From: a virus | DNA length: 64,000 nucleotides | Virus record (IMG/VR): IMGVR_UViG_3300046837_000274 | Strand: one strand, 5' to 3' | Part shown: positions 1-64,000 of the stretch, piece by piece | How the letters are laid out: every line of letters starts with the position of its first letter | Position numbering within the stretch: the stretch's first letter is position 1 | Translations under genes and position numbers: made by a program | The notes under the pieces: generated by a model | The model's input: the letters and a program-made list of their open reading frames with translations, nothing else | The model's database searches: none | Told to the model about the DNA's origin: nothing

Positions 1-162
1 CCCCTGCGGTTTCACACCGCGCGTCTCGCCGTAGCCGATGACCGCCTGGGTAAACTCATCGAGCGTGGCGCTCCAGAACTGATCCGGGCTCCACCGAAGC
101 CACCCGAGCCCTTGCTGTAGCAGCCGAAGGTAGGGCAGCGGCTTCGGCTCAGTCAGTTTCCC
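1..162 (-). CDS. tail assembly chaperone -1 frameshift extension (T part of a G/GT-type pair), partial: open to window start
   Basis: The frame -1 relative to 153..512 has no stop from the slippery site to base 1. It reads GKLTEPKPLPYLRLLQQGLGWLRWSPDQFWSATLDEFTQAVIGYGETRGVKPQG. It sits where phages place the frameshifted chaperone, just before the tape measure. Confidence 0.5.
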
Positions 163-512
163 GCGTCGCCCTCGGCATTCTCTTCTTCGGGCTTCTCCGG
201 GGTGTCCACCGTCACGCCGTTGACGAGGAAGTTGACGATGCTTCCGCCGATGCCAGCCGATCCCTCTTCGAAGATCAGTTCCGGGATATCGGCCTCGCGC
301 GGCGCGTGCGGCACACCGCGCAGCATGACGGCGACGATCTGCGCCAGTTCAAGTTGGGTCGCTTCTCCGGCCCCAACGCGGCGCAGCAGCGGCAGGGCGG
401 GACCGAACCGGCTCTCGATCCTCCCCATCTTGTCGAGTGACGGGCGGCAGGCATAGGTGTGCCCGTTGAGCTTAAGCTCAGTTTCCTTGCGGAATTTGTT
501 AGGCGTTGCCAT
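153..512 (-). CDS. phage tail assembly chaperone (GTA g10-like)
   Basis: 119 aa directly after the major tail gene. 'ELKLNGHTYACRPSLDKMGRIESRFGP...LELAQIVAVMLRG' resembles GTA/phage tail chaperones. Acidic C-tail, and a slippery heptamer at its last two codons. Confidence 0.7.
   Translation of the reverse strand: MATPNKFRKETELKLNGHTYACRPSLDKMGRIESRFGPALPLLRRVGAGEATQLELAQIVAVMLRGVPHAPREADIPELIFEEGSAGIGGSIVNFLVNGVTVDTPEKPEEENAEGDAGN
156..162 (-). other. candidate -1 programmed ribosomal frameshift site (slippery heptamer G_GGA_AAC)
   Basis: Minus strand reads GCG GGA AAC TGA. The heptamer is in X_XXY_YYZ phase as the last two sense codons of 153..512. The -1 frame stays open for all 52 remaining codons to base 1. 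Confidence 0.5.
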
Positions 513-521
513 CGATCACCC

Positions 522-977
522 TTAGCCCGGCGTGTAGACAATCTGCCCTGACGACACCAGCGCGGCGGTGAAGGTCTGGGCCTGATTGTAGATGCCGTTG
601 ATAGTGAAAGTTGAGATGGCAAAGAAGCCGGTGAAGATGCCCGCGCCGCTGTAGTTGATGCGATAAGCGAGCAGTGTGCGATCCCGCGCTGACGTCTCCA
701 AGATGATCTGCATCGCGTCGTTGGTGATGATGCCGTCCAGCGCGACTTGCAGTTCCTTGTTCCCGGCGTCCGGCATGAATTCGGTGTAGCCCTGCGACAG
801 CGCGTTGCTGACATCCACCGGGTTGTTATTGTAGGTGACGTTCGTGGTGCGGCAGCCCCCGACCAGCGTGTAGGTCGAGCCGCCGTCAGCCGAAACTTTC
901 AAAAGCGCATCGCGCCCCCGGTAGGCGGTGGTGAAGGTGGCGGGAGTCGTCGGAGCAGCCATTGTTTTTGTCCCCAA
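522..977 (-). CDS. major tail protein (TP901-1 / GTA g9-like family)
   Basis: 151 aa lying between the tail-terminator region and the chaperone. 'ALLKVSADGGSTYTLVGGCRTTNVTYNNNPVDVS' and 'FFAISTFTINGIYNQAQTFTAAL' are typical of this family. Confidence 0.8.
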   Translation of the reverse strand: MGTKTMAAPTTPATFTTAYRGRDALLKVSADGGSTYTLVGGCRTTNVTYNNNPVDVSNALSQGYTEFMPDAGNKELQVALDGIITNDAMQIILETSARDRTLLAYRINYSGAGIFTGFFAISTFTINGIYNQAQTFTAALVSSGQIVYTPG

Positions 978-1010
978 CTAAGAGAAGAGCGCGACGCCGC
1001 ACGCTCGCGG

Positions 1011-1865
1011 TTACGTCCAGTGCTCGTTAAGCCACGCGCCGCCGACATCCGGCTGCTTCGGGTCCCCATACCACATCTCGATTTTTGTTTCCGCAGGGGG
1101 TTTGTTGCCCCGCAGGCCCGGTGGCATCCAGATCACTTCGTGCGGGCGAATCGATTGCATCCAGCGCCACTGGATCCGCTTCGCCGTCAGCACGTCCTGA
1201 AGCAGACCTTGGTCCCCGTGGTAGGGGCCGTTGCCGCTGTCATATCGCGCGATGATGTCGGCAGAGTCCCCGACCATCGCTTCCCAGACACAGGACAGAT
1301 CGACGCGCGTGAACAGGAGCGACGAGTTGACCCAGTTGCGCATCATGTCCCAGGCGATCGCTAGCGGCGCGTCGATGTTCGCCAACCCGTCGATGTTGCC
1401 GCTGATCACCGTGTCGAGGTCGAGATAGAGCAGCGGCCCCTTGAACAGGCCGGGCCGATGAATCTCGATCTTCGACCAGTAGCCCGGCCAGTTCTTCTCC
1501 AGAAAAATGACGTCGATGTCGGCAGTGACCTTGCGCTTTGCATCCGTCAGGCAGACGAAGCGATGCGGCACCGTCAGGTGGCGCTTCACTGCTCGCGCCA
1601 GCTTGCCCACGTAGTCGGCGTGGTCATACTTGCCGCCGCTTTTGTAGACGCATGCCACCGTCAGCATGTCATTGCCGAGCGAGGGAGGGACAAACGGCTC
1701 GGCGAACACAGGCTCTTCCGGGTCTTTCGCTACAATCGCCGTTCCCTCGGATATGAACTTCGCAGCCCAATCGATGGGCAAATCGACGAAGCTTCCCTTG
1801 ACGTAATAGAACGCGCGGCGGTTGGGCATGATCCACGAACAGAGCGCAGTCGCCTCGACCCACAT
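1011..1865 (-). CDS. GT-A-fold glycosyltransferase-like protein (DXD type)
   Basis: 284 aa. 'FVCLTDAK', 'WSKIEIHRPGLFKGPLLYLDLDTVISGNIDGL' (DXD) and 'HGDQGLLQD' are nucleotide-sugar transferase-like. ATG lies one base after the DUF3168 gene stop. Confidence 0.55.
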   Translation of the reverse strand: MWVEATALCSWIMPNRRAFYYVKGSFVDLPIDWAAKFISEGTAIVAKDPEEPVFAEPFVPPSLGNDMLTVACVYKSGGKYDHADYVGKLARAVKRHLTVPHRFVCLTDAKRKVTADIDVIFLEKNWPGYWSKIEIHRPGLFKGPLLYLDLDTVISGNIDGLANIDAPLAIAWDMMRNWVNSSLLFTRVDLSCVWEAMVGDSADIIARYDSGNGPYHGDQGLLQDVLTAKRIQWRWMQSIRPHEVIWMPPGLRGNKPPAETKIEMWYGDPKQPDVGGAWLNEHWT

Positions 1866-1866
1866 G

Positions 1867-2274
1867 CTACGGCACCGTCACAGTTGCGTTGAAGCGAACA
1901 ATCCCATGCCGTGTCATCATGTCAACATCCAGCATCAGATCGGTGGTGGTATACATCATGTCGACGAGATTCATACCGTCGACCGGCAGCACCAGCGGTT
2001 GAAGGTCTAACCGCCTGCGCACTTCCGCCATCAGCGCTCGCGCTTCCGCGTAGCCATTGTAGCGGCTCCAGACGTGAATCTCGACCGTGATCTGCTCGCC
2101 ACGCACGACTGCATGCGACCAGTCGCGCTGCGTTCCTCCCGTGATTTCAATCTGGGGGTAGGCTGCGTTCTCAGGCACCCTGTCATAGACGCCAGCGCCG
2201 ATGGGCGGAACGGCAGTCAGCGCCTGCCAGACCGCCGTCTGCACCGCTGCTCCAGCATCCAGCGTCGCGCTCAC
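1867..2274 (-). CDS. DUF3168-type tail completion / tail terminator protein
   Basis: 135 aa. 'VYDRVPENAAYPQIEITGGTQRDWSH...ITVEIHVWSRYNGYAEARALMAEVRRRL' fits the DUF3168 pattern. Canonical position after the gp10-like gene; ATGA overlap upstream. Confidence 0.7.
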   Translation of the reverse strand: MSATLDAGAAVQTAVWQALTAVPPIGAGVYDRVPENAAYPQIEITGGTQRDWSHAVVRGEQITVEIHVWSRYNGYAEARALMAEVRRRLDLQPLVLPVDGMNLVDMMYTTTDLMLDVDMMTRHGIVRFNATVTVP

Positions 2275-2750
2275 CCGAGTCCTCGCGATGCCAGTTCCAG
2301 CGCGCCCTCGACCGCGTCCTTGTGCAGTTCGATGATCTCAGGCCCCTTCTCGATCAGCGCCGGGAAGATGAACGGCTGCGCTGGGGTCGCTGCGTGCGCG
2401 CGCAGGGGTTTGCCGGTCTTCTTGCTGATCCGCCCACCACCGGAGGTTCCCTTCGTGCCGAACTCGATCAGATGGGCGAAGCGCCCTCCAGCTTTCCACT
2501 GCCGTGGGAACACTTGGCTGGAGAAGCCCACTTGAGCCACCAGTCCGTTCTTGTCGAGTTTGAACCCGATAGCTTTCGCCAGCCTCCCAGTGCGCCTGGG
2601 AACGCGCGCCATCATCGCGTTGTAGAGTTCATTGCCGGACTGGTTGATGGTGTTCTTCAACTGCTGGGTGACGACCTCAGGCAGGCGGTTTAGAAGCGCG
2701 TTGAAACGCTTGTCCAACGTCGCGCGCGAGTGACCTTCTATCAGGCTCAT
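2271..2750 (-). CDS. HK97 gp10-family head-tail attachment protein
   Basis: 159 aa. 'VPRRTGRLAKAIGFKLDKNGLVAQVGF...HLIEFGTKG...AQPFIFPAL' matches the gp10-family pattern. ATGA overlap with the adaptor gene. Confidence 0.75.
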   Translation of the reverse strand: MSLIEGHSRATLDKRFNALLNRLPEVVTQQLKNTINQSGNELYNAMMARVPRRTGRLAKAIGFKLDKNGLVAQVGFSSQVFPRQWKAGGRFAHLIEFGTKGTSGGGRISKKTGKPLRAHAATPAQPFIFPALIEKGPEIIELHKDAVEGALELASRGLG

Positions 2751-3124
2751 ATCGCCACCCCGGCTTCGGCTTCGATGGCCATATACATTTCCAGGCTGGG
2801 CGGCAGATCAACCGAACGGACGTTGAACTGAAGCGAGGCCGGGATGTCCGCGCCGGTCATCGGATCGACGGGCCAGACGATGCGCTGCACTTCACTCAGG
2901 TCGGCGCGGCGGCGCACCACGAACTGGTAGGTAGCGACTGCCGCCAGCCCGCCGCCCTCGACCTGCTCGCCAGGGCCGCCAGGGATAGGCACCACTTGTG
3001 CCCAAATCGTGACGTATGGCTGCCACGTCACTGGCTGCCCGCCCATGCTGTCAGGCACGATCACCTGCTTGTCGATGCGGATTCGCTCGCGCAGCTTTCC
3101 GATCGTGGGGACGTTGAGCGCCAT
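2747..3124 (-). CDS. head-tail adaptor / head closure protein
   Basis: 125 aa. 'KLRERIRIDKQV...GGQPVTWQPYVTIWAQVVPIPGG...YQFVVRRRADL...FNVRSVD' is typical of the phage head-tail joining family. Confidence 0.75.
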   Translation of the reverse strand: MALNVPTIGKLRERIRIDKQVIVPDSMGGQPVTWQPYVTIWAQVVPIPGGPGEQVEGGGLAAVATYQFVVRRRADLSEVQRIVWPVDPMTGADIPASLQFNVRSVDLPPSLEMYMAIEAEAGVAI

Positions 3125-3519
3125 CAGTCTTTGATGTCGAGCACCAGCCCGACGCCCCTGCGGAAGGAGTCAAGCGCTGCTGGAAGCCCGCTCGCGTTCA
3201 GCGGAAAGTGCCCGTCTGCTGCATCGACGAGCGCCGCCACCAGCCCCGCGCAAAGCGCATCGAGCCAGATGCCCGGCTCGTCGCTGCGCTCCGTCTGCGA
3301 AGGACTCTGCTCGATCACGTTCCAACTGTTGAGAAAAAGCGTGTTGTCTGGCGCATCGCTTTGCTCGACGCCTGAGACGCGCATTCCATTGTCGAGCGCC
3401 AGCGTGGCGACCCCGGCGGGCGAGATAGCAGCGATTGCGCCGAAGTAGTCGTCTCCGCATTCTGAGCGATAGACGACGCGAGCACCGGCTGCTGGCTGTT
3501 GCTTTTTAGTTTCCGACAT
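3124..3519 (-). CDS. hypothetical protein
   Basis: 131-aa ORF in the late operon. It overlaps both neighbours by 1 and 14 nt. No recognisable motif. Confidence 0.45.
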   Translation of the reverse strand: MSETKKQQPAAGARVVYRSECGDDYFGAIAAISPAGVATLALDNGMRVSGVEQSDAPDNTLFLNSWNVIEQSPSQTERSDEPGIWLDALCAGLVAALVDAADGHFPLNASGLPAALDSFRRGVGLVLDIKD

Positions 3520-4138
3520 ACAGCCACCACCACCAGTTCACGACCGGATGCACCGGGCGGAACCACACGACGTCGGGGCCGATGTGATAGCCAGGATAGA
3601 GGTCGTCGACCGCCGCGCGCACGCCGCTCCAGTTGATGTCGTGCCCGAGCAGCCAGCCGTTCGCACGCACCTTCGGCAGCCACGCGATGATGTCGGCGCG
3701 GCACGCGCCCTCGCTGTGGTCAGCGTCGATGAACACGAAGTCCAGGCTTCCGTCAGGCACCTTCTCGGCGGCCTCGACGCTTAGCGTTTCGAACATCGCC
3801 CAGCGGTCTTTGAACGGAGCGAGATTAGCCTCCGCAAGTATGCGCAGCGCGTCATGGTCCCAGCACATAAAATCGTCCGGCCCGGCGTGGTCGAAGAACA
3901 CCCTCCGTGCATCGACCCCGATCATGTGCAGTTCTGGATGTTTGCCCAGCAGGTAGGACGATGTGCGACCTTCTGCGACGCCGATCTCGGCCCCCATCTT
4001 CCAGTCGAAGTGCTCGATCAGGAACGACAGGAAGTGCTTGCGCTCCCACCATGGCGGAACCGAGCGCGGCGGTATCGACTGCGGAACCAGAGGCGGGATG
4101 TCGAAGCCTGGAATGGGCTTCGGGAATTGCGTCTGCAT
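3506..4138 (-). CDS. class I SAM-dependent methyltransferase (Methyltransf_24 / O-MTase-like)
   Basis: 210 aa. Motif I 'GAEIGVAEGRTSSYL', then 'MIGVDA', 'LDFVFIDADHS' and 'NGWLLGHD'. Its ATG shares one base with the connector gene stop. Confidence 0.7.
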   Translation of the reverse strand: MQTQFPKPIPGFDIPPLVPQSIPPRSVPPWWERKHFLSFLIEHFDWKMGAEIGVAEGRTSSYLLGKHPELHMIGVDARRVFFDHAGPDDFMCWDHDALRILAEANLAPFKDRWAMFETLSVEAAEKVPDGSLDFVFIDADHSEGACRADIIAWLPKVRANGWLLGHDINWSGVRAAVDDLYPGYHIGPDVVWFRPVHPVVNWWWWLYVGN

Positions 4139-4827
4139 CAGAGCACCCGATACTTGTCGACGAGCGCATCGAAGCCGAGCGGCTTGATCGCAATCGGGCT
4201 GCGGTTCTCATAGTAGATGGCCAGCATCATCTTCACGGCGGTCACCAACGCGGAGGGCACCGGATCGGGGTCGTAACCGCACGTATAGTCGACCGTCACC
4301 ACGCCGTGCGCACCGTAGTAGGGAACCGGCCATGACAGCCCGAGCGCAGGCTCCAGGCGCGTCAGCACGCCGTCGTCGGTGGCGCGATACTCGTCCTCCG
4401 TCATCGTCTGCTCGATGCCGCTGGTGTCGACGTAGCGCAACGAGTCAATCGAGATGACCGGCGCGCGCAGCAGCACGAACGACGGGCGTCCCCCGCCGTG
4501 GCCGCGATCCCACAGGAACGACCCCTCGCCGGGATAGTAGCCGTAACCCCAGGCGTATCCGTAGCTGTATTGCGCGCCCATGGAGTGGCGCTGCGCAGTG
4601 CCTTCGAAGCTGTCGCGCACATCCGTCACTGAAGCGGTGACGAGCGTCAGGCCGGTTTCCTGCTCGACGAACTGGCGCGCGGCAGTGATCCACTCGACGA
4701 TCAGCCCGTCGTCTGGATGCGAAGGAGGACTTCCGCCGACGTCGAGACGAAGGTGCTGGCGCGCTTCGTCGAGCGTGACCGGCTCTTCGCCTACAGTGCG
4801 CGCGCGCGCTGTCTTCGTGACCAACAT
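4138..4827 (-). CDS. gp6-like head-tail connector protein
   Basis: Start reset to ATG 4827 ('MLVTKTARARTVGEEPVTLDEARQHLRLD...DDGLIVEWITAARQFVEQETG'). C-terminal 'VDYTCGYDPDPVPSALVTAVKMMLAIYYENR' is typical of this family. TGATG overlap with the upstream small ORF. Confidence 0.7.
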   Translation of the reverse strand: MLVTKTARARTVGEEPVTLDEARQHLRLDVGGSPPSHPDDGLIVEWITAARQFVEQETGLTLVTASVTDVRDSFEGTAQRHSMGAQYSYGYAWGYGYYPGEGSFLWDRGHGGGRPSFVLLRAPVISIDSLRYVDTSGIEQTMTEDEYRATDDGVLTRLEPALGLSWPVPYYGAHGVVTVDYTCGYDPDPVPSALVTAVKMMLAIYYENRSPIAIKPLGFDALVDKYRVL

Positions 4828-4988
4828 CACAAATATCCCGTCCCCAGCAGCACGAGCAGGATGATGATCAACAGGAAGCTGGTGCCACTCGGATAGTAGC
4901 CCCACTCGTAGTCTGCCATGCGTGGCGACGTCGGCAGTAACCCGAGCGCGACCAAGAGCAGGGCGAGGATGAGAATGCTTACCAGCAC
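4827..4988 (-). CDS. small two-TM membrane protein, DUF3309-like
   Basis: 53 aa from GTG 4988: VLVSILILALLLVALGLLPTSPRMADYEWGYYPSGTSFLLIIILLVLLGTGYL. The layout (TM, 'W.Y.PSG', TM) recalls DUF3309. Start codon uncertain. Confidence 0.4.
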   Translation of the reverse strand: MLVSILILALLLVALGLLPTSPRMADYEWGYYPSGTSFLLIIILLVLLGTGYL

Positions 4989-5716
4989 GGCGCGTCCTCC
5001 CGGTGAAACGCGAACGAGCCTATCCCCTCGCGTCCCGCCCTTGTCTCCGCATCGTTCGATTCGACCAGCGCCCAGCCGAGCCGTGCCATTAGGCGCGTCA
5101 GACCGGCTTCGGTGAAATACCAGTAATGCTCGTCCCGGCGATAGTGTTTCGAACGCAGCACGTGCGCCGAGCCTTCGAAGATCGGAACGCTGATGAAGAC
5201 GAACTGGCGCACGCGCGCGAGCAGCGACGGGAAGTCGGCGATGTGCTCGATGCTGTCCCAAAATGTGGCGGCATCTACGCCGTGCAGATACGGATCACGG
5301 AAGCAGTTGTGCTTGATCAGCCAGCGAACTGCGGCGGGGTTGATGTCGAAGCCCTTCGAATCGTCACCGATAGCCTCGATGAAGGATCCGCAGCCGATGC
5401 CGACATCGACGACCGCGCCCGGCCAGTGCCGCCGCACGAGCGAGACGCGCTGACGGTTCAAGAGCCTGCCGCGCGCCGTCTTTGCGTAGCCGACATATTT
5501 CGCGAAATAGGCTTCGTCATATACCAGTGTGATGTCGGGCACCGGATAGAAGCCAATGTCGAACTCGACGAACCATTGCAGGCTGTCTTCAGTGCGCAGC
5601 AGCCTGATCAGAGATTGATCGATCCACGCCACGCTTGCCACTGCTGCATCAGATCGGGAATATCCTTCCGGCACTGGTGATGTTGATCGCTGCAAAGGCA
5701 AAGCGTCTCCGGCCAT
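4979..5716 (-). CDS. class I SAM-dependent methyltransferase
   Basis: Motif I 'VVDVGIGCGSFIEAI', 'GFDINPAAV' and 'FWDSIEHIADFPSLL'. Start uncertain: GTG at 5641 or 5632 would shorten the 109-nt overlap with the upstream gene. Confidence 0.65.
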   Translation of the reverse strand: MAGDALPLQRSTSPVPEGYSRSDAAVASVAWIDQSLIRLLRTEDSLQWFVEFDIGFYPVPDITLVYDEAYFAKYVGYAKTARGRLLNRQRVSLVRRHWPGAVVDVGIGCGSFIEAIGDDSKGFDINPAAVRWLIKHNCFRDPYLHGVDAATFWDSIEHIADFPSLLARVRQFVFISVPIFEGSAHVLRSKHYRRDEHYWYFTEAGLTRLMARLGWALVESNDAETRAGREGIGSFAFHREDAPCW

Positions 5717-6483
5717 GCAAACCCCACTAACCTCGCGTCCATGCGCGGATCGATGATCTTGTCGGGAGCGTTAGCCCCGCCGTTTCCGCCGAGCACGATG
5801 AAGGCAGGAGTGTGCGCTGCTATGGCTGCTGGAACAATCCATCCGACGCCGCCCACCAGCAGCGCTGCATTCTGCACGGATGCAAGCAGTTGGCGCGTCG
5901 AGAGTTCGCCGTTTGTCAGCGCGTAGTTGTGCGGGGGCATCTCGCCCTCGATCCACTCTTCCCCCGCCGACAAGTCGCAGACGACCACCACCGCGTAGCC
6001 GCGCGCTTTCAAATCGCCCGAGATCTGCGCGACGTATTCCGGTCGAGGGTTGCGCGACGGGTTCGGCCAGTCCTTGCGCACGACGCACGGTCGTACGATC
6101 ACCAGCGGGGAGTCAGACGTGTCGAACGGGCAGGGGCCCATGTCCGGGAGGTCCCAGAGCGGTCGCGCGACCGGCTCCATCTGGTGCGCCATCGCTTGAT
6201 AGACGTTGCCCTGGGAGAACGCCTCCGCGCTGTAGTAGAGGGTGCGCGTCTCGGCGACCGCAGGGCGGGGCGACCAGCGTGAGGGAAGCTGGCGCTTCAT
6301 CTGCGCCGCCTGCACCCGCAGCGTCGTCGGAGGCTCGATGAACCTGACCGGGAGGTCCTCGTAGAGTTCAGGCCACGGCGTCTCGCAATAGACGTCACGC
6401 TTCAGCGCCTGATCGCGGATCACCGGGCGGATGTAGATCGCGTCTCCCAGCCCGTAGGGACAGCGCAGGACGAGCGGCGTCAA
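5608..6483 (-). CDS. GT-B glycosyltransferase, family 9 (heptosyltransferase)-like
   Basis: Start reset to TTG 6483 (TTGA overlap with the upstream stop). The first 114 aa of the track ORF are Arg/Ala junk. 'LRCPYGLGDAIYIRP' and 'STRQLLASVQNAALLVGGVGWIVPAAIAAHTPAFIVLGG' fit the GT9 pattern. Confidence 0.55.
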   Translation of the reverse strand: MTPLVLRCPYGLGDAIYIRPVIRDQALKRDVYCETPWPELYEDLPVRFIEPPTTLRVQAAQMKRQLPSRWSPRPAVAETRTLYYSAEAFSQGNVYQAMAHQMEPVARPLWDLPDMGPCPFDTSDSPLVIVRPCVVRKDWPNPSRNPRPEYVAQISGDLKARGYAVVVVCDLSAGEEWIEGEMPPHNYALTNGELSTRQLLASVQNAALLVGGVGWIVPAAIAAHTPAFIVLGGNGGANAPDKIIDPRMDARLVGFAWPETLCLCSDQHHQCRKDIPDLMQQWQAWRGSINL

Positions 6484-7310
6484 GCGGCCTGCTCGACCCC
6501 GCGCGACAGCAGCGCCTGCATGCGCAGCAGCCGGTCGCGCTCGCCGTGGAAGGAACGCACGACGGGCCGGTCGGACTCCATGTGCTTCTCGACCCAATTG
6601 AAGCGGTTCGGCAGGATCGTCAGCAGGTTGCGCCAACGCCGCTGATTCATCAGTTCGATGAGCGCTCCCTGGTCCTCCCATTTCATATGCGGCGGCATCG
6701 CTTGCCACGCGGCTACGAAGGCGCGCACCTCGTCGGAGGACGCCAGCCACACCACCCCCGTGTTGAGATGTCGCGGCGTCGTTGGGCTGTCCCAGCACTC
6801 GCAGAGGCCGACCCCCCACGTGCACGTGCTGAACAGGTCCACGCTCGCGTCAACGATGATGCTGTCGGCGTCGAGCCAGAGCACCTGTTCGAAGCCGCGA
6901 TCCAGCGCCCAGCCCATCATTTCGACTTTGCGCCAGTGCAGGGGGCGCACGACTTTCTTCGGGCGGTCCTCGCGCTGCGCGATGAACTCGACTCCCCAGG
7001 CGGCGCAGTAGCGCGCGTGCACGTCTGCCGTCAGATCGAGCATGCGCACGAAGTCAGCGCCCGCAGCGAGTTGCAGCAGCGCGCGCTTGCCAGCCCTTGG
7101 GCGCGGTCTGGGACGCGGTGGAGGCGACCCGTCAGCGGGCGCATCAGCCATCACCTTGATCCGTGTCCCGTCTCCTACCGCCGGGATAGCCAGCCCAGAC
7201 AGCTTCAGTTCCCGCGCCCTGTTTTCGGGTGCGAAAAACTCCATTCCCGGATAGACCTGACCTTCACGGTCCCAGTTGATCCAGGGCACGAGCGCAACCA
7301 TGCGGATCAT
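6480..7310 (-). CDS. GT-A glycosyltransferase-like protein (GT8/GT34-like, DXD)
   Basis: 276 aa. A ~50-aa N-domain and a Pro-rich linker ('PPPRPRPRPR') are followed by 'VLWLDADSIIVD', 'LNTGVVWLAS' and 'WEDQGALIEL'. ATGA overlap upstream. Confidence 0.6.
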   Translation of the reverse strand: MIRMVALVPWINWDREGQVYPGMEFFAPENRARELKLSGLAIPAVGDGTRIKVMADAPADGSPPPRPRPRPRAGKRALLQLAAGADFVRMLDLTADVHARYCAAWGVEFIAQREDRPKKVVRPLHWRKVEMMGWALDRGFEQVLWLDADSIIVDASVDLFSTCTWGVGLCECWDSPTTPRHLNTGVVWLASSDEVRAFVAAWQAMPPHMKWEDQGALIELMNQRRWRNLLTILPNRFNWVEKHMESDRPVVRSFHGERDRLLRMQALLSRGVEQAA

Positions 7311-7633
7311 TGTGGCGGCCTCGGATGGGGGCGCGGCTCCGGTGGCTTGGCGTATTCGTCCAGTATATCCCGGTCCTGCTGCTCGCGGTTCAACAGTCGC
7401 TCCACCACCGAGATCGGCACCTGTTGCAAGCAGGACGTAATGATCGGACCGAGGTTACGGTCGCGCCGATCGGCCTGCACGTTGAGGAACCAGAGCATGC
7501 CGACCACGTAGATCGAGTTCAACAGCACCAGAACCATGAACTGCGCTGGCAGGGTGTCGATCAGCTTCGACGCGGTTCGACTGACCGCCCCGACCGTGCC
7601 GGTGCCGTGCCCGTTCGGCGGCGGCTCAGCCAT
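7307..7633 (-). CDS. membrane protein, hypothetical (holin-like candidate)
   Basis: 108 aa with one strong TM ('FMVLVLLNSIYVVGMLWFL') and a charged, Pro-rich C-tail. Confidence 0.45.
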   Translation of the reverse strand: MAEPPPNGHGTGTVGAVSRTASKLIDTLPAQFMVLVLLNSIYVVGMLWFLNVQADRRDRNLGPIITSCLQQVPISVVERLLNREQQDRDILDEYAKPPEPRPHPRPPQ

Positions 7634-7829
7634 AATCCCGCACCACGGTCGCCTTCAGGCCCAGCCTCCGCAAGCTCTGCCTCAGTTTATCTTCCGAGCA
7701 GCCGAGGTAGTGGCGCAAGATTGGCGCTGCGACGACGACCCGCCGGCTCTCGCGTCCTATCAGCAGCCCGGCCACAAAGCGGTCGCAGACGACGCGAACC
7801 AATTTGCCGGTGCCGTAATCGTCAGCCAT
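7626..7829 (-). CDS. hypothetical protein
   Basis: About 67 aa from ATG 7829. Overlaps the upstream stop by 8 nt. Confidence 0.4.
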   Translation of the reverse strand: MADDYGTGKLVRVVCDRFVAGLLIGRESRRVVVAAPILRHYLGCSEDKLRQSLRRLGLKATVVRDYG

Positions 7830-7929
7830 CACGCCGAACGGTGTCGGCGATGCACTCGGTGATGAAGCCCGCCAGGACGCTCAGCCCGAGCGCGATCAGC
7901 ATCCCGGCCAGGAGGAAGAACAGCGTCAC
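7822..7929 (-). CDS. 35-aa single-TM peptide
   Basis: GTG 7929 forms a GTGA overlap with the upstream stop. Sequence: VTLFFLLAGMLIALGLSVLAGFITECIADTVRRDG. Confidence 0.3.
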   Translation of the reverse strand: MTLFFLLAGMLIALGLSVLAGFITECIADTVRRDG

Positions 7930-8132
7930 GCGGCCTCGCGCCCAGCCATAAGCCGCAGGATCGCCACAAGATCCGCTCTCAATTGGTCGGCACCGCCGAA
8001 CGAGACGCGGAATGCCTGCTGCTTGCCATCTTCCGAGACAACGGCGATCTGCACGTAGGAGCCGTGATAATCCCGCTCGCCCATGCCGTTGATCGGGCCG
8101 CTTGCGCTGACATCGGCCTTGGGAGGGATCAC
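7926..8132 (-). CDS. hypothetical protein
   Basis: 68 aa from GTG 8132 (GTGA overlap with the 8129 stop). Contains 'MGERDYHGSYVQIAVVSEDGKQQAFRVSFGG'. Confidence 0.4.
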   Translation of the reverse strand: MIPPKADVSASGPINGMGERDYHGSYVQIAVVSEDGKQQAFRVSFGGADQLRADLVAILRLMAGREAA

Positions 8133-8515
8133 GCCTTCTCCGTCTGCGTTGCCGTCTCGGCGATGTAGAACTGGTCCGCATCGTCGCACGCCTGACCCTG
8201 GCCGCCCTTGAAGCGGATCACGCGCTCATGCACGGGCTGGCCCACCCACTGGTCGACGACCTTCAGACCCTCGTCGGTCTGCTCTAACAGGATAGCGATG
8301 TGGCTGGATCCGTCCGTGGCGTTGGCATAGAGCCCGTCGTCGTCGAAGGTCGCGATGATGGTGCCGCGCGGAAAGCCCGAACCCTTTGCCGGGTTGCCAC
8401 GGCGCAGCACCGAGGAATGCGGCACGCCAGCCACCGTCTGCACGTGCACCATGCAGTGACCGTTGCCGACCACTTCGCCAAGGCGCGCGTGCGTGTCAGG
8501 AGCGACAAAAGACAT
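8129..8515 (-). CDS. papain-fold (CHAP/NlpC-P60-like, BPSL0067-like) putative peptidoglycan hydrolase
   Basis: 128 aa. Cys...His arrangement: 'GNGHCMVHVQ', 'PRGTIIATFDDDGLYANATDGSSHIAILL', 'VVDQWVGQPVHERVIRF'. Family assignment is from memory only. Confidence 0.5.
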   Translation of the reverse strand: MSFVAPDTHARLGEVVGNGHCMVHVQTVAGVPHSSVLRRGNPAKGSGFPRGTIIATFDDDGLYANATDGSSHIAILLEQTDEGLKVVDQWVGQPVHERVIRFKGGQGQACDDADQFYIAETATQTEKA

Positions 8516-8518
8516 GGA

Positions 8519-8824
8519 TCAGTCCTCCTTCTGTTGCAGCAGGAAGCCGAGAAATTGGTGCAAGATGACGACGCCTGTCCACTCCAGATCGATCACCACT
8601 TCGGCGCTGATCACCTTGCCGGTCTGCGTGCTCGTGACGCGATTCGCGCTGAGTTCGATGACGACGTGCTCCACACTCAATTCCGGACTGTAGCGCACCC
8701 GCAGGTTGGTTTTGTCGACTGGCTCTTCGTTGAGCAGCGAGATTTCATCATCGTCGGTCGCGCCGTGCTGGAAGACGTCTGCGCCGCCCGTGTCGATCAG
8801 GAGCAGCGAGACGTCCGTGCTCAT
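8519..8824 (-). CDS. hypothetical protein
   Basis: Start reset to ATG 8824 (ATGA overlap). 101 aa, acidic, beta-rich. The upstream part of the track ORF is Arg-rich junk. Confidence 0.45.
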   Translation of the reverse strand: MSTDVSLLLIDTGGADVFQHGATDDDEISLLNEEPVDKTNLRVRYSPELSVEHVVIELSANRVTSTQTGKVISAEVVIDLEWTGVVILHQFLGFLLQQKED

Positions 8825-9417
8825 AGCTTGATCGGCACGATGTGGGCCGTGATGTAGCTGGACGGAAGCACCGTCAGGTCGTCGTCGACCGCGCAGAGCG
8901 CGCACGGCTTCACGATCTGCCCGGCTTGCAGCAGGCCGGTGTAGCCGGTGTGCTGCATCGTCATTGCCGGGAAGACTTGCACCACCCCGCGCGCGAGTAG
9001 CGTCCCCGCCTTGTCGATGCCGATGCCCATCTCGGCAATTGACTGCGGCGCGGTGGCGAACTCGATCCACAGATCGATCACGCAGACGCAATCCCCGGTC
9101 ACCGCGAAGCCTTCGGTGACGGACGTGATCAGCGATGTGTCGCCGAACGCTTCTGCTCCGGCGATGTCCAGAGGGTGCGGATCGCCATCCATCGTGAGCG
9201 TCGCCTCGACGAGGTTGGCGTAGCAAAAGCAGGTCCCCGCAGCCGCATCGGCTTGCCCCGAGGGAGGATCGGGAGCGAATGCCAGTGCGACTGCGAAGTT
9301 GTTAGAGCGGATGTCCCACGTGCGCGTGCGATAGAGCCATCCGCCCTCGGTGCGCAGGCGGTCAACAGTGCCACCATCGTTGTCGGCGACGATTTCGTAG
9401 GTGTGCAGGTCGGTCAT
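8821..9417 (-). CDS. hypothetical virion-module protein with C1q/TNF-like C-terminal pattern
   Basis: Start reset to ATG 9417 (ATGA overlap). 198 aa. The C-terminal ~135 aa has a jelly-roll-like pattern: 'TEGFAVTGDCVCVIDLWIEF', 'GLLQAGQIVKPCAL', 'SSYITAHIV'. Confidence 0.4.
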   Translation of the reverse strand: MTDLHTYEIVADNDGGTVDRLRTEGGWLYRTRTWDIRSNNFAVALAFAPDPPSGQADAAAGTCFCYANLVEATLTMDGDPHPLDIAGAEAFGDTSLITSVTEGFAVTGDCVCVIDLWIEFATAPQSIAEMGIGIDKAGTLLARGVVQVFPAMTMQHTGYTGLLQAGQIVKPCALCAVDDDLTVLPSSYITAHIVPIKL

Positions 9418-9602
9418 GGCAGCAACCATCCGCTTCTGGAGAGGCTGAACACTACCACCGCCAAGCACAAGACGACGATTGCCAGCTTCAGGATCGGGTC
9501 GATCAGCACCGGGCCGCGCGCGACGATGACGATCAGATCGACCGCCCAGCAGGCCAAGTAGGCGACGACAAAGTAGACGATGGACTTTTCTTGCATCGGC
9601 AT
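9414..9602 (-). CDS. two-TM membrane protein (holin-like candidate)
   Basis: 62 aa with TMs 'IVYFVVAYLACWAVDLIVIV' and 'LKLAIVVLCLAVVVFSL'. It is the first gene after the capsid gene. Confidence 0.45.
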   Translation of the reverse strand: MPMQEKSIVYFVVAYLACWAVDLIVIVARGPVLIDPILKLAIVVLCLAVVVFSLSRSGWLLP

Positions 9603-9647
9603 CCCCCGACACTTTGGCCTGTCACTTTGACAGGCCAGAATGTCTGC

Positions 9648-10859
9648 TTAGGCGAGCGTGCCGTAGGTGAACGCCTTCGGACGATAGACCGCCAGCGCCA
9701 CCCGCTCTTCCGCGCGGATCGTAATCATGTTGCGCACGAAGTTGTCCTGATCTTCGGTCGAGATGAGGACTTCAATTGCCATGCGGTCGAACAACTGCGC
9801 ACCCATGCGGAACGCACCAGCGAGGAAGTGGCTGACCGTCATAGCCTGCGTGTCGACGACCGGCAGGTTCCAGAGCCGCTTGCCGATGGCTCCGGTGGGA
9901 TCGCCGACGATGTAGCGGTTCTGCGCATCCTTGGTTAGCTCGATCTTCGCCCAATCGGTCGGGTGGAGAACGAAACCAGAAGCCGGGTAGAGCGCGAGCG
10001 TGGCTTGCAGCGCCGCCAGCCGCAGGGTGTCGATGTTCTGCAACGCGGTCGGCGTGAACGCTGCCGAGTAGGCCGTCGCCTGCGGCACGATGCCGAACAG
10101 GTGCTGGCCGGTGCCGTCGCCGTAGAGGATTTCGCCCTCTTCGACATATTGCAGACCCCAGCGCAGACGTCCGTCGATCGTCGATTGCAGCATCGGCGCG
10201 TCGTCGAGAATCTGCCGTGACGCCTTCATGAAGTGCGCGATGGTGCGAACCGGCGTGCTCTTCAGATCGAAGGTGATGTTCGACTGCGGCTTCAGCGCCC
10301 CTTCCGAGACCACCGCTGCCTTGTTCGACGCCGCCGACTGAGGATCGTCCGTTTCGACTGCATACTCGATGGCGTTGCTGGTGGTCGAACCCGGCATCAC
10401 GAGGTCACGGACGACCAAAGGGCGGAGCGGAGCCTGCACCATCCCCACGCGTTCCGGAATCACCAACGACGTCGCCGCCGAGACGCCGGTGCCCCAAGTC
10501 GCGCTGCCGCTCATGATGTCCTTCAGTTCGATAGTCACGCGCGCCTGCCCGTTCTTCCGCTGCAAGAGCGCTTTGACTTCCTCGTTCTCGACCACAAGCT
10601 GGCCGATGCTCTTGCTCTGCGCAGGGCCATCACCAGGGCGACGGGCCATCTTCTGCTCGATCTCGCCGACGCGCGCGCCAAGCTCGTTCATCGCCGACAG
10701 CGCCTTGTCGGCGTTCGCTTTCGTCTCGGCGGTGACGTCGCCGAGGGCCTTCATCTCGGCCTGCGCCTTCTCCGCGAACTTTTTGACTTCGTCGGTCGCG
10801 TTCTTCAGGTCGACGGCAAGCTGCTTGAGTTCAGTTGTGCCGGTATCGTCGAGTGGCAT
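9648..10859 (-). CDS. major capsid protein, HK97 family
   Basis: 403 aa. N-terminal coiled delta-domain-like region, then typical HK97-fold blocks ('GTGVSAATSLVIPE', 'VRDLVMPGSTTSNAIEYAVE', 'GDPTGAIGKRLWNLPVVDTQAM'). Follows the protease gene. Confidence 0.9.
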   Translation of the reverse strand: MPLDDTGTTELKQLAVDLKNATDEVKKFAEKAQAEMKALGDVTAETKANADKALSAMNELGARVGEIEQKMARRPGDGPAQSKSIGQLVVENEEVKALLQRKNGQARVTIELKDIMSGSATWGTGVSAATSLVIPERVGMVQAPLRPLVVRDLVMPGSTTSNAIEYAVETDDPQSAASNKAAVVSEGALKPQSNITFDLKSTPVRTIAHFMKASRQILDDAPMLQSTIDGRLRWGLQYVEEGEILYGDGTGQHLFGIVPQATAYSAAFTPTALQNIDTLRLAALQATLALYPASGFVLHPTDWAKIELTKDAQNRYIVGDPTGAIGKRLWNLPVVDTQAMTVSHFLAGAFRMGAQLFDRMAIEVLISTEDQDNFVRNMITIRAEERVALAVYRPKAFTYGTLA

Positions 10860-10877
10860 CGGATGCCTCCATTGGGG

Positions 10878-11924
10878 TTAAGCTGCGAGTGAGAAACCAC
10901 GAAGCGCGTCCGCAATCGTCTTCATCGCGTCCGCAGTCGCTTCAGCCACCACCGCCGCAGCCTCATCCCGAGGCGTCGTCGCTGCTTTGAACCCGTGAGC
11001 GGCTATCTCGCGGGCCAAGCGATTCGAGTATCCCGCATCCCGCAGGACCGCCTCGAAATCGCGGATCGTTTCCGGCCTGCTGACCGACTTCGGCTCATTG
11101 CCGGACAGGCAACGGTATGCCGTGCGCAGGCAATCCTGCAACTGCTGCCGCTCGTCGACGGTGGGAGAGTCGCCGCCCGCCAGCGTCTGATTGTGCAGCT
11201 TGATGGCGTTCGTCACCGCCGCGAGCGCGCCAGCATGATCACCGTGCGCCAGCGTCGATTTGACTGCCGCGATCTGCGCCTGTGGGTTTGACGGCTCGCG
11301 CACGATGTCGACGCTGAACAGGTTCAGCTTCTTGAGCCAGCGCTTCGGCTCGCCCGGCTTCTTGCCATAATCGGCCCCGCCTTCCGGCACTTGAAACGCA
11401 ATCGAGAGGCCCTTCATCGCCCCGTCGCGCATCAGGCCGATGACGCGTTTGGAGTGGTCACTGTCGAGCGCGCTGATCTTGCCGGTTCCCTTCAGGCCGT
11501 TTTCGTCTTCCTCCATATTGAGCCAGACGCCGACCGGCAGCGGATCCCCGCCGAACATGGCGAACGAGTGCTCGACGAACAGGCCGGGCATCTCGCCCTT
11601 CGCTTTGAAGTCAGCGAGGCTTTCACTGAATGCGCCGGGCAGGACGATGTCACCGTGCCAGTCCATCGTGTTGAAGACGCTGCCGTGGCCTTCGAACGTG
11701 CCCGGCTCGACCCCGCTGCCCTCGACGAACTTGAACTCGACAGGGGCCAGGAGACGTCCGACCGATTTTGCCGCCTTCGGATCGAACAGATCACAGACGT
11801 CGGACGCCGCGATCTTGCCCTGGACATCAGTGCAGCCGCTTCCGGTGAACATCGAGCACTTGCCGCAGTTTCGCGCCGAGCTTCCGGTTCGGTAGTTAGC
11901 ATCCGCCTGCGTCATTTTGGCCAT
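10878..11924 (-). CDS. HK97-family prohead protease with N-terminal Cys-rich domain and C-terminal scaffold-like tail
   Basis: 348 aa. 'FEGHGSVFNTMDWHGDIVLPGAF', 'GVWLNMEEDENGLKGTGKI', 'GLSIAFQV', 'LFSVDIVREPSNP'. N-terminal 'NCGKCSMFTGSGCTDVQGKIAASDVCDLF'. Confidence 0.85.
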   Translation of the reverse strand: MAKMTQADANYRTGSSARNCGKCSMFTGSGCTDVQGKIAASDVCDLFDPKAAKSVGRLLAPVEFKFVEGSGVEPGTFEGHGSVFNTMDWHGDIVLPGAFSESLADFKAKGEMPGLFVEHSFAMFGGDPLPVGVWLNMEEDENGLKGTGKISALDSDHSKRVIGLMRDGAMKGLSIAFQVPEGGADYGKKPGEPKRWLKKLNLFSVDIVREPSNPQAQIAAVKSTLAHGDHAGALAAVTNAIKLHNQTLAGGDSPTVDERQQLQDCLRTAYRCLSGNEPKSVSRPETIRDFEAVLRDAGYSNRLAREIAAHGFKAATTPRDEAAAVVAEATADAMKTIADALRGFSLAA

Positions 11925-11972
11925 CGCCCACTAACCTTTCACGACCAGCTGTTCCCGTTTACCATCTTTCGC

Positions 11973-13310
11973 TCACGCAGCGACACCTTCTCGCGTGGTC
12001 GTCTGCCCTTCGGCTGCCGTGGTGCCGCCGGACTGAGACGTTCCTTCTGGCGGCTTGTAGCCTGGAGGCAGTGGCTTATCCGCCTTCCCACGCACGAACT
12101 CACCCAGCAGTTCAATCGGCAGCAGCGCCGCGTTCACCGTCAGATCGTCACCGCCCTTCATCGGCGGGTCGTTCTCCAGCGCGCGCACCTCGTTGCGCGT
12201 CTTCAGCCCGTGATCGACCATCGTCGCGTAGAGCCGAGCGCGCGTGTTACTGTCAGCGCGCAACAGCCCCTCGACATTGAATTCGCAGTAAACGTCCCGC
12301 CGCTCGCCGGGAACCAGCAGGCTTTTGCTGATCCGCGACTCGATGCGTCGCAGTTGCGGACGCAGGCAGAATTGCAGGAACCACAGGAGCATTTGCTCCA
12401 GGCCGCTGCCCCACGCCGTGGCGCTCTGGGTGTGCCCGATCATCGGCGGTGGCACGCCATACCAGCGGCAGAGTTCCTCGACGCCGAACTGGCGTGTGGT
12501 TAGAAGCTGCGCGTCTTCGGGCGGGATAGAGAGGCTGTCGAGTTTCCAGCCCCCTTCTAACAGTGGCACCTTTCCGCTGTTGATCGCTCCCGCGTAATCC
12601 GCGACCCACTCATCCTTGCGCTTGCGCTGCTCTGGCGTGAGGTATGTCGGCGCTGACAGCACGAGCGACGGGCGCATGCCGTTGCGAAAGAACGTGCCGG
12701 ACGCGCGCTCGGCGGCAATAGCTGAGCCGATCGTCTGCCGCCCCTGCTCGATGATCGAAAGACCGTAGAGCCCATCTAGAGAAAAGCCTTTCAGGTGGAA
12801 GATTTCCTCTTCCATTAGCTCGACGGTCTGCCCCATCCAGACGTAATAGTAACGGACCGAGCCGTCCGTCTGTTTGCGCGGCTGCACGCGATCAGGCCGC
12901 ATTGGTATCAGCGAGATAACACGCTTGCCGCTCCAGATGATCTGCGCGTAGGCGTTGCCCCACAACAGCAGTGATCCCACCATCGCTTCCCAGAACTCGA
13001 CCGCCGTCATGTCCGCGTTCGGAGAGTCGTGCAGGATGGTGAACAGCGGATGATCCCGCGCCAGCGTGCCGTAGTCGTTCTTGTCACGCGTGTAGGTCAG
13101 CAGCGGCAAGGTGGCGACGGTCTGCGCGATCAGGCGCACGCAAGCCCAGACAGCGGATAACTGCAACGCGGTGCCCGCGCTGACGACTTCCCCGGCGAAG
13201 TTGACCCCGCCGCTGAAGAACCCGACGAGTCGCGGATCGCTGATGTTGATCGCGCGCGCGACCGTGGTGACCGCCTTTAGCCGCAGCCGTTGCATCAGCG
13301 TCGACATCAC
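11973..13310 (-). CDS. portal protein, HK97 family
   Basis: 445 aa between terL and the protease. 'VWACVRLIAQTVATLPL', 'LLWGNAYAQI', 'RASGTFFRNGMRPS', 'WGSGLEQMLLWFLQFCLRP'. Confidence 0.9.
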   Translation of the reverse strand: MMSTLMQRLRLKAVTTVARAINISDPRLVGFFSGGVNFAGEVVSAGTALQLSAVWACVRLIAQTVATLPLLTYTRDKNDYGTLARDHPLFTILHDSPNADMTAVEFWEAMVGSLLLWGNAYAQIIWSGKRVISLIPMRPDRVQPRKQTDGSVRYYYVWMGQTVELMEEEIFHLKGFSLDGLYGLSIIEQGRQTIGSAIAAERASGTFFRNGMRPSLVLSAPTYLTPEQRKRKDEWVADYAGAINSGKVPLLEGGWKLDSLSIPPEDAQLLTTRQFGVEELCRWYGVPPPMIGHTQSATAWGSGLEQMLLWFLQFCLRPQLRRIESRISKSLLVPGERRDVYCEFNVEGLLRADSNTRARLYATMVDHGLKTRNEVRALENDPPMKGGDDLTVNAALLPIELLGEFVRGKADKPLPPGYKPPEGTSQSGGTTAAEGQTTTREGVAA

Positions 13311-15088
13311 AGGGTCACCGGATCGCTCATGAAGCCTTCCATCCCCGCGCTCGGGTCTTCGTCCATGCTACGCCCAATCGCCATGATGAGACTGGTTATT
13401 CCATCAATTCGCGCGACCGAGTGCTTTTTCGAAGGCATTCGATTCTCATTGCGGTCGGTAACGGCCATCATCGACGATGCCATCCATGTGAGGACTTCGT
13501 TGCCGCCGTGGTCAAGCTTTTCGCTCAGCAGCATGGCCTCTAACTCTTTTGTCGGTGCAGTGTAAGAGCGAATCCCCTGGATGAACTCGCTCATCGGCAC
13601 CCCTTGATCCGCAAGCGAGACGGCGAGGCTAGCAGCGTTCCACGGATCATAGGCGCACGTGATGCACTCCCCCAGCCTGCAATCCTCCACCACCGCATCG
13701 AAGATTTCGCTCTGATCCACGACGTTTCCCTGCGTGACCTCGATCAGACCCTCGTCGATCCAGCGGCGGTATTGCACCCGATCCCGGTCGCTCTTCTCTT
13801 CGACAGTGAACGCGGGCATCCAGAAGCGCGGCACGATGCGCCAGCGCGTCTCTTCCCCTTCGGGCGGGAACAGCTTGACCCACGCCGTCAAATCGACCTT
13901 CGAACTGATATCCAGCCCGCCGTAAAAGCGCCGCCCGTGCATCAGCGCCGGGTCGAACGGGCCAAGCGTGTTCTTCGCCCATACCGCCATGTCGATTGCA
14001 CGAACAGCCGATGACGTGCGCAGATTGAGCCGCAAGCGCTTGAACGACGCCAGCGCCGGGGGTGAGCGGGCCGCTTTTTGCGCCTGCCGCTTCAGATCGG
14101 ACAGCTTCAGGCTTATCCCGAGATTGGGGTTTGCCTTGATCCAGACCTTCGGATCGTCCCAGCGGTCTTCGCGATCGAGCGTGTAGACCAGCGCGAAGTA
14201 GTTATCGTCCTCGACCGTGCCTTCCAGCACTTGAATCGCGTAGGCGTTCTCGGCCGCATAGACGGACTCCGGGTTGTCGTCGCCAGCGGTCGTGATCAGC
14301 CACAGCAGCGGGTTGCGGCGCGCGCCCAGCGCCGTGTCGAGCACGTCGAGCACCGCGCGCGTGCGATGCTTGTGCAGTTCATCGACCAGCACGAGATGCG
14401 GATTCAGCCCGTCCAGCGTGCGGTCATCCGCCGACAGCGGTTCGAACTTCGATCCGGTGCTGTCCATCGCAATGTTGTATTTGAACACCGACAGCACGTT
14501 GAGAAGGTCAGGTGATCGCCGGGTCATCTGCTGCGCTTCGGAGAAGATGATGCGCGCCTGATCGCGCTTCGTCGCCGCCGCGTAAATCTCCGCTCCCGGC
14601 TCATCGTCCGCGACCAGAGCGAACAATCCCAGCCCCGCAGCCGTCGTGCTCTTGCCGTTCTTGCGGGCGACTTCCTCGTAGGCCGTGCGAAAGCGCCGCG
14701 TGCCGTCAGCGCGAAACCAGCCGTAGACGGATCCGATCGCGAACTCCTGCCACGGCGAGAGGTTCAGTTCTTCCCCGGCCCACTCGCCCTTGCTGTGGCA
14801 CAGGTATTCGGGAAAGAAGGTGATCGCGTAGCGCGCCCACTTTTTGTCGAACTGAAGCCCGCGCTCGGCACCGGTGGCGAGGTCGGCGAAGTGCCGCTCG
14901 GCAGCGAGGATGAGGTAGCGGCAGGCAGTGATGCGACCGTCGAGCACGTCCCACGCGTAGGCAGTCGCCGAGTCTACCCCACGGTGCGGGCGATGATCCG
15001 GCACGGTGATCTGCCCGCGCAGCGTCGAGCCGGAGCCGATGCGCGGCGCACGCCAGCCGACCATCGACGACGCGCTGGCTTTCGCCAT
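13307..15088 (-). CDS. terL: terminase large subunit
   Basis: 593 aa. ATPase blocks 'ARKNGKSTTAAGLGLF' and 'HLVLVDELH', and a nuclease-half block 'YGGLDISSKVDLTA'. ATGA overlap with the portal gene. Confidence 0.9.
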   Translation of the reverse strand: MAKASASSMVGWRAPRIGSGSTLRGQITVPDHRPHRGVDSATAYAWDVLDGRITACRYLILAAERHFADLATGAERGLQFDKKWARYAITFFPEYLCHSKGEWAGEELNLSPWQEFAIGSVYGWFRADGTRRFRTAYEEVARKNGKSTTAAGLGLFALVADDEPGAEIYAAATKRDQARIIFSEAQQMTRRSPDLLNVLSVFKYNIAMDSTGSKFEPLSADDRTLDGLNPHLVLVDELHKHRTRAVLDVLDTALGARRNPLLWLITTAGDDNPESVYAAENAYAIQVLEGTVEDDNYFALVYTLDREDRWDDPKVWIKANPNLGISLKLSDLKRQAQKAARSPPALASFKRLRLNLRTSSAVRAIDMAVWAKNTLGPFDPALMHGRRFYGGLDISSKVDLTAWVKLFPPEGEETRWRIVPRFWMPAFTVEEKSDRDRVQYRRWIDEGLIEVTQGNVVDQSEIFDAVVEDCRLGECITCAYDPWNAASLAVSLADQGVPMSEFIQGIRSYTAPTKELEAMLLSEKLDHGGNEVLTWMASSMMAVTDRNENRMPSKKHSVARIDGITSLIMAIGRSMDEDPSAGMEGFMSDPVTL

Positions 15089-15271
15089 TCACGGCGTCTG
15101 ATCGTCGTTGCGGTGCATGAAACGCTTCACCTCATCAACGTCTGACGGCTCTACTCCCTGCGAACGCAGGTAGGCTTCTGCCTGCTCGCCACGCAGGCGT
15201 AGCTCTTCGGCCACTGCATCAGTGCGCGCGCGACGCTGCGCGGCGTAAGCCGCCTGCCTTGGGTCTTCCAT
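15089..15271 (-). CDS. hypothetical protein
   Basis: 60-aa charged helical ORF between terS and terL. Confidence 0.4.
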   Translation of the reverse strand: MEDPRQAAYAAQRRARTDAVAEELRLRGEQAEAYLRSQGVEPSDVDEVKRFMHRNDDQTP

Positions 15272-15798
15272 CAGTGCATCACTGGGCGCGGCGGCGCGTT
15301 CGCAACGTATTCGGCCAGCGGGACGTGCTTGCGCTTGCCCTGCTTCGTGTCGGCATGCGGCAGCTTGACCTCGGGTCCGAGCGGCTGCGCGTAAGCGCGT
15401 GCTCGTGCTGTCGGCGAGAAGCCCAACTCCCCTGCGGCCTTCAGCATGATCATCGCCTGCTTGTTCATGATGCCGAGATAGAGCGACGGAAACGGCATCG
15501 GCATGCCGCGCTGGCGCATCAGCAGCGTTTGCGTCGTGCGCAGCAGTTCCGCAGCGCGGCGGTGGGTGTCTTCAGCCACCACCCAGACCGCCAGCACGCC
15601 TCTGTCCAGGCGGCGCAGCAGCCCCGGCGGTGCGCTTGCCAGCGCGTGCCTCCAGCCGTCGACCTGTTCTTCCGTCAGCCAGTGCGGAGGGTCTTCAAGT
15701 GAGCCTGGAGCCTGCGGCTCGGCGTCGTTCATGCGCCGATGCCCGGTCTTGCCGTGCAGCTTCGCCAGCGCGGTCGGCTTCGGCTTTCGCCCTTTCAT
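15271..15798 (-). CDS. terS: terminase small subunit, P27 family
   Basis: 175 aa. 'MKGRKPKPTALAKLHG...PPHWLTEEQVDGWRHAL' is the P27-type N-terminus. Lies directly upstream of terL. Confidence 0.8.
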   Translation of the reverse strand: MKGRKPKPTALAKLHGKTGHRRMNDAEPQAPGSLEDPPHWLTEEQVDGWRHALASAPPGLLRRLDRGVLAVWVVAEDTHRRAAELLRTTQTLLMRQRGMPMPFPSLYLGIMNKQAMIMLKAAGELGFSPTARARAYAQPLGPEVKLPHADTKQGKRKHVPLAEYVANAPPRPVMH

Positions 15799-16666
15799 CC
15801 CTCATCTCCTTCAGATTGGTCAGTCGCATTCCGAATTCGTTGATTCTGTCATCGACGCTGACCCCTTCTCGGAGCACTGGCCGATTGTGACGAAACGGTC
15901 GGTAGTCAACCTGATGGTGCCAGCGTCCATAGCGCGTCACCAGCTTCGTCACGTCGGGGCGGAGCGCCACCAGCATCTGGCTTTTCGGCAGCGTGCCACC
16001 GACGTAAATCGTGTCGGTGTTACCTCCCTTCATGTGCAAGGTGCGAACTTTTTTTTGCAAAAAGGCATTGAAAAGCACCGTGCACCAGCGGGCTTTGAGC
16101 ATGCGCAGACTCAAGTCCGTGTCTTCATTGTAACGGCCACGCCACCGAAACGGCACGTCATTGCGAATCAAATTGCATGAATAAATACGGGTATTGAACG
16201 TCAGCGGAGGGCGCACTCCCCGGCGCGGAGCGAACGACTCATAGTTCGGTCCTGCCATCGCGATGTTGCGATAACGCAGGCAGAAGTCCTCCACGGCATA
16301 GAACATCGTTCCGTCAGCGACCGGAACTTTGGCGTTCCGATGCCAGCGATAGAAGCGCTGAATGTTGTCATCGACTGTCCAATGCCACTCTGCGCCCTGT
16401 CTGATCGCGTGCTCCCAAGCGAAATTGCGTGCCGGTCCTGATCCTCGCCCTTTCCCCACGCCACGCGCGTCACAGGTGTCATACGCAAGCTGAAAGGCGG
16501 GGTCGAGGGTTAGAACCTCTCCCTTGATCACCTTGCGGTAGGCATCACGCTCCTGCTCTTCGACAATGATGTAGTAAGGCACTCGCAGTTCATCGAATGC
16601 GCGAGCCGTCAGGCGGCTTTCCCACCTTCCCTTACTGACAATGTAGACGGGAAAACGGGGGTTCAT
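15695..16666 (-). CDS. GT-A-like glycosyltransferase, paralog 2 (possibly TET/JBP-associated GT / GREB1-like family)
   Basis: 323 aa, alignable over its full length to 16663..17526. Shared blocks 'VYIVSKGR', 'GSGPARNFAW', 'WHWTVDDNI', 'NEDTDLSLRMLKA', 'GGNTD'. The 3' end overlaps terS by 104 nt. Confidence 0.45.
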   Translation of the reverse strand: MNPRFPVYIVSKGRWESRLTARAFDELRVPYYIIVEEQERDAYRKVIKGEVLTLDPAFQLAYDTCDARGVGKGRGSGPARNFAWEHAIRQGAEWHWTVDDNIQRFYRWHRNAKVPVADGTMFYAVEDFCLRYRNIAMAGPNYESFAPRRGVRPPLTFNTRIYSCNLIRNDVPFRWRGRYNEDTDLSLRMLKARWCTVLFNAFLQKKVRTLHMKGGNTDTIYVGGTLPKSQMLVALRPDVTKLVTRYGRWHHQVDYRPFRHNRPVLREGVSVDDRINEFGMRLTNLKEMRDERAKAEADRAGEAARQDRASAHERRRAAGSRLT

Positions 16667-17526
16667 GCCGCTATCAGCCGCAGGCCATGTTCATCCGCGT
16701 TAGAAGGGATCACCAGTCCGTCTCGCAGCACCGGCTTTATGTGAGCGAACGCGCGGTAATCCACATAGTGATGCACCCTGCCGAAGCGCTGCGTGATCCG
16801 CGTCACGTCCGGGTGCAACGCTACGATCATACGGCTCTTCGGCACCGTGCCGCCTCGGTATAGCTCGTCTGTGTTGCCGCCGCGCATCGTCAGCGTCGTT
16901 TGTTTCGCCTGAAGGAAGGCGTTGAAGAGCACCGTGCACCATGACGCTTTCAGCATCCGCAGCGACAGGTCGGTGTCCTCGTTGAAGCGCGCGCGCCAGC
17001 GAAATGGCAGATCGGTTCGAATCAGGTTGCAGGAGTAGATGCGGGTGTTGATCGTGAACGGAGGAATAAGCTGTCTGCGCTTGGCGAAGAAGACGTAATT
17101 GGGCCCTACCATGCCGACGTTCTGATAGCGCTCGGCGAACTCCTCCATGAGCCGAAAGCACGAGCCGTCTGCCAGCGGAATCTTCAGATTGTGCGCGAGC
17201 CGGTAGAATGCCCTGATGTTGTCATCGACTGTCCAATGCCACTTCGCTCCAGCCGCTTTGGCGTGATCCCATGCGAAGTTGCGAGCAGGTCCAGAGCCGC
17301 GCGTCTTGTTTCCTCCATGCGCGTCGCAGGTGTCGTAGTCACGCTGATATGCCGGATCGAGTACCAGTATCCTGCCCGGGTCGATTACGGCGGCGTATAG
17401 GTCGAATTCCTGCCGCTCGACGATGATCCGAAACGGCACCTGCATCCGTTCCAGCGCTTTGACTGTCAACCGGCTGTCCGCTCGGCCCTTGCTCACGATG
17501 TAGATCGGGTGGTGCGGGTTGGTCAT
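16663..17526 (-). CDS. GT-A-like glycosyltransferase, paralog 1
   Basis: Start reset to ATG 17526 ('MTNPHHPIYIVSKGR' aligns with the paralog's N-terminus). 287 aa. ATGA overlap with paralog 2. Confidence 0.45.
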   Translation of the reverse strand: MTNPHHPIYIVSKGRADSRLTVKALERMQVPFRIIVERQEFDLYAAVIDPGRILVLDPAYQRDYDTCDAHGGNKTRGSGPARNFAWDHAKAAGAKWHWTVDDNIRAFYRLAHNLKIPLADGSCFRLMEEFAERYQNVGMVGPNYVFFAKRRQLIPPFTINTRIYSCNLIRTDLPFRWRARFNEDTDLSLRMLKASWCTVLFNAFLQAKQTTLTMRGGNTDELYRGGTVPKSRMIVALHPDVTRITQRFGRVHHYVDYRAFAHIKPVLRDGLVIPSNADEHGLRLIAA

Positions 17527-18235
17527 CGACTTTCCATCGCTGGTTAGCTTGCGCGACACGCGGCTCGGCAGGATGCCAGAGATATTTCGTCTTGTCAGTT
17601 ACCGACTGACCCATGCGATTCGCGAAGTCGTCCACGCCGCTCTGGTCTTTGAAGTGCACGACGATCGAGCGCCACGCCATCAGATCGTCCTGCGAGAACG
17701 CGGGCATGCCGCCCCACTCGCGATTCGGATCGAAGTCGCGATCCGGCTCCAGCAGGTGCACCAGTTCAGCCTCGCCGAAGCCGAGCAGCGTCACGTCGAA
17801 CGAAGACGCTGCCAGTTCGCCCACTTCCTTGATCAGTAGCTCCTGCGACCAGTCGGCGTTCATCGCCAGCTTGTTGTCGGCGATCACGTAAGCCCTGATC
17901 TGCTCGGGCGACCAGCCGCGCGCGACCATCACCGGTATGTCCGGCAGGTTCAGCAGCGCCGCTGCCCGTGTTCGCGCGTGCCCCGCGATCAGCACCCCCT
18001 GCTCGTCTACCAGCACCGGCATCGTCCAGCCCCACTGGCGGATGCTGTTCGCAAGCTGCTCGATCTGCTCGGGACTGTGCAGGCGCGCGTTGGCCAGATA
18101 CGGCTTCAGCGACGCAATCGGGCGACGCTCGATCTTGTCGGCAGGCCACGCTCGGGGCTGTCGCTCTGCTGACGCAGGGGGAGCAGGCTTCCCGGCAGGG
18201 GGTCGAGGGGGACGCTTCGCTGCTTTGCGTGCCAT
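17339..18235 (-). CDS. ParB/Srx-fold N-terminal domain protein
   Basis: 298 aa. 'IASLKPYLANARLHSPEQIEQLANSIRQWGWTMPVLVDEQGVLIAGHARTRAA', and 'GWSPEQIRAYVIADNKL'. The last ~60 codons run 188 nt into the next gene in another frame. Confidence 0.7.
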   Translation of the reverse strand: MARKAAKRPPRPPAGKPAPPASAERQPRAWPADKIERRPIASLKPYLANARLHSPEQIEQLANSIRQWGWTMPVLVDEQGVLIAGHARTRAAALLNLPDIPVMVARGWSPEQIRAYVIADNKLAMNADWSQELLIKEVGELAASSFDVTLLGFGEAELVHLLEPDRDFDPNREWGGMPAFSQDDLMAWRSIVVHFKDQSGVDDFANRMGQSVTDKTKYLWHPAEPRVAQANQRWKVDDQPAPPDLHREQGPSGQPVDSQSAGTDAGAVSDHRRAAGIRPIRRRNRPGQDTGTRSGISA

Positions 18236-18259
18236 CGTATCGACCTTCGCTGCTCTCGC

Positions 18260-19090
18260 TCAGACAAGCAAGGTTCGTCGCCAACTCTTGCTGCGGTTCT
18301 GGTGCTTCGACAGTGGCCGCAGGTTCGTCAGCGCCCACGCTGCGCGGAACTCGGGATCGTCGGCGCTGGTGAATGAGAACGACGCCAGCGGCATGACGTG
18401 ATCGATTTCCCACACTGACCCGTAATTGTCCCACGACATCTTCGCTTTGAACTGCCGAGCGAGATGCGCCATCAGGTCCGTCGCCGTGTAACCCGCCAGC
18501 TTCTCCCATGATCGACCGTTCTTCTGTCGGAGCAGAGCTGTCGCTACTGCTGTTCTCATCGCCCTTGAAATCCGCTCTTTCGGCTGGCTGTTTCGATGCT
18601 GCTTGCGGCACTTTGCCGAGCAGTAAAGCTGGTTCGCTCGCCCTTCGAACGACGCGCTGCACACACGGCAGCGTCTGGTCAGTTCGATCCCGCACATCGG
18701 CGAGCAGTAAAGCTGGCTCGCAGTAGTCTTCGTGAATGATCCGCTGCACTTCGGACAGGTAAGCGTGCTTCCGACTTTGGCCATTTTCACAGGTCGACGT
18801 GCGTCGCGGATGTGGATCTTCTCGGCATTCACGATTGGGCGGCAGGTGTCGCAATACCGGTGCGACATCCACCTGCTGATGAATGCCGCCTTGCATCTGA
18901 CGCATGGTTGCACTCGTGCCATGCTCTCGCGAGTGCGCTCCCCCCTCTCTCGTCGTCGGGCTTGCACGCGTCGCAGTTCGTGTTCTCGGTCGAGCGCCTT
19001 GCGGCAGGGGGCGCAGTAGCGCTGACCATTTCCTCGTGGCTCGTAGCCCCTCTTGCAACGCCAGCACTGTTCCGTGTGCAGACCATTCAT
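18260..19090 (-). CDS. HNH endonuclease with four N-terminal CxxC...CxxC zinc-ribbon repeats
   Basis: 276 aa. Four repeats (for example 'CVRCKAAFISRWMSHRYCDTC'), then 'WEIDHVMPLA...NLRPLSKHQNRSK' (HNH). GGGGG Shine-Dalgarno 8 nt upstream of the ATG. Confidence 0.75.
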   Translation of the reverse strand: MNGLHTEQCWRCKRGYEPRGNGQRYCAPCRKALDREHELRRVQARRRERGERTRESMARVQPCVRCKAAFISRWMSHRYCDTCRPIVNAEKIHIRDARRPVKMAKVGSTLTCPKCSGSFTKTTASQLYCSPMCGIELTRRCRVCSASFEGRANQLYCSAKCRKQHRNSQPKERISRAMRTAVATALLRQKNGRSWEKLAGYTATDLMAHLARQFKAKMSWDNYGSVWEIDHVMPLASFSFTSADDPEFRAAWALTNLRPLSKHQNRSKSWRRTLLV

Positions 19091-19496
19091 TGAGCTACCC
19101 CCTTTTTTCTGGGGGTCTCATATCCCAATTTTGAGTGAGGGTGTGCAGCCGCGGGCGCTGCTTCTGGCGGAAGACCTGTCCACTTGGCCGGTCCCCTCCC
19201 CCCTTCCCATCTCAAATCGTGAGACGCGCGCTAGTGGGTCTGCCTGCGCGCTGGGCCGGTTGCGTGCTCTGGCCGCTGTGCTGATGCGGGGACGGCTCTG
19301 GGGGCGTGTGAGCCGCTCGGCTACAGGCTGGCGTGCGGCAAGCATCCGTCTGGCTGAGCGCGGACGGCTGCGTGCACGTGCTCGCGGCACCGAGGCAGCG
19401 CGCGCAGGGGCGTGGAGGGGGCATGGCCCAGATGTCGGCAGGGGTGGCCTGTTCTGGCCTGCTATGGCCTGCACGGCACGCGCGGGGCAGCGTGCG
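19091..19496 (-). promoter_or_regulatory. 406-bp non-coding region at the head of the late operon (candidate late promoter / cos-pac region)
   Basis: Only Arg/Ala-rich junk ORFs cross it. It contains phased repeats and a hairpin, ACCCCC(19097-19102)/GGGGGT(19111-19116), covering the Shine-Dalgarno of 18260..19090. Confidence 0.3.
19445..19471. repeat. three TGGCCTG direct repeats with exact 10-bp phasing
   Basis: TGGCCTG at 19445-19451, 19455-19461 and 19465-19471 (TGGCCTGTTC TGGCCTGCTA TGGCCTG). Confidence 0.6.
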
Positions 19497-19865
19497 TCAT
19501 GGCATGCCCACCCCGCTGGTGCTCCAGAGCGCACGTGCGAGCGCGATGGGGTCGATGCCTGGGGCGGTGCTGCTCCACCATGCCCGCTCGTCTCCGCGTG
19601 CATGCAGCGCGTCGTGGTGCTGGCGGCACAGGGGCACGAGCCAGTCGTCTCCGCTCTTCAGCGACATCGCGGACGGCTCGGCGTGCATGAGATGGTGCGG
19701 CTCGCCATGGCGGTAGCAGCCCGGCACCGAGCAGCCCAGCGTGGCCACCCAGCGCCGATGCTTCGCACTGCGCTTGCGCTCAGACGTGGCTGCCACCCTT
19801 CTCAGGATGCGCGCGGGCGTGGCATCGACCGCAGACGGCATGCAGATTGAACAGGGCATCAGCAC
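19497..19865 (-). CDS. HNH-type nuclease, DUF968/Ref-like
   Basis: 'HRRWVATLGCSVPGCYRHGEPHHLMH...GDDWLVPLCRQHHDALHARGDERAWW'. Start uncertain: GTG 19796 would cut the overlap with the upstream HNH gene. Confidence 0.5.
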   Translation of the reverse strand: MLMPCSICMPSAVDATPARILRRVAATSERKRSAKHRRWVATLGCSVPGCYRHGEPHHLMHAEPSAMSLKSGDDWLVPLCRQHHDALHARGDERAWWSSTAPGIDPIALARALWSTSGVGMP

Positions 19866-20082
19866 CGCCGTCCTTGCGTGCGATGATGTGATGCGCGGTC
19901 ACTGCGCGCTGATAGCAGCCGTCGTAGCGAAGCTGGCAGCGATAGCCGTCGCGGATGAGGACAGCCTCACGCAGCGCTGTCCACTCAGCGGAGCGATAGA
20001 ACGAGCCTGCTTGCGACGGACGCACTGTCTTGCCGGGTCGGTCCGCCCGCACAGGCTGGTGGATAGGCGGACGGAATGGCAT
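19780..20082 (-). CDS. HNH endonuclease (terminase-associated type)
   Basis: 100 aa. 'YRSAEWTALREAVLIRDGYRCQLRYDGC...AHHIIARKDGGADALFNLHAVCGRCHARAH'. Confidence 0.8.
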   Translation of the reverse strand: MPFRPPIHQPVRADRPGKTVRPSQAGSFYRSAEWTALREAVLIRDGYRCQLRYDGCYQRAVTAHHIIARKDGGADALFNLHAVCGRCHARAHPEKGGSHV

Positions 20083-20297
20083 CAGCCCCTCTGCCCGTGC
20101 TTGCCCTGCTGCCCCAGCACGTCGTCATAGCCAGCAGCTTCTGGAGCCACGTCGAGTTCAGCCTCGCTGACCACGAAGGGCAGCGCTCGCTTGTAGCGCA
20201 CCATGGCGTAGCCCTCTGCCCGTGCCAGCACCCGCAGCACCCCATACTTCCAGTGTCGGTGCTCACGCTCGATGCGTGGACGTCGCGTCTGCATCAC
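20082..20297 (-). CDS. hypothetical protein
   Basis: 71-aa ORF with ATGA overlap upstream. Confidence 0.4.
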   Translation of the reverse strand: MMQTRRPRIEREHRHWKYGVLRVLARAEGYAMVRYKRALPFVVSEAELDVAPEAAGYDDVLGQQGKHGQRG

Positions 20298-20524
20298 CCC
20301 TCGCTGGGCAGTAGAGGGATGAGGCTGGGGCGTGCTGCCTGACGTGTCGCCTTGTGCGGGGAGGGGCGCTTCTCTGCCCGGTCACCGGCGCGGTCGATGA
20401 TCCCAGCGACGATGCCCCTGCTGATGCCCATGGCTGCCGCGATGCCGTTGCTCGTCTCGCCCCTGTTCCAGCGCTCCAGCACTTCCTGCGAGCGTGCCGC
20501 GTTCTTGCGTTGTCCATGCTTCAT
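20294..20524 (-). CDS. GcrA-like HTH protein
   Basis: Start reset to ATG 20524 (ATGA overlap). 76 aa. 'VLERWNRGETSNGIAAAMGISRGIVAGIIDRAG' follows the GcrA N-terminal pattern (W..G.S..IA...G.SR.AV.G...R.G). Confidence 0.5.
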   Translation of the reverse strand: MKHGQRKNAARSQEVLERWNRGETSNGIAAAMGISRGIVAGIIDRAGDRAEKRPSPHKATRQAARPSLIPLLPSEG

Positions 20525-20721
20525 CGCAGGCTGGCCAGGAACTTCCGCAGTTCGGCGATGAGCGTGCTGATCGCTTTCTTGTGCCGGTCGCGCCACGTCT
20601 GATGGCAGACCGCAGCGCGCTGCTTGTTGTCGGAATAGTCGGCCACCATGACCTTGTCGCCCATGCACCGGCTGATGAAGTCGTCCTGCTTCTCATCGGT
20701 CTGCGGCTGGGGTATCGGCAT
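20521..20721 (-). CDS. hypothetical protein
   Basis: 66 aa from ATG 20721. 'QTDEKQDDFISRCMGDKVMVADYSDNKQRAAVCHQTW' is a small motif I have seen in phages; function unknown. Confidence 0.4.
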   Translation of the reverse strand: MPIPQPQTDEKQDDFISRCMGDKVMVADYSDNKQRAAVCHQTWRDRHKKAISTLIAELRKFLASLR

Positions 20722-20918
20722 CAGACCGACTCCTCGTGATGCTGCCAGTGCGGCAACTCGGCGCGCATCGCTTCCAGATAGTCGGCAGCGAGGCAAGCGT
20801 CGGACTTGAATTGCCGCTGGTAACCGCCGCCCATCGGCTCGTGCTGACGCTGACCTTGCTTGCGCAAGTGCATGATCAGGTGGTCGAGTTCGCGCGGGGT
20901 TAGATCGTCGATCGGCAC
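20721..20918 (-). CDS. hypothetical protein
   Basis: 65-aa ORF in the operon. Confidence 0.4.
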   Translation of the reverse strand: MPIDDLTPRELDHLIMHLRKQGQRQHEPMGGGYQRQFKSDACLAADYLEAMRAELPHWQHHEESV

Positions 20919-20919
20919 T

Positions 20920-21144
20920 TCAGCGGCCCTCCGTCATGTCGAGCGCTGCCTGCCCGAGCGCGGTGAGGCGCTTGTAAGCCAGATCGCGGCCAGGAAGCTT
21001 TCGATCCTGCACCAGCCGCGCATCGGCCATCGCCTGCATGATCGCTTCATGGTTGCACTGCTGGTCTGGCGTAAACCAGAGGGCCGCCAGCGCTTGCCGC
21101 ATCGCGTCGCGCTGCGCGATCACGTCTGACAGCTTCTCGGTCAC
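20920..21144 (-). CDS. hypothetical protein
   Basis: 74-aa ORF with ATGA overlap upstream. Confidence 0.4.
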   Translation of the reverse strand: MTEKLSDVIAQRDAMRQALAALWFTPDQQCNHEAIMQAMADARLVQDRKLPGRDLAYKRLTALGQAALDMTEGR

Positions 21145-21455
21145 GCGTGCCCCTCCGGCAGTGACCAGCGCAGCTTCATCGCCGCGCCGAAGGCTTCCAG
21201 TTCATCCTTCATCGAATCCAGCCTCCGCATATCGTTCTCGGTCACCGCCGCGCCGGGATCGAGGACGGCCATGATCGAGCCGAACAAGTGCTGCGCTCCG
21301 CAGAAGAAAATCGTCCGGTGTAAGTCTTCCGGCGGCAGCGATCCGTCGTTCCGCTCCAGTATGTCACGCAGAATGACCCAGCCAGATTCGATCAGGAGGC
21401 CCTCGTCGCTCAGTTTGCGCGCGAGGTCGGTGATGGCTTGTTCGAGGTTTTTCAC
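21141..21455 (-). CDS. hypothetical protein
   Basis: Start reset to GTG 21455 (GTGA overlap). 104 aa, 'VKNLEQAITDLARKLSDEGLLIESGW...'. Confidence 0.4.
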   Translation of the reverse strand: MKNLEQAITDLARKLSDEGLLIESGWVILRDILERNDGSLPPEDLHRTIFFCGAQHLFGSIMAVLDPGAAVTENDMRRLDSMKDELEAFGAAMKLRWSLPEGHA

Positions 21456-21742
21456 TTCAATTCGATCCACTTCCCGTTGATCAGCACGCGCTTCGGCTCG
21501 GGACCGCGCAGTGCGTTGATGGCGTCGGCGATGATCTGATGATCGAACGGGACTGCCGTCTCGCCCACGCGGAAAGTGTCGGTCTTCGGAACGGTGCTGC
21601 TGCGGCCGCGCGGTATCTCGACCGCGCGCGTCAGTTCGGGGAATTCGACGCAGCGATAGAGGCGGCGCGCGAATCCCTGCCCGTCGAGGAACGCCACGCA
21701 CTGCAAGCGCACGGCGCGCACGTCGTCAGCGGTTACTTTCAT
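21452..21742 (-). CDS. hypothetical protein
   Basis: 96-aa ORF with ATGA overlap upstream. Confidence 0.45.
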   Translation of the reverse strand: MKVTADDVRAVRLQCVAFLDGQGFARRLYRCVEFPELTRAVEIPRGRSSTVPKTDTFRVGETAVPFDHQIIADAINALRGPEPKRVLINGKWIELK

Positions 21743-21981
21743 GCGGTCACCCGCCGGGGCTTCGGAGGCGGCACGTTCGCGACTTCATCGAACGAGCGCG
21801 CGCGCGCATCCATCTTGCGCAGCCATTGCGCCAACTCGGCATCGATCGGCTCTTTTCCCCTGCACATCTTGCGTGTGTGGCTGTTGTCTCGCCCCGCCAT
21901 CTCGGCCAGATAGCCCTGCGTCCATCCCAGCCGCTCTAAGATGTCGCGCAGTTCGCGCACCGTCATCGCAGCATCAATCAT
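21739..21981 (-). CDS. HTH DNA-binding protein
   Basis: Start reset to ATG 21981 behind GGAGAAGG. 'MTVRELRDILERLGWTQGYLAEMAGRDNSHTRKMCRGKEPI' is XRE/Cro-like. Confidence 0.5.
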   Translation of the reverse strand: MIDAAMTVRELRDILERLGWTQGYLAEMAGRDNSHTRKMCRGKEPIDAELAQWLRKMDARARSFDEVANVPPPKPRRVTA

Positions 21982-22082
21982 CGGACACCTTCTCCTTCCG
22001 GCGCACCGGGGCAGCGCATCCCTGCGCCACCCCGGCCCGCGTCGCGGCAAACGTGCTCACCGCACGGCCACGACAAGCTGGT

Positions 22083-22352
22083 TCAGTTCTTGCGCTCGTG
22101 CTCCGGTGCACGCTGCGGCGGCTTTGGCCAGACCGGGCGCTGGCCCACGGCCGCCTCGACCAGATCACCGAACACATCCTGCATCAACTGCATGAACGCG
22201 GCTTTGCGGTCTTCACGTTGCACCAGCATCAGCATGATCGAGCCGAGCAGCGTCGCCTCATTCATCGTGTCAGCTTCAGCGAGGTAAGCACGCCACTCGC
22301 CATCTTCTTCGCGGAAAGCCAGCCTGCCGAACTGCTCCAGATGCTCGCTCAT
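22083..22352 (-). CDS. hypothetical protein
   Basis: 89-aa ORF with ATGA overlap upstream. Confidence 0.45.
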   Translation of the reverse strand: MSEHLEQFGRLAFREEDGEWRAYLAEADTMNEATLLGSIMLMLVQREDRKAAFMQLMQDVFGDLVEAAVGQRPVWPKPPQRAPEHERKN

Positions 22353-22507
22353 GACGCGACCCGCGTGGGCGTCTCGTCAGCGGAGCGTTCGACGATCGGG
22401 ATCGGGCGCGGCGTGTTGCCGACGATCTTCTGTTCACGCTCCATGATCATGCAGGCGAGACGATGCACGACGCGGTCCCACAGGTCAGCAGGTGCGGGCG
22501 GGATCAT
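22349..22507 (-). CDS. hypothetical small protein
   Basis: 52 aa from ATG 22507 (ATGA overlap with the DUF932 gene stop). Confidence 0.3.
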   Translation of the reverse strand: MIPPAPADLWDRVVHRLACMIMEREQKIVGNTPRPIPIVERSADETPTRVAS

Positions 22508-23616
22508 GCCGCCATCCTCTGCGGGTCGCCCTCGGCCAAGCTGATGCGCTTCCACTCACTCGCAGGCAAGTCGATGATCAGCCCGCCCATGCGCTCTATT
22601 TCCGACGCCCGGTCGTAGCTTTCAACATCTTCCGCCGTGCGCGTGATCGCGTTAAACATTCCGTAACGCGACAGATCAGCGCCCTCTATCAGATGGCGCA
22701 GGACGCTCTTCTGTTCGCCCTCCGTCAGCCCGAAGCGCTTGGCCGTGAAATTGACCGACTGCACCGGGTCGCCCGCGATCTTCTGTGTGGTCGTCTCAGT
22801 GATCTTCGCGATGCGGTCGCGGAAGCGCATCTCGTTGAACGCGCCCTTGGCGACGTCGCGCACCTGCATCCAGAGCGCTTTGTCGGTCGCGGCGCGCGTC
22901 GCATCGCTCAGCAGCGCGGCGACGTTCTCCCCGGCAGCGAGTTCGTGACGCGCTCCCACGTGGCGGCGTTTCATGCTGTCCTGGGAGAAGACCGCCATGT
23001 TGGTGCACGCGCGCGTCCAGATCGCCGTCTCGATGCTGAGCGCGCCCGAGCCGACTTCGCTGTTGCTGATCACGATAGCCGGGACGCAGGTATCGAAGAT
23101 GTGGTGCGAGCCGTCGCCCATGCGCCCGCCGCCGGGGATGTCAGCATTGATGCGCTGATCGACCGCCTTCAGGTAGAGCCGCCGCTCGGTGATTTCGCAC
23201 GAGATGACTTCCAGCTTCAGATCAGCGAAGACCGGCAGCACCGCTTCGGCGAGGTCGATGTTCTCCAGCGGGCGATACGCGTCCGACAGCCACGCGCGCG
23301 TGATCGTGTCCATGGTCCTGATCAGCCGCTTTTCCGGGATGCCGTTGTGCATCCACGCGTTGACGTTGTCGGCGAGCAGGCGCGGCATCTCCTTGCGCAT
23401 GCGGTCGTAATACTGGCCGGGGATGCGCGTGTAATTGCCGATCTGATCGTGCGCCAGTTCGGTGATGCCGAACTCGTCGCTGCCCACGCGCAGCGCCAGC
23501 GCTCCGTTGTTCGACTGCATGCTGATCACGTCCGTCGTGGCAATCATGTCGCGCTTGGCGTTGCTCTGGCGTTCAATTTCAGCCGCCAGTTGGCTGATGC
23601 TCTTGCCGGTCTTCAT
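22504..23616 (-). CDS. DUF932-family protein (phage/plasmid-like)
   Basis: Start reset to ATG 23616 behind GAGAGGA. 370 aa. 'MKTGKSISQLAAEIERQ...', 'LAHDQIGNYTRIPGQYYDRM', 'IVISNSEVGSGALSIE'. Confidence 0.7.
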   Translation of the reverse strand: MKTGKSISQLAAEIERQSNAKRDMIATTDVISMQSNNGALALRVGSDEFGITELAHDQIGNYTRIPGQYYDRMRKEMPRLLADNVNAWMHNGIPEKRLIRTMDTITRAWLSDAYRPLENIDLAEAVLPVFADLKLEVISCEITERRLYLKAVDQRINADIPGGGRMGDGSHHIFDTCVPAIVISNSEVGSGALSIETAIWTRACTNMAVFSQDSMKRRHVGARHELAAGENVAALLSDATRAATDKALWMQVRDVAKGAFNEMRFRDRIAKITETTTQKIAGDPVQSVNFTAKRFGLTEGEQKSVLRHLIEGADLSRYGMFNAITRTAEDVESYDRASEIERMGGLIIDLPASEWKRISLAEGDPQRMAA

Positions 23617-23685
23617 AGGAGTTCGTCCTCTCTCGATGTTGCCGGGGGTCGTCCCCACGGTTCTGCGCCATCTGGTGCATACCAA

Positions 23686-23705
23686 CCCCAGCCCGCAGGC
23701 TGGGG
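23686..23705 (-). terminator. hairpin downstream of the lipoprotein gene (terminator candidate)
   Basis: Minus strand CCCCAGCC-TGCG-GGCTGGGG, a perfect 8-bp stem 10 nt after the stop. It is followed by TTGGTAT (weak U tract). Confidence 0.4.
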
Positions 23706-23715
23706 GCCGCATGCG

Positions 23716-24012
23716 TCAGCGGTGATGATAGTAGTGGTGGTGGTGGTAGTGCGGCTCGGAATCACCGCCCAGGCCGCCGAGCAGAATTGCGAGCGGAAGC
23801 AGGGCAATGGTTGCCACCGCAAGCGTCGTGTTTTCACTCGCTTCGGCGCTGGCCTGAGCTTGCAGCGCGGGGATCGATGCGCACTCTTCAGCGCTGCCAG
23901 CCGGGTTGCTCGCGCAAACACGTTGCGCGTAGTCGAGTTGCGTGCGCGTCGCTTGTGACGCGCAGCCGGTCAGCGTTCCGGCAATGCACAAGGCATAGAT
24001 GAGTCGTTTCAT
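23716..24012 (-). CDS. lipoprotein with C-terminal TM segment and His/Tyr-rich tail (moron)
   Basis: 98 aa. Signal peptide plus lipobox 'LCIAGTLTGC', TM 'LAVATIALLPLAILLGGLGG', and tail 'HYHHHHYYHHR'. Confidence 0.65.
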   Translation of the reverse strand: MKRLIYALCIAGTLTGCASQATRTQLDYAQRVCASNPAGSAEECASIPALQAQASAEASENTTLAVATIALLPLAILLGGLGGDSEPHYHHHHYYHHR

Positions 24013-24067
24013 TGCGAGGTGTCCTCTGCGTTAGTTGCCGGGGCGGAATGCCCTCGGCGTGGGTCGT

Positions 24068-24095
24068 TCTTTACCGAGTGGGGCGAGGTTTGCAA
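24068..24095 (-). promoter_or_regulatory. sigma70-like promoter candidate for the lipoprotein gene
   Basis: Minus strand TTGCAA (24095-24090), 16 nt, TAAAGA (24073-24068). Lies in the 87-nt gap upstream of ATG 24012. Confidence 0.3.
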
Positions 24096-24099
24096 GCGC

Positions 24100-25224
24100 T
24101 CAAAGCCGACTTGCGGTGACGGCGTGATCGGCGCGCACGAAGCCGCGCGTCGCATCGCCGCGCAGGTGCTCAGCGCGCCACCAGCGCTTGCCATCACAGA
24201 TCGAGCAGCGCCAGTGGTTCGCCTCGCCGTCCGGTATCTTGGGAGCGGGTGTCCACTCGTCGTCGCACGTGATCCAGTCATGGATGCAGCCAGCGATGCG
24301 GTGAAAGTCCCGCGCGGTGACGTCGTGGCAATAGTGCCCCTCGACCTCGTGACGGCGGCGCGGAACGCCCTCGCCCGCAGGGGTGCCGATCATGCGCAGC
24401 GTCGGCACTGCATCGATGTCGACCGTGACCGTGGTGTGCGACAGGTAGGGGATCAGCTTTCCCCTGTGCCATCCACGCGCACCGGGCAGCACGTTGCGGT
24501 AGCGGGCGATGGTCGGGCGATTCAACATCAGCAGGATGGCGATCATGTTGCGCAGTTCGCCAGAGCCTCCGCGCATCGCTTTGTCGAGCAGGTTCGGCTC
24601 GCTTACGATCCGGCTTCGAAAAGCCGCTTCTAACGGCAACAGGTCGAGCCGATGGTTATCGCGCAGCACGCGCGCATGCTCCGGCTGAAGTTGGGTAGAC
24701 GTCGCACCCCACAGGTAGTGATCGATTTGCCCGCGCGATGAGCCGACCGCCTGCACGAAGCGAATCTGGTCTTCGACCGGCCAGTCGGTGTGCAGATGAT
24801 ATTGAAACGGCGTCAGGTAGGGGTAGCGCTTGTGCGGCTGACCGACTGTTCCCCCGCTGACGGTGTTCACCCGCCCGTGGTCGAACAGGTAGCCGATGGT
24901 GTGGTCTGACGTCTCGTCCTGCGGCTTCTCGATGACTTGAGGACGTCCATCGGTCAGCACTTGCCAGAAGCGCCAGTGCGGAAACTCGACCCACGTCAGT
25001 TCGAACGGGGCGCGGGCGAAGCGGTGCTCGCGGAGCAGCAATTCAGGCACCCGGCGCACGACGTCGCCGATGCGCGCTGCTGCCTGCTCGTCGAGGACGT
25101 AGCGATGCGCTTGGCGCACGCGCTGCTGGACGCGGACGATGGTGCGCTCGTCGACGATGCGCTTTGATTGCGGATACTTCTCTGCCGTGAAGCGGTCGGC
25201 CAGCGTCGGCTCGCGCTTGTCCAT
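24100..25224 (-). CDS. hypothetical protein with C-terminal Cys/His cluster
   Basis: Start reset to ATG 25224 (shares one base with the upstream stop). 374 aa. The first 222 aa of the track ORF are Arg-rich junk. C-terminal 'HYCHDV...CIHDWITCDDEW...HWRCSICDGKRWW'. Confidence 0.5.
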   Translation of the reverse strand: MDKREPTLADRFTAEKYPQSKRIVDERTIVRVQQRVRQAHRYVLDEQAAARIGDVVRRVPELLLREHRFARAPFELTWVEFPHWRFWQVLTDGRPQVIEKPQDETSDHTIGYLFDHGRVNTVSGGTVGQPHKRYPYLTPFQYHLHTDWPVEDQIRFVQAVGSSRGQIDHYLWGATSTQLQPEHARVLRDNHRLDLLPLEAAFRSRIVSEPNLLDKAMRGGSGELRNMIAILLMLNRPTIARYRNVLPGARGWHRGKLIPYLSHTTVTVDIDAVPTLRMIGTPAGEGVPRRRHEVEGHYCHDVTARDFHRIAGCIHDWITCDDEWTPAPKIPDGEANHWRCSICDGKRWWRAEHLRGDATRGFVRADHAVTASRL

Positions 25225-25586
25225 CACACGCTCGCCCGCAAGTGCGACTTGCGCACCCAGCCCGCCACGTAAGCGTGCTCGACGATGCCGCCGTCGAACT
25301 TGGATCCGATCATCGCTCGGGCCAGCGTGCTCGCATCGGCGAGCGAGGCCGCCGTGCACGTCTTCGTCTCGTGCCGATTGCGGTCGGTGCGGAAGATGAT
25401 GCGAAACTGCCGCGTGCTGCTGCGCTCCCGCTGCGCCTCCAGCTTGGCTGCGGCGAGTTCGCTGAAGCGGTCGAGCGCCGCGCGCATCTCCTTGCTGGGA
25501 GCGGGCTGCGTGCCCGCCCCCCTCGCGAAGAGGTCGAGCAGTTCGTGAAGCTCGGCCTTCGTCCAGATGTGCGCTTGTGCCATCAT
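25224..25586 (-). CDS. hypothetical protein
   Basis: 120-aa ORF in the operon. Confidence 0.45.
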   Translation of the reverse strand: MMAQAHIWTKAELHELLDLFARGAGTQPAPSKEMRAALDRFSELAAAKLEAQRERSSTRQFRIIFRTDRNRHETKTCTAASLADASTLARAMIGSKFDGGIVEHAYVAGWVRKSHLRASV

Positions 25587-25598
25587 CTTCGCTCCCCC

Positions 25599-26045
25599 TC
25601 AGGCGGCCGCGAGGCGCTGCGCGCACTCGGGGCCGATGCCGGTTTCCAGGGACTCTGGGTGGGTCAGGGTGCGGCCGCAGCGCCCGCACTTGCCCGCGTG
25701 CATCACGTTCAGCGACGCGGGGATTTCGGCGCGGCAGCGGTTCCAGAAGAACGCGAATGCCTGCACGCTCGCAGCGTCGAGGCCCGCCTTCGACTTCGCA
25801 GTGAGCGCGAACGCGTCGCTGCGGATCACGCCGATGTAGGAGAACTGACCCTCGTCGGCGCTCCCGTTCGTCAGCAGCGAGACGAACCACAGCGGCTGGA
25901 TTTCTCCGGTCGCGCGATCGACTGCCTGCTTGACGCGGTAGGTGAAGTGCTGGTTCGTGCGCGCCGACTGAAGTGTCAGCACCGCCTTACCCGCGAGGGT
26001 GAAACTGCGCGCTTGCGCGACGTCGCGAATGGGGAGGGACTGCAT
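25599..26045 (-). CDS. DUF6011-like protein
   Basis: Start reset to ATG 26045. 148 aa. C-terminal 'GKCGRCGRTLTHPESLETGIGPECAQR' is the DUF6011-type motif. Confidence 0.55.
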   Translation of the reverse strand: MQSLPIRDVAQARSFTLAGKAVLTLQSARTNQHFTYRVKQAVDRATGEIQPLWFVSLLTNGSADEGQFSYIGVIRSDAFALTAKSKAGLDAASVQAFAFFWNRCRAEIPASLNVMHAGKCGRCGRTLTHPESLETGIGPECAQRLAAA

Positions 26046-26046
26046 C

Positions 26047-26355
26047 TCAAAACCCCCCGTTTTTGATGCGCTCGGCGCGCCAGAAGTGCCCGAGCACGTC
26101 GCTGCGGATCGCGGCGAGGCGAAGCAGGCGGGCGGTGTCATGCTCTTCCGACATGCTGAAGTCAGCGATGCGCGTCGCGCTCTCGATGATCTTCGCGTCC
26201 AGCGCCTTCACGTGACGCTTGGCAGCGTGCGCGTAGGCTTTCGGGTCAGCGTAGATGCCCAGGTTGAAGACGTCGTCGAGGAATTGCGCGACTGCGCCCA
26301 AGCGGATGGCCGGGTCGGCGAGCGTCGCGGAAGTGTCGGAAAAACTCAGTCGCAT
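26047..26355 (-). CDS. hypothetical protein
   Basis: 102-aa ORF. First gene behind promoter-leader cassette copy C. Confidence 0.45.
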   Translation of the reverse strand: MRLSFSDTSATLADPAIRLGAVAQFLDDVFNLGIYADPKAYAHAAKRHVKALDAKIIESATRIADFSMSEEHDTARLLRLAAIRSDVLGHFWRAERIKNGGF

Positions 26356-26431
26356 CGGGTGTCCCCTGATTTAGAACCGGAGCGGCGCTCTCGGTGAAGG
26401 TTCATATAAGAGCCAGCGCTTTGTTTGGCAA
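26355..26431 (-). promoter_or_regulatory. promoter-leader cassette, copy C
   Basis: Minus strand, in order: TTGCCA (26431-26426), 17 nt, TATATG (26408-26403), 8 nt, CCGAGAGCGCCGCTCCGG (26394-26377), 6 nt, ATCAGGGGACACCCGA (26370-26355). The last A of that block is the A of ATG 26355. Confidence 0.55.
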
Positions 26432-26463
26432 CAGCTAACTGCGGCGCACCGCAAGAAAAGCCA

Positions 26464-26787
26464 TCACCCCTCCCAGCCGATAGGCAGGGGGATAGAGGCT
26501 CCCCGCTCGTCCACCGCATAGATCATAGCGGAGCGACCGTGCACGCCGTGGGCCGCGTCGAGGCTGGCCGCAATGGCACGAGCCTCGTCGAGGGTCGATG
26601 CTTCGGCGCGGTAGGTCTCGACCGGCCCCTTGCGGAAGTGCACGCGGAAGCGAGTCGCGCGGCGGATCTTCTCGTGATCGGCGATGTCGGCAGGGTGCAG
26701 CTTGCGCGGCAGCTTCGGCACGAGCGCTTGCGTGGCGGCGTAGGCGGCGCGCTGCTCGATCTGTCGGCGGGTGCGGTCGTCGTTCAT
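26464..26787 (-). CDS. hypothetical protein
   Basis: 107-aa ORF preceded by ATCAGGGGACAGCCCG-ATG, the same Shine-Dalgarno block as the cassettes. Confidence 0.45.
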   Translation of the reverse strand: MNDDRTRRQIEQRAAYAATQALVPKLPRKLHPADIADHEKIRRATRFRVHFRKGPVETYRAEASTLDEARAIAASLDAAHGVHGRSAMIYAVDERGASIPLPIGWEG

Positions 26788-26811
26788 CGGGCTGTCCCCT
26801 GATGGCGCGAA

Positions 26812-26836
26812 GCGCTGGGGTCGAGTGCCCCAGCGC
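26812..26836 (-). terminator. hairpin between 26848..27081 and 26464..26787 (terminator/attenuator candidate)
   Basis: GCGCTGGGG (26812-26820) and CCCCAGCGC (26828-26836): perfect 9-bp stem, 7-nt loop, 12 nt after the upstream stop. No clear U tract. Confidence 0.35.
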
Positions 26837-26847
26837 CCGCCGTTGCG

Positions 26848-27081
26848 TCAGTTCGGAGCGATCATGCCCCGCACGTCGTCGTAGGACTCGGAGACGGCGA
26901 AGCCCCCGCCGTCCGTGAACGTAATGCGCGTCCCCGGACGGTTCTCCTTGCGCGGATAGAAGCAGCGGATCGCGGCCACGTTGACCGTGACGGGCGCAGT
27001 GCGCTCCTGCGGCCCCTCCCCCTCTTCGTTGTCGGTGTAGGGGTCGCGCCCCGTGACCTTGTGCAGTGCGATCATCGTCAT
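26848..27081 (-). CDS. hypothetical protein
   Basis: 77-aa ORF with CAGGAGA Shine-Dalgarno. Confidence 0.45.
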   Translation of the reverse strand: MTMIALHKVTGRDPYTDNEEGEGPQERTAPVTVNVAAIRCFYPRKENRPGTRITFTDGGGFAVSESYDDVRGMIAPN

Positions 27082-27096
27082 GGTGTCAGTCTCCTG

Positions 27097-27639
27097 TTAG
27101 CTGGCGTGATTTCTATTCCGGTCGCCAGCATGTCCGGCATCGCTCGGGCGCTTCGCAAGCTGCGGGCGGCCCGTGCGTCGGTAGCGCGCGCGCTCGACAT
27201 GAGACGGCGCTTTGTCGTCATAAGATTCTGCGACCGCGTCGCGTAGCGCGCGATGCGCCGCTTTCGACAGGCCGAAGTCTTCGTAACCCTGCTTGATCAC
27301 GTTCAGGTAGTAGGCTGACGGCGGGAAGATGCCGGTCGAGTTCATCACGTAAATCAGCATCTCTGACCCGTGCTCTGGAAACGCGTTGATGGGGACATAC
27401 TCTTTGCGATACAGCCCGCCGCGCACCCCTTCGTAGAGGTCGAGTTCCTTTTCGCACTCGGACGTGATCGCCCAGATACCGCCGTGGCAGACTGCGCCCG
27501 CTTCGGCGATGCAGTCGGCGACGCCCCGGAACACGAGACGACGTCCGCGCAGTTTCATCCGCGCCAGAGGCACTGCGTTCGGGCAACGCCGCTCCATCTG
27601 CTCCATGTTCAAGTTGGAGCCGTAAGCAAACATCAGCAT
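27097..27639 (-). CDS. gamma-glutamylcyclotransferase (GGCT/AIG2-like) family protein
   Basis: 180 aa. 'MLMFAYGSNLNMEQMERRCP', 'GGIWAI', and 'LDLYEGVRGGLYRKEYV' (candidate catalytic Glu context). Basic C-tail. Confidence 0.7.
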   Translation of the reverse strand: MLMFAYGSNLNMEQMERRCPNAVPLARMKLRGRRLVFRGVADCIAEAGAVCHGGIWAITSECEKELDLYEGVRGGLYRKEYVPINAFPEHGSEMLIYVMNSTGIFPPSAYYLNVIKQGYEDFGLSKAAHRALRDAVAESYDDKAPSHVERARYRRTGRPQLAKRPSDAGHAGDRNRNHAS

Positions 27640-27640
27640 G

Positions 27641-27877
27641 TCAGGATCCCTTGTACTCGACGCCCATGGCAGTCATGCCGAGAGCGAGTGCGGAACAGGC
27701 GAGGCCGATATACTTCGGCACGTCGTGCTGGCTGTTCTCCCAGCGCGTCCACGCGCCCCGCGAGCAGCCGAGCGCTTTGCATGCGTCGCGCTGCGAGTAG
27801 CCCATGCGCTCGCGCCACGCAGCCAGCGTCGCCCCCGCGAGGGGGCTTGCGCTGTTCGTCTCGATCTTGTTGGCCAT
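27641..27877 (-). CDS. XRE-family HTH regulator
   Basis: Start reset to ATG 27877 behind AGGAGA with a 7-nt spacer. 'LAAWRERMGYSQRDACKALGCSRGAWTRWENSQHDVP'. Confidence 0.65.
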   Translation of the reverse strand: MANKIETNSASPLAGATLAAWRERMGYSQRDACKALGCSRGAWTRWENSQHDVPKYIGLACSALALGMTAMGVEYKGS

Positions 27878-27903
27878 GATGCAGTCTCCTGTGGTTGCAG
27901 TGA

Positions 27904-28917
27904 TCACGCTGCCCACGCGACCGGCGCGGACAGCGCCGACGTGCGAGCGCGGAAGTAAGCGATTTCGGCGGCTTCGGCTTCGATGGTTGTCATCAGCGCG
28001 GAGAACGTCGACGGGGTCGCGTCGACGACGGACCCGCCCTGCGCGAAGTAACGAGCGTTGCGGCCCTGACGAACGACCGTCAGACGCAGGCCAGTCGCCT
28101 TCTCCAACTGCGACACTGTCAGCGAACCCCAGCCCGTCGCCGCCTTGACTTCGCTCCCGCTGACGCCCTCGGGGCGCATCGCCAGATCGCCGACGATCCG
28201 GCTCTTCGTTCCGTGACGCGCCCGGTTGATCTGTGCTTGCACTGTCGAGATTGACTTCCCGGCGCGAGCAGCGGCGACCATCCGGAGGCAGAACTTGGCC
28301 CAGGCGACGGCTTTGCTGCCCTCAAGGGTGCCCGAGTGCTGACGAAATTCAACCGTCTGATAGCGGCGGTAGGACGTCAGGTTCAGCTTGTGATAACGCG
28401 CGTCCATCGCGCCCGCCGGGAGCGTGCGAATGACTGAGTCAAGATCGGTCGCGACATTGATCGCGGCGACGTTCGCCGACGTGACTGAGCGGCAGTAGGC
28501 GTTGGCGCTCGCGCGGCGCGACGGCGGCATGAAGCAGTCGATGACCGGCTCGAAGTGTGCGTAAAGCTTCAGCAGGTTCTTGAAAAAGTCGATCGGGGCG
28601 TTCGCAGCGCCGACGTGCACGTGAAGCCCGCACTTCTTGCTGACGGTGCACCCGAAGTCGGTCAGCGCTTCCATCACGAGCACGACAGCGTCGAGGCCCG
28701 CTTGCCCGGTGAGGATCGGAGACACCACTTCGATGCCCCGGCGAACGTCACCCAGCGACCCGTCAGTTACGATCTTCCAGTGCGGGCGCGTGCCGTGATT
28801 GTAGCTTTCGGCGAGGCAGTAGATGCCGCGAGCGAGGATCGCTTGCGCAGCTTGTGAAGCCGTCGCCCCCTCGGGCAGGTAGCACTCAATTTCAATTCCG
28901 AAAGTCGCGTTCAACAT
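27904..28917 (-). CDS. amidoligase (Amidoligase_2, GS/GCS2-like) fused to a DUF3489-like winged-helix tail
   Basis: 337 aa. 'FGIEIECYLP', 'WKIVTDGSL', 'GIEVVSPIL', 'CGLHVHVG', 'QTVEFRQHSGT'. C-terminal 'LAMRPEGVSGSEVKAATGWGSLTVSQLEKATGLRLTVVRQGRNARYF'. Confidence 0.7.
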   Translation of the reverse strand: MLNATFGIEIECYLPEGATASQAAQAILARGIYCLAESYNHGTRPHWKIVTDGSLGDVRRGIEVVSPILTGQAGLDAVVLVMEALTDFGCTVSKKCGLHVHVGAANAPIDFFKNLLKLYAHFEPVIDCFMPPSRRASANAYCRSVTSANVAAINVATDLDSVIRTLPAGAMDARYHKLNLTSYRRYQTVEFRQHSGTLEGSKAVAWAKFCLRMVAAARAGKSISTVQAQINRARHGTKSRIVGDLAMRPEGVSGSEVKAATGWGSLTVSQLEKATGLRLTVVRQGRNARYFAQGGSVVDATPSTFSALMTTIEAEAAEIAYFRARTSALSAPVAWAA

Positions 28918-28965
28918 CGGGTCTGTCCCTCGTTTCGCGTCGGGGTCTATCCCCGGCGTCTGGCA

Positions 28966-28995
28966 TCAATATGAGCCAACCTGTCGGCGATGCAA
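28966..28995 (-). promoter_or_regulatory. sigma70-like promoter candidate for the amidoligase operon
   Basis: Minus strand TTGCAT (28995-28990), 18 nt, TATTGA (28971-28966). Shine-Dalgarno GAGGGACAGACCCG-ATG at 28917. Confidence 0.35.
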
Positions 28996-29023
28996 GAGAG
29001 AAAATGCGGCTGCCGAAACTTTT

Positions 29024-29269
29024 TTAGCGGTGGCGCTCGGGCATAGGGGGCGGGGGATTGGCGCGACGGAACGCGGCGAGACGAGCGACCCAAGCCGCGA
29101 CCGGCTCCGGCGGGACTGTGCTGCCGCTGAACCAGCGGCGCGTTGCCCGGTCGGTCGGCAAGCCCAACTCGATGGCAAGCCATTCCGCGTTCCAGCCGAG
29201 CGCCAGCACGTCCTGAATGAACTGCCGGACGTCCGTGCTGGGCTGCTCGATGTGGGCCGCGTCGCTCAT
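29024..29269 (-). CDS. small HTH-like regulator (Cro/YdaS-like candidate)
   Basis: 81 aa. 'LAIELGLPTDRATRRWFSGSTVPPEPVAAWVARL'. First leftward gene beside the divergent control region. Confidence 0.45.
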   Translation of the reverse strand: MSDAAHIEQPSTDVRQFIQDVLALGWNAEWLAIELGLPTDRATRRWFSGSTVPPEPVAAWVARLAAFRRANPPPPMPERHR

Positions 29270-29322
29270 GGCTTCAGCACGTAGCTACTGGCGCGGCGCT
29301 CAGCAAGCGCTCGGCAGTTCAA

Positions 29323-29352
29323 ATCGGACACCGGTTGTCCGATCTGTCCGAT
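29323..29352. promoter_or_regulatory. operator-like repeats ATCGGACA / TGTCCGAT
   Basis: An 8-bp perfect inverted repeat, ATCGGACA (29323-29330) and TGTCCGAT (29336-29343), separated by 5 nt. A third TGTCCGAT lies at 29345-29352, 54-83 nt upstream of ATG 29269. Confidence 0.45.
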
Positions 29353-29802
29353 TTGCCGATTTGACGGATTCGTGGGTCACGTCTCCACACGTCTCCGCTC
29401 CCGAGCGAAAGCGAGGCGCGGCCTCGCCGCGTAAGAAGAGGTAGTACGCGCGCACGTGAAGCGCGCTGCCTACGGGCAGGGCGCAAAAATCGACATCACG
29501 GCTGGGAGCGTCTGCCGGAGAGCCATTTTCGAGGCCGGATCCGCGTTGGCCCGAAGCTTGCCCGACGGTATGCGCTGGGCGCATGCGAATCCGGTTCTCA
29601 GTCAAATTATTTTTGAGAACCGGCCTACAGACCGCCCACGGGGGAGCCTGCATGCTCATAGCGGAGAGGGGGGCAAATCCTTCCTACCCCGCTCCTACGG
29701 CTCCTACCTGTGCCCAGCTTTTTCTCGCCCCCCGCCTGTCCACCGCCCGTCATGTGTGGGCTAGATAGCTGGGGTGATTGCCAGAATTCTGGCCAACGCC
29801 GC

Positions 29803-29882
29803 TGGACAGGCCGTTCTGACGCGCTTACGTATGCCTCTGCCGAGAGCGCCGCTCCGGGACGCAAACAATCAGGGGTCACCCG
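29803..29882 (+). promoter_or_regulatory. promoter-leader cassette, copy A
   Basis: In order: TGGACA (29803-29808), 17 nt, TACGTA (29826-29831), 8 nt, CCGAGAGCGCCGCTCCGG (29840-29857), 10 nt, ATCAGGGGTCACCCG (29868-29882), then ATG 29883. Confidence 0.5.
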
Positions 29883-30065
29883 ATGAAAAACTTCTCCTCC
29901 TCCACCCTCCGCACTCTGGCCCGCAAGGGCATCACGATCCTTCACCCGGTCGCCATCCCCGGCGCGGGCGACATGCCCTTCGCCAACGTCGACCTCGGCT
30001 ATGCCGTAGACGACAACGGCACCCACCGCATCTGGACATTCGCCCAGGTGCGGGAGGCCGCGTGA
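29883..30065 (+). CDS. hypothetical protein
   Basis: 60-aa ORF, first gene of the rightward operon. Confidence 0.45.
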   Translation: MKNFSSSTLRTLARKGITILHPVAIPGAGDMPFANVDLGYAVDDNGTHRIWTFAQVREAA

Positions 30066-30259
30066 TGCTGTCGCTCGTGCGCGAGCGCCGCCAAGCGCTC
30101 CCCTTCCCCACGCTCGCCGAGACGCATGACGCCATCTTTGACTATCGCGGCGAGGGCCACTGGGACGACAGGTTCTCGATCCGGCAGTATCCGAACGGCT
30201 TCTACGTGCTCGTGCTGGAAGCTGACGGGCAGCGCTACCTGACGCGGGGGGCCGCGTGA
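30065..30259 (+). CDS. hypothetical protein
   Basis: 64 aa from ATG 30065 (TGATG overlap). 'MLSLVRERRQALPFPTLAETHDAIFDYRGEGHW'. Confidence 0.4.
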   Translation: MLSLVRERRQALPFPTLAETHDAIFDYRGEGHWDDRFSIRQYPNGFYVLVLEADGQRYLTRGAA

Positions 30260-30537
30260 TGCTGACCACAGCCGCCTTCACGTGGGACGCCCGCACGCGC
30301 CGCTTCATCGGCGAAATGAGCGACATCCCGAGCGAGCACTACACGCACCTGACGGGCGGGAAGACCGGCCTGACGATCGTATCCACGCGCACGTGCCTGC
30401 AAGCGACGTTCGTCGAGAGCGAAGCGCTCCGCGACGCTGACGGCGATCTGGTTGCCGTCGTCTTCCGCCCTACCGCGCTGACGCTGCTCGCCCAGCCGAA
30501 GCTGCGCGGGGTCACCGTCCACCTGCTGAACGATTGA
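30256..30537 (+). CDS. hypothetical protein
   Basis: 93-aa ORF with ATGA-type overlap. Confidence 0.45.
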   Translation: MMLTTAAFTWDARTRRFIGEMSDIPSEHYTHLTGGKTGLTIVSTRTCLQATFVESEALRDADGDLVAVVFRPTALTLLAQPKLRGVTVHLLND

Positions 30538-30776
30538 GGATCACCATGAGCCAGCTTGCCCGACTGTCGCCCGTCGCCCAGAAGGCGCGGCGCGAGGCGA
30601 AAGCCGAAGACGTGAAGATCGCGCGCATTTACCGCGCGCACTGCGCGGGGATGCAGATCGAAATGACGCGCATCCCCCTCCTGTTCGTGCTCGCTCGCGC
30701 GGCACTGCATCTCGGCGAGAGCGACGCGGAAGTCGGCGCGCGCATGGTCGACTTCGTGAAAGGAGAGCGCTCGTGA
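30534..30776 (+). CDS. hypothetical protein
   Basis: 80-aa ORF with a 4-nt overlap. Confidence 0.4.
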   Translation: MRITMSQLARLSPVAQKARREAKAEDVKIARIYRAHCAGMQIEMTRIPLLFVLARAALHLGESDAEVGARMVDFVKGERS

Positions 30777-30979
30777 CCAAGAGCGCTCTCTCTGCCAACT
30801 CGGCTATTCGCGCTGCTTACCTCGCTCTGCGCAAGCTTCCGAAAGACGACCTGATCCGCCGCTATCCCACGCGGCTCGACCGGGCGCACCTCCGCGCCGA
30901 GCCGAAGGAGGTTCTGATTTCCGACATACTTGAGGCCGAGTTCGGCCGCCGCGCGCTTGATGCCTGGAACGGCAAGTGA
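30773..30979 (+). CDS. hypothetical protein
   Basis: 68 aa from GTG 30773 (GTGA overlap). The start codon lies in the loop of a 10-bp hairpin. Confidence 0.4.
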   Translation: MTKSALSANSAIRAAYLALRKLPKDDLIRRYPTRLDRAHLRAEPKEVLISDILEAEFGRRALDAWNGK

Positions 30980-31272
30980 GCGTGTTTTTTCTCGTGATCG
31001 AGGCGGCAGACGGCGAGCACATCTTCCGCTACGCGACGGAAGCGGCAGCGCGTTCCGCCTTGACCCGGCAGATCGGCAGGGAGCGGCCGGAGGGCTGGTC
31101 GCTTCGAACGCCGGTCGTCGACGACGCAGGCAGGCGGCTGCACATCGAGGTCTGGCCGGACGGGACGACGCTGCGGGATCGTCGCGACTACGGGGCGGCC
31201 TACGAAGCGCGCGAGTGCGGCACGCTGACCCGCGCGCAGTCGCGCCTGCTGAAGCGGATGGAGGGAGCGTGA
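30976..31272 (+). CDS. hypothetical protein
   Basis: 98-aa ORF with a 4-nt overlap. Confidence 0.45.
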   Translation: MSVFFLVIEAADGEHIFRYATEAAARSALTRQIGRERPEGWSLRTPVVDDAGRRLHIEVWPDGTTLRDRRDYGAAYEARECGTLTRAQSRLLKRMEGA

Positions 31273-31466
31273 TCCCCGGCGTGCTGCTCGTCGGCTCGCC
31301 GCGCTGGTGCAGGGGCTACCGACCCGTGCTGCGCGTCGACGGCAAGATCGTCTGGCGCGGGGAGTTGCTGCGGGGCGAAGGCTCGCGCGCTCGGGCTCTG
31401 GCCGAGGCCGAGCAGGAGTTGCGCCGCGATTGCCGCTTGCGCGTCAGAGGCTTGGCGCGTATATGA
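31269..31466 (+). CDS. hypothetical protein
   Basis: 65 aa from GTG 31269 (GTGA overlap). Confidence 0.35.
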   Translation: MIPGVLLVGSPRWCRGYRPVLRVDGKIVWRGELLRGEGSRARALAEAEQELRRDCRLRVRGLARI

Positions 31467-31518
31467 AGGTCTGCCGAGAGCGCCGCTCCGGTTACGCTTT
31501 GATCAGGGGACACCCGAC
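31437..31518 (+). promoter_or_regulatory. promoter-leader cassette, copy B
   Basis: In order: TTGCGC (31437-31442), 17 nt, TATATG (31460-31465), 8 nt, CCGAGAGCGCCGCTCCGG (31474-31491), 10 nt, ATCAGGGGACACCCGA (31502-31517), C, then ATG 31519. Confidence 0.55.
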
Positions 31519-31730
31519 ATGACGACGACTTCCAGCCAGCCGACCTACAAGGTCGATTTCATCCGCAAGAGCCGGAACGACCCGATGATCTACGCGGGCC
31601 ATCTACCCTGGCTCGTGATCCGGATCGCCAACGGGGCCTGGATGGCTCAGTGCAAGACCCGCGAGAGTGCCGAGCGGGCGATGGCGAAGCGCATCGCGAA
31701 GGACGCGGCTAAAGCCGGGGAGCGGGCGTA

Positions 31731-31731
<1 letters not shown>
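31519..31731 (+). CDS. hypothetical protein
   Basis: 70-aa ORF behind cassette copy B. Confidence 0.45.
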
Positions 31732-33731
<2,000 letters not shown>

Positions 33732-33733
33732 GC

Positions 33734-34357
33734 ATGAACAACCAAGGAGCACGGACAATGGACTGGAACGGGCAGCACGCGCTGGACGTCGAGTTCGCCA
33801 CCACGGCGCTGATGCACAACGGCGAGTGCAATCCGATGTTCGTCATTTTCGGCGACAGAGGATGCAAGATCGTCGAGGGCGGCTGGCCGGATGCGGCCGG
33901 CAAGGTCGTTTTCTTCCGCGTCATGGGCCTGATGGCAGCAGCCGAGAACGCTGTCGCCATCACGTTCATGTCCGAAGGCTGGGTGCGCGAAGTGCGCAAA
34001 GCACACAATGAGACGCAGGCCGAGCACGCCGCGCGCTGCGCAGCCATCGCGCCGTCGCAAGCCGAAGACCGGCAGGAAGTGCTGAACGTGCAGATGGTCT
34101 ACCGCGAAGATGACGAGCGGCACCTGCTGTCGACCATGCTGTTCATCGAGCGAGACGTTGCCGGAAAGGTCGTCGGCACGCGCCGGAACGAAATCGAGGG
34201 CGAAGATGGTGCGACCCACCACAGCACCCTTGAATATATTCTCCCGCTGAAACGGCTTACGCCCGAGCAGTGCGCCCTCGCCAAGGACTTGCTCGACACC
34301 GTCGCGAGCGCTGCCGGGATGCACATCGCAGAACAGCCGCTCGGCAAGCCGTCGTGA
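33734..34357 (+). CDS. hypothetical protein
   Basis: 207-aa ORF directly after the helicase. Confidence 0.5.
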   Translation: MNNQGARTMDWNGQHALDVEFATTALMHNGECNPMFVIFGDRGCKIVEGGWPDAAGKVVFFRVMGLMAAAENAVAITFMSEGWVREVRKAHNETQAEHAARCAAIAPSQAEDRQEVLNVQMVYREDDERHLLSTMLFIERDVAGKVVGTRRNEIEGEDGATHHSTLEYILPLKRLTPEQCALAKDLLDTVASAAGMHIAEQPLGKPS

Positions 34358-35382
34358 CCGATGGGCAGAACACGCATGATCTGGACCTGAGCCAGTTCGG
34401 CGAGTGGAAGGCATCGGTGCAGGGCGTGCGCGACTGCGCGCTGGGGATGCGCATCGCCGCGCCGGATCTGTCGTTCGTCAGGAACGAAGAGCACGCCCGC
34501 TACCGACCGACGCAGGACGAGGTCGAACTCATCGCAGACATGGTGGCGACGGCAGCGAACGCCGGACGCCTCATCGACTTCGGGCACCTGCCGAACGCCG
34601 TGATCATGGAGTGCGGATCGCGCAGCGGCATCCTGTTCGACGCAGGCGCGCTCCTGCAGCCCTTCAGCGACCCGTGGCTGTTCATGCACACATGGGAAGG
34701 CGGCGGCGAAGAGCGCCCGTCCGTCGCGGCTTATCTCGTCAATCCCATCGACTTTCCCACCGGGCGGGTCGAGGTCGTCGAGTTCCAGCCGGTGACCTAC
34801 GCCACCAGCCGCCTGCTCGCGATAGGTGACCGGGGCCTGCTGCTCGGGGCAGCGACGAAAGAAGACGCTGGCAAGCGCTACACGTGCCAGATATTGCCCT
34901 CGATCTGGCGCTTGCTCGGCAGCGATTTGTCGGACGAACTGAACCAGCACAAGACCCCGGAAGGAGCGGCAGCGGGCAACCTGTTCGACCCGCTGCTGAC
35001 GGTGCTGACGCTGTTGCAGGTGCGGGGTGTTCCACGTGAAACAGTGCGCGTGGACGAAAAGCTGCAACGCGCTCGCGCCCGGTCAGGCAAGCCGCGCCTG
35101 CCGTCCTACCAGCGGGTAGACTCCACGGGCTATGTCACTGCGCTGCTGGCGAAACAGTCGCCTCACCGTCGCCTCAGCGACGGAGGCACGCATGCCTCTC
35201 CGCGCTGGCACCTGCGCCGGGGAACGGTTCGAAGCTATCCGTCCGGCAAGAAGTCGGTGATCATGGACACCCTGGTCAACGTCGATCCCGAAGTGCGGGC
35301 AGCGTTCAAGGCGGGGACGATGGACATCGTTGGCGCGCGCGCCGCTTACGTCTCGCGTCAGCAGAAGGAGACGCCGCGTTGA
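34354..35382 (+). CDS. hypothetical protein
   Basis: Start reset to GTG 34354 (GTGA overlap). 342 aa. Confidence 0.5.
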   Translation: MTDGQNTHDLDLSQFGEWKASVQGVRDCALGMRIAAPDLSFVRNEEHARYRPTQDEVELIADMVATAANAGRLIDFGHLPNAVIMECGSRSGILFDAGALLQPFSDPWLFMHTWEGGGEERPSVAAYLVNPIDFPTGRVEVVEFQPVTYATSRLLAIGDRGLLLGAATKEDAGKRYTCQILPSIWRLLGSDLSDELNQHKTPEGAAAGNLFDPLLTVLTLLQVRGVPRETVRVDEKLQRARARSGKPRLPSYQRVDSTGYVTALLAKQSPHRRLSDGGTHASPRWHLRRGTVRSYPSGKKSVIMDTLVNVDPEVRAAFKAGTMDIVGARAAYVSRQQKETPR

Positions 35383-35639
35383 CGAACTCGACCCCAATCC
35401 CTCCCGATGGGCAGCCGTCCGACTTTGTCAGCGCTCCCACCTTCCCGCTCTCGCTCCTATGCGGCGAAGTCAACGTGCTGCTGAAAGCAGACGGAAGCTG
35501 GGAGGGTAACATCGCGGCGTTGCGGTCTGCCCTGTTGTCGATGAAGGGCAAGCACGACCCTATCGGAGGGGTTCTGATGTGGCTGCTGCTGCGCGAACTT
35601 GAGCGTCAGCCAATCTTGGACAGCAGATCGTCGATTTGA
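35379..35639 (+). CDS. hypothetical protein
   Basis: 86 aa from TTG 35379 (TTGA overlap). The 3' end overlaps the convergent gene by 34 nt. Confidence 0.35.
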   Translation: MTNSTPIPPDGQPSDFVSAPTFPLSLLCGEVNVLLKADGSWEGNIAALRSALLSMKGKHDPIGGVLMWLLLRELERQPILDSRSSI

Positions 35640-35947
35640 AACTCGGTGCATATCCAGACGGTGCGCTGATAATTGGTCCCTGACTTCGCGATGATGCGCG
35701 TGCGACCGCTGTCGGTCACCAGCCCGAGCCGGACGAGTTCCGACGTTCGCGTGCGCCACGTCGCGCCGTGATCGCCCATGAAGTCCTCAATCTCCCAATT
35801 GGTCAGCCCTTCGCGGTGCGCTTTGAGAAGAGCGAAGACGCGCGCCTGCTTCTCCCTCAGAGTGCCGACGATGTGCGCCGCTGCTGCGTGCGACGTCGCC
35901 GGATCGTCGGTGCGGGCGCGGGTGTAGGCAGGGAACAGGTCAGTCAT
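35606..35947 (-). CDS. winged-helix (MarR-like) DNA-binding protein
   Basis: Start reset to ATG 35947 (ATGA overlap). 113 aa. 'KQARVFALLKAHREGLTNWEIEDFMGDHGATWRTRTSELVRLGLV'. Confidence 0.5.
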   Translation of the reverse strand: MTDLFPAYTRARTDDPATSHAAAAHIVGTLREKQARVFALLKAHREGLTNWEIEDFMGDHGATWRTRTSELVRLGLVTDSGRTRIIAKSGTNYQRTVWICTEFQIDDLLSKIG

Positions 35948-36210
35948 CGGGTCTTCTCCCATTTGCTGCACGCCGGATCCTTGAGTTTGATGTCGGTGCC
36001 CGCGCCTCCGGTCCACGTCGAGCGCCGCAGTTCGCACTTGTAGTAGGTGCTTGCCATCCGCTTGCCGACCGCGTGCTCGCACGTCTTGCACGTCTCGCCA
36101 GCGGGGCCGGTGCCGGGCTGCGCCGCGTGCCCCTTCCACTTGAATCTGCGCGCGCGCTCTGCTGCCGCCAGGGCAGCAGGTGGCAGCACCATCAGCGGTA
36201 ACTGGGTCAT
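35944..36210 (-). CDS. hypothetical Cys-containing protein
   Basis: 88 aa. 'GETCKTCEH...YYKCELRRSTWTGGAGTDIKLKDPACSKWE'. Confidence 0.45.
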   Translation of the reverse strand: MTQLPLMVLPPAALAAAERARRFKWKGHAAQPGTGPAGETCKTCEHAVGKRMASTYYKCELRRSTWTGGAGTDIKLKDPACSKWEKTR

Positions 36211-36449
36211 TGCACAGGTCCCATGGCGATGTTCTCGATGGCTTGCATGGCCATCCTCTTGATCAGTTCGGCGGGCGGCATCCCGCTTTCGGAGTAGAGC
36301 GCAAACGCCTGCAACATGATGCCGAGGACGCAGAATTGGTCGGTGAAGTCGGGCACGTCTTCCATGATCGCGCTCAGGTGCTCGGCAGCGATCTGCCCAC
36401 GCTCATCGCCGGTCATCTCGGGATCTGCTCCCTTCAGCGCCCACGTCAC
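36207..36449 (-). CDS. hypothetical protein
   Basis: 80-aa ORF with ATGA overlaps at both ends. Confidence 0.45.
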   Translation of the reverse strand: MTWALKGADPEMTGDERGQIAAEHLSAIMEDVPDFTDQFCVLGIMLQAFALYSESGMPPAELIKRMAMQAIENIAMGPVQ

Positions 36450-36637
36450 GGAGCAGCCTCAAGGTCGATGCGCTCCCAAAAGCGATGCCCGCAAGCGAGG
36501 CAGGTGAAGCGGATGTGGTGCTCGTCGTCGCGCCGGGTGACCTCCGCGAGTTCGCAGCGCAGGTTTTCCGAGCGGCACTGCTCGCAATAGAAGCCGTCGT
36601 CGTTCGCGAACTCGGTGAAGGAAGGATCAGGAATCAT
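36446..36637 (-). CDS. zinc-ribbon protein
   Basis: Start reset to ATG 36637 (ATGA overlap). 'YCEQCRSENL...FTCLACGHRFW'. Confidence 0.45.
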   Translation of the reverse strand: MIPDPSFTEFANDDGFYCEQCRSENLRCELAEVTRRDDEHHIRFTCLACGHRFWERIDLEAAP

Positions 36638-36900
36638 TGGCGCATTCCGCTCGGGAATGGATTCCATTTGACGTAGCCGCTCACGCCGCCCGCCATCAGC
36701 GTCGCGTGACGATGCAGCGAGCGAACGCGCATGCTCAGCGTTCCGTTTGCTGCGCGCGTCTGAAACGGCTGATCAGGCACGCCAGCAGCGACGAGCGCCC
36801 GCGCCAGATCGGCCTCACTGTGCGCGCTGTATTCAACTCCGTCGAAGGTCGTGCTGATCACGTCCTTCAGCCCGTGGTGCGCGATCTGCATCTCGATCAT
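36634..36900 (-). CDS. hypothetical protein
   Basis: 88-aa ORF with ATGA overlap upstream. Confidence 0.45.
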   Translation of the reverse strand: MIEMQIAHHGLKDVISTTFDGVEYSAHSEADLARALVAAGVPDQPFQTRAANGTLSMRVRSLHRHATLMAGGVSGYVKWNPFPSGMRQ

Positions 36901-37946
36901 GAAATCTCCACATCCGGTTCAGCGTCGGTCCAGCGCAGCGTCCGTGAACCGATGGCCGTCTCGGTCCGGTAGGCATTCCACGTCATGACCAGCAGGTTGA
37001 CGATGTTGCGTTCGTTCAGCCGCCCGCCGTTCTGTGCGCGCAGGCTCTTGATGCGCTCGACCAGCAGCTTGCCGTAGCGCACTTCCTTCTCCAGATCGTG
37101 CGCGAGCAGCGCCGCCTTGGCCGCGTCGCGGCGCACGAACAGGTAGAGCAGCCCTGCTAACAGCCCGTGCGGGATCGTGTGGTTCACTTTGCGCGCACGG
37201 TTCATCTGCTCTTGCAGCACCGCTTTGTTGACGCGCTTTTGGTAGTGGTCGAACAGGTCGGCGTTATTGATCGTCAGGCCACGGTCGATCTTCGCGTTGG
37301 CCGCGATGATGATCCAGCGCACCGCCTTCGCGGCGAGCGGGGCATTCGGAACTTTCGCCACTTTGAACGTGTCGCCCATCGTGCGCTTCGCTCCGCTGTC
37401 GAGCACGGTGAAGGCGTCGGGATCGATGCCGAAGACGACATGCGTGCGCAGCGAGACGCCGGACGTGAGGCATGCGCGCAGCCGGTTCTGGCCGTCGAGC
37501 AGTTCGCCGTTGATGCCGAACTTGATCGTGTCTCCCGTCAGCATCCAGCAGTCGTTGGTCAGAGCATCGACGAACTGGCGAATCTTCCCAGGCCTGACGT
37601 TGCGATTGTTGCGGTTGCGCGTTTCGAGCACGACGCGCGCCAGATCGGGTTGGAATTCCAGCACGACCGATGGCGATCCGAGCGGCGTCGTCTGGATGAG
37701 TTCGTCGAGCACCTGCACCTGCTCCGCAACGCTCATCGCGGCATCGATCAGCGGGTGCACGGGCGCGCGGTAGCGCGGCGGAAGCTGCTCCGGGGGGGCG
37801 GCGACGACGTCGGCATATTTACCGCGCCGCGCCTTGATGTCGATGATGCGCCCCGAGTTCTCGCCGAAGTGCGCCGCGATGTCGTGCTGCTTGTCGCCGC
37901 GCGCCAGCATGCCCAGCACGAGCGCGGCCTGCTCGACCGTGATCAT
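36897..37946 (-). CDS. ParB/Srx-fold domain protein
   Basis: 349 aa. N-terminal HTH-like 'VLGMLARGDKQHDIAAHFG', then 'NRNVRPGKIRQFVDALTNDCWMLTGDTIKFGINGELLDGQNRLRA'. Confidence 0.6.
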   Translation of the reverse strand: MITVEQAALVLGMLARGDKQHDIAAHFGENSGRIIDIKARRGKYADVVAAPPEQLPPRYRAPVHPLIDAAMSVAEQVQVLDELIQTTPLGSPSVVLEFQPDLARVVLETRNRNNRNVRPGKIRQFVDALTNDCWMLTGDTIKFGINGELLDGQNRLRACLTSGVSLRTHVVFGIDPDAFTVLDSGAKRTMGDTFKVAKVPNAPLAAKAVRWIIIAANAKIDRGLTINNADLFDHYQKRVNKAVLQEQMNRARKVNHTIPHGLLAGLLYLFVRRDAAKAALLAHDLEKEVRYGKLLVERIKSLRAQNGGRLNERNIVNLLVMTWNAYRTETAIGSRTLRWTDAEPDVEIS

Positions 37947-38134
37947 GGGTTTTCCAACTGGTAGAGTTTGACCCGCAGCAGATCGAGCACTTCCTCAAGG
38001 TTGTTCACTTCGATGCGGATGGTGAGCGGCATCGACTCCGCGTCTTCTTTCACCACTGCGATCAGGTGGCCGATGTCGTCCATGTGCGCTCTGAGCACGT
38101 TGATTCGTTCCGGTGCTGTCGTCGCCTCGTTCAT
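37943..38134 (-). CDS. hypothetical small protein
   Basis: 63 aa from ATG 38134 (ATGA overlap with the methyltransferase stop). Confidence 0.4.
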   Translation of the reverse strand: MNEATTAPERINVLRAHMDDIGHLIAVVKEDAESMPLTIRIEVNNLEEVLDLLRVKLYQLENP

Positions 38135-39183
38135 GCTGCCTTCTCCGCTTCGTTTCCCCACACCACCCACCCCTCGCGACGCTTGCGCCCGAACATCTCC
38201 AGGCGCGGCAGGTTCGGAAACATCGTCTCGATCATCTGCGCGAAGACGTCCGGCTTCGCACTGTGCGCGCCAACGTCGGCCTCGATCACCGACGGGAACT
38301 GCTCGCCGGGTGCCGGTGCTGGCACCTGCCCGCGCGTCGCCAGCAGCAGGAGTTCGTGCTTGTTGCGGAACCAGTAGCCGGTTCCGATGCGGTCCTTGAC
38401 CCACACGCAGTGGGTCTGAAGCGAGAAGCCCCAGGCGGTCAGCACGAAGTGCGCTGCGGGCTGCATGGCGGCGGTCGACCACAGGAACAGCACGCAATCC
38501 CTGGCGGCGGGCAGGACGATGTTACCGATCTCGTCGGGCGTCATGGTCGGGTAGTGGTTGTCGGCTGCTCGATCCATCCCCGTCTCGCGCGAATACGGCT
38601 CCCAGCGCCACGGGGGGTCGGCGTAGATCACCCCGAACACCTGCCTTCCGAGCTTGCGGGAGGCGGCGAGCGTCGCTTCGGCGAGGCTGCTTTCACGCTC
38701 TGACCGACGTTCCTTTTTGATGATCTGGCGCACGTCGCGCAGACGCAGGCGCTTGCCGGGGTTCAGCTTGACGATCTTCGCGACTTTCTCGGCCTCGGCG
38801 GCTGCTTTCTCGGTGAGGTTCGCGCTCTTCAGTGCCGCTTTTTTCGACACTTCCCCCCCTGAAAGTGTCGATCCCCCGCCCCCTCGCTTCCCCGGAGGCG
38901 AACCACCTGGGCTGGCTTGTGGCAGGGCTGCTGACAGATCACCGATGCGACCAATGGCGCGGACCTTGATGTCTTCGAACCACTGCTCGGCTTCTTTGTC
39001 CTCACGCTGCCGGGAGTAGGCACGCAGCGCTTCCGCCTTATCGCGGATGTCCTTCGCCTCATCGACGCGCGCGCACTCGGCAAGCTGAGTGCGCATCGCC
39101 TCGTAGCGCACGAGCGTCCCCGCGCCTGTAGGAGCGCGGTGGGCCGGTTTACCTCTCGGGGACGTCTGATCATGCACGGTCAT
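38131..39183 (-). CDS. MT-A70-family N6-adenine DNA methyltransferase
   Basis: 350 aa. 'FGVIYADPPWRWEPYS' (DPPW), 'NHYPTMT', 'LFLWST', 'GYWFRNKHELLLLATRG', 'HSAKPD'. Confidence 0.85.
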   Translation of the reverse strand: MTVHDQTSPRGKPAHRAPTGAGTLVRYEAMRTQLAECARVDEAKDIRDKAEALRAYSRQREDKEAEQWFEDIKVRAIGRIGDLSAALPQASPGGSPPGKRGGGGSTLSGGEVSKKAALKSANLTEKAAAEAEKVAKIVKLNPGKRLRLRDVRQIIKKERRSERESSLAEATLAASRKLGRQVFGVIYADPPWRWEPYSRETGMDRAADNHYPTMTPDEIGNIVLPAARDCVLFLWSTAAMQPAAHFVLTAWGFSLQTHCVWVKDRIGTGYWFRNKHELLLLATRGQVPAPAPGEQFPSVIEADVGAHSAKPDVFAQMIETMFPNLPRLEMFGRKRREGWVVWGNEAEKAA

Positions 39184-40025
39184 ACCTCGCGCTCCCAGGG
39201 AGCCACCCAGCCTGTCGGGCTGCCCCGGTCCTTCGCTGCACGGCGGGCGGCCGAAAGTTGATCTGGGGTCAACTGCCCCCGTGGCGGGGGCGGGGGTGCC
39301 GTCACGCCCAGCGCCTGCGCCTGCTGAGCGACCGTCAGCGGTCGCGGCGCTCGTGTGACCGGCTCGGGATCGGGCACCAGCGCCATGTTCTCGGGGCAGT
39401 GCTTCGTCACCAACGCGCGCAGCAGGCGCAGCATCTCGCCCCGCATCGGGTGATCGAGGCCGATGCGGGCGACGCTCGCGCGCACTTTCGCCGGGTCGCG
39501 CCAGTCAGCTTGCGCGCGCCGCATGCTCGCGTCCGGCTCGACGATCATCGGCCAGCCGCGCGCTCGTGCGACCCCCTCCGCGTCGGGATCGTTCGCCACC
39601 AGCCAGTCATACGCTGCCGGATACCTCTCGCGGATCATGCCGAGCACCGTTGCGCCCGACGAGTTGCTGAAGCTTTCCAGCACCCGCTTGCGCCAGAATT
39701 TGATCCACAGCTTGTCATCGAGCGAAAGCGGAAGGTGCTCGATGTCCTGCGGGATCAGACGCACCGGCTCGGGGCGATGCACTGCCCACCACGCACCGAG
39801 CGCGTCGTGCAATTCGATGTAGGACGGCCAGTAGCGAAACTGCGCCACCATCGTGCGCAACGCATCAGCCGACCAAGTCCGGTCATCGGGAAAGTCGTCG
39901 CCGAGCAGCGTGCCCATGCTGACGACGCGCTGCTTGAGGTCTTCGGGCGCGATTGTCGCCGCCACCAGCGTTGCGAGTTTGAGCAGCCAGGACGTCACCA
40001 GCCGGTCGTGGTTGCGAGCGCTCAT
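39180..40025 (-). CDS. hypothetical protein
   Basis: Start reset to ATG 40025 (ATGA overlap with the rep stop). 281 aa. Confidence 0.5.
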   Translation of the reverse strand: MSARNHDRLVTSWLLKLATLVAATIAPEDLKQRVVSMGTLLGDDFPDDRTWSADALRTMVAQFRYWPSYIELHDALGAWWAVHRPEPVRLIPQDIEHLPLSLDDKLWIKFWRKRVLESFSNSSGATVLGMIRERYPAAYDWLVANDPDAEGVARARGWPMIVEPDASMRRAQADWRDPAKVRASVARIGLDHPMRGEMLRLLRALVTKHCPENMALVPDPEPVTRAPRPLTVAQQAQALGVTAPPPPPRGQLTPDQLSAARRAAKDRGSPTGWVAPWEREV

Positions 40026-41032
40026 GGCAAAGCCTCCATCGTCGGCGTTAGCTCGTCGCGCCAAGCGTCCATGTCGCGATCGATGCTGGCTCTGGTCCGG
40101 TCAAAGTTGCTCATCGGCTCGCTTGCTGCGAACTGGCCTTCAAGCAACCGCACGGCACCATTGCCGCCGTTTCGATCTGGTGGACGCACGAACCAGTCGA
40201 ACGTCGCTCGCCATCCGTCGCGCCCGCCGCCGCGAACGAACGCCGATGCTGGAAGCGCTCCGAGTGTTGCAATGGCGTCGAGAATCTGCGGCAGCGGAAG
40301 CCGCTTCATCAGCCGTCCGAGGTCTGACGCTCGTCTGCCGTCCACTTTCGCGACTGTCGCCAGCCCCGCCTCTTTCGCCATGGCGTTCCACGCCTCGACC
40401 ACGACGGCGTTGCTCAGCAGCGCTGGTGGTGGAGCAGCGAACAGGTCGACCGTTTTCGGTTTTTGGGGGGGTAAGGGGGGGATACTTTTCTTTCTTTCTT
40501 TTTCAATAGTTCCTTCAATAGTTACGGGGGACATGGGTGTCCGGGGGTTGTGACACTTTTTGTCCGGGGGACTCAGGTGTCCGGGGGACTCAGGTGTCCG
40601 GGGGTGATGTGAAGCTTCGATGCGCGAAAACGGCGGTTTTAGGCCAGAATCGCCGTTAACCCCCGGACTCTGGTGTCCCCCGGACAAAATCTGCTCGTTT
40701 CCGTCATCGTCTACCCCCGGACTCAGGTGTCCGGGGGTTAGCCCGATCAGGTAGTATCGCGACGTCTTTCCGCCGCGCGCATCGCCGCCTGCGCCGTGCT
40801 CGGTTCGCACCAGCCCACGCCCCTCGATTTCACGGAGAATCCTGCGCGCTGATCGCTCGACGACGTTCAGCGCCGCAGCGAGCGCTGCGACCGACGGGAA
40901 GCAATTCGGCTCCTCGTCGAGCGTCTTGCAGCACGTGGCGAGGTAGACGAACGCGGCCTGCTGCGCTGGCGTGACGTCGTCGCGCTTGAAGATCATCCGC
41001 GCAGCGCGAGCGACGACGGGGACCGGCTTCAT
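40022..41032 (-). CDS. replication initiator-like protein (N-terminal winged helix, iterons inside the gene)
   Basis: Start set to ATG 41032 (GGGGGG Shine-Dalgarno, promoter-like AT-rich tract upstream). 'FPSVAALAAALNVVERSARRILREIEGRGLV'. The middle of the gene encodes the iteron-derived 'PGHLSP' repeats. Confidence 0.6.
   Translation of the reverse strand: MKPVPVVARAARMIFKRDDVTPAQQAAFVYLATCCKTLDEEPNCFPSVAALAAALNVVERSARRILREIEGRGLVRTEHGAGGDARGGKTSRYYLIGLTPGHLSPGVDDDGNEQILSGGHQSPGVNGDSGLKPPFSRIEASHHPRTPESPGHLSPPDKKCHNPRTPMSPVTIEGTIEKERKKSIPPLPPQKPKTVDLFAAPPPALLSNAVVVEAWNAMAKEAGLATVAKVDGRRASDLGRLMKRLPLPQILDAIATLGALPASAFVRGGGRDGWRATFDWFVRPPDRNGGNGAVRLLEGQFAASEPMSNFDRTRASIDRDMDAWRDELTPTMEALP
40536..40737. 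repeat. iteron cluster (candidate origin of replication) inside the initiator gene
   Basis: Core GTCCGGGGG occurs direct at 40539-47, 40562-70, 40579-87, 40596-604 and 40729-37, and inverted (CCCCCGGAC) at 40660-68, 40677-85 and 40714-22. Two perfect 17-mers ACTCAGGTGTCCGGGGG lie at 40571-87 and 40588-604. An AT-rich tract at 40484-40530 adjoins. Confidence 0.7.
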
Positions 41033-41066
41033 CGCGACCCCCCTGCACGCGGGGAGTAGACCGATC

Positions 41067-41094
41067 GGTTTACTTTTTTCGATTTGTTCATCAA
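41067..41094 (-). promoter_or_regulatory. sigma70-like promoter candidate for the initiator gene
   Basis: Minus strand TTGATG (41094-41089), 16 nt, TAAACC (41072-41067), in a locally AT-rich tract. Confidence 0.3.
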
Positions 41095-41296
41095 ACGGCC
41101 CCTTGCATTGCTGCATGGACCGTGCGAGGGAAGATCGTCAGCGGTTTTCCTCACACGGACCGCAGCGGTTAAACGGGGTCGGCGCATCAACGCCGGCCCC
41201 GACGCATGTTTGCCCCTCCGACCGGCCCTGTCCAGCGCTTCGAATCGGGGCTGCTGCGTGCTCTTCGGCATCGTTGGATCCAGTGCTGAAGTCGAC

Positions 41297-41332
41297 AGTG
41301 ACAACGGTGACAGCGGTGACAGCGGCGGCAGA
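41297..41332. repeat. tandem 9-mers (A/G)GTGACA(A/G)C
   Basis: AGTGACAAC GGTGACAGC GGTGACAGC GGCGGCAGA, in the 250-nt gap between the RuvC-like and initiator genes. Confidence 0.5.
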
Positions 41333-41365
41333 CGGAAGGCCGTCAGGCGGGCGGGGCGCGGGCGT

Positions 41366-41920
41366 TCATTGCTGCAACGCTTCACGCTCAAGGGCCGAGC
41401 GCCACAGCGCGCCTGCTACCGGCGAGATGCCCCGCATGCGCTGCTTGTGCCAGAGCCAGATCGCGACCGCGTCCGCAGCGTTGTGGTTGGTGACGAGAAT
41501 CCGACGCGCCCGCAGCATGCGCACGACTTCCGCTTTCGGATCACGCCCGCTGAAGCGGCAGATACCGAAGACCTCCAGCCGGATCGTGTCGACGTCTTGC
41601 TCGGACACCGGCACGCTCGCGCGATGCCCCTCGGAGTAGGCGAAGCCGCGCAGCGTGTATTGCTGGCGGCATGCCCGCTCGTTGTTCTGCGCGGCGAACC
41701 TGAGCGGCGCTTCCAGCACCATCGCTGACGGCGCAAGTCGCTCGATCAGCGCCGCGAGTTCGTTCTCGAAGCTGGCATAGCGCATCCCCTCGCCACCGAC
41801 TTTCGGCAGCGTGATCGTGTCGGCGTAGGGGCTGACGGCGTCGAGCGGGGCATAGGCCCACCCGACGACGCCTCCGAGGTCGAGCGTCAGCACGCCGCCC
41901 TGTGTGAGCGCGGGCGGCAT
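41366..41920 (-). CDS. RuvC-like Holliday junction resolvase
   Basis: 184 aa. 'VLTLDLGGVVGWAY', 'MVLEAP' and 'NHNAADAVAIWLW' match the RuvC-fold acidic motifs. Confidence 0.6.
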   Translation of the reverse strand: MPPALTQGGVLTLDLGGVVGWAYAPLDAVSPYADTITLPKVGGEGMRYASFENELAALIERLAPSAMVLEAPLRFAAQNNERACRQQYTLRGFAYSEGHRASVPVSEQDVDTIRLEVFGICRFSGRDPKAEVVRMLRARRILVTNHNAADAVAIWLWHKQRMRGISPVAGALWRSALEREALQQ

Positions 41921-41924
41921 GGGA

Positions 41925-42590
41925 TCAGTTCGGACGCTGCTCGTCGGCGATGTCTTCGATTTCAGCCGACGTCAGGTAACCGGCCCGGCCTTTCTTGCCG
42001 CCGCCTTTGCCACCCTTGCCGCCTTTTCCTCCCACGAGGGACAGCTTTGCTGCCCCCTTGCGCACCGGGCGCTTGCGCGACGCATCGGCTTGCACGCCGC
42101 CGCCACCAGCTTTCAGTTCGACGCCAGCCGCGCGCTGGCCGTTCGCGTGCCACTTCGACCAGATCGCAGCGAACTCCGAGCCGGACGGATACGGGCAATC
42201 TTCAGCGGGCACCCCGTGCTTGCCTGCGGCGTAGCCGGATTCCTCGGCCCCGGCGACATTGTCTTCCGCGCGCGCTTTCGCACTCACGTTCAGGTGGTCG
42301 GCAGCGGAGAGGACGTCGTCGAGCGTGACGATCGAGCGCAGCGCCATCATGCGCAGGCGCTCCACCTCGTGCGCAGCGACGATCGCCGGATCCTGGCGGC
42401 TGGCGGCGTTGGTGTCGATGATCGCCTTGGTGTCCAGCCCCTCGGCCTTGAAGCGCTTCAGCAACGCCCGGTAAGCCCCCTGCGCCTCGTCGACGACGCG
42501 CTTCGCGGCGGTCGCTTCCCGCATGGCGGCAAGCCGCTCTTCGTTGGAAACGCTCGACGGATCACGCTTTTCGGCTGCTTGGCGGGGCAT
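41925..42590 (-). CDS. hypothetical protein with Gly/Lys-rich C-terminal region
   Basis: Start reset to ATG 42590 behind GGAGGA. 221 aa. 'LVGGKGGKGGKGGGKKGRAGY'. First gene of the leftward operon. Confidence 0.5.
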   Translation of the reverse strand: MPRQAAEKRDPSSVSNEERLAAMREATAAKRVVDEAQGAYRALLKRFKAEGLDTKAIIDTNAASRQDPAIVAAHEVERLRMMALRSIVTLDDVLSAADHLNVSAKARAEDNVAGAEESGYAAGKHGVPAEDCPYPSGSEFAAIWSKWHANGQRAAGVELKAGGGGVQADASRKRPVRKGAAKLSLVGGKGGKGGKGGGKKGRAGYLTSAEIEDIADEQRPN

Positions 42591-42861
42591 GGATTTCCTC
42601 CGGTTGACGGTCGCGAAACCGCGAGCATGGTCCTGCCGCTTCTGCGCGGTCAACCACCGATTTTCCGAACGCGGATAGTTCTGCCGTAACAGCACCGGCA
42701 AAGATTGCCGCTTGCAAAGGATCGCGGCTTGCGTTCTGTTTAAAGCGGAACGACGGAGCGCCTTCAGAACGCCCCGCCGTCCCTGACCGATCAGACTTCA
42801 AGGTGCATGGTCCGATGGCTAAGACGAGACAAGCGCATATCCCCGCCTTCAGGCAAGCGCG

Positions 42862-43203
42862 ATGAGACGCGACGGCGAGCCGTCCCGCGCCGTCTGGCCT
42901 CCTGAGCCCGGCTGGTTTCGCATGCGTCTCGTGCCGCGCGGCTGGTCGGCTCCGTGTCAGATCATCCATCACCTCGACCGGAGTTGGCAGGCGATCATCG
43001 ACGGGTCACCCGGCGTGCCGTCGCATGATCCGGTGCAGGCCGGTGTCGATCGCATCTGGCACAGCGGCACGATGATCGACGAGGCCGAATTCCGCTTTCT
43101 GAACGCCACGCGCGAGTGGGCGAAGAAGCACGACCCCTCGCACCCGGCAGCGAACGCGATGCTGCCGATCCGCCCCGGACTGCTGAAGCCGATCACATCG
43201 TGA
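42862..43203 (+). CDS. hypothetical protein
   Basis: 113-aa ORF, first gene of the rightward operon. Start uncertain. Confidence 0.4.
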   Translation: MRRDGEPSRAVWPPEPGWFRMRLVPRGWSAPCQIIHHLDRSWQAIIDGSPGVPSHDPVQAGVDRIWHSGTMIDEAEFRFLNATREWAKKHDPSHPAANAMLPIRPGLLKPITS

Positions 43204-43982
43204 AGGATGCTGCATTGAGCGACCGATCGAACGAGCCGCCCCCGTTAACGCCTCTGACCCCCGAACAGATCGTCGCGCGGCTTGATTACGAATTCCCCGA
43301 ACTCATCCGCCGCCGCGACGAACTGCTTGCTGGGATCAATGCTTTTCTGAGCGTCAATCCTACTATCGTCGACGCGTCCGCGCAGGGGCGTGCAGCCGAG
43401 AACCGGCGCATGTTTCAAGCGCTGTCTGTGAGCGCCGAGAACAAGCGCGTCGAGGCCAAAGCACCGTATCTCGCCGCTGGCAAAGCGCTCGATGCGTGGT
43501 TCAAGCGCGCCATCGACCCCTTGGAAGCGCCGATGGCAAAGCTGATCGCGCGCATGACTGACTTCGGTCTGAAGGTCGAGGAAGAACGACGACGCATTGC
43601 TGAAGAAGCAGCAGCAGCCGCACGCGCGGAAGCAGATCGCGCAGCCGAAGAAGCGGCCAAAGCACTGCTGCTTGAAATCGACAGCGCGCAGGACCGGCTC
43701 GACGAAGCTGTAGAAGCCGAGCAGACGGCCGCTCGCGCTGAGCAGCACGCCGCCGCCGCACCGGCAGAGCATTCACGCGTGCGCGGCGAGTTCGGAGCCG
43801 TCGCCAGCCTCACCCGGCGCTGGAAGTGGCGGGAGGTCGATCACAACCTTATCCCCCGCGATCTGATGGACGTCTCGTCGGCCAAGGTAGTCGCGCTGAT
43901 AACGCTGGCCGGGAAGGATGCCAAGGGGGTGCCGAAAGCGGTTATTCCTGGGATAACTATCTATGAGGTGAAGTCAGTATGA
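43200..43982 (+). CDS. coiled-coil protein, possibly Siphovirus Gp157-like
   Basis: Start reset to GTG 43200 (GTGA overlap). 260 aa. An Ala/Glu coiled coil, then 'WKWREVDHNLIPRDLMDV...VIPGITIY', resembling the Gp157 C-terminal pattern. Confidence 0.4.
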   Translation: MKDAALSDRSNEPPPLTPLTPEQIVARLDYEFPELIRRRDELLAGINAFLSVNPTIVDASAQGRAAENRRMFQALSVSAENKRVEAKAPYLAAGKALDAWFKRAIDPLEAPMAKLIARMTDFGLKVEEERRRIAEEAAAAARAEADRAAEEAAKALLLEIDSAQDRLDEAVEAEQTAARAEQHAAAAPAEHSRVRGEFGAVASLTRRWKWREVDHNLIPRDLMDVSSAKVVALITLAGKDAKGVPKAVIPGITIYEVKSV

Positions 43983-44611
43983 AGCGGTCATGGATACCGG
44001 TTCCGGGTCATCGCCGCTATGAAGCGCATCCTTCCGGCATCATTCGGGAGACGGCCACAAAAACCGCATGCACGCTGACGGAGCGGAGCGACGGATATTT
44101 AGAACTGTCGATGCGCGACGACACTGGGCGGTGGCTCTGCCAGCTTGTGCACCGCGTGATCTGCCTGACGTTCCGTGGGCCGCCTCCGACACCGCAACAT
44201 GAGGTTCGGCATGACAACGGTGTGCGGCCCGACTGCCGCGCATCGAATGTCTATTGGGCGACCCGCGTCCGGAATAAGCAGGACGAACTGCGGCACGGCA
44301 CGCGCAGGCGGGGTGACCGACATCAACGCGCCATACTGAGCGACAGTGAGGTTGCTGACATCCGCCGCCTTCACAGTTCGGCCCCTTCCAAATACGGCGT
44401 CTGCAAAGCACTCGCCGCGCGCTTCGGCGTTTCAGTCGCAACGATTGAGGGGTTGACTAACAAGCGCAAGCGCCCGGACCGTTGTCCGAACGGACATCTC
44501 GTCACCGGCACTGATCCCCGCACGCAGCGACCATTTTGCCAAGAGTGCCGACGCGAGCGAGCGCGCGTCAATTATCACGCTCGCAATGCAAGAAAGGAAA
44601 CTGTCCAGTGA
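43979..44611 (+). CDS. HNH homing endonuclease (NUMOD4 + HNH_3) with C-terminal HTH and zinc ribbon
   Basis: 210 aa. 'WIPVPGHRRYEAHPSGIIRE', 'DGYLELSM', 'VHRVICLTFRGPPP...HEVRHDNGVRPDCRASNVYWATRVRN'. Confidence 0.7.
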   Translation: MKRSWIPVPGHRRYEAHPSGIIRETATKTACTLTERSDGYLELSMRDDTGRWLCQLVHRVICLTFRGPPPTPQHEVRHDNGVRPDCRASNVYWATRVRNKQDELRHGTRRRGDRHQRAILSDSEVADIRRLHSSAPSKYGVCKALAARFGVSVATIEGLTNKRKRPDRCPNGHLVTGTDPRTQRPFCQECRRERARVNYHARNARKETVQ

Positions 44612-45114
44612 GTGCACACGTTCAACCGCAGCCTCGTCGTCGTGAACCAGAGCACTGGCGCGACGCGCTCGCGCGCTTGGGGATCGACAGATACCTTCGC
44701 ACGCTGCCCGCGCGCGATGACGACCCGGATGGATACGCGCGGCTGGTGATCGCGCCGTTGCGCGAGTTGCTGCCCCACCCGAGGCCGAAACCGACGCCTG
44801 CGCAGCGCGACGCCGCCGTTAAGAAACGCGCTGAATCCGCTGCCCGCACCAGGGCTATAGTCGAGAAGTTCAGAGCAATAGACGATGATCGCATCGAGGC
44901 TATTGTCAGCGTCAGGTTGCTTGAATACCAGATGATGAACGGGCGAGCGTTAGGGGATTTAACCGGCGCTCAGTGCCGCCAACATGCTGACAGCTACGGC
45001 GGCTTTTTGGGCGTCCTGGCCGAACGGCTGACGCCGCGCGAGCGGGTGCGCAATCACTTCACCGAAGTGACGCTGCAAGCCCTCGCCCGCCAGCACAAAG
45101 TGAGCCTGCCGTGA
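44608..45114 (+). CDS. hypothetical protein
   Basis: Start reset to GTG 44608 (GTGA overlap). 168 aa. Confidence 0.45.
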   Translation: MSAHVQPQPRRREPEHWRDALARLGIDRYLRTLPARDDDPDGYARLVIAPLRELLPHPRPKPTPAQRDAAVKKRAESAARTRAIVEKFRAIDDDRIEAIVSVRLLEYQMMNGRALGDLTGAQCRQHADSYGGFLGVLAERLTPRERVRNHFTEVTLQALARQHKVSLP

Positions 45115-45851
45115 TTCAGTTGACTTGCGCGCAGTGCGGAAAGGCTTTCAATCGCTCACCATCCGAGGTCAACGACCGGAATTTTTGCTCGCGGGCATGT
45201 TATTCGACTGCAACCGAACAAACGCAGCGCGCCTGCGAACAGTGCGGAGTCGCTTTCAAAGCTCCTGCGAAGCAACGCTTTTGCTCGCGGGCGTGCGGGA
45301 TTGAACCTCGGAAAGAACGGCTCCAATTCGCCTGCGCTCAATGCGGGGCGGCGTTTGCGCGCAAAGCGTCGAAGGTGCGAAGCAAGTTCTGCTCTTATGA
45401 GTGCGCGCACAGAGGTCGGCGAACTCGGCGAACGTTGATGTGCGTGCAATGCAGAACACCCTTTCAGGTCAAGAACAATCGCGCCGATACCGCAAAATAC
45501 TGTTCTATTCCCTGTAGGTGGGACGCGGCCCGCGCAGTCACGCCCGAAGAACGTCGCGACAAGTCCATTGAATACAAACGCCGCTGGCGAGCCGCGAACC
45601 CTGAGAAGATGGCACGTGAGCGCGATACCCAGCGGCAGCGCGACCGTCTCATCAGAGCCGCTTGGACTGTCTCCGAGCGAGAAGAATACAACGAGCATCA
45701 GAATGAGTTGTATGCGGTGAAGGCAGCAGCAGCGAAGTTTCTCCGCGAGATTGGGGCAATCAAACGCGGTGCTTTAACTAGTAATATATGTGCCGCCGCC
45801 CTCCGCTACGTGCGCGAGCAAGGCTTACTTCCAAACAGGAGCACACCATGA
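45111..45851 (+). CDS. protein with four tandem CxxC...CxxC zinc-ribbon repeats (no HNH domain)
   Basis: 246 aa. Repeats such as 'CAQCGKAFNRSPSEVNDRNFCSRAC', 'CEQCGVAFKAPAKQRFCSRAC', 'CAQCGAAFARKASKVRSKFCSYEC' and 'CVQCRTPFQVKNNRADTAKYCSIPC'. Confidence 0.6.
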   Translation: MIQLTCAQCGKAFNRSPSEVNDRNFCSRACYSTATEQTQRACEQCGVAFKAPAKQRFCSRACGIEPRKERLQFACAQCGAAFARKASKVRSKFCSYECAHRGRRTRRTLMCVQCRTPFQVKNNRADTAKYCSIPCRWDAARAVTPEERRDKSIEYKRRWRAANPEKMARERDTQRQRDRLIRAAWTVSEREEYNEHQNELYAVKAAAAKFLREIGAIKRGALTSNICAAALRYVREQGLLPNRSTP

Positions 45852-47722
45852 ACGACACCGTCAACGACGTGAAGCCGCCGCCGCCGACCCGCACCAGCGT
45901 CGCCCGCCTGAAGGATTGCAAGAGCCTCGCTGAAGCTTTCCAGACCGAAGAACTGAAGTCGCTGATCGCAGCAGCAGCGCCGAAATTCATCGACCCCGCT
46001 GCGATGCTGCGCACATGGATTCAAGCGGCAGCGCGTCAACCGCTGATCTACAAAGCCGACTTCCGGCAAGCGCTCGGCGCGTTTCAGTCACTCGCGTTCC
46101 TCGGATTGCAGCCGAACACGCACTTGAATCTGGCGCACATCATTCCGTTCAAGAAGAAGAGTTGGAACCCACTCACGCGCAAGCGGGACAAGGAGAGTGT
46201 CGAGATTCAAGTGATCATCGGATACCCGGGCTACATCGAACTGGCGCACCGATCCGGTGTCGTCAAAGCGCTGCACGCTGACGTCGTCTATGACGCGCGC
46301 GCGGAGGAATTCGATTACGAATACGGCACTAACCAGCACTTGCGGCATCGCGGCAAGCCGCCCGGTTTCAAGCCCGAGCACGACCCGCTCTACGCTTACG
46401 CGTGGTTCAAGCTGGAGCACGCCGATCAGTTCGAAGTCATGACGTGGAACGAAGTGCTGACGATCCGCAGCCGCAGCCAGTCCTACCGCACGGCGATGCT
46501 CGCGCACGACGAGGCGAAAGCCGAGAACAAGCGCATCCCGTCCACCTACACCGACGCCCCATGGATTCGTGACTTCGAAGAGATGGGCAAGAAAAGCGCT
46601 CTGCGCCGGGGCATGAAGTGGCTTCCGAAGTGCCCCGAACTGCGTGCGGCGGCAGCGCTGGAAGACGCACAGGACAGCGGCGCGCTCGACTGGGGGCCGG
46701 TGATCGACGGCAGCGCGTCACCGCTCGACGGGGACATCCCCGAGGGCGAGCCTGATCGGGAGGACGCGGGCGACCCCACCGTTGCGGGCAGCTTGCAGAC
46801 CCAGCGCCCGTCGCAGCGTGAGCGTCAGCCGCGCGAGCCGCGCCAGCCGCCGCCGAAAGTCCAAGACGTCGAAGTGCTGACGTTCGAAGCGGGCATCGTC
46901 GACGAGTTCGGCGAGATAGCGTCTGACGTGATCACAGATCCCGAGCAGTTCGCCCGCGCGCTGCTCGCGCACTGGCGGCGGATGCCCGACAAGAGCCGCA
47001 CGGAAGCGCTGCTCGATTTCAACGCCGACGCGCTCGACGCGCTGGACAAGATGTTTCCGCGCACCCGTCCGATCATCGCTGAGATACGTCCTGATGACGT
47101 GCAGGACGAGCCGCAGGGCGCGGCAGGGGAGCCGGTGGGCAGCGGTCAGCCAGACGAGCGCTATGCACCAGCAGCCGTGCCCGCTGGCGGCTCCAGCGGT
47201 CGTTCCTGGGCGTCCTACGTGGCTGACGTCAAAGCTGCACTGGCGACGATCCCGCCCGGCATCGAAGCGGCAGTCAGGTGGGCTGAAGCGCAGCAGGCGA
47301 CACTCGTCTCGGCACCCCCGGCGCAGCGGCTGCTGGCGATCAATGCGATCAGTCAGCATCTCGCGAAAGCCGGGCTCAGCGCCGTCCCCGCGTGGATGTC
47401 CGATCTGGTCAAGCCGAAAGCGAAGACTGCGCCGCCGAGCGACGTGCAGGGGAATGACGCGCCGCCGATCAGCGCCGATGAGAAGCAGGTGGAAGGCTTC
47501 GAAAAGAACGTGCAGGCGTATCTGAACATGGAGCCGGGTGATGCGCCGCTCGTGGAATTCGAATCCTACGCGAAGAGTGGTGCAGTGCAGGCGGCGATGA
47601 AGCGGCTGCGCGAGACGAACACGCCCCTCTATGACCGGGCCTACCGAGCGTTCGATGCGGGGCAAGCAGAACTGCGCAAGCGCGCTGCTAAGTCGCCACC
47701 CGCATCGGGGGACGTGGAATGA
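45848..47722 (+). CDS. recT: RecT-family single-strand annealing protein with ~320-aa C-terminal extension
   Basis: Start reset to ATG 45848 (ATGA overlap). 'SLAFLGLQPNTHLNLAHIIPF', 'VIIGYPGYIELAHRSG', 'PWIRDFEEMGKKSALRRGMKWLP'. A Pro/acidic linker and further domains follow. Confidence 0.75.
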   Translation: MNDTVNDVKPPPPTRTSVARLKDCKSLAEAFQTEELKSLIAAAAPKFIDPAAMLRTWIQAAARQPLIYKADFRQALGAFQSLAFLGLQPNTHLNLAHIIPFKKKSWNPLTRKRDKESVEIQVIIGYPGYIELAHRSGVVKALHADVVYDARAEEFDYEYGTNQHLRHRGKPPGFKPEHDPLYAYAWFKLEHADQFEVMTWNEVLTIRSRSQSYRTAMLAHDEAKAENKRIPSTYTDAPWIRDFEEMGKKSALRRGMKWLPKCPELRAAAALEDAQDSGALDWGPVIDGSASPLDGDIPEGEPDREDAGDPTVAGSLQTQRPSQRERQPREPRQPPPKVQDVEVLTFEAGIVDEFGEIASDVITDPEQFARALLAHWRRMPDKSRTEALLDFNADALDALDKMFPRTRPIIAEIRPDDVQDEPQGAAGEPVGSGQPDERYAPAAVPAGGSSGRSWASYVADVKAALATIPPGIEAAVRWAEAQQATLVSAPPAQRLLAINAISQHLAKAGLSAVPAWMSDLVKPKAKTAPPSDVQGNDAPPISADEKQVEGFEKNVQAYLNMEPGDAPLVEFESYAKSGAVQAAMKRLRETNTPLYDRAYRAFDAGQAELRKRAAKSPPASGDVE

Positions 47723-48075
47723 AGCGCGAGCACACTGCGCCCGCCGCGCTGATCGCGCAGACATCAGCCGGGAAGATGACCATCTTCCAGTTGCGGCTGC
47801 TCGCGGCTGTCGCTGCGCACTATCGCGGGCGCGCCAACATCACCGACCTGATTGAAGCGCTGCCGATATCACCCGGAGGTCTGACGCGCTGCGCCGATGG
47901 GCTGGTGGACGCTGGCTACCTGAAGCGACGCGAGCACCACGAGGACAGCCGCCGCAAGATGCTGATCATCACCAAGTCAGGCGTCGAGACGCTGCGGCGC
48001 ATCGCAACGGCGCTGAAGGACAGCGCTCGCCCTGGCCGCGATCTGGGCAACATCGGCAGGAGCGCGCGGCCATGA
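47719..48075 (+). CDS. MarR-family winged-helix regulator
   Basis: 118 aa. 'ITDLIEALPISPGGLTRCADGLVDAGYLKRREHHEDSRRKMLIITKSG'. Confidence 0.65.
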   Translation: MKREHTAPAALIAQTSAGKMTIFQLRLLAAVAAHYRGRANITDLIEALPISPGGLTRCADGLVDAGYLKRREHHEDSRRKMLIITKSGVETLRRIATALKDSARPGRDLGNIGRSARP

Positions 48076-48206
48076 GAAGCCAGATCGAGTTCGCGCTGGC
48101 GCATCCGGTGTTCGACCCGATGAAGCAGATCGTGCGCGGGCATTATTGGTGGGCCGAACCGGAACGGATATCGGCCTGCCTCACTGTCAACATCGGAATG
48201 GAATGA
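48072..48206 (+). CDS. 44-aa hypothetical peptide (not in ORF track)
   Basis: ATG 48072 forms ATGA with the MarR stop. Sequence: MRSQIEFALAHPVFDPMKQIVRGHYWWAEPERISACLTVNIGME. Confidence 0.3.
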   Translation: MRSQIEFALAHPVFDPMKQIVRGHYWWAEPERISACLTVNIGME

Positions 48207-48245
48207 GCCGTCTACGCTGGCGGACGCCCTCTCTGGCACGTCTCG

Positions 48246-48494
48246 TTGTGCCACCAAGAGCGGGGGAGGCCGGTGCCTGTGCTCCGTTGGAGCCGGATGA
48301 CGATGCGCAAAATCGAATCGGTCAGGGACCGCATCATGGGCATGTGCGGCACGAACGAGCCCCTGGTCGCACCGGAAGGCGAGGAAGCTGCGCAGATGTT
48401 GACCACCCGTCAGTGGCGCAAGCCGCTTTCAATCGAGGAAGTCGCGCGCATGGCTACGACACCTGAAGTGCGTGAGCGTAGGGGAAGACCATGA
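48246..48494 (+). CDS. hypothetical protein
   Basis: ORF with uncertain start. TTG 48246 is the track start. GTG 48279 lies 9 nt after GGGGGAGG and is more plausible. Confidence 0.4.
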   Translation: MCHQERGRPVPVLRWSRMTMRKIESVRDRIMGMCGTNEPLVAPEGEEAAQMLTTRQWRKPLSIEEVARMATTPEVRERRGRP

Positions 48495-48721
48495 AAGACG
48501 AGCGCAAGACGCTGCTGGCGATGTGGACAGCGTATCGCGAAATGGTGCTGGCGCAGTTGCCGCGTCCCTTCTCCGACATCGAGTGGACGATATTGGAGAC
48601 GACATTCTATGCGGGCGCTCAGTCGACGCTGCGCGCTCTCGTTGCCGACCGCACGCTGTTCGCGCTGCTGTATAGCGAAGCGGAGTCGCACGGAAAGCGC
48701 ATCCAGCAACGGCTGACGTGA
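48491..48721 (+). CDS. hypothetical protein
   Basis: 76-aa ORF with ATGA overlap upstream. Confidence 0.45.
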   Translation: MKDERKTLLAMWTAYREMVLAQLPRPFSDIEWTILETTFYAGAQSTLRALVADRTLFALLYSEAESHGKRIQQRLT

Positions 48722-48819
48722 GCGCTCGTCCCCCGCTGCCTCCTGTGATCCCGTTGCCGCGCCCGCCGCCGCCGCCGATTATTCCGCTGCCGCCACCGAA
48801 GCCGGGGAAGATGCGATGA
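48718..48819 (+). CDS. 33-aa proline-rich mini-ORF (not in ORF track)
   Basis: GTG 48718 (GTGA with the upstream stop) to TGA 48817-48819 (ATGA with the next start). Sequence: VSARPPLPPVIPLPRPPPPPIIPLPPPKPGKMR. Confidence 0.35.
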   Translation: MSARPPLPPVIPLPRPPPPPIIPLPPPKPGKMR

Positions 48820-49103
48820 TGAAATGCGCGCACGGCAAGCCGCTCGACGAGGAATGCCTCGCTTGCGCAGCGCTCGACCGCATCGAGCAGCGTCGCAACG
48901 CCGAGATAACCCGCTTGCGTGACGCACTGCGCCCGTTCGCTCTTGAGGGGCGCAAGTGGTTGGGCACGAACGCCGCCCACGATGATCTGAAGCTGTTGTG
49001 CGGCGAAGAGTGGGGCCTGATGGACAGGCAGACGCGAAGCGCGGAGTTCACCATCGGCGATCTGAAGCGCGCTGTCGCCGTGCTCGATGCGGGGGAAGCG
49101 TAG
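48816..49103 (+). CDS. hypothetical protein
   Basis: 95-aa ORF, last gene of the rightward operon. Confidence 0.45.
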   Translation: MMKCAHGKPLDEECLACAALDRIEQRRNAEITRLRDALRPFALEGRKWLGTNAAHDDLKLLCGEEWGLMDRQTRSAEFTIGDLKRAVAVLDAGEA

Positions 49104-49119
49104 GCAAAGGGGCCTACGC
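49098..49119 (+). terminator. hairpin at the end of the rightward operon
   Basis: GCGTAGGC (49098-49105) and GCCTACGC (49112-49119): perfect 8-bp stem that includes the TAG stop. No U tract. Confidence 0.35.
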
Positions 49120-49124
49120 CGATT

Positions 49125-49159
49125 GCAGCAGCCGCCTGGATCATCAGCGCGGCTGCTGC
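49125..49159. terminator. 11-bp perfect hairpin between convergent operons (bidirectional terminator candidate)
   Basis: GCAGCAGCCGC (49125-49135) and GCGGCTGCTGC (49149-49159), with a 13-nt loop. Sits in the 99-nt gap between convergent stops. Confidence 0.45.
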
Positions 49160-49202
49160 TCGGCCCCTGCCTATCGCGCTCCTGCGTGCCCCAGCGCAGG
49201 CG

Positions 49203-49607
49203 TCACTTCGGCTGCGGTGCCGGGAATGATTTGCCGGTCCACCCCTTGCCCGGCACGTAGATCGCGACGACCACTTGATTTCCGAGATCGCCCGCAGGCG
49301 GCGGCAGGCCGTTGCTGATTTCGGGAGGCACCGGCGTTCCGCCCGGCGGCAGACTGTTCTCCGGGTGATCCGGATTGATCGGACCGCCGCCTGGGTGCGG
49401 GATGCCGCCTGCCGGGATGCCACCACCCCAGCCGGAATCGGGTCCTGCGGGAAGACCGCCGCCCCAGCCGGGGTCAACCGGGCCGTGATCAGCGTGATCG
49501 CCGCTCAGCGGGAAGATCATCGCCAGCGTTGTCGCACCGCCGCCGCCCTTTGGCTGCGCGCCAGCGCCGGACAGGACAGTGATCGAGGCCAGGAAAGGTG
49601 CCGCCAT
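49203..49607 (-). CDS. Gly/Pro/Trp-repeat protein, possibly secreted
   Basis: 134 aa. Hydrophobic N-terminus, repeats 'DPGWGGGLPAGPDSGWGGGIPAGGIPHPGGGP', and a beta-like C-terminus 'QVVVAIYVPGKGWTGKSF'. Confidence 0.45.
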   Translation of the reverse strand: MAAPFLASITVLSGAGAQPKGGGGATTLAMIFPLSGDHADHGPVDPGWGGGLPAGPDSGWGGGIPAGGIPHPGGGPINPDHPENSLPPGGTPVPPEISNGLPPPAGDLGNQVVVAIYVPGKGWTGKSFPAPQPK

Positions 49608-49634
49608 GATAGTTCTCTCTCTGTTGAATTGAAT

Positions 49635-49668
49635 GCAGGCGGGGAATATTCTCCACCCCCCCGCCTGC
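49635..49668 (-). terminator. hairpin after the PEP-CTERM gene
   Basis: GCAGGCGGGG (49635-49644) and CCCCGCCTGC (49659-49668): perfect 10-bp stem, 14-nt loop. On the minus strand it is followed by ATTCAATTCAA. Confidence 0.45.
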
Positions 49669-49702
49669 TGTTCACCCGAAGCGCTCGCGCGTCAAGTGAC
49701 CT

Positions 49703-50371
49703 TTACGCGCGGCGCGCGCGCACCCAGCCGAGGCCGATTAGTGCCACACCGAGAAGAGCGAGTGATGCTGGCTCGGGAGCGGGAACCGCAGAAGCATCGG
49801 CATCGCCGGTGAAAAAAGCGTTGAACGGCGCGATCGTGCCCGGCCCGCCTGTCGTGTCGATCGACAACGGCGGCGTCAGGCTGGACAGCGCGAGCGTGAA
49901 GGACGACGGCGGTAGCGTCGCCAGCCCGATGTCGGAGGTCAATACCAGCGTGTCCGGCGGGCTGGCGATGTTGACCGATAGCTGATCACCACCGGAGGTT
50001 CCGAACGCAGCGTCGGAGAAGGTTCCGGACAGATAGTTCGTCCCGGCTCCGCCAGCAGCCGAAGTGATTTCGAACGAACCATTGTAGTGCTGAAGGATAC
50101 CGGAGACGCCGACCGGAACGGCGGTGTCGATGCTGTTCGCCGACAGTTGGATGAACGCGCCGGTCGGCGTGACGAGGCCCATCTGAATCTGCGTGATGAT
50201 GATGGGGTCGTTGCTGACCTGAAAGTGCGTGCTCGTCCCCGGCGAAGTCTCGGTCGCGGTCAGGCCGGTGCTCGCGCCGGTTTCCCCGAAGCCGATGATC
50301 TGGATCGCGTGGGCAGGCGCGGTCAGGGCGGTGGCCCCGAGCAGCGCACTGGCGATGAGAAGCTTGCGCAT
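49703..50371 (-). CDS. PEP-CTERM sorting-domain protein (cargo/moron)
   Basis: 222 aa. Signal peptide 'MRKLLIASALLGATALTAPAHA', a Ser/Thr/Gly-rich body, and C-terminal 'VPAPEPASLALLGVALIGLGWVRARRA' (PEP, TM, basic cluster). Confidence 0.75.
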   Translation of the reverse strand: MRKLLIASALLGATALTAPAHAIQIIGFGETGASTGLTATETSPGTSTHFQVSNDPIIITQIQMGLVTPTGAFIQLSANSIDTAVPVGVSGILQHYNGSFEITSAAGGAGTNYLSGTFSDAAFGTSGGDQLSVNIASPPDTLVLTSDIGLATLPPSSFTLALSSLTPPLSIDTTGGPGTIAPFNAFFTGDADASAVPAPEPASLALLGVALIGLGWVRARRA

Positions 50372-50469
50372 CGTGTTCCCCTTTTGCCGGACTATTCCGG
50401 CTGTAGAGTATCGCGCGAGGCGAACGAACGTCGAGACGGTTCAGCACATCCAAAAAACAAGACGTAAAA

Positions 50470-50715
50470 TCACGCAGCCCACACGCGCGGGGGGTTGGCG
50501 AGCACCACAGCGCTCGCGCTGAAGCTTGCGGGCTGCTCGCCCATGAAGGCTGCCATGACGAAGTAGCCGTCCGGCTCGCCCGCGATGGGTCCCAGCGGGT
50601 CCAGGCTCACGGTGGGCGGCGTCGCTAGCACTCCGTGCTGTATCCACCCCTCGCTCTCGCAAGCGGCGTGGAACGCGGCCTCATCGGCGAAGCGGTGGTA
50701 GCTGTATTTCCACAT
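50470..50715 (-). CDS. hypothetical protein
   Basis: Start reset to ATG 50715. 81 aa, 'MWKYSYHRFADEAAFHAACESEGW'. Confidence 0.4.
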   Translation of the reverse strand: MWKYSYHRFADEAAFHAACESEGWIQHGVLATPPTVSLDPLGPIAGEPDGYFVMAAFMGEQPASFSASAVVLANPPRVWAA

Positions 50716-50726
50716 GGCGCGCGTCC

Positions 50727-51977
50727 TCAGGTCGTCAGCTTGATCAGTTGAGCATTCGTCAGCTTGCGCGGAAAGTAGGCGAAGCGGCGAATCGCGATCT
50801 CGGCCAAGACGTTTTGATTGAACGGCTGCCCGCCGACCACGATGCGCGCTGGCGCGGCTGGCCATGCAGCAGGGATCGAAGATTGAACGACCGGTCTGCC
50901 GTTTACGCAGAACGCCGCCACATCCCCCTGTTTGTAGGCGAAAGCCGCGCGGATCGGCGTCTCAAAGCCGATGCCGCTGGTGGTGTCTTGCGCGAGGGCG
51001 ACCTGCACGCCCCCCGCGACGATGGTGCCGAAGATATTCGAAGCTCCCCCATCGAGCCTGACGGAGTGCCGTAGCGAGATGTAATCGTTGATCGTGTTGC
51101 CCGACCCTCCGGTCCAGCCCGCCTGTCCGCTGGCAACCGGCACCGTGTAGTGCACGAAGAACGTGCCTTGGTTCGGATCGAAGTTCGCATCCGGAAGGAT
51201 GAATTGCGAAATCTCATTGGCGCGCGATCCCTGCGCCGCAGCCGTCTGAATGTAGGCTGGCGTCCGACCGTAAAAGGCTCCGGTCACCCCATGGGAAAGG
51301 CTTGCGCCCCAGGCCATCACGGCATCGTTGGTGGCGGTGCTGGCGTTGTTCGCCGAAGCCGGCTGGAATGCCGCCGTGAAGTTCGTGCTGGCGTTGGTGC
51401 TGACGCTCATGGTGCAGCGGAACCATCCGCCCGGCCACGCCTCTATTGCCGCGCCGGAGAAGACGCAGGAGCCACCGCCAGGGGTGTTCCCGCCGACCAC
51501 GCCCTGGTTCAAGTCGAACCACACGGCGCAGGGATTGACGCCGTTGCTAAGTGTTAGACTGACGAACTGGCTGGCGCTCTTCCGTGCGAAGAGGGAGTAT
51601 TGGATCAGGTCATTGGCGGTGATGGTGAACGCCTGGGAGACGCTGCCGCCAGCTCCGGTCGCCATGATCTGGCTGCCGGTATTGTTGCCATCTGGCGCGG
51701 TCGCCATGGCTGCGGTCACGCTGGCGCTGGTCTTGGTCCAGACCGCGTTCGTGAAGTCTTCCGACCACAGCAGGTAGTTGGTCGATTGCGACCCGATCTG
51801 CCAGCCCAGAGGCTGGCCGTTCGACGGCTGATAACCGAAGCGCGGGTTACCCGCCGAGCGCGTGCGGATGATGCCATTGCGGTCGCAATACGTTGCCGCG
51901 CTTGCGCGCGTGAACGATTGCCTCGGATCGAGCGAGCCGGCGCTGTAGTCGAAATAGATCGAGGGGCGCAGCAGCAT
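50727..51977 (-). CDS. tail fibre / receptor-binding protein paralog 3 (lectin/CBM-like core)
   Basis: 416 aa. Shares N-terminal 'LRPS..F.....LDPR..F.RAS', 'LLWSEDFTNAVWTKT...APDGN', 'GGWFRC' and C-terminal 'RRFAYFPRKL' with its two upstream paralogs. Confidence 0.65.
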   Translation of the reverse strand: MLLRPSIYFDYSAGSLDPRQSFTRASAATYCDRNGIIRTRSAGNPRFGYQPSNGQPLGWQIGSQSTNYLLWSEDFTNAVWTKTSASVTAAMATAPDGNNTGSQIMATGAGGSVSQAFTITANDLIQYSLFARKSASQFVSLTLSNGVNPCAVWFDLNQGVVGGNTPGGGSCVFSGAAIEAWPGGWFRCTMSVSTNASTNFTAAFQPASANNASTATNDAVMAWGASLSHGVTGAFYGRTPAYIQTAAAQGSRANEISQFILPDANFDPNQGTFFVHYTVPVASGQAGWTGGSGNTINDYISLRHSVRLDGGASNIFGTIVAGGVQVALAQDTTSGIGFETPIRAAFAYKQGDVAAFCVNGRPVVQSSIPAAWPAAPARIVVGGQPFNQNVLAEIAIRRFAYFPRKLTNAQLIKLTT

Positions 51978-51981
51978 GGGA

Positions 51982-53274
51982 TCACGCCGTCAGTTGTTGC
52001 ATTTGATCCGCCGAGAGGTAGCGCGGGAAGTAGGAGAAGCGGCGGGTCAACAGCGAGGAAACTGCGCTTGCCACCGTCCATGCGGCAAACAATTCGAACG
52101 TGAAATTTAATGGCAGCGGCGGCATCGCGGCCGGGATCGACGCAGCGCTCGTGACCGCACCTCCGTTCACCGACTGCCTGAGGAGATCCGTGCGGCTGTA
52201 GCTGGCCGCGACCTTGACCGGCGTGCCGAAGGCGAACGATGGAAACGCCGACGCAACCCCCTGACTGGCACCTCCCGCCCAAAGCTGCGTCTGCACCGCG
52301 AGCGCCATCGCCCCAAGGGCGGGGTATCCAATGGTCAGGCCGGTCAGGCAATAATCGCTGCCAGTATTGCTGCTAACAAAGCCGAAACCCGGACCATACC
52401 AAGAGGTCCATGATCCAGGCGGCACGATGAAGTCGACGAAATAGGTTCCCTCGTTCGGGTTGAAGGCGCTGGCGTCGATCTTGGAGTAGGGCAGAACGGC
52501 ATTGTCGGCGGCCCGCGTCACCGCAGCCGAGGTCGTGCCGACGTAGCTGCTCTGCCGCGAGATGTTGGGATTGGTCCCCTCCGCAGACAGCATCGCCCCC
52601 CAGGCATTGACGGCATTGCCAGCCGCAGGGGCCGCACCGTCTGCCGCACATGGCGATAGCGAGGCTGTCACCGTGGTGATGGTCGATCCCATCGCCTGCA
52701 CGCCGCAGCGATACCAGCCGCCGCCCCATGCTTCGATGGATGATGCCTGGAAGACCAGCGTTCCCGCGCCGGGCAGGTTTGATCCGGTCACACCGGTGGC
52801 GAGGTTGAACCACGCCGAGACGAGGTTGGTGCCATCGTTCAGTGAAAGCGAGACGAAGTTGCTGGCCCCGGCGCGCGCGAACACCGAGTAAGCCACCCCG
52901 TTGTTCGCGGGCACAGAGACTGCCTGCGACACCGCCGATGTGGCATCGATGGCGGTCACCAGATCGGCAGTCGCATTCCCGTCCGGCGCGGTTGAAGTGT
53001 TGGCCGTAACCGTGCTGCCGGTCTTCGTCCATGCCGCATTGTCGAACGCTTCCGACCAGAGCAGGAGGTTGGTGGCGGCGGCCTCCAGCATCAGCCCCAG
53101 CGGCGAGCCATCGGTCGGGTTGTTCCAGAATCTGGGCGTGCTCGCCGGGCGGTAGCGCAGCACTCCAAGCTTATCGGCGTAGCATCCGGCCGAGGCACGG
53201 CTGAATGTCACTCGCGGATCGAGCGTCTGGCTATCGGCGAAGTTGAGAAACAGGGAGGGGCGGATCAGAGCCAT
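51982..53274 (-). CDS. tail fibre / receptor-binding protein paralog 2
   Basis: 430 aa. 'LLWSEAFDNAAWTKTGSTVTANTSTAPDGNATAD', 'GGGWYRC', 'RRFSYFPRYL'. Confidence 0.65.
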   Translation of the reverse strand: MALIRPSLFLNFADSQTLDPRVTFSRASAGCYADKLGVLRYRPASTPRFWNNPTDGSPLGLMLEAAATNLLLWSEAFDNAAWTKTGSTVTANTSTAPDGNATADLVTAIDATSAVSQAVSVPANNGVAYSVFARAGASNFVSLSLNDGTNLVSAWFNLATGVTGSNLPGAGTLVFQASSIEAWGGGWYRCGVQAMGSTITTVTASLSPCAADGAAPAAGNAVNAWGAMLSAEGTNPNISRQSSYVGTTSAAVTRAADNAVLPYSKIDASAFNPNEGTYFVDFIVPPGSWTSWYGPGFGFVSSNTGSDYCLTGLTIGYPALGAMALAVQTQLWAGGASQGVASAFPSFAFGTPVKVAASYSRTDLLRQSVNGGAVTSAASIPAAMPPLPLNFTFELFAAWTVASAVSSLLTRRFSYFPRYLSADQMQQLTA

Positions 53275-53278
53275 CGCG

Positions 53279-54541
53279 TCACGCCGTCAGCTTTTGCATC
53301 TCGGTGTCCGCCAGCATCCGCGAGTAGTAGGCGAACCGGCGTGTCATCGTCGGGATCGCCGCCTGACCTTGGGCTGTTGAATTCCATTGGAACGATGTCG
53401 GCAGGCTCCCGCTCCACGGCCAGGATGTCGAAGGGATCGCTGCGCGAACAAGCGACCTGCCGTTGACGCAAAGCCCTGCGAGCGCGTTAGAGCCTGCCCG
53501 AAACGCCACTTTGACCGGCTGCTCCGGGGCGTAGGCCACCGTGTCGGAAATCACCGTCTGCGCGGACCCCAGGTAGATCACGCTGCCGAACAGCGAGAGG
53601 TTGGTCCCAGCCGTGGTGATGCTGAGCGTCGTTGCATACGTGGCAGAATTGCTCGCCCCGGCGATCGGTTGGTTGCTGGCGTTCACCCCAGGCGGCAGCA
53701 TGAAATCGAGAAAATAGGTTCCCTCGTTCTGGTAGAACAGCGCCGGATCGAGCGCCGCGTAAGGCAGGCTGCAAGTCTCGGGCGAGCGCGTCACCGCAGC
53801 GGATGTGGTCGCGATGTAGCTGGTGACTCGGTTGCTCGCAGCCGAGTTTCCTTCCTGCGACAGCATCGCGCCCCAGAAGAGCGCCGAGCTTCCGCTTACC
53901 GCCGCTCCACCGCTCTGCATGCACGGTGCGAACGCAGCGGTCAGGCTGGTGATGGTCGTGGTGTTCACCAGCACCGAGCAGCGATACCAGCCGTTGCCCC
54001 ATTTGCGGATCGCTGCCGATTGCAAAATCAGGTTGCCCGATCCGGCTCCGCTCAGGCCGATGGTGCCGGTCGCGATGTTGAACCAGACCGGCACTGTCAG
54101 CGCGCCGGAAGTCAGCGCCAGCGAGACGTAGGGCGAGGACGAGTTGACTTTCGCGAACACCGAAAACGCCACGCACTGCCCGGCGGTGATCGCCACCGCC
54201 TGCGCCACGTTCGCGGTGATGTCGGTTGCCGTGATCGCATCGGCTGTGGTGTTTCCGTCCGGAGCCACCCCGGCGTTTACGGTGACCGTGCTGGCAGTCT
54301 TGACCCACGCGGCATTGTCGAACCCCTCGGACCATAGGAGCGAGTTGGTCGAACCGCTTTCCGTCAGCAGCCCTGACGCTTCGGCGGTATCGGAGTTGTG
54401 CCAGAAGCGGGGAGCGCCAGCAGGCCGGTAGCTGAGTGCCCCAACGCGGTTGGAATGGGAACCGATCGAAGCGCGCGCAAAAGTAAGGCGCGGATCGTAG
54501 TAGCCGTTGGTGAAGTCGAAGGCGAAGGATGGGCGCAGCAT
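53279..54541 (-). CDS. tail fibre / receptor-binding protein paralog 1
   Basis: Start reset to ATG 54541 ('MLRPSFAFDF' aligns with the paralogs). 420 aa. 'LLWSEGFDNAAWVKTASTVTVNAGVAPDGNTTAD', 'GNGWYRC'. Confidence 0.65.
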   Translation of the reverse strand: MLRPSFAFDFTNGYYDPRLTFARASIGSHSNRVGALSYRPAGAPRFWHNSDTAEASGLLTESGSTNSLLWSEGFDNAAWVKTASTVTVNAGVAPDGNTTADAITATDITANVAQAVAITAGQCVAFSVFAKVNSSSPYVSLALTSGALTVPVWFNIATGTIGLSGAGSGNLILQSAAIRKWGNGWYRCSVLVNTTTITSLTAAFAPCMQSGGAAVSGSSALFWGAMLSQEGNSAASNRVTSYIATTSAAVTRSPETCSLPYAALDPALFYQNEGTYFLDFMLPPGVNASNQPIAGASNSATYATTLSITTAGTNLSLFGSVIYLGSAQTVISDTVAYAPEQPVKVAFRAGSNALAGLCVNGRSLVRAAIPSTSWPWSGSLPTSFQWNSTAQGQAAIPTMTRRFAYYSRMLADTEMQKLTA

Positions 54542-54648
54542 CAGGGCGTGACCAGAGACCAGCCGTGCAGCCGCCCCCACGCGTAGAGCGCGAACAGCAG
54601 GCAGGCGACCGCCAGCCCCCAGCACGTCCAGAAGGTCCGGTCCATCAT
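54541..54648 (-). CDS. 35-aa single-TM peptide (not in ORF track as such)
   Basis: ATG 54648 (ATGA with the upstream stop). Its stop shares one base with the next ATG. Sequence: MMDRTFWTCWGLAVACLLFALYAWGRLHGWSLVTP. Confidence 0.35.
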   Translation of the reverse strand: MMDRTFWTCWGLAVACLLFALYAWGRLHGWSLVTP

Positions 54649-54896
54649 TCTACTGTCGGCGACCCTTCCTCGGTCGGCTGTTCCTCTTCCGCTGCTTTGC
54701 CGAGTTTGATCGGCGGCCCCTGATAAGCGACCGTGATGGTATAGGTGCCATCGTTTAGAACGATGATGACCTTGTCTGGATCGGTTTGATATTGCGGCTC
54801 GCCTTTGCCCATCAACGTGAAGATGTTGCCGTGCATCTGACAGCCGGTGACGATCATGTTGAGCAGCGTCGCGGTCAGTGTGGGGTCTTCGGCCAT
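54645..54896 (-). CDS. hypothetical protein
   Basis: 83-aa ORF after the large fibre gene. Confidence 0.45.
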   Translation of the reverse strand: MAEDPTLTATLLNMIVTGCQMHGNIFTLMGKGEPQYQTDPDKVIIVLNDGTYTITVAYQGPPIKLGKAAEEEQPTEEGSPTVE

Positions 54897-54907
54897 GTTC
54901 GGCTCCT

Positions 54908-57900
54908 TCAGAGGTCGGCGGTGAGCGTGAGCGTCTGATTGGCAGCGGCGGTCTGCGCAACGGTTATCAGCGCCGCCGATCCGTTCGTGATGGCAAAGCC
55001 CGCGCCGCCTCCCGCGACCGTGGGGGTTGTGCGCATCGTCGTGGGTAGCACAAGGTTGTCAGGAGAGGCTAACGCGGGCACGTAGGCCGCGAACGCCGTA
55101 TAGAACCGCTGGCAGTTCGAGAGATCGTAGCGCGGGTCCGGCTTTTCCAGCGGCGTTGCTGCACCGAACTCGACCTGCACGCCCCAAATTTGCACCGTGC
55201 CGGTCTGCACGCCGATGGAGCCGTCGCGGGTATTCAAGTTTGTCCCGCCGGAAAACCAGATGTTGCAAACCGTGTGGTCGTTGTTGTTGGTTCCGAGCGT
55301 CTTGCCGGCTGCGCTGGCAATGTTGAAAGATAGGCTAACGAAGGTCCAGGTCGTGCTGAGTGCCGCCGACGCTTTGCCGGTCCCCACTATGGTTGCGGAC
55401 GGCGAGCCGCCGGTGCCCCAGTTCTGGTCGAGCGAGACGCCGAGCTTTGGCGTGCCGACCGATGCCTTGGCCCAGAAGGAGACGTTGACCACCTTGCCCG
55501 CGAGCCTGCGCACACCCTCGATCTTCTGCACGATGGAATGGAACGAGGTCACGGCGGCATCGCCGGTAAAGACGTCTTGCAGCATCCACGTTCCGGCCTC
55601 GTCGCCCACCCCGGTGCGGTCGGCATCGGCCATCGCCACCAGCGAGATGCTGGCCGCATCGACGACGAGGCTAAGCGCCCAGCGGTCGGCGGTGTAATTC
55701 AAGTTCGCCGTCCACGGTCCCACCCCGCGCTGCTGGATGTTGAAGAGCGGATTGTGGAGCAGGTTCCGCCCGAGCGTCGGCGGCTCGTTGCTCTGCACAA
55801 AGGCGGTGGTAGCGACGGCGGTCGAGTTGCTGTTGGCCGCTGGGGTGGTGGCCGTTGCTGCACCGAGCGTCGCCGTGCCCGCGTTCATCGTCAGGCCCAA
55901 CGAATTGATGCTGACGATGTCGGTCGTGCCCTGCACGAAAACATGCTGGCTCGCTGAAACGTAGTTGAGCCGCTGACCAGTTGACGTGACGTTCAGGCCG
56001 TAGGTGGTGCTGAATAATTGCAGATGCCGCGAGAGGTCGGTCGTGCTTGACGCCGCCACGGTGCCGAACGAAGCGCCAATGCTGAACGTCGCCAGATTAT
56101 AAGCAATATCGAGGCGCGGGCTGATCGCTGTCGTGCCGTCGTTATAGGCTGGCATCCCGGCGAAGCGCAGCGTCGGGGTATTCGTTCCGTTTGCCGCGCA
56201 AAGAATGCCCGCGTAGAGGGTGCCGGTATTGTCGGTCATCGCGATGGCAGGATTATTGCCAGCGGGAGTCGTCGTGATAAGAAGCTGCCTGCCTTGGTTA
56301 GATGAACTCCATCCCCCTCCCGCGCCACTGCGCGTGTTGATCGTCAGGCCCGGCCCCAGCGTGTTGGTGCTGATCAGCATCGGCCCGCTGATCGTGTCGC
56401 CCGCCTTGATGACCCGGCTGGTGTCGCTTGGATGCACATGATCGGCGTGCGCCCAGGTCGGGTCTGTTCCCGCCGCAGCCACACTGTCCATGATCGGCGT
56501 CAGCGTCGCTCCCGGCAACACCGCCACCACGTCGCCGTTGCTCAGCGACACTGCTCCCGTTCGGGTGTTGAACGAGACGACCCCTGCAGCCGCAGCCGCA
56601 GCGACGAACGCCGTGGTGGCCACCTGGGTTGAGGACGTCCCTGGCGCGGCTGTGGGCGCGGTAGGCAGGCCGATCAGGGCGGGGCTGCTCAGTGTCCCCC
56701 CGCTGATCGTCCCGGTCAGGGTCAGCGTCCCAGCCTGCGTGCCGCCCGTGACGGTGGCGCTGTTGGCGATGCTCCCGCTGAACGTCCCGCCCGAGATTGT
56801 CCCGCCGGTCAGCGTCCCGCCGCTCGCCGCCAGACGGCTGGTGTCCGAAGGATGCACATGATCGGCGCGCGCGTAGGTGGTCAGCGTTCCAATCGCAGCC
56901 ACGCTGTCCATGATCGGCGTCGTCACTGAAACAGCAGGCACCGAGAGCAGCGCCTGCGCCTGCGCTACCGTGAGGTCGATGGGGGCAGCAGCGCCTGCGG
57001 TGTTGTTCCCTTTGATCGTGCTCGCGGCCATGTTGGCCTGCATGGCGTTCGTCACGCCTCCGGTCGCTACGGAGAGGGTCACCGTTCCCGATACCCCGCC
57101 TCCGGTCAGGCCAGCGCCCGCAGTGACCCCGGTGATGCTGCCGACGCCGTAGCCGAGCGATCTGACGAACGCGGTGGTGGCGATGTTGGTCGAGTTGTCA
57201 GCGGTGCCGGGCGTCGGCGCTGTCGGGGTGCCGCTGAAGGCGGGGCTGGCAAGCAACGCGCCACCGACACCGGTCACGTCCGCAGCGGCCAGGGTCACTG
57301 CACCGACGCGGGTGTTGAACGAAACCACCGAAGCCGCAACGGCGGTGCCGACCGCGCTGCCAACGAAAGCGGTGGTCGCCAGCTTCGTCGAGCTATCGCC
57401 TGGACTTTGCGTGACCGCCGTCGCGACACCGCTCAGGGTTGCCGTCCCGCTGAAGGTGACATTGCCGGTAAACGTCCCACCTGCCGCCGTCATGATCCGC
57501 CACCAGGGGGACCAGACCGCGTTGTTAGAGTTGCGATACCAGATCGCCGCATCGCTTGTAGTGTTGGACGGCGGGCCGAACAGCAGTTGGTTCGACCAGT
57601 TCGCGTTCGTGTTCGACCCGGTAAGGATAAAGCCGGTCTGCGAGAAGATGTCGCTCGGCCAGTTCACCCCCGCCGTTTGATTTGTTGTCGTGTAAAAGGT
57701 CGGGCTGGCGGTCGGAATGCTGTTGAGGTCGAAGTGAACGTCGGTATTGATCCGCGAGTATGTTAGAGGGGCTACATCGACATATTGCTTGGTCGCGGCG
57801 TGCAGCGCTGCGGTCGGGTCTTGCGCCAGCGTGAGCGTCTTCGTCGCCGCCATCGCCAGCCCAGTGGTGCTGATGGTGGCAGTATCAACCGTGCCGAGGA

Positions 57901-58723
57901 CGAACACATGCGAAGCGGCGCTGCCAGCGACGTAGTTGAGACGGCTGGTGGTGACGCTGAAACCGTAGATCGTGCTGTAAAGCGCGATGTGCTTGGAAAG
58001 ATCGGTCGAGCCTGCCCCGATCACGCTGCCGAAGCTCGCGCCGTTCAGCGCGGTCGTCCCCGCCACCGTCAGCGGCCCTCCGAGCGCCGTCGCTCCGGTT
58101 GCGCGGGTGAATGTGACTACATTGAACAGGAACGACCCGGCGTCGTTGTATGCGTCCAAGCCAAAGTTTGAACCAACATTCGCGCCTGTTTCAGCCGTAG
58201 TGTCGCCGAATTTCAGGTCCCAGCGGATCGACCCGCTAGTGAGCGAGCGAATAACAGCGGAATGCCCTGCGGCGCGGTTGAACCAGAGCGGGGCATTAGC
58301 GCCCGCTGCCACCCGGTCAATAGTGATCCCGTTGGCTGCTACTGTTGGCGCGCCAGGGGATATGGTGGCATCACCGACGACCAGAGGTCCCGTCATGACC
58401 ACGCTGCTCGTCACCGTCACCGGCCCGGTGAGAATGCCGCCCGTGATCGGCAGCACTTGCGACCACGCGGCGTTCAATCTGCCGTAGGTCTTGCCATCGC
58501 TGGGTGCGTCGCTGATCCCGCCGCTGCCGCTCGCGAGATGCTGCCACACCGCCGCTCCGGTCGTCGCGTTAGAACAGATATACCAAGCGTCGGCAGTCTG
58601 ATCGTGCCAGCGGTTGCCCTCGCGCGCGCCACACGTGCTGACATCGTCGGTGGCGGTCGGCGGGCCGGCGGCGAGGAATACGACCTCGCTGCCGCCCATG
58701 GTGGTGGGGTAGTTGGTGGTCAC
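54908..58723 (-). CDS. large tail fibre / host-specificity protein
   Basis: 1271 aa. 'ATTAFV' motif four times, 'IMDSVAA.G....A.ADHVHPSDTSR' twice, a Gly/Thr/Ser-rich beta-repeat body, and a C-terminal lectin-like 'NLLHNPLFNIQQRG...ADRWAL' domain. Confidence 0.8.
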   Translation of the reverse strand: MTTNYPTTMGGSEVVFLAAGPPTATDDVSTCGAREGNRWHDQTADAWYICSNATTGAAVWQHLASGSGGISDAPSDGKTYGRLNAAWSQVLPITGGILTGPVTVTSSVVMTGPLVVGDATISPGAPTVAANGITIDRVAAGANAPLWFNRAAGHSAVIRSLTSGSIRWDLKFGDTTAETGANVGSNFGLDAYNDAGSFLFNVVTFTRATGATALGGPLTVAGTTALNGASFGSVIGAGSTDLSKHIALYSTIYGFSVTTSRLNYVAGSAASHVFVLGTVDTATISTTGLAMAATKTLTLAQDPTAALHAATKQYVDVAPLTYSRINTDVHFDLNSIPTASPTFYTTTNQTAGVNWPSDIFSQTGFILTGSNTNANWSNQLLFGPPSNTTSDAAIWYRNSNNAVWSPWWRIMTAAGGTFTGNVTFSGTATLSGVATAVTQSPGDSSTKLATTAFVGSAVGTAVAASVVSFNTRVGAVTLAAADVTGVGGALLASPAFSGTPTAPTPGTADNSTNIATTAFVRSLGYGVGSITGVTAGAGLTGGGVSGTVTLSVATGGVTNAMQANMAASTIKGNNTAGAAAPIDLTVAQAQALLSVPAVSVTTPIMDSVAAIGTLTTYARADHVHPSDTSRLAASGGTLTGGTISGGTFSGSIANSATVTGGTQAGTLTLTGTISGGTLSSPALIGLPTAPTAAPGTSSTQVATTAFVAAAAAAGVVSFNTRTGAVSLSNGDVVAVLPGATLTPIMDSVAAAGTDPTWAHADHVHPSDTSRVIKAGDTISGPMLISTNTLGPGLTINTRSGAGGGWSSSNQGRQLLITTTPAGNNPAIAMTDNTGTLYAGILCAANGTNTPTLRFAGMPAYNDGTTAISPRLDIAYNLATFSIGASFGTVAASSTTDLSRHLQLFSTTYGLNVTSTGQRLNYVSASQHVFVQGTTDIVSINSLGLTMNAGTATLGAATATTPAANSNSTAVATTAFVQSNEPPTLGRNLLHNPLFNIQQRGVGPWTANLNYTADRWALSLVVDAASISLVAMADADRTGVGDEAGTWMLQDVFTGDAAVTSFHSIVQKIEGVRRLAGKVVNVSFWAKASVGTPKLGVSLDQNWGTGGSPSATIVGTGKASAALSTTWTFVSLSFNIASAAGKTLGTNNNDHTVCNIWFSGGTNLNTRDGSIGVQTGTVQIWGVQVEFGAATPLEKPDPRYDLSNCQRFYTAFAAYVPALASPDNLVLPTTMRTTPTVAGGGAGFAITNGSAALITVAQTAAANQTLTLTADL

Positions 58724-58725
58724 GG

Positions 58726-59298
58726 TCAGGCGTGCTCAAAGCCAGCGCCGCTGCGCACGATGTAGCCGCTGCTCGCCGTCGCCACCGTCAGGTTCGCCGC
58801 CACCCCATCGATGGTGTCCGCACCGGTGCGCGCGAGCGTGAGGTTGGCACCGCTCCGGTTCTTGTAGCGAACGAACCAGTTCCACGGCACGTCGGTCGAG
58901 AGCGGAAGCGTCCACGTCAGGGTGCCGGTGGTTGCCACGAGCAGGCTGCCCCGGTCCTGGCTGACCATTTGATAAGCCGCGCTCAGCAGCGTGACCTGAA
59001 TGCCGAGGACCGTGTCAGCGTCGAGGAAGGCAGCACTCCCCAGGAAGGCCGCGAGCGGCACCCGGTCCGGGTCCGGCACGCCGATGCCCTGGGTGCCGCC
59101 TGGACCGAGCGCCACCATCGAAGCCAGCGAGGCCGCCGCAAGCTGCGCTTGGTGGATAGCATCGGTGTCGGCGGCAACCGCTTCGCCAACAACATTTGAA
59201 ACGTCATTCAGGTCCGGCACGAACACCGTCCGGTGCCCGCCGTTGGCATAGTCGTTGTAGACGCGCAGCGCCAGCCGCGCCCGTGCATCCGCACTCAT
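58726..59298 (-). CDS. tail-module protein, hypothetical
   Basis: Start reset to ATG 59298 (ATGA overlap). 190 aa. Confidence 0.45.
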   Translation of the reverse strand: MSADARARLALRVYNDYANGGHRTVFVPDLNDVSNVVGEAVAADTDAIHQAQLAAASLASMVALGPGGTQGIGVPDPDRVPLAAFLGSAAFLDADTVLGIQVTLLSAAYQMVSQDRGSLLVATTGTLTWTLPLSTDVPWNWFVRYKNRSGANLTLARTGADTIDGVAANLTVATASSGYIVRSGAGFEHA

Positions 59299-60149
59299 AG
59301 GATTTCCTCCACTTCGAAAGCCGCCGAATGAATCTTCCACGTTAGCTGCTTGATCGGATCCATCTTCCGCAGCCTCCCAAGCAGATTGCGCTTGAAGAAG
59401 TATTGATCGTCCATGTCCGGAATGACCACCACCTGACCGCTGTTCTTGGCGACGCGCTGGATTTCAAAGATCACGCCGAACGATTCTTGATGCGTCAGCG
59501 CACCGAACGAGAAGGAAAAGACCCGTGCACTCGGGCGCGGATCGAAGAAGAGCACCCCGCCGAGCGACTGTTCCTCCACGTCCCGCGCTTCCCAGATCGT
59601 TGTTGAATTGAACTCGAAACTGTGCGGAGGCTGCCATAGCTGCCCCATCCAGAGGCGCGAAATCTGCACATAGCCCGCCGCGTTCGCGGTGTCGGTGATC
59701 TGGATCGACCAGTAGCGCGCCTGATAGTTCGCTCCCGCATCGTGCCAGAGCGAGGACGGGTAGTTGGCGATGTTCGAATCGACAGCGTAGCCCAGCCACC
59801 ACGAGTCATATTCGAACTCAAGGTCACCCGGAAGGAAGACCGGCGGCCACACCGGCTGCGCCCCGCTGCTGTAGACGTCAGACCCACCGGGCGTCGTGCC
59901 GGCGTAAACGGTGTAGGTCGCCGCAGAAGAAAAATTGTGCCGGATCAGGCCGAGCATGCGGATGTTGACGTTGGTGGCCAGGAGATCGAGGCGGATCAGG
60001 GTCGAGGCGGCGAGCGCGTTGGTAGAGCGCGCGACCCTCGACATCAGCGGGTCCTGCAAGTTCGTCAGCGGCAACGTCGAAACCCAGGAGCCCGCCGACA
60101 GCGTTGCGGCATCGGACAGGTTCTGGAACGAGATGCCGATGGATTTCAT
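59295..60149 (-). CDS. tail/baseplate structural protein, hypothetical
   Basis: 284-aa ORF between the large tail protein and the fibre genes. Confidence 0.5.
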   Translation of the reverse strand: MKSIGISFQNLSDAATLSAGSWVSTLPLTNLQDPLMSRVARSTNALAASTLIRLDLLATNVNIRMLGLIRHNFSSAATYTVYAGTTPGGSDVYSSGAQPVWPPVFLPGDLEFEYDSWWLGYAVDSNIANYPSSLWHDAGANYQARYWSIQITDTANAAGYVQISRLWMGQLWQPPHSFEFNSTTIWEARDVEEQSLGGVLFFDPRPSARVFSFSFGALTHQESFGVIFEIQRVAKNSGQVVVIPDMDDQYFFKRNLLGRLRKMDPIKQLTWKIHSAAFEVEEIL

Positions 60150-60161
60150 GGCGGCAGACTA

Positions 60162-61802
60162 TCAGCCCCACAGGTCGAGTGTGAGTTCGTTCTTCCGCCC
60201 GTCGCTGGCGATGCCGACGACGATGAATGACTTCCCCGCCGAATATCCCAGCCGGTTCGTCATCAGTTGAACAACCGAGCCGAGGTCAATCGCGGCTTTG
60301 GTCTGGTCAAGCCGCACCGTTGCCTTGACGAAATCCCGGCGCACTTTGTGCAGTGCCAGCACGCGGGCGCATTCCGCATTGACGTCCGCCACGACGGTCA
60401 TGCAGGTGTCGCGGTAGAGCCTTGCCGCCAGGAGATGCAGCGTCAGCACCGAATTGTCGAACTGGTTCGCGGTGCGGAACTCGCTGCTGATGTCGGCCGC
60501 CACCGCTGCTGACAACGAGCCAGCGACTTCTTTGCTGGCGAGCGCCCCCGCATACCGCTTGTAGCGGAGGAAGACCGAGAACACCGGAACGCCTGCGGTC
60601 GGGTCGGATGTGGCTTCGCTGTCAACCGCGATCAGGTCCACATCCGTGAAGCTCGCCACAGGCGCGCCTACAGGCGCGACAAGCTGGGCGATGCTCCACG
60701 TGTTGATGCGCGTCGGAGCCAGCCAGCAGCCCCCGGACAGCAGCACCGCATCGATTGCCGCCTGCACCGTGTTGCCGATCCCCACCGTCGAAGCCAGCAC
60801 CGGACGCAGGAGCGTCGATTGCGGGGCCGCTGATGTGGAGCCCGTCTGCCCCGGTCCGACGCAGACCCCGCACTGCGCCGGGAACGAGATGTCGAGGGCG
60901 GCGAAGCTCGCATCGCAGGCTGCGGCGGCGATCCCCGCGCGCTGCGTCAGTATCCGCTTGACGATACCCGCCACCGTGCTGACGTAGCCGCCCGCGTTGT
61001 CGCCCCTGACATGGGCTGTGGTGCGCACCGGGATCGCGTTCAGCCGGAAGAGCCCGAGCGCGTTGCACGTCATGTAGCGGCCCGCCAGGAACACCGCTGA
61101 TTGCAGGGCGGCGAGGTTGGCTACGTCCCCGGCAAAGATCAGCGGCACCCCCACATCGAACACTGCATCGATGCCCTGCACCGCCCCGTCATGCACTTGG
61201 TAAATCAGGAGCCCGGTGTTCACGCACACCGCAGGCACGTGATAGCACTGGCCGTAGGTGAGCGGCTTCGGCTGGCCGATGATGTCATCGACCGTTCCCT
61301 CGGCTCCGGTCATCGGCGTGGAGGGCGGGGAGCCGGGATTGTTGTTGCCCAGGTAGAGCGTCTGCTGCAACGGGATCGACAGCAACATGAGGTTGTCGCG
61401 CAACCGCAACGTGACCTTGGTCGCCCCCACCTCGGCCTGCTCGATGGTGCCATTGATGAAGGTGGTGAAGGCCGAGGGGTAAGCCCCGTCCTGCGGCCCC
61501 ACCCGGACGATGCACGAGCGCCCGTCAAGCCCGTAGTTCATCAGCGGGCACAGTGCCTGATCGGCATTGTTGAGAACCATCTCGCCGTAGCCCTCGGTCG
61601 TGCCTCCCATGATGCGGGCGTCCGAGAAGGCGGTGCGGGTGAAGTTGCACGGCTGCACGATGCGCGGTTCGAACAGCGTGTTGGCAGGCGTCTCGCTGGG
61701 CTTGGTGACATAGCCGACGCCGGAACAGTAGCGCAGCACCCGCGTGCCGGTGATGCCTGGGTCGTAGGCGGTAATCTCGGCGAGGTAGATTTGATCAGCC
61801 AC
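60162..61802 (-). CDS. tail tip / distal tail structural protein, hypothetical
   Basis: 546-aa ORF, second gene after the tape measure. N-terminal 'IYLAEITAYDPGITGTRVLRYCSGVGYVT' resembles phage minor tail proteins. Confidence 0.5.
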   Translation of the reverse strand: MADQIYLAEITAYDPGITGTRVLRYCSGVGYVTKPSETPANTLFEPRIVQPCNFTRTAFSDARIMGGTTEGYGEMVLNNADQALCPLMNYGLDGRSCIVRVGPQDGAYPSAFTTFINGTIEQAEVGATKVTLRLRDNLMLLSIPLQQTLYLGNNNPGSPPSTPMTGAEGTVDDIIGQPKPLTYGQCYHVPAVCVNTGLLIYQVHDGAVQGIDAVFDVGVPLIFAGDVANLAALQSAVFLAGRYMTCNALGLFRLNAIPVRTTAHVRGDNAGGYVSTVAGIVKRILTQRAGIAAAACDASFAALDISFPAQCGVCVGPGQTGSTSAAPQSTLLRPVLASTVGIGNTVQAAIDAVLLSGGCWLAPTRINTWSIAQLVAPVGAPVASFTDVDLIAVDSEATSDPTAGVPVFSVFLRYKRYAGALASKEVAGSLSAAVAADISSEFRTANQFDNSVLTLHLLAARLYRDTCMTVVADVNAECARVLALHKVRRDFVKATVRLDQTKAAIDLGSVVQLMTNRLGYSAGKSFIVVGIASDGRKNELTLDLWG

Positions 61803-62064
61803 GGGGCAGGGCCAGGGCGCGGAGCAGCGTCACGGTGGCCAGGGCGCGCCACCCCTTCTCCACATCCACCCCGTTCTTGCCTGCTGAGCGCAGCATCACT
61901 CCGAGCGCGTCGGCCACAAGCACCATCAACGTGCCCTGCGAGAGGCCGGGGTGTTCAGTGAGCAGGTGCAGCGCCAGCCGGTGCGCGCACTCCTCGCGGT
62001 CGCTGTTGTGGCCCGCCGCGTTGGCGTCGGCGATGATCCCGGCCAGCACCGCCTCGATGCTCAC
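61795..62064 (-). CDS. hypothetical protein
   Basis: 89-aa ORF with ATGA overlap with the tape-measure stop. Confidence 0.4.
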   Translation of the reverse strand: MSIEAVLAGIIADANAAGHNSDREECAHRLALHLLTEHPGLSQGTLMVLVADALGVMLRSAGKNGVDVEKGWRALATVTLLRALALPRG

Positions 62065-64000
62065 TTCGCCACCGCCCTCCGCAGCGTCGAGCGGAGGTCT
62101 TGGATGTCCGTCCGCATCAGCCGGATTTCATCGCGTATCACCCCGCCCACCTGGGCGAAGGCGGAAGTCACATCCGAGCCGGACTCATGGCTGGATGGCC
62201 CGCTTCCACCCATCACGCTCACGCCAAGCTTGCCGCTGCTGTCTCGGGTAAGCGGCATGATCGCCTCCGGACCCGCCTCGCCGAACAGCGCGATGGGCGC
62301 ATAAGTCCGCTGATTGAAGATGCCGCCGCTGGCGAACGGGATCACCCTGCCGTGGGAGAACACGCCCCCGAGCGCATAGCCTGCCCCACCGGCATCGCCA
62401 GGACCGGCTTGGCTAAGATCAGCAGGATTGGAACCGCCGCCCGCAAGGTTCGCCTCTCTGCCCGCGTTCTCGCCACCGCCGTAGGAGTTGGTGGCGATCA
62501 CCCCGGTGTTGTAAGCGGTCAGGCTGGTTTGATAATTGATGGCGTCAAGAACGAGTTTGATTTCGCCGAAGATGCCGTCGAGCGTGTCGCTGATGTGGAC
62601 GGTCAGCGCCTCGGTCGTGGTCACGTCCTGCACGATGCTCTTGTAGAGCGAGTCGCTGGTGATGATCTCATCGCCGATATTGGCAAGCGACTGGTAGATT
62701 TGTTTCCAGATCGTGTCTTCCGTCACCAGGGAGACGCCGATATTGGAAATCGACTGCTGGATGTCCTTCAGGATCGGATCGCCCGAAATCGTGTCGGCAC
62801 CGGCATTGGTGACCAGCTGCGTGATCTTCTTCAGCAGATCGTCTGGCGTAATCTCCGACGCCCCGGTGTCCGTCAGGTTCTGCGTTATCGTCTTGGTAAC
62901 ATCATCGGTCGGGAACGCGGTGCCGAGGGTCTTCAGCGTCTGCGTGACCTGTTGCAGCACGGCTGGATCGAGGTCCGCCAGCTTGAACGCCTGCACATAC
63001 TGGTCCGGCGTCATCCCCTGCATCGACTGGTCGATGGTCTGAATGACCTCCGGGCTCAATCCAGCCAGCGCCATGATGCGGTCGAATTCGGTGTTGGTTA
63101 GCTGCCTCCCCATCTGCTCCTCGACCGTGTGCAGCACCGTCTCCGAGACTTGCAGCTTGGCCTTGTCGGTGTCCGAGAGCGCCATCAGCGTCTCGCTGAT
63201 CCGGCGCACGACATCCAGTTCCACATTGACGTCGATGGAGCCGCCGAGCGCCTGGAGCGCCTTCAGGATTTCGGCGTTGTAGTCCACGGTTGCCGGAAGG
63301 CCCGTCAGCGTCTCTTTGATCATACTGACCACGTTCTGATATCCGGCACCGCTGCCGAACATCGCCTTGGCCGCCTGCAGGAGATTGTCGGCATTGGAAG
63401 TGATGTTCCCGAGCGCCGTCTGGTCCCCCGATTTGGCGAGCGCCAACTGCTGGCCATAGATCGTTGAGGCGGCGGCATACTGGTCGATGGGCGAGGCCCC
63501 GGCTGCGTTGGTGGAATTCAGCTTGTCGATGTAAGCCTGAATAGACTGACCGGCGTTGTTCAGCGCACTGGTCGAATTGTTGACCGCATCTGTGGTCGCC
63601 GCCAGCGCGTCGCGCTCCTTCTGCTGCGCGTCTCCCAGCAGGGTGTAGGCTTTCACCATCTCATCGATGGTCGCGCCGTGTGACTTCATGAAAGCCTGAA
63701 GAGCGAGTTGATCTTCGTATTGCTTCTCGATCAGCGAGGCCATGTCAGCCGCCGCCTTCTTCGCGGGATCGAGCGCCGCCTCCGCGTTCATGACTTCCAG
63801 TTGCAGGCTGGCGGTCTTCTGCCGGATCGACTCTGCGTTGTCTGCGGCTGCCGCCTTGGCCTGCTCCGCGAGCGCGGCGGTCAGATCGTCGATGTAGGGC
63901 TTGGCGTCATCAGCCGTGACCCCGAGCGCGGTCAGGGTGTCGGTCAGGCTCTTGACCGCAGCGGCATTGTCCTGTGTCGCCTTCAGCACCCCGGCTTCAT
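62061..64000 (-). CDS. tail tape measure protein, partial (N-terminus beyond window end)
   Basis: Frame open to base 64000. More than 640 aa of Ala/Leu/Gln/Asp helical repeats ('VTQTLKTLG', 'ITQNLTDTG', 'ITQLVTNAG', 'IQQSISNIG'). C-terminal 'LFGEAGPEAIMPL' is typical of tape measures. Confidence 0.8.
   Translation of the reverse strand, partial: EAGVLKATQDNAAAVKSLTDTLTALGVTADDAKPYIDDLTAALAEQAKAAAADNAESIRQKTASLQLEVMNAEAALDPAKKAAADMASLIEKQYEDQLALQAFMKSHGATIDEMVKAYTLLGDAQQKERDALAATTDAVNNSTSALNNAGQSIQAYIDKLNSTNAAGASPIDQYAAASTIYGQQLALAKSGDQTALGNITSNADNLLQAAKAMFGSGAGYQNVVSMIKETLTGLPATVDYNAEILKALQALGGSIDVNVELDVVRRISETLMALSDTDKAKLQVSETVLHTVEEQMGRQLTNTEFDRIMALAGLSPEVIQTIDQSMQGMTPDQYVQAFKLADLDPAVLQQVTQTLKTLGTAFPTDDVTKTITQNLTDTGASEITPDDLLKKITQLVTNAGADTISGDPILKDIQQSISNIGVSLVTEDTIWKQIYQSLANIGDEIITSDSLYKSIVQDVTTTEALTVHISDTLDGIFGEIKLVLDAINYQTSLTAYNTGVIATNSYGGGENAGREANLAGGGSNPADLSQAGPGDAGGAGYALGGVFSHGRVIPFASGGIFNQRTYAPIALFGEAGPEAIMPLTRDSSGKLGVSVMGGSGPSSHESGSDVTSAFAQVGGVIRDEIRLMRTDIQDLRSTLRRAVAK

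Follow-up and report, generated by a model that had tools for sequence, protein, structure and literature searches.

What do the three glycosyltransferase and two methyltransferase genes that lie between the head and tail assembly genes of this ~68-kb phage (soil/metagenome) modify: the virion, the host surface, another phage protein, or phage DNA? In the 64,000-nucleotide stretch analysed here (the window), all five enzyme ORFs named by an earlier sequence-only reading are present on the minus (late) strand and have coding-like GC3 values of 0.73-0.82 (Table 1). The virion glycosylation system which that reading proposed is retained in altered form, with a probability of about one half: two separately inherited, late-expressed cytoplasmic modules would glycosylate virion proteins and methylate the glycan.

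Table 1. Features of the enzyme-bearing morphogenesis region, in order of transcription
Feature	Position	Strand	Evidence or remark
108-aa single-pass membrane protein	7307..7633	-	Stop overlaps GT34-like start (ATGA)
N-module, residues 1-60 of 276-aa enzyme, then Pro/Arg linker	7131..7310	-	HMM, tblastn
Linker and GT-A domain, DxD, retaining-type, GT34/PBCV-1 A64R-like	6480..7130	-	Family profile
GT-B glycosyltransferase, TibC/GT9-like fold, 291 aa, TTG start	5608..6483	-	phrog_6804 5e-80
Class I SAM methyltransferase, Methyltransf_23, 217 aa (likely start)	4979..5632	-	Pfam 2.2e-10, phrog_6564 3e-65
53-aa two-helix membrane protein, DUF3309	4827..4988	-	PF11752 on source contig; coupled to connector gene
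gp6-like head-tail connector, 229 aa	4138..4827	-	Phage_connect_1 3.5e-5, phrog_442
Class I SAM methyltransferase, Methyltransf_24	3506..4138	-	Pfam 1.2e-14; 55.4 bits, cut-off 26.3
131-aa ORF	3124..3519	-	Next to Methyltransf_24 gene in closest relatives only
Head completion protein	2747-3124	-	Pfam; overlapping junctions
HK97 gp10-like	2271-2750	-	Pfam; overlapping junctions
Tail completion gp17/DUF3168	1867-2274	-	Pfam
N-terminal beta4-alpha-beta domain and Pro-rich linker, residues 1-66	1668..1865	-	pLDDT 83-95
GT-A retaining domain, GT8/GT6-like, glycogenin-like	1011..1667	-	phrog_1962 6.5e-32; Foldseek 2e-8
GC-rich hairpin, weak T tract	987..1006	-	Between GT8-like and tail tube genes
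Major tail (tube) protein, 146 aa	522..962	-	Phage_tail_2, Pfam 5e-18

The flanking genes are assigned by Pfam to Phage_connect_1, Phage_HCP, HK97-gp10_like, Tail_completion_gp17, Phage_tail_2, Phage_TAC_11, Phage_capsid, and Peptidase_S78, which confirms that the enzymes are embedded among head-tail joining genes. From 7633 to 1011, consecutive genes are joined by stop/start overlaps or by gaps of at most 1 nt. The junctions ATGA at 7307-7310, TTGA at 6480-6483, TGATG at 4138 (one base common to both codons), and TAG-C-ATG at 1865-1867 were read directly and agree with the earlier description, but a further TGATG at 4825-4829 couples the DUF3309 ORF, and not a methyltransferase, to the connector gene. 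These overlaps describe a tight late operon and would allow coupled translation of the enzyme and head-tail joining genes. Within an 18.5-kb stretch scanned for promoter-like sites, none falls in the enzyme genes; the sole site (2056-2084) is in the tail-completion gene, and this count is below the shuffle expectation. The hairpin that precedes the tail tube gene may be an attenuator or RNA-stability element, and the total count of hairpin-type sites is not above the shuffle expectation. The protein encoded at 7307..7633 has no match in Pfam or PHROG and is 90% conserved in the closest relatives (L010/L011), and its membership of the system is uncertain. Searches of the same two collections with the 3124..3519 product likewise gave no credible matches.

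All five enzyme-fold assignments hold. For the 5608..6483 product, described earlier as GT-B/GT9 heptosyltransferase-like, the fold is borne out by an AF2 model (pLDDT 95), for which Foldseek returns TibC (1.4e-9, TMq 0.64), WaaF (1.9e-8), and then WaaC; BFVD matches carry the names Aah/TibC and RfaF. The TTG start was chosen independently by a gene caller run on the source contig. By its best match, the modelled enzyme is closer to the protein O-heptosyltransferase TibC than to WaaF and WaaC, which act on LPS. The enzyme has 594 homologs, and in its family G-L-G-D14 and C262/C264/H269/C271 are invariant. Similarly, the catalytic domain of TibC/AAH heptosyltransferases (BAHT; PMC4358343) starts with a GxGD motif, and the Cys/His cluster near the C-terminus of the phage enzyme is found roughly where the iron finger of TibC sits. 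However, the phage cluster is Cys3His with short spacing where TibC has four Cys, and no sequence-level match of the family to TibC or to Pfam GT9 was found. Additionally, TibC is longer (406 aa) and requires for activity an N-terminal beta-barrel that the phage family does not have; this difference and the missing sequence match count against the proposal. Its obligate partner is a class I SAM methyltransferase, as had been suggested for 4979..5716 (Methyltransf_23, 41 bits with a cut-off of 27), but it more likely starts at GTG 5632 than at ATG 5716; its start overlaps the stop of the GT-B gene.

The DXD-type glycosyltransferase at 6480..7310 proved to have a GT-A fold by profile, with D147/D149 of the DxD motif invariant. 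Its family profile matches XXT1 (GT34) at 9e-4 and PBCV-1 A64R at 2e-3 in the PDB, and Pfam Nucleotid_trans and GT34 are matched by 13/20 and 10/20 family members, respectively; the window protein by itself is under the Pfam cut-off (18.5 versus 22 bits). PBCV-1 A064R also combines a viral GT-A with a methyltransferase in capsid glycan synthesis, although the similarity, to its GT domain 2p6w, is marginal and confined to the GT-A core, and A064R is one three-domain polypeptide (two GT domains and a methyltransferase domain) of a eukaryotic giant virus with N-linked glycans.

By sequence homology, the N-terminus of the 6480-7310 enzyme is a genuine mobile module, a fused copy of a stand-alone 60-110-aa ORF found between the capsid and TibC-like genes in related phages. 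It matches small ORFs in ~40 loci by tblastn (1e-6 to 1e-15), an HMM built from 27 such ORFs matches residues 3-60 at 7e-23, and the family comprises just 20 clusters, in stand-alone or fused form. The suggestion of a docking module common to both DxD enzymes is thus upheld in part, since the HMM misses the N-terminus of 1011-1865. The letters of the shared motif are present in both enzymes, and hhalign (P = 0.006) weakly supports homology of the two N-termini.

The GT-A-like call for 1011..1865 is backed by an invariant D149-L-D151 (DLD), by family profile matches in the PDB to Skp1 alpha-GalT (3.6e-7), glycogenin (6e-7), and LgtC, and by Foldseek matches to glycogenin, LgtC, and GlyE at ~1e-8. 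Its N-domain is present only in copies that precede a tail tube gene and is missing from ~210-aa homologs. Distant homologs of the catalytic domain (27% identity), PmgQ of phage P1 and HdmD of P7 (phrog_1962), differ in having no N-terminal domain and in not adjoining the tail tube gene; pmgQ is named as a putative morphogenetic function. Across both GT-A enzymes, the matches include protein- or capsid-glycosylating enzymes (glycogenin, Skp1 GalT, GlyE, and PBCV-1 A64R). The Methyltransf_24-like call for 3506..4138 also stands, well above its Pfam cut-off (Table 1).

In a synteny survey, the cassettes recur in hundreds of phages, within morphogenesis operons. Relatives of the GT-B and Methyltransf_23 pair occur in 347 viral contigs, and the two genes are adjacent in 76/80 loci; among the 56 loci whose flanks were long enough, 52 have same-strand head genes upstream, and none has them on the opposite strand. 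The pair is found in at least three unrelated morphogenesis architectures, including Pseudomonas D3 (orf12/13), PAJU2, and a Bradyrhizobium barranii prophage. The cassettes of D3 (orf12/orf13, orf7) and PAJU2 (gp10-gp12) contain true homologs (~40% identity) inserted between head-closure and gp10-like genes, and the arrangement, for which the earlier reading knew no described equivalent in a proteobacterial HK97/GTA-like phage, is thus not confined to the window but is present in long-sequenced phages. Pairs of this type are already annotated as GT9/GT-B and methyltransferase in several GenBank records; no functional description of such a cassette in proteobacterial phages, or study of the D3/PAJU2 genes, was found in the literature. 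Unlike the window, D3 and PAJU2 have a GT42/Maf-like 'sialyltransferase' (phrog_4603) in place of the N-module-GT34 fusion and no GT8-like or Methyltransf_24 module. The phrog_4603 gene is the upstream partner of the pair in many loci, and Maf proteins are flagellin (protein) glycosyltransferases.

In 13/13 and 21/21 loci, the next gene after the N-domain-bearing GT8-like one is that for the tail tube, and a methyltransferase is always nearby; the head modules of these loci are window-like, PAJU2-like, or lambda-like. In GT8-like-bearing loci that have no TibC-like cassette, the Methyltransf_24 gene follows the connector or HCP gene. The linked tail tube proteins form one clade, and 44 loci whose tail tube proteins are more distant do not have the GT8-like gene. 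In the loci surveyed, both cassettes recur only within morphogenesis operons, never beside lysogeny or conversion genes, and this strengthens the case for a virion-directed role, although co-inheritance with neighbouring structural genes could partly be simple linkage.

These data suggest how virion proteins might be glycosylated. In the head-proximal module (4979-7310), the TibC-like GT-B would add the first sugar to Ser/Thr of a virion protein, the GT34/A64R-like GT-A would extend the glycan, and the Methyltransf_23 enzyme would O-methylate it. The fused N-module may tether the GT34-like enzyme to its substrate or the GT-B complex, and its occurrence as a GT fusion here and as a stand-alone ORF upstream of the GT-B gene elsewhere favours the proposal. 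In the tail-proximal module (3506-4138 and 1011-1865), the GT8-like GT-A with its own N-domain would act with the Methyltransf_24 enzyme, and the candidate acceptor for both modifications is the tail tube protein (Phage_tail_2), whose gene comes next. Because the genes split into two separately inherited modules, they do not imply the single multi-sugar methylated glycan envisaged earlier.

The closest functional parallel is with mycobacteriophages of the Che8, Corndog, and Myrna type (Freeman et al. 2023, as cited in PMC12619734), in which glycosyltransferases, and in some clusters methyltransferases, are encoded with structural genes, and the capsid and tail tube subunits carry glycans at their C-termini. 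Likewise, this phage has one glycosyltransferase gene strictly linked to that of the tail tube, and a second set downstream of the capsid gene. In contrast, the hosts here are Proteobacteria, the system is predicted from its genes, the enzymes belong to other families (TibC-like GT-B, and GT34/A64R-like and GT8-like GT-A with added N-terminal modules), and their genes alternate with those for head-tail joining, whereas the mycobacteriophage genes come after the tail genes. Against the proposal, the candidate Thr/Pro tail at the C-terminus of GT-linked tail tube proteins does not differ cleanly from that of unlinked ones.

If the enzymes instead acted late on a host surface glycoconjugate (LPS core/O-antigen, EPS, flagellin, or pilin), then they would mask receptors, and thereby block superinfection or prevent cell debris from capturing progeny virions. 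Phage glycosyltransferases often change host serotype (as summarised in PMC12619734), WaaF and WaaC share the GT-B fold, a short GT34-like homolog lies in an ordinary bacterial chromosomal context, and the two small membrane proteins of the cluster (7307-7633 and 4827-4988) could hint at an envelope-directed process. Nevertheless, a host target is unlikely. The enzyme genes have neither a detectable promoter nor terminator of their own and overlap structural genes, which disfavours expression in lysogens, and LPS made late in lytic growth would have scant time to reach the surface. The cassettes keep away from conversion genes; the known serotype-conversion genes of D3 are encoded in another part of its genome. 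A host target would also make it hard to explain why the GT8-like gene is tied so strictly to a single clade of tail tube proteins.

It is quite improbable that the glycan is built on the Pro-rich tail of the small N-module protein itself, or on a different phage protein that is not structural; the glycosylated product would then be a decoration protein, an accessory protein, or a factor outside the virion. In window-like phages, the GT-B gene constantly has the N-module ORF as its upstream neighbour, the stop of that ORF overlapping the GT-B start. The tail of the N-module protein is Pro/Ser/Thr- or Asp-rich, and the place of its gene, next to the capsid gene on the downstream side, is typical of decoration proteins; self-glycosylation is known among GT8 relatives, glycogenin for example. 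However, the tails are very variable and many are poly-Asp with few Ser/Thr, D3/PAJU2-type cassettes have the GT42/Maf-like gene where the N-module would be, and an acceptor fused to its extending glycosyltransferase would be unusual.

Finally, a target in hypermodified phage DNA, on which the enzymes would lengthen and methylate glycans after the action of the two TET-associated glycosyltransferases (TAGT) encoded at 15695-17559, is highly improbable; the earlier reading did not consider this rival. In its favour, the two TAGT paralogs share the strand of the enzyme genes, and DNA hypermodification by several GTs has been described (Pyle 2024, cited in PMC12619734). However, the GT-B and Methyltransf_23 cassette keeps its structural position in D3, PAJU2, and hundreds of contigs, and no TAGT appears among the annotated features of the parts of D3 and PAJU2 inspected or among the gene calls surrounding the Bradyrhizobium cassette. 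A scan of 40 window proteins found no TET/JBP, no cytosine C5-methyltransferase, and no hydroxymethylase, and the best structural matches include no DNA glycosyltransferase. Enzymes that modify DNA would also rather be encoded near replication functions than between the genes for tail completion and the tail tube. The TAGT paralogs themselves (PF20691, 2e-41 and 1e-39) lie ~8 kb upstream of the enzyme region, directly upstream of the small terminase gene, and show that the phage has a further glycosylation target, probably its DNA.

About 64 kb of a ~67.7-kb phage genome lies in the window (GC ~64%), and metagenomic data have yielded this genome more than once (JGI 3300053085 contig Ga0495619_0000093; several Logan assemblies). 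A megablast search of 16 kb against 50,697 sequenced phages returned zero nucleotide-level relatives, and on that basis the phage appears to have no close cultured relative. The tape-measure gene exits the window at its left edge and its C-terminal part is found again within it (see table), indicating that the genome is circularly permuted. The late genes form an uninterrupted minus-strand operon, which runs from the terminases through the portal, protease, capsid and small ORFs into a region of five enzyme genes, and from there to the tail tube and its chaperone.

Features of the window, in order of position
Feature	Coordinates	Strand	Remarks
Tail tube chaperone	153-512	-	late operon
Tail tube protein	522-962	-	Phage_tail_2
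Hairpin	987-1006	-	GC-rich, weak T tract
GT8-like glycosyltransferase	1011-1865	-	GT-A
131-aa ORF	3124-3519		
Methyltransf_24 enzyme	3506-4138	-	
DUF3309 membrane protein	4827-4988	-	53 aa
Methyltransf_23 enzyme	4979-5632	-	
GT-B glycosyltransferase	5608-6483	-	291 aa
GT34-like glycosyltransferase	6480-7310	-	GT-A with N-terminal module
Small membrane protein	7307-7633	-	108 aa, single-pass
BPSL0067-family protein	8129-8515	-	NCBIfam 3e-16; related contig L040 has one too
Eight small ORFs	between capsid gene and glycosyltransferases	-	one is the BPSL0067-family gene
HK97-type capsid protein	9648-10859	-	late operon
Large terminase, portal, S78 protease	after small terminase	-	late operon
Small terminase	15271-15798	-	late operon
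TAGT (TET-associated glycosyltransferase)	15695-16666	-	PF20691, 2e-41
TAGT paralog	16663-17559	-	PF20691, 1e-39
ParB_N-domain protein	17339-18235	-	2.8e-6
Amidoligase_2 protein	27097-28917	-	8.5e-39, DUF3489 tail
SNF2 helicase	31731-33731		early region
MT-A70 adenine methyltransferase	38131-39183		early region; 3e-22
RecT-domain protein	45788-47722		early region; 644 aa, unusually long
PEP-CTERM motif protein	49703-50371	-	222 aa; C-terminal sorting motif, 1.6e-5
Tape-measure protein, C-terminal part	62061-63989		

All five enzyme ORFs called in the sequence-only reading exist and have coding-like third-position GC, and most of the junctions claimed for them are as described (ATGA at 7307-7310, TTGA at 6480-6483, one base shared at 4138, and a gap of a single base at 1865-1867). 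The interleaved structural genes overlap too, by 1-14 nt. However, the TGATG at 4825-4829, previously taken to couple a methyltransferase to the connector gene, instead joins the DUF3309 membrane ORF to the connector. Similarly, the methyltransferase ORF at 4979 is real, but its start is probably GTG 5632, giving 217 aa, rather than the one first chosen. A promoter and terminator scan gave no signal above shuffle expectation; the hairpin was its sole notable site, located in the 48-nt gap between the GT8-like and tail tube genes, which is the only sizeable intergenic gap of the operon. The two small membrane proteins are encoded by genes with stop/start overlaps with their neighbours, in an operon that otherwise consists of cytoplasmic structural and enzyme genes. 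The 131-aa ORF was considered as a beta-lactamase and rejected, its NCBIfam matches being weak and far under the cut-off.

The glycosyltransferase (GT) and SAM-methyltransferase folds proposed earlier were borne out by profile and structure searches (Pfam, family profiles, and AF2 with Foldseek), although NCBIfam gave zero matches for the enzymes and single-sequence phmmer searches of every GT and methyltransferase against PDB gave nothing useful. For the GT-B enzyme in particular, sequence searches of Pfam, NCBIfam and PDB gave no match, nor did it fit the CAZy GT9 or Pfam Glyco_transf_9 sequence models; because its family profile also matched no PDB sequence, even at E = 10, its classification rests on AF2 and Foldseek. 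The closest structural relative is TibC, an iron-containing protein O-heptosyltransferase of enterotoxigenic E. coli. With a model of pLDDT 95, TibC chains took the first 22 places among the PDB matches (E 1.4e-9 to 7e-8, TMq 0.59-0.64), followed by WaaF (1.9e-8), a Veillonella GT9 enzyme and WaaC (1e-5). The likeness to GT9 enzymes is one of fold only. Some of the matches among viral structures carry the names 'Aah/TibC' and 'RfaF'. The family is large (phrog_6804; 594 homologs in the database, to which Bradyrhizobium, Mesorhizobium, Phenylobacterium and Acetobacteraceae contribute many), and it keeps a G-L-G-D14 motif where the catalytic domain begins and an invariant Cys3His cluster (C262/C264/H269/C271) near the C-terminus.

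The bacterial autotransporter heptosyltransferases (BAHT; TibC and AAH) are characterised by a dodecameric ring, an ADP-heptose donor and Ser O-heptosylation of a beta-helical acceptor. One BAHT feature, a GT-B-like catalytic domain with an atypical N-lobe that is structurally nearest to TibC, is present in the phage enzyme. The TibC iron finger consists of four conserved Cys (C339, C342, C358 and C370) inserted in the C-lobe, and an N-terminal beta-barrel of residues 1-97 is needed for activity (PMC4358343). The phage Cys3His cluster is shorter, in a roughly equivalent region once the 97-residue barrel is subtracted, and the barrel itself is absent from the 291-aa protein, which opens with the first strand and GLGD of the catalytic domain. 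Because the barrel is absent, the phage enzyme is predicted to work like the TibC core but outside the BAHT family.

The remaining enzymes could be placed from family profiles and models. The GT8-like enzyme belongs to phrog_1962 (6.5e-32), and its family profile matched Skp1 alpha-galactosyltransferase (3.6e-7), glycogenin (6e-7) and LgtC (2e-3) in PDB. Its model (pLDDT 92.8) matched BoGT6a, glycogenin, LgtC, GlyE and LARGE1 at about 1e-8, and D149-L-D151 is invariant in the family. It thus has the GT-A fold, the DxD and the profile likeness to GT8 members of a GT8-type retaining GT-A enzyme, although the window protein by itself has no Pfam GT8 match. The GT34-like family is rare (20 clusters), with D147 and D149 invariant; its profile matched XXT1, a GT34 xylosyltransferase (9e-4), the capsid-glycosylating GT domain of PBCV-1 A64R (2e-3), and glycogenin-2. 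The window protein alone scores 18.5 bits against a Pfam cut-off of 22, whereas 13 of the 20 homologs match Nucleotid_trans (best 3.8e-6) and 10 match GT34. Both methyltransferases exceed Pfam gathering scores (Methyltransf_24, 55.4 vs 26.3 bits; Methyltransf_23, 41 vs 27 bits) and carry a glycine-rich motif I ('GAEIGVAEG' and 'VVDVGIGCGSF', respectively), as would be expected of class I SAM-dependent enzymes. Among the database homologs of the GT8-like enzyme, a 477-aa protein (P0168) has, besides the GT8-like region, a PF01973 domain, which we take to be of the DUF115/Maf-type family.

Residues 1-60 of the GT34-like enzyme share homology with an independent ORF (60-110 aa) that lies between the capsid and GT-B genes in about 40 related contigs, often with its stop overlapping the GT-B start; an HMM built from these ORFs matches the N-terminus at 7e-23. 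Therefore, the enzyme is a fusion of this module with a GT-A domain. The module family is small, matched no Pfam or PHROG model, and has a conserved core of ~45 residues and a variable tail rich in Pro, Asp or Lys. The module is missing from the shortest homologs of the GT-A domain, one of which is in a plain bacterial chromosomal context. The N-terminal domain of the GT8-like enzyme, too, is an addition; its beta4-alpha-beta fold is modelled at high pLDDT. A docking module common to the two enzymes had tentatively been proposed earlier. That both gained N-terminal modules is supported, but their common ancestry is unproven: searched against all six-frame window ORFs, the HMM found the GT34-like enzyme alone and did not detect the N-terminus of the GT8-like one, and hhalign gave a colinear 40-column alignment with P = 0.006, a likeness that is suggestive only.

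Homologs of the GT-B and Methyltransf_23 enzymes were found by tblastn, at ~40% identity, in Pseudomonas phages D3 (orf12/orf13), PAJU2 (gp11/gp12), PMG1 and others. In D3 and PAJU2 the pair is flanked by head-closure and HK97-gp10-like genes, so that enzyme and structural genes alternate in the same manner as in the window. In some GenBank records the pair is already named 'GT9' or 'GTB-type glycosyltransferase' and 'methyltransferase'. The core of the system has gone unnoticed in well-known phages that carry it. GT-B relatives occur in 347 IMG/VR contigs. Of 80 loci inspected, 76 have the Methyltransf_23 gene immediately after the GT-B gene; contig ends cut the remaining four. Where at least 4 kb of upstream sequence was available, head genes lie upstream on the same strand in 52 of 56 loci and on the opposite strand in none. 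The proposed survey of relatives thus found the cassette widespread within morphogenesis operons, in at least three different layouts: window-like (portal, protease, capsid, small ORF, GT-B, methyltransferase), PAJU2-like (protease-capsid fusion, portal, other genes, phrog_4603 'sialyltransferase', GT-B, methyltransferase) and D3-like (capsid, 'sialyltransferase', connector, GT-B, methyltransferase, head closure). A prophage of cultured Bradyrhizobium barranii (CP086136.1) has connector, Gp77, a 132-aa ORF, GT-B, methyltransferase and head completion. The phrog_4603 protein (annotated 'alpha-2,3-sialyltransferase'; ~150-230 aa, GGPS motif) is the usual upstream partner of the pair in PAJU2/D3-type phages, for instance at 7450-8019 in PAJU2 (gp10), at 5951-6409 in D3 (orf7), and in ~25 IMG/VR loci (e.g., L056, 5526-6191). 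In an unrelated phage contig (L008, ENA contig_29463; 4570-8768), a distant GT34-like homolog adjoins Methyltransf_21 and Methyltransf_23 genes, forming another GT and methyltransferase cluster.

The GT8-like gene and its methyltransferase are inherited independently of the GT-B cassette. In 13 of 13 loci, full-length homologs of the former, with the 60-residue N-terminal domain, are directly 5' of a Phage_tail_2 tail tube gene. A search seeded with the tail tube protein found the GT directly upstream in each of the 21 loci whose tail tube belongs to the matching clade, and in 0 of 44 loci with more distant tail tube genes. The head modules of these phages are window-like, PAJU2-like or lambda-like. 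A methyltransferase is always near, either Methyltransf_24 after the connector or a head-completion gene, or Methyltransf_21 immediately before the GT. Other phages have scattered GT8-like homologs that are shorter and lack the N-terminal domain, and many of these form a pair with such a methyltransferase. Both modules are combined only in the closest relatives of the window (loci L010-L012, L091 and L093), and the window, with both modules and a fused GT, is the most elaborate version seen. A C-terminal acceptor signature of GT-linked tail tubes was sought and rejected: their ends are mostly T-x-P-x-T or Y-x-P-G, and similar tails occur in some unlinked proteins.

The acceptors of these late modules are most likely the virion's own proteins, a reading to which we assign a probability of about one half. 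It is favoured because the enzyme genes have stop/start overlaps with virion genes, because the cassettes are exclusive to morphogenesis operons of unrelated architecture, and because the folds have affinities to protein GTs (TibC, glycogenin, Skp1 GalT, GlyE, A64R and, in cassettes of the D3 type, the Maf-like partners). It also counts that one GT is strictly linked to a single tail-tube clade, and that the capsid-gene-adjacent module is fused to another GT. The methyltransferases would cap or modify the sugars. If the enzymes instead modified the host envelope, the GT9-like fold and the two small membrane ORFs would be compatible, but embedding in the late operon and linkage to the tail tube fit poorly, and this alternative is considered unlikely. 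Less probable again is that the glycans are built on the small N-module protein, a reading that would overlap with virion glycosylation if that protein decorates the capsid. Extension of DNA glycans is very improbable: the two TAGT genes would be consistent with it, but they are separate from the five enzymes. Hypermodification systems of the TET/TAGT type combine a DNA-GT fold with a 5hmC/5hmU-generating enzyme; the five enzymes match no DNA GT, a scan of 40 window proteins gave no TAGT partner of the TET/JBP, cytosine C5-methyltransferase or hydroxymethylase kind, and TAGT was not seen in the stretches examined of D3, PAJU2 and the Bradyrhizobium prophage, which carry the cassette.

For glycosylation of virion proteins, mycobacteriophages are to our knowledge the only experimentally established phage precedent. 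There, according to Freeman 2023 as cited in PMC12619734, capsid and tail tube subunits carry glycans at their C-termini. The mycobacteriophage-type trait of GTs co-located and co-oriented with virion structural genes is present in the window. A combination of GT and methyltransferase is found in PBCV-1 A064R, as well as in some mycobacteriophage clusters. The literature searched contained no functional study of virion glycosylation in proteobacterial phages, of D3 orf12/13, or of phage TibC-like enzymes. The hypothesised virion system would differ from known phage-encoded ones in its enzyme families and its modular targeting domains. A broader and more tentative proposal is that virion O-glycosylation is widespread and unrecognised in proteobacterial siphophages, including D3, with a minimal TibC-like GT and an obligate sugar methyltransferase, and small modular docking domains, either N-terminal or stand-alone, that would steer further GTs to the capsid or tail tube. 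Virion glycan coats would then be a general phage trait and not an actinobacteriophage curiosity.

If virions are glycosylated, their surface chemistry, immune recognition, adsorption, stability and environmental stickiness would hinge on a phage-made methylated glycan, which current structural and therapeutic work disregards. The affected group would be large, and would include candidate therapeutic Pseudomonas phages as well as prophages of rhizobia. Glycoengineering might also draw on the compact protein GTs that would be gained, namely a 291-residue TibC-like enzyme that dispenses with the beta-barrel and GT-A enzymes whose targeting domains act as plug-ins. Cultured systems carry the cassette (D3 orf12/13, PAJU2 gp10-12 and the B. 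barranii prophage), so the idea is testable beyond metagenomes.

Several other genes in the window were noted. The tandem TAGT paralogs are directly upstream of the small terminase gene. The ParB_N ORF overlaps the upstream TAGT ORF by ~220 nt, and thus one ORF or the other probably begins later than its listed start. The Amidoligase_2 gene adjoins a gamma-glutamyl cyclotransferase/AIG2-like gene (about 1e-8), together a putative phage amidoligase pair. The early region encodes the MT-A70, SNF2 and RecT-domain proteins. Just downstream of the tail fibre region is the gene for the PEP-CTERM motif protein, which suggests a host with an exosortase and EPS system.

Follow-up and report, generated by a model that had tools for sequence, protein, structure and literature searches.

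The window, that is, the whole stretch of 64,000 nucleotides of viral DNA analysed here, carries a module in which a ParB-like gene is followed by two tandem glycosyltransferase genes and then by terminase genes. The ParB-like ORF (17339-18235, 298 aa), GT-1 (16663-17526, 287 aa from its ATG, or 298 aa from an alternative GTG start at 17559), GT-2 (15695-16666, 323 aa) and terS (15271-15798) all lie on the minus strand, where the earlier note had placed them; terS, recognised by Pfam Terminase_4 at 1.1e-7, is the downstream boundary of the module and terL (13307-15088) comes after it. GT-1 and GT-2 overlap by 4 nt (ATGA), the ParB-like ORF runs 188 nt into GT-1 (17339-17526) and GT-2 runs 104 nt into terS (15695-15798). 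These lengths are as first reported, whereas the description of the packing as unusual did not hold: overlaps of at least 100 nt occur in 11 of 140 related modules under the same ORF definition, and the gene packing is therefore not special. The ends of both ORFs behave as read-through tails (17339-17539, minus strand, for the ParB-like ORF; 15695-15817, minus strand, aa 284-323, for GT-2). Third-position GC (GC3) in the tail frames of the overlaps is 0.30-0.53 against 0.70-0.83 in the frame of the downstream gene, with 0.30-0.40 in the ParB-tail frame against 0.70-0.83 for GT-1, and across the GT-2 tail it tracks the terS frame. The family alignment stops at '...GMRL' (GT-2 aa ~283), leaving a conserved GT-2 core at 15818-16666 (minus strand, aa 1-283) and variable tails beyond it. 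The ParB tail differs from the close relative L174 at 63 sites, 60 of them nonsynonymous in the ParB frame, and in the terS overlap all three differences are synonymous for terS and two of the three nonsynonymous for the GT-2 tail. Ribosome-binding sites precede both downstream starts (GGAAAG ahead of the ATG at 17526 for GT-1, AGGAG ahead of the ATG at 15798 for terS). The long overlaps exist, yet by codon usage and divergence they are unconstrained read-through with no coding signal of its own. A programmed frameshift or functional overlapping tails was rejected, since the tails carry the codon bias of the downstream gene and are not conserved.

GT-1 and GT-2 are TAGT-family GT-A glycosyltransferases with conserved catalytic motifs. 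Pfam TAGT (PF20691, cutoff 27.5) matched GT-1 with 136.7 bits (E 1.3e-39) and GT-2 with 142.4 bits (E 2.3e-41), from profile position 1 or 2 to 205 of 205, so that a resemblance proposed in the earlier note is borne out over the full profile length; the PHROG family of both proteins is PHROG 842, 'beta-glucosyl-HMC-alpha-glucosyltransferase'. An AF2 model of GT-2 (pLDDT 86) has the GT-A fold, as the predicted layout had suggested. In Foldseek searches the model matched POMGnT1, LH3, COLGALT1, GpgS and K4CP in the PDB at E about 1e-5, and TAGT-domain phage proteins in BFVD with E up to 2e-28, including a T-even-type beta-glucosyl-HMC-alpha-glucosyltransferase; the TAGT profile, run against PDB sequences, gave no match, and no NCBIfam model matched either protein. 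The residues R14, D99-D100-N101 and E181-D182, which include the acidic motifs singled out before ('VDDN' and 'NEDTD'), occur in both paralogs and show conservation of 98% or more across 147 homologs, the active-site variants being DDN/EDT here versus the DDD/EDY(F) reported for 5mYOX-linked enzymes. GT-1 reads WRARFNED where the family has WRGRYNED.

The two proteins align over their full length with 63% identity over 282 aa (E 3e-138), and all the shared blocks quoted in the earlier note were found. A 28-nt exact repeat shared by the two genes (two exact matches, none expected by chance, on a background of 62% nucleotide identity) covers the codons of WHWTVDDNI (DxD-type), at 17216-17243 on the minus strand in GT-1 and at 16362-16389 in GT-2; there the relative reads WHWVMDDNI and WHWVVDDNI. 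A recent in-situ duplication was rejected on account of the 62% nucleotide identity and the saturated synonymous sites, and also because each copy is nearer to TAGTs of other phages (67.7% and 68.5%) than to the other (63%). Comparison with L174 revealed that GT-1 alone has been swapped between near-identical phages and is a variable, swappable cassette: identity is 88-99% across ParB, GT-2 and terS (GT-2 is 95% identical in amino acids to P0001 in the relative) and 0.87-0.99 in the sequence flanking GT-1, and only 0.64-0.83 in nucleotides and 72.6% in amino acids for GT-1. One could suppose that GT-1, GT-2 or both are duplicates in decay and that the overlaps are sequencing or assembly errors, given the long ORF tails and a GC3 of 0.65 in GT-2 against a phage average of 0.80. 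We consider this highly improbable and it is largely refuted by the conservation data, since both paralogs retain 72 of the 74 columns in which the family is conserved to 90% or more, synonymous changes exceed nonsynonymous ones in the GT-2 core relative to L174 (34 versus 16), and 9 contigs, independent of one another and drawn from several samples, encode the identical ParB protein, with the same gene order, a 298- or 291-aa ParB and a 323-aa GT-2 where complete in three of these places and in L174.

The ParB-like gene matters more than the earlier note supposed. Pfam ParB_N (PF02195) matched its product marginally (2.8e-6, 27.7 bits against a cutoff of 26.3), TIGR00180 reached 29.4 bits, below its cutoff of 58.45, and the best PHROG assignments were PHROG 620 (1.3e-46) and PHROG 498, 'DNA methyltransferase' (3.7e-42). 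Its ParB/Srx-type N-terminal module (17735-18160, minus strand, aa 26-167), composed of a nucleotide-binding domain and a helical segment, is 72% identical to the N-terminus of the ParB_N + N6_N4_Mtase fusion P0142 and 64% to that of P0191, and it matches positions 4-145 of the PADLOC MTase_II model. Judging by its motifs, the protein probably lacks the features of a chromosome-segregation ParB, a CTP-dependent clamp: Pfam found no family match to an HTH DNA-binding domain, and where the canonical CTP motifs are GERRxRA and ENLQR, direct reading gives GHARTRA and ADNKL. The link to methyltransferase fusions drawn in the earlier note stands for the ParB module only. The resemblance ends at residue ~167, the PF01555 methyltransferase domain is absent from the ORF according to Pfam, and the strings 'GMPAFSQDD...VVHFKDQ...TKYLWHP', taken before as a ParB-methyltransferase linker, belong instead to a small domain (SD; 17540-17734, minus strand, aa ~168-232) that is specific to glycosyltransferase partners; a linker role was accordingly rejected.

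SD comprises ~55 aa with the consensus EWxGMPEFxQxD...IxVHF...EDVxxFAxLIGQxITxKTKxIWFP, belongs to no Pfam family and forms clusters with 3,457 representatives at 50% identity among 1.84 billion proteins. It is an obligate partner of this TAGT subfamily: in 156 of the 157 loci that could be evaluated (from 165 related loci of many phyla) it is either a neighbour of the TAGT or part of the same protein. The SD segment is all that is matched by short upstream ORFs (76-104 aa) and by the N-terminal extensions that fused TAGTs carry, each of three standalone SD proteins retrieved independently is followed by a TAGT, and fusions occur of SD with TAGT and, in one case, of ParB nucleotide-binding domain, SD and TAGT. 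The ParB/SD gene lies directly upstream of the TAGT or is fused to it, with a median gap of -11 nt. An AF2 model of SD (pLDDT 87) has little regular structure when modelled alone and had no match in a fold search against the PDB. SD may act as a docking or targeting element; it is acidic rather than basic and for that reason is unlike a DNA binder.

Our findings suggest a late, ParB-assisted module that glycosylates the phage DNA just ahead of the packaging genes, an explanation to which we assign about an even chance. The ParB-like protein would be an adaptor whose N-terminal ParB-type module engages DNA or times the reaction and whose C-terminal SD docks the TAGT glycosyltransferase or glycosyltransferases; GT-1 and GT-2 would be active GT-A enzymes that use a nucleotide-sugar as donor to glycosylate phage DNA after its replication and ahead of its packaging, producing either two different marks (in sugar, linkage or sequence context) or a disaccharide. 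GT-1 would be an exchangeable cassette, as expected of a trait under host restriction pressure, and the acceptor would not come from a TET/JBP dioxygenase or a hydroxymethylase. We infer that DNA is the substrate, that the module is co-transcribed with the terminase genes and that it serves against restriction. The points in favour of DNA are TAGT membership, the GT-A fold, the ParB/SD linkage, the likeness of ParB to methyltransferase modules, the GT-1 swap and a sugar epimerase, an NAD-dependent epimerase/dehydratase being found downstream of the TAGT in 8 loci. The points against it are the lack of a hydroxymethyl-pyrimidine source in the window, in the 165 loci and in a complete 47.6-kb phage, the acidic SD, and the protein target of GREB1 (PMC7968844). 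Between DNA and virion glycosylation, the context leans to DNA; virion or sugar modification has a candidate of its own in the separate cluster at 1011-7310.

A further point against DNA is that, to our knowledge, every characterised DNA glycosyltransferase needs a hydroxymethyl-pyrimidine hydroxyl. The earlier note saw no base-activating enzyme in the window, and Pfam scans of essentially all plausible window ORFs agreed with this, finding no Tet_JBP, thymidylate-synthase-like hydroxymethylase or C5 DNA methylase; nor was a dCTPase family found in the window. Single-sequence PDB searches of three unknown window proteins for a hidden dioxygenase gave no match. No TET/JBP, hydroxymethylase or C5-methyltransferase recurs in the 165 related loci, and the annotation of the complete 47.6-kb phage, which carries an SD-TAGT fusion, contains no hydroxymethyl-pyrimidine source. 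The TET/JBP neighbourhood from which TAGT took its name is thus missing here, a contextual feature of the family and not a sequence criterion. We propose, tentatively and with more doubt than for the module as a whole, that SD-associated TAGTs may glycosylate DNA without prior hydroxymethylation, on a canonical base, a common methylated base or another position, with SD, often on a ParB-type clamp-like module, providing the targeting. Ordinary TAGT chemistry on 5-hydroxymethyluracil or 5-hydroxymethylcytosine, with a dioxygenase or hydroxymethylase too divergent or too distant to be recognised, would be consistent with the many window ORFs that have no family match, with the thousands of phage contigs that match 5mYOX profiles and have no Pfam TET/JBP annotation, and with ParB being a frequent 5mYOX neighbour (PMC13229309). 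Against it, the 165 loci show no further gene family that keeps returning beside the module, the non-structural neighbours with the largest clusters being DnaB (in 15 loci), an uncharacterised 267-aa protein (in 10) and the sugar epimerase; DNA hypermodification pathways are usually clustered (bioRxiv 10.1101/2023.12.21.572611); and the Aeromonas phages Aeh1 and 65 have the SD-TAGT fusion without genes 42 and 56 (PMC2993671). We regard it as distinctly unlikely.

A protein target, whether the ParB-SD protein, a terminase, another virion-related protein or one of the host, with SD as recognition or acceptor element, is in our judgement unlikely. The TAGT relative GREB1 O-GlcNAcylates a protein (PMC7968844), SD is acidic and poorly structured in isolation like a docking or substrate segment, the module adjoins morphogenesis genes, and SD is also fused to a TcdB/Gly_transf_sug-like glycosyltransferase, of a family with protein-glycosylating members. 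The invariant or near-invariant residues of SD, however, are W, M-P, F, F, Q, W and P, with no invariant Ser, Thr, Tyr, Asn or Arg, and a role as conserved glycosylation acceptor is unlikely because no invariant nucleophilic residue is present. Terminase genes are the commonest downstream neighbours across the 165 loci, the module usually lying just upstream of them, and since these packaging genes come from three or more terminase families that are unrelated, there is no one structural protein with which the module co-varies. In lytic phages, and where it stands apart from the terminase, the module is surrounded by genes for replication and DNA modification, such as those for DNA polymerase, helicase, DNA methylase and dUTPase, and the ParB module is one common to DNA methyltransferases. 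Another nucleic acid or a small molecule (tRNA base, nucleotide or metabolite) as target, or a function in superinfection exclusion or defence instead of marking of the phage's own DNA, has in our view a slim chance: the GT-A structural neighbours do include nucleotide-sugar and phosphoglycerate-directed enzymes (GpgS, MpgS), but neither glycosyltransferase matches any PADLOC defence model, and this reading would not explain why the enzymes are so strictly linked to a ParB-type DNA module or why they are encoded before the terminase genes.

Previous studies offer partial parallels for DNA glycosylation by such a module. Some members of the TAGT family are taken to act on sugars already attached to DNA (PMC13390438; PMC2993671). 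The T2/T6-type beta-alpha-GT shares Pfam TAGT and PHROG 842 with GT-1 and GT-2, that of Klebsiella phage PKO111 is a structural match to GT-2 (E 1.3e-10), and as second-sugar transferase in a two-glycosyltransferase phage this enzyme is a precedent for the pair; neither SD nor ParB was seen as its partner, its tblastn match being below 1e-10 and outside the 23 records examined. It is nevertheless only about 14% identical to the proteins described here and acts on glucosyl-hydroxymethylcytosine made via dCMP hydroxymethylase, and neither this enzyme (gp42) nor the dCTPase (gp56) of the T-even glucosylation system was found in the window. Phage GT-A enzymes glycosylate 5hmC in DNA, and the TET/5mYOX-associated ones (Burke 2021, PMC8256090; bioRxiv 10.1101/2023.12.21.572611) share the GT-A fold, the R...DD(D/N)...ED layout, a post-replicative logic and frequent ParB, terminase, epimerase and second-GT neighbours; unlike the present module, in which none was detected, their pathways have their own C5-methyltransferase and/or 5mYOX to make the hydroxymethyl acceptor, and they read DDD and EDY/F in place of DDN and EDT. 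In the passages of these two papers that were consulted, no mention of an obligate SD partner was found. ParB-like proteins activate phage thymine dioxygenases on double-stranded DNA (PMC13229309): ParB176, needed for 5mYOX176 action on that substrate, likewise has no obvious DNA-binding domain and is genetically coupled to a DNA-modifying enzyme, but that partner is a dioxygenase; in the window and the related loci no dioxygenase was detected beside ParB, which in the window is directly followed by GT-1. The C-terminal dimerisation domain of ParB176 is set apart from SD by description. In the ParB_N + N6_N4 methyltransferase fusions the shared module spans about 140 aa; here SD replaces the methyltransferase domain and the catalytic partner is separately encoded. 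The base J glucosyltransferase JGT and the animal protein GREB1 are GT-A enzymes related to TAGT (PMC7968844; bioRxiv 10.1101/2023.12.21.572611) and both are set apart by description, JGT requiring 5hmU made by JBP and GREB1 having a protein target.

Glycosylation of phage DNA is a major means of evading restriction and CRISPR and a source of enzymes for epigenetic sequencing. All the cases known to us begin from a hydroxymethylated or hydroxylated pyrimidine, and a published survey reportedly put aside about 65% of phage GT contigs, no precursor enzyme being present. From this unexplained class a defined system now emerges, expressible as two or three genes, with a constant, small, uncatalogued partner domain usually on a methyltransferase-type ParB module and one glycosyltransferase that is swapped. 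If DNA is glycosylated without prior hydroxymethylation, the chemistry of this DNA modification would be new, and phages and prophages from dozens of bacterial phyla would have it. With no fewer than 7,988 clusters of proteins at 90% identity, the subfamily is very large, and its phages and prophages belong to Proteobacteria, Bacteroidota, Acidobacteriota, Verrucomicrobiota, Actinomycetota, Cyanobacteria, Firmicutes and candidate phyla. Against cultured phages, megablast returned only a 42-nt near-identical match, in the methylase gene of Verrucomicrobia phage P8625; cultured carriers of the module include the Aeromonas phages Aeh1, 65 and phiAS5 and Vibrio phage 1.124.O, and it is also present in a prophage of Pantoea stewartii ATCC 8199.

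The two tandem TAGT-family (PF20691) glycosyltransferase genes of the window, GT-1 (16663-17526) and GT-2 (15695-16666), form part of an obligate module whose other component is a small domain (SD) of about 55 aa, located at residues ~168-232 of the ParB-like protein encoded upstream (17339-18235; Pfam ParB_N), all three on the minus strand. As observed in 165 loci, gathered from 5 protein look-ups, 80 IMG/VR and 80 GTDB contigs with one genome per species, the arrangement of the window, a protein with a ParB-type nucleotide-binding domain (NBD) and SD followed by a separate TAGT, is present in 108. A short SD protein (<150 aa) precedes the TAGT in 27 loci, an SD protein of at least 150 aa with no detectable NBD in 5, and SD and TAGT are fused in 16, one of them also with the ParB NBD; the upstream sequence is absent from the record in 8 loci, and a single locus has no SD. 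The median distance from SD to TAGT is -11 nt. With the SD profile as the only query, three standalone SD proteins were retrieved, and a PF20691 gene comes immediately after each of them. Further architectures include tandem SDs, a protein of 979 aa with five SD and two TAGT stretches (P0384), and a protein of 315 aa that joins SD to a Gly_transf_sug/TcdB-like glycosyltransferase in place of a TAGT (P0370), both from the SD profile search. The partner in this last fusion belongs to a different GT-A family; SD hence goes with the task and not with the TAGT fold. Hosts in the GTDB set range from Pantoea, Erwinia and Chryseobacterium to Acidobacteriota, Verrucomicrobiota, Frankia, cyanobacteria and candidate phyla.

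An earlier note on this DNA had taken the C-terminal half of the ParB-like protein for the linker that leads into a fused methyltransferase. The kinship with methyltransferase-fused ParB proteins stands for residues 26-167: compared with the N-terminal modules of two ParB_N+N6_N4-methyltransferase fusions, they show 72% and 64% identity, and they match a PADLOC type II methyltransferase model at positions 4-145. This likeness ends at residue ~167, and the strings quoted as linker fall within SD. Short ORFs (76-104 aa) that precede TAGT genes have a match confined to this segment, as have the N-terminal extensions of two TAGT proteins of cultured phages, NVP1124O_57 of Vibrio phage 1.124.O (387 aa) and ORF0218 of Aeromonas phage phiAS5 (399 aa). 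No Pfam family was found for SD, and when 1.84 billion representative proteins were searched with its profile, 3,457 SD-containing clusters emerged. Its AlphaFold2 model is confident (pLDDT 87) but, modelled alone, is nearly devoid of regular secondary structure and gave no fold match in the PDB, a result that fits a segment folding against a partner. Conservation falls on aromatic or hydrophobic residues (W, M-P, F, F, Q, W, P), with no invariant nucleophile among them. The whole protein is a member of the ParB/Srx superfamily, but it is none of the segregation ParB, ParB-methyltransferase or 5-methylpyrimidine dioxygenase (5mYOX)-activating ParB proteins as these are defined.

The earlier note had likened the two proteins to the TAGT family, and the Pfam scan bears this out, with matches over the whole PF20691 profile for GT-1 (E 1.3e-39) and GT-2 (E 2.3e-41); GT-1 also matches PHROG 842, 'beta-glucosyl-HMC-alpha-glucosyltransferase'. 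No solved TAGT structure was detectable by sequence search of the PDB. The AlphaFold2 model of GT-2 (pLDDT 86) resembles the GT-A enzymes POMGnT1, the LH3 GT domain, COLGALT1, GpgS and K4CP in the PDB (E ~1e-5, TM 0.36-0.45) and, in a viral structure library, TAGT-domain phage proteins and the beta-glucosyl-HMC-alpha-glucosyltransferase of Klebsiella phage PKO111. An alignment of 147 non-redundant homologs has 74 columns with conservation of 90% or more, of which GT-1 and GT-2 each retain 72, R14, D99-D100-N101 and E181-D182 among them; leading into the NED motif, GT-1 reads WRARFNED as against WRGRYNED. Sequence, fold (modelled for GT-2) and motifs place the pair in the Pfam TAGT family; the TET association that gave the family its name is lacking.

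The two proteins share 63% identity over 282 aa (E 3e-138), and every shared block on which their paralogy had been proposed is present. A recent duplication was considered and rejected, since synonymous sites are saturated at 62% nucleotide identity and each protein has a nearer match among the TAGTs from other phages (67.7% and 68.5%) than in its partner. Against this background, an exact repeat of 28 nt covers the WHWTVDDNI codons in both genes (16362-16389 in GT-2 and 17216-17243 in GT-1, minus strand), where the close relative L174 has WHWVVDDNI and WHWVMDDNI. The repeat suggests a small gene-conversion tract at the putative active site (DxD-type motif). The comparison with L174 is the most informative result on the pair: nucleotide identity is 0.88-0.97 in ParB and 0.87-0.99 from GT-2 through terS, and it falls to 0.64-0.83 in GT-1 (~17550 to ~16730), with protein identities of 94-95% for ParB and GT-2 and 72.6% for GT-1. 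Because GT-1 alone diverges between near-identical flanks, we regard it as an exchangeable cassette. A second TAGT gene is rare, occurring in 5 of the 165 loci; apart from these, P0033 is a fusion of two domains, and in L045 a TAGT is fused to an FkbM methyltransferase. The only other locus with two conserved-type copies is in the Verrucomicrobiaceae MAG JAIXZA010000150.1 (L098, 7944-9859), where the tandem TAGTs are 56% identical and overlap by 4 nt; this pair arose independently of that of the window.

What speaks most against DNA glycosylation is the lack of a hydroxymethyl donor pathway. The earlier note had seen no base-activating enzyme in the window, and Pfam scans that took in practically every plausible ORF agree, yielding no Tet_JBP, thymidylate-synthase-like hydroxymethylase (ThyS) or C5 methylase; PHROG and PDB-sequence searches with the larger unassigned ORFs found no such enzyme either. 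No base-activating family recurs in the 165 loci, and none is annotated in the complete 47.6-kb Vibrio phage genome. A caveat to these Pfam results is that many phage 5mYOXs escape Pfam, as reported in a study of thymine dioxygenase (PMC13229309). The Aeromonas phages Aeh1 and 65, which carry the SD-TAGT fusion, lack genes 42 and 56 (PMC2993671), and the Aeh1 glucosyltransferase was tabulated in a later survey as modifying an 'unknown base' (PMC8056088). In a large-scale mining study, about 65% of ~25,000 phage glycosyltransferase contigs had no 5mYOX or ThyS neighbour and were set aside (bioRxiv 10.1101/2023.12.21.572611); the window falls in this unexplained majority. Glycosylation of protein instead of DNA, which we consider less likely, is the main alternative. 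In the head-tail gene interval, the cluster cited in the earlier note (3506-7310, minus strand) encodes Methyltransf_24 and Methyltransf_23 SAM-methyltransferases, a 405-aa protein without assignment and a weakly matching Nucleotid_trans GT-A-like protein (E 0.0022); as a candidate for modifying virions or sugars, this cluster stands apart from the module.

The most economical reading, to which we give an even chance, is that the module glycosylates DNA after replication and is expressed together with the packaging genes; DNA would be the substrate and SD a presumed accessory. The ParB-type module would engage DNA or time the reaction, as suggested by its occurrence in DNA methyltransferases and by the precedent of a phage thymine dioxygenase that requires a ParB-like protein to act on double-stranded DNA (PMC13229309). 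SD may tether the glycosyltransferase or help it to find its acceptor, and the two TAGTs may yield two marks or a disaccharide, as do the glycosyltransferase pairs of T4 and T2/T6 (PMC2993671; PMC13390438; PMC13216743). Turnover of GT-1 could reflect selection by modification-dependent restriction. Within the DNA reading, the module has no third gene as a regular companion, which makes an acceptor not requiring hydroxymethylation likelier than an overlooked precursor enzyme. That ParB is associated with DNA-modification enzymes in phages, and that TAGTs without TET exist, has been described before; in the part of the literature that was covered, which does not include Iyer et al. (2013), no earlier description was found of the obligate SD partner, the fusion patterns or the GT-1 swap. 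The target of 'orphan' phage TAGTs, a long-standing loose end, becomes a defined experiment, and cultured carriers exist: Aeromonas phages Aeh1, 65 and phiAS5, Vibrio phage 1.124.O and a prophage of Pantoea stewartii ATCC 8199 (NZ_CP046558, at about 3.60 Mb).

The genes of the module occupy the minus strand in a tailed-phage genome of high GC (~64%). Downstream on the same strand follow terS (15271-15798; Terminase_4), terL (13307-15088; from position, size and TerL_ATPase/TerL_nuclease matches of the JGI gene call), the portal (11973-13310; by position alone), and the prohead protease (10878-11924) and capsid (9648-10859) from the family scan. Neighbour clusters among the 165 loci are large terminases, which fall into three different families (53, 26 and 13 loci), portals (27 and 11), capsid (22), terS (18), DnaB (15) and a 267-aa protein without assigned function (10). 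In 8 loci an NAD-dependent sugar epimerase/dehydratase gene stands directly downstream of the TAGT (for instance L059 9629-10480; PF01370, 7e-38), so that some phages may provide a nucleotide-sugar donor of a non-standard kind. An identical ParB protein is found on 9 metagenome contigs, and the module lies at differing offsets on Ga0495651_0000087 (67,735 bp) and Ga0495680_0000174 (67,621 bp), indicating a circularly permuted assembly of a phage genome of ~67.6 kb, most of which the window represents. Directly upstream of ParB, a protein of 276 aa (18260-19090, minus strand) contains four zinc ribbons of the CxxC type and, at its C-terminus, an HNH motif (PHROG 1271, 7e-9; GmrSD_C weakly, 0.032), and is not recurrent beside the module in other loci.

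The overlaps of ParB with GT-1 (188 nt) and of GT-2 with terS (104 nt) had been described correctly, as re-derived ORF coordinates confirm; between GT-1 and GT-2 the overlap is ATGA. The unusual packing read into the two long overlaps does not hold up: both are read-through and no feature in their own right. Third-position GC in both segments follows the frame of the downstream gene (0.70-0.83) and not that of the upstream gene (0.30-0.53); the TAGT family alignment stops at '...GMRL', with variable C-terminal tails beyond; 60 of 63 differences from L174 in the ParB tail are nonsynonymous, and all three in the terS overlap are silent for terS. Under the same ORF definition, overlaps of at least 100 nt occur in 11 of 140 related modules. 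GGAAAG precedes the GT-1 ATG at 17526, and AGGAG the terS ATG at 15798. Public gene calls for L171, L172 and L174 (window 17446-17526) begin GT-1 27-51 codons late (260 or 236 aa), apparently so as not to overlap the ParB ORF; these starts are wrong, because the invariant PxYIVSKGR motif is lost.

Elsewhere in the genome, a 222-aa protein (49703-50371, minus strand) begins with a signal-like segment and carries a PEP-CTERM sorting motif (8.5e-5) at its C-terminus. In the early region, 27097-28917 (minus strand) encodes side by side an Amidoligase_2 protein (PF12224, 8.5e-39) with C-terminal DUF3489, a GGACT/AIG2-like gamma-glutamyl cyclotransferase and a small protein with an HTH; the first two form a phage amidoligase/GGCT pair. 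A SNF2 helicase similar to ZorD/DpdE-type helicases, an MT-A70 adenine methyltransferase (3.3e-22) and a protein with a ribosome-modulation-factor-like segment (1.8e-5) are encoded at 31731-33731 (plus strand), 38131-39183 (minus strand) and 41925-42701 (minus strand).

Follow-up and report, generated by a model that had tools for sequence, protein, structure and literature searches.

What could an amidoligase and a gamma-glutamylcyclotransferase (GGCT), encoded as near neighbours in an uncultured phage, accomplish together? The cassette in question lies on the minus strand of the window (the whole 64,000-nucleotide stretch of DNA that was analysed) and comprises an Amidoligase_2 protein of 337 aa, a glutamine synthetase (GS)-like carboxylate-amine ligase encoded by the second gene of a leftward early operon (27904..28917), a small XRE/Cro-type helix-turn-helix (HTH) protein (27641..27877) and a GGCT/AIG2-fold protein of 180 aa (27097..27639). 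A preliminary description of this DNA had placed three ORFs here and had taken ligase and GGCT for a possible write/erase pair; the ORFs were recovered on the minus strand, and their translations contain the motifs that it quoted. From the chemistry of the two families, the best reading is that the two enzymes would form and cleave an amide bond of the gamma-glutamyl type on one common target. We hold this tentatively, as possible rather than probable.

The ligase matched Pfam PF12224 over positions 3-245 of the 245-position profile (134.3 bits, cut-off 22; E 8.5e-39) and the phrog_2443 family 'amidoligase' (E 3.6e-41), which bears out the Amidoligase_2 signature proposed for 27904..28917. Its catalytic core, residues 1-222 (28252..28917, minus strand), carries the motifs GxExE, ExVSP, GLHVHVG and TVEFRQHSGT. 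Over 35 homologues of 44-60% identity the core residues E9, E11, K48, D52, R60, E63, H99, H101, E123, R134, R135, R174, K177, N179, E190, R192 and H194 are invariant. Loss of the metal and ATP ligands had been named as an argument against the enzyme, yet E9, E11, E63, H99, H101, E190 and R192 are all among the invariant positions, their ascription to GS ligands following the motif pattern (ExE, E, H, ExR) rather than a residue-level superposition. The AF2 model (pLDDT 88.5) found its best PDB folds in YbdK/GCS2 (Foldseek E 4.6e-6), Dop, GmaS, GS and PafA, with low TM values of 0.3-0.44 and 10-14% identity, while a profile search against PDB sequences gave no match. The model points to a glutamine-synthetase-like catalytic fold, and ATP-dependent amide-bond formation is predicted by analogy with these enzymes.

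The assignment of 27097..27639 to the GGCT/AIG2 fold also held, with matches to PF13772, PF06094 and phrog_2520 'gamma-glutamyl cyclotransferase' (E 1.7e-20) and scores of 36.6 bits for AIG2_2 (cut-off 27) and 36.4 bits for GGACT (cut-off 22.8). In Foldseek the AF2 model (pLDDT 92.9) was best matched by human GGCT (2i5t, 3cry and 2rbh; E 2e-10 to 9e-10, TM 0.64-0.69), and more weakly by YkqA, YtfP, ChaC2 and GGACT. The profile matches human GGCT with E 2.4e-20 and aligns both YGSNL and LDxxEGV, 'lyfayGsnL' falling on human residues 18-26 and 'LDryeGv' on human 'LDEQEGV'. The YGSN motif and the LDxYEG Glu are both retained in the phage protein; we take this Glu to be the counterpart of the catalytic Glu98 of human GGCT. 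Positions A5, G7, S8, N9, L10 and E70 do not vary among 31 homologues. Judged from these alignments, the catalytic residues of both ligase and GGCT appear intact, and the latter is predicted by analogy to split gamma-glutamyl amides with liberation of 5-oxoproline. When the translations were read directly, with no predictor, neither enzyme began with an evident signal peptide, which fits a cytoplasmic site of action.

Both enzymes carry additional elements. The 'tail' of the ligase consists of an inserted DUF3489 winged helix, which is followed by a C-terminal hairpin common to the wider ligase family. This DUF3489-type winged helix-turn-helix (wHTH), residues ~232-292 (28042..28224, minus strand), separates the core from that hairpin, is modelled by AF2 as three helices with a beta-hairpin wing and has a mean net charge of +4.3. 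The preliminary description had called it a DUF3489-like wHTH tail; the likeness stood, in that an exhaustive search with the tail alone led to proteins outside the ligase family of which 44/46 sampled match PF11994 (DUF3489; best E 4.6e-17) and many ligase homologues have a precomputed PF11994 match, but the ligase itself scores below the Pfam gathering cut-off (18.4 bits against 29.5, E 0.0023). The two-helix hairpin, residues ~304-329 (27931..28008, minus strand; '...L..LM..IEA...E.AYF.AR...'), is predicted by AF2 with high pLDDT for helices 305-311 and 316-329, and a similar motif recurs in the C-terminal remainders of most, not all, of the tail-less, GAT-linked and unlinked phage ligases fetched. 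At least one other lineage (L084/L094) has an unrelated HTH_11-like insert at the site of the DUF3489 insert. At its extreme C-terminus the ligase ends in Trp-Ala-Ala-COOH (27907..27915, minus strand), an ending conserved in homologues (-AA in 101/120 and -WAA in 91/120, where composition predicts 1.7%), with A337 invariant and W335 nearly so in the 35 homologues. The GGCT in turn has a C-terminal extension, residues 126-164 ('SYDDKAPSHVERARYRRTGRPQLA'; 27148..27264, minus strand), whose distal part is basic and clade-specific. Alignment with human GGCT stops at about residue 144, AF2 predicts helices at 126-141 and 147-156, the net charge is +5.9, and P145, E149, R152 and G157 are invariant. 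This basic extension is present in 33/34 GGCT partners of tailed ligases, compared with 3/20 partners of tail-less ligases; insert and extension are inherited together.

The linkage of the two genes is tight and widespread in phages. All 34 non-redundant tailed-ligase loci have a GGCT gene downstream of the ligase and on its strand, in most cases no more than a few hundred bases away, and gene order is preserved in contigs at 46-61% identity in which flanks and terminase families differ. The arrangement, whose occurrence beyond this phage had been put forward as a check, is repeated in dozens of unrelated phage contigs, and more than 565 viral contigs match the amidoligase family in a single scan. 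Cultured phages and plasmids yielded no tailed ligase, only catalytic-domain matches of 26-42% identity, and near-identical DNA was not found in cultured phages. A scan of cellular genomes with the single protein gave one distant MAG match and is therefore uninformative on cellular distribution.

The association of Amidoligase_2 with AIG2/GGCT is already published, and the cassette is a pared-down form of a phage system that had been predicted before. Both genes share the operon of LUZ24, phiEco32 and RIO-1 (Iyer 2009 and Hardies 2013, as cited in later papers), so the first reading had overestimated the novelty of the cassette. The pairing also occurs in annotated Bacillus (055SW001) and Clostridium phages. 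Like the operon at the present locus, that of the LUZ24/phiEco32 type belongs to the early genes of a tailed phage and combines Amidoligase_2 (PF12224) with AIG2/GGCT (PF06094), and the same chemistry is predicted for both. It adds a COOH-NH2_lig (PF14395), a class-II glutamine amidotransferase (GAT) and an ATP-grasp enzyme, none of which was found in this operon or the other window ORFs scanned, whereas here the ligase has the DUF3489 wHTH insert and the -WAA end, the GGCT has its basic extension and an XRE is often embedded. In Bacillus phage 055SW001 (gp40-gp44) a ligase, a small DNA-binding protein and a GGCT follow each other in the order and on the strand seen here, and Clostridium clostridioforme prophages (phrog_2443, phrog_2520) share this arrangement. 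The ligase catalytic domain of this group is 33% identical to ours, but the Bacillus ligase is without the DUF3489 insert and its GGCT without the basic extension; in the Firmicute phages DNA binding is left to a protein with a gene of its own, not to a domain fused to the ligase, and the host phylum differs.

In the reading that we favour, the module would be transcribed at the head of the early operon. The ligase would use ATP to activate a carboxylate as acyl-phosphate and would couple it to an amine of the target. To judge by analogy from all characterised enzymes of this fold, the carboxylate would most likely be the gamma one of glutamate. This write step is supported by the fold matches, which comprise only activators of the Glu gamma-carboxylate (YbdK, Dop/PafA, gamma-glutamylmethylamide synthetase and GS). 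The GGCT would then attack a gamma-glutamyl amide having a free alpha-amino group, yielding 5-oxoproline and restoring the amine. Such a sequence has precedents: in the butirosin (BtrJ/BtrG) and putrescine (PuuA/PuuD) pathways an ATP-dependent ligase gamma-glutamylates an amine, and the group is later removed by the GGCT-fold BtrG or the GAT-family PuuD. Both kinds of remover are found beside phage Amidoligase_2. These are, however, small-molecule pathways with intervening enzymes, of which the phage cassette encodes none, and BtrJ is an ATP-grasp enzyme while the phage ligase appears GS-like. A gamma-glutamyl isopeptide is written on proteins and erased by PafA and Dop of Actinobacteria, which have a GS-like carboxylate-amine ligase fold as predicted here, though at only 10-13% identity and with a far larger core; the eraser of pupylation is the ligase paralogue Dop, the putative eraser here is the GGCT, and no Pup-like tag gene was identified at this locus.

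As to the target, the DUF3489 winged helix and the matching GGCT extension are both basic, from which we infer a common polyanionic or macromolecular partner. Both enzymes would thereby be steered to DNA, the nucleoid or a DNA-bound protein and not to a free metabolite. Taken together, the DUF3489 insert, the co-inherited extension and the -WAA end argue for a macromolecular, possibly DNA-associated target. The coupling of insert and extension may instead reflect co-inheritance within one clade and not functional co-adaptation, and by analogy the winged helix can serve autoregulation or protein binding. BirA, in which an ATP-dependent biotin ligase and a winged-helix repressor domain form one protein, shows the same combination and offers autoregulator as an alternative role for the insert; the folds are unrelated, however, and a search upstream of the ligase revealed no operator common to the relatives of the cassette. 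Writer and eraser co-expressed from one operon would run a futile cycle if neither timing nor specificity kept them apart. We speculate that the conserved -WAA end acts as a degron that may shorten the lifetime of the ligase, so that writing would precede erasing, with the XRE as a putative accessory regulator.

A more specific version of this proposal, a self-limiting modification switch aimed at the nucleoid, is very improbable. Here the DUF3489 winged helix would hold the ligase on DNA, and at the very start of infection a host protein bound to DNA (a transcription factor, for example, or a nucleoid-associated protein) would receive gamma-glutamyl or other aminoacyl marks; the marked site could even be a DNA base that is aminated or carboxylated. 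The ligase would then be lost rapidly through a ClpXP-type -WAA degron, and the GGCT with its matching basic extension would later erase the marks.

Other readings take the same pair differently. Among 36 tail-less ligase loci the ligase is followed by a GGCT in 20 and by a GAT-like gene in seven, while no GAT-like match was found in the window copies or at any tailed-ligase locus. Arthrobacter phages Salgado and Ottawa and OM43 phages also have a homologous ligase with its partner gene directly downstream, but there the partner is GAT-like, the ligase is without the wHTH insert and its core is 30-35% identical. Iyer 2009 and the Pfam entry reportedly give just this, an AIG2/GGCT or GAT-like gene, as the neighbourhood signature of Amidoligase_2. 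Both kinds of partner act on gamma-glutamyl amides, and their occurrence at the same downstream position of related ligases suggests that they are functionally interchangeable. This would suit a two-component amidotransferase, in which the GGCT or GAT-like protein would erase nothing but act on a gamma-glutamyl donor (e.g. glutamine or a gamma-glutamyl-amine) to free ammonia or an amine, which the ligase couples to an ATP-activated carboxylate of the true target, after the models of MurT/GatD and asparagine-synthetase-type enzymes. A GAT-like partner in sister clades fits amine supply as well as erasing, and the problem of a futile cycle is avoided. Nevertheless, we regard this alternative as rather unlikely: GAT-II and GGCT stand together beside Amidoligase_2 in LUZ24-type operons and are thus not simple alternatives, we know of no canonical GGCT that channels the released amine to a partner, and our analysis revealed no sign of a fusion or channel.

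The write/erase reading must also be weighed against an auxiliary metabolic module with small-molecule substrates, which would reshape redox, nitrogen or polyamine pools of the host early in infection by turnover of glutathione, gamma-glutamyl-cysteine or gamma-glutamyl-polyamines, or by ATP-consuming conversion of Glu to 5-oxoproline. The nearest solved folds are indeed small-molecule enzymes (YbdK, GmaS, GS and human GGCT), and a role as auxiliary metabolic genes (AMG) in nitrogen metabolism was proposed in the literature for a phage with amidoligase, GAT, glutathione synthase and GGCT. That published claim is speculative, however, a conserved DNA-binding-type domain in the ligase together with a basic GGCT appendage is unexpected in enzymes of soluble metabolites, and the catalytic core of ~220 aa is far smaller than the 350-470 aa of YbdK or GS. 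We consider this module unlikely.

The small regulator bears on a third alternative. The XRE ORF matches HTH_31 (27641-27916; E 2.3e-10); gene calls of the source contig put its start at the ATG at 27877, giving 78 aa, while the longest ORF reaches 27916. It had been described as part of the cassette, and here it does sit between ligase and GGCT, but it is not a constant member: homologues occur at 20/34 tailed-ligase loci, between the two genes or just past the GGCT, and since the remaining 14/34 loci are without an XRE it was rejected as a core component. In a toxin-antidote or conflict module, directed against competing phages or serving as addiction, the ligase would be a toxic modifier, the GGCT would neutralise its product and the XRE would control expression. 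Such a module would agree with the embedded regulator, with the movement of the cassette between unrelated phage backbones and with an operon-start position that resembles accessory 'moron'-like genes. It is quite unlikely all the same, with an XRE dispensable at so many loci and only a weak generic HTH match, that of the XRE to mad1 (E 1.2e-4), to the defence and toxin-antitoxin models of PADLOC-DB. The anti-defence role suggested earlier found no support, PADLOC giving nothing further and the literature searched nothing relevant.

Modification of cell-envelope precursors, e.g. at the gamma-D-Glu stem peptide of peptidoglycan precursors, with a surface change that blocks superinfection, is the usual reading of the phiEco32/LUZ24 cassette with Amidoligase_2 and GGCT in papers citing Iyer 2009 and Hardies 2013, but is very unlikely here, where the ATP-grasp, COOH-NH2_lig and GAT-II of the larger operon are absent, ligase and GGCT have no evident export signal, the wHTH insert is left unexplained, and the window ORFs scanned include neither an integrase nor a lysogeny marker, so that an exclusion function would hardly have time to take effect.

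Phage amidoligases rank with the most frequent of the enzymes that are annotated in phage early regions but have never been characterised, and the literature searched names no substrate for them, consistent with the preliminary description. The minimal form defined here, one ligase and one GGCT without the three extra LUZ24-type enzymes, makes reconstitution simpler. If the pair writes and erases a mark on proteins or the nucleoid, it would represent a new type of reversible modification in host takeover, and the nucleoid switch, if true, would let a phage modify the bacterial nucleoid reversibly in a chromatin-like manner; if small molecules are the substrates, it would be an ordinary auxiliary metabolic module.

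Regarding the surroundings of the cassette, the promoter-like element of its own that had been placed at 28966-28995 was not borne out, as a sigma-70 scan finds no promoter in 26700-30000 and the hexamers are poor by eye. Of the early genes named as neighbours, the DUF6011 protein obtained its Pfam match, while the sole DUF932 candidate tested (22504-23712) is without one. A tie of the cassette to the window's TET-associated glycosyltransferases and DNA hypermodification was rejected: TET/JBP was absent from the window ORFs scanned, and TAGT, MT-A70 and RecT were absent near the cassette at every other locus. Such a link survives only within the improbable nucleoid switch. The first ORF of the leftward operon, g81 (81 aa; 29024..29269, minus strand), has a gene-like codon-position GC and no family match among Pfam and PHROG profiles; it was dropped as a cassette member because a homologue occurs at just one other locus. 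Upstream of the operon, the divergent intergenic region contains a perfect 11-nt inverted repeat, CAAATCGGACA-N14-TGTCCGATTTG (29320..29355), a candidate operator whose sequence is not conserved at other loci. A 19-nt palindrome of different sequence lies 64-96 nt upstream of the ligase in one subclade; palindromes vary by subclade and most loci are without any, and an operator common to the loci was discarded. On the other side of the cassette, a 77-aa protein with the motif IRCFYPRK..PGTRITFTDGGGFAV.E (26848..27081, minus strand) matches only FlbD and phrog_7594, both weakly, but is a frequent companion: homologues are present in 41 fetched loci, 45-250 nt after the GGCT gene in the closest clade and more distant or upstream elsewhere.

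We found that the amidoligase and the gamma-glutamylcyclotransferase (GGCT), both with intact catalytic residues, are inherited together as one unit, which stands at the start of phage early operons. In the present phage the leftward operon starts at a divergent intergenic region (∼29270-29880), delimited by codon-position GC and the gene calls of the source contig. It comprises, all on the minus strand, an 81-aa ORF (29024-29269), the amidoligase (27904-28917), an XRE protein (27641-27877), the GGCT (27097-27639) and a 77-aa ORF (26848-27081), beyond which lie more small ORFs, one of them coding for a DUF6011 protein. The motifs quoted in the preliminary description were all recovered from the ORF translations and its three gene assignments hold: the ligase is an unambiguous Amidoligase_2 by Pfam and also matches phrog_2443, the middle protein matches HTH_31/XRE, and the GGCT exceeds the AIG2_2 and GGACT cut-offs and matches a PHROG annotated as gamma-glutamyl cyclotransferase. 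The promoter assigned to the cassette itself was not borne out, as a scan of 26700-30000 detected no sigma-70-like promoter, and the sole candidate tested for the supposed DUF932-type neighbour (22504-23712) had no Pfam match. A perfect 11-nt inverted repeat at 29320-29355 (CAAATCGGACA-N14-TGTCCGATTTG, plus a third overlapping half-site), ∼50-85 nt upstream of the 81-aa ORF that opens the operon, is a candidate operator. In three related viral loci (L029, L048, L055) a 19-nt palindrome of another sequence, ATAGGGCATAATGCCCTAT, precedes the ligase by 64-96 nt.

Among the closest viral relatives the order ligase-(XRE)-GGCT-77-aa ORF is maintained, and in five more remote homologues from long contigs (46-56% identity) ligase, small HTH and GGCT still follow one another in this order, with different flanking genes and terminase families. 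A profile-based scan of IMG/VR recovered at least 565 contigs with relatives. In a census of non-redundant fetched loci by locally built HMMs, the ligases with a DUF3489 insert (tailed, 34 loci) had a GGCT downstream on the same strand in 34/34, usually within a few hundred bases, a GAT-like (glutamine amidotransferase) gene in none and an XRE-like gene in 20, positioned between ligase and GGCT or just after the GGCT. For the 36 loci with tail-less ligases the corresponding numbers were 20, 7 and 0. Thus, the pairing is kept far outside this phage. The tailed variant is absent from 50,697 curated phage records and abundant in metagenomic phages. Homologues of the 77-aa ORF occur in 41 fetched loci (L001, L025, L026, L037 and L039 among them) at varying positions, often directly after the GGCT; the protein, acidic in its N-terminal half, shows IRCFYPRK..PGTRITFTDGGGFAV.E as an invariant motif, and a family search returned weak FlbD and phrog_7594 matches only. 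It may represent a fourth component or just a widespread early gene.

Across 35 full-length ligase homologues (44-60% identity) the residues E9, E11, K48, D52, R60, E63, H99, H101, E123, R134, R135, R174, K177, N179, E190, R192 and H194 are invariant. The conserved ligand-type residues looked for in this alignment (E9, E11, E63, H99, H101, E190 and R192) are therefore all retained, and judged by motif the ExE, E, H and ExR pattern probably represents the metal/phosphate ligands of glutamine-synthetase-fold ligases. No solved structure was detectable by sequence search. The AlphaFold model (pLDDT 88.5) has as its best PDB neighbours YbdK/GCS2, Dop, gamma-glutamylmethylamide synthetase, glutamine synthetases and PafA, all of them remote (10-14% identity, TM 0.3-0.44). 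These enzymes all activate the gamma-carboxylate of glutamate. The GGCT model (pLDDT 92.9) superposes best on human GGCT (TM 0.64-0.69, 24-26% identity), with YkqA, YtfP, ChaC2 and GGACT ranking behind it, and the family profile matches the human protein with an E of 2.4e-20. Its 'FAYGSNL' aligns to the human substrate-binding motif and its 'LDxYEGV' to the human 'LDEQEGV', and both are invariant within the clade.

The partner GGCTs extend past the part alignable to the human enzyme by a conserved, arginine-rich segment, 'APSHxERxRxRRxGRPxLA', which was found in 33/34 GGCTs paired with a tailed ligase compared to 3/20 paired with a tail-less one. Since the tailed ligases form one clade, this coupling of insert and extension may be simple co-inheritance. 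The winged helix (mean net charge +4.3) and the GGCT extension (+5.9) are alike in being consistently basic. The DUF3489-like tail described earlier scores below the Pfam threshold directly, but has reciprocal support: an exhaustive search with the tail only recovered many short proteins with the same module at their own C-terminus, and 44 of the 46 sampled proteins were PF11994. What was taken for a tail is composite. The final pair of helices (∼304-329, '...AEIAYFRAR...') was also seen in the majority of the phage ligases fetched, among them tail-less, GAT-linked and unlinked enzymes, and forms a C-terminal hairpin common to the wider family; the winged helix is thus an insertion between this hairpin and the catalytic core. 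Three other ligase lineages, which lack DUF3489, have unrelated inserts of ∼130 aa at the same point; that of L084/L094 matches HTH_11 just below the Pfam cut-off (24.6 vs 25 bits), and those of L069 and L087 have no Pfam match. By eye, the L069 and L087 inserts look helix-turn-helix-like. A DNA-binding-type domain may have been acquired repeatedly at this site. In the related locus L028 a stand-alone 84-aa DUF3489 protein (3493-3747) lies immediately upstream of a tailed amidoligase, so this locus contains the module both free and fused. The ligases end in -AA in 101/120 and in -WAA in 91/120 homologues, at a composition-based expectation of ∼1.7%. This hydrophobic end resembles C-terminal degrons recognised by ClpXP-type proteases.

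The association of Amidoligase_2 with GGCT is itself not new. Annotated phages divide by partner just as the loci of our census do: Bacillus phage 055SW001 encodes an amidoligase (gp40), a DNA-binding protein (gp42) and a GGCT (gp44), Arthrobacter phages combine an amidoligase with a glutamine-amidotransferase-domain protein, and Porphyromonas phages have an amidoligase with neither partner. The PF12224 entry in Pfam records neighbourhoods with GAT-like peptidases or AIG2-family cyclotransferases. In Clostridium clostridioforme prophages phrog_2443 amidoligases adjoin phrog_2520 GGCTs. LUZ24-like, phiEco32-like and phiRIO-1-like podoviruses carry an early operon with five enzyme genes, COOH-NH2_lig (PF14395), Amidoligase_2 (PF12224), class-II glutamine amidotransferase, ATP-grasp and AIG2/GGCT, which the papers describing these phages, following Iyer et al. 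2009 and Hardies et al. 2013, take to target gamma-glutamyl amide bonds or uncommon peptide bonds, perhaps in the cell wall as a means of blocking superinfection. New are the minimal two-enzyme form, the DUF3489 insert, the -WAA end, the co-inherited GGCT extension and the optional XRE protein. The literature searched names no substrate of a phage amidoligase. The cassette offers a simpler entry to this long-standing problem, while more tractable cultured relatives already exist.

Of the write/erase pair proposed in the preliminary description, co-occurrence and catalytic integrity are demonstrated, while the mechanism is one we infer. Our favoured reading, held tentatively and at somewhat less than even chances, is that the ligase makes and the GGCT cleaves a gamma-glutamyl-type amide. 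Since every characterised enzyme of the ligase fold activates the glutamate gamma-carboxylate, the ligase would form such an amide at the expense of ATP, and the GGCT would release 5-oxoproline and the free amine. There are precedents: BtrJ/BtrG, PuuA/PuuD and PafA/Dop attach a gamma-glutamyl group and later remove it again. The inserted winged helix and the matching basic GGCT extension weakly favour a macromolecular or DNA-associated target over a free metabolite. If the -WAA end acts as a degron, the ligase could have a short lifetime, and the futile cycle that co-expression implies would then be avoided.

That the GGCT or GAT partner instead supplies an amine to the ligase would accommodate both kinds of neighbour, but we consider it unlikely. 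Slightly less likely still is small-molecule/AMG metabolism; one paper speculates on a role in nitrogen metabolism. A toxin-antidote-like conflict module appears improbable, and modification of envelope precursors, akin to the cell-wall action considered for the podoviruses, even more so. A study on thymidine hypermodification noted that some viral contigs carry uncharacterised genes for amidoligases and amidotransferases close to those for DNA modification. A link between the cassette and DNA hypermodification through the two TET-associated glycosyltransferases (TAGT) of the window is not supported, as no TET/JBP was detected in the ORFs scanned and TAGT never lies near the cassette in the other loci.

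The metagenomic phage contig from which the window is taken measures 67.7 kb, and the window accounts for most of it. On the minus strand, the region 9.6-15.8 kb encodes the small and large terminase, portal, prohead protease and capsid; genes for an SNF2 helicase, O-like replication initiator, exonuclease, RecT and MT-A70 methylase are found at 31-48 kb. No integrase was found among the window ORFs scanned. The large terminase shares about 40% identity with its counterparts in Burkholderia and Ralstonia phages, a weak hint at a possible Burkholderiales host. The two tandem TAGT genes (15695-18235, minus strand; PF20691, E about 1e-40 each) are flanked by the small terminase gene on one side and that of a ParB_N-domain protein on the other; Pfam detected no TET/JBP dioxygenase in the window ORFs scanned, and the pair may form a DNA-glycosylation module, with a hydroxylase that is absent, divergent or provided by other means. 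A Methyltransf_24 gene (3506-4138, minus) is situated among head-tail genes, and the MT-A70 gene (38131-39183, minus) comes just after the O-like initiator and a 294-aa ORF without assignment. These two methyltransferases and the TAGT pair together suggest heavy investment in DNA modification. A 222-aa ORF (49703-50371, minus) has a PEP-CTERM sorting motif at its C-terminus (PF07589, 25.2 bits, cut-off 20.7), which is unusual in a phage and may point to a host that possesses an exosortase system. Residues 143-182 of a 258-aa ORF (41925-42701, minus) match ribosome modulation factor PF04957 below threshold (E 1.8e-5, 25.1 vs 27.9 bits). At 644 aa the RecT-family protein (45788-47722, plus) is of unusual length; its RecT domain is confined to residues 86-284, and the C-terminal 360 residues have no assignment.
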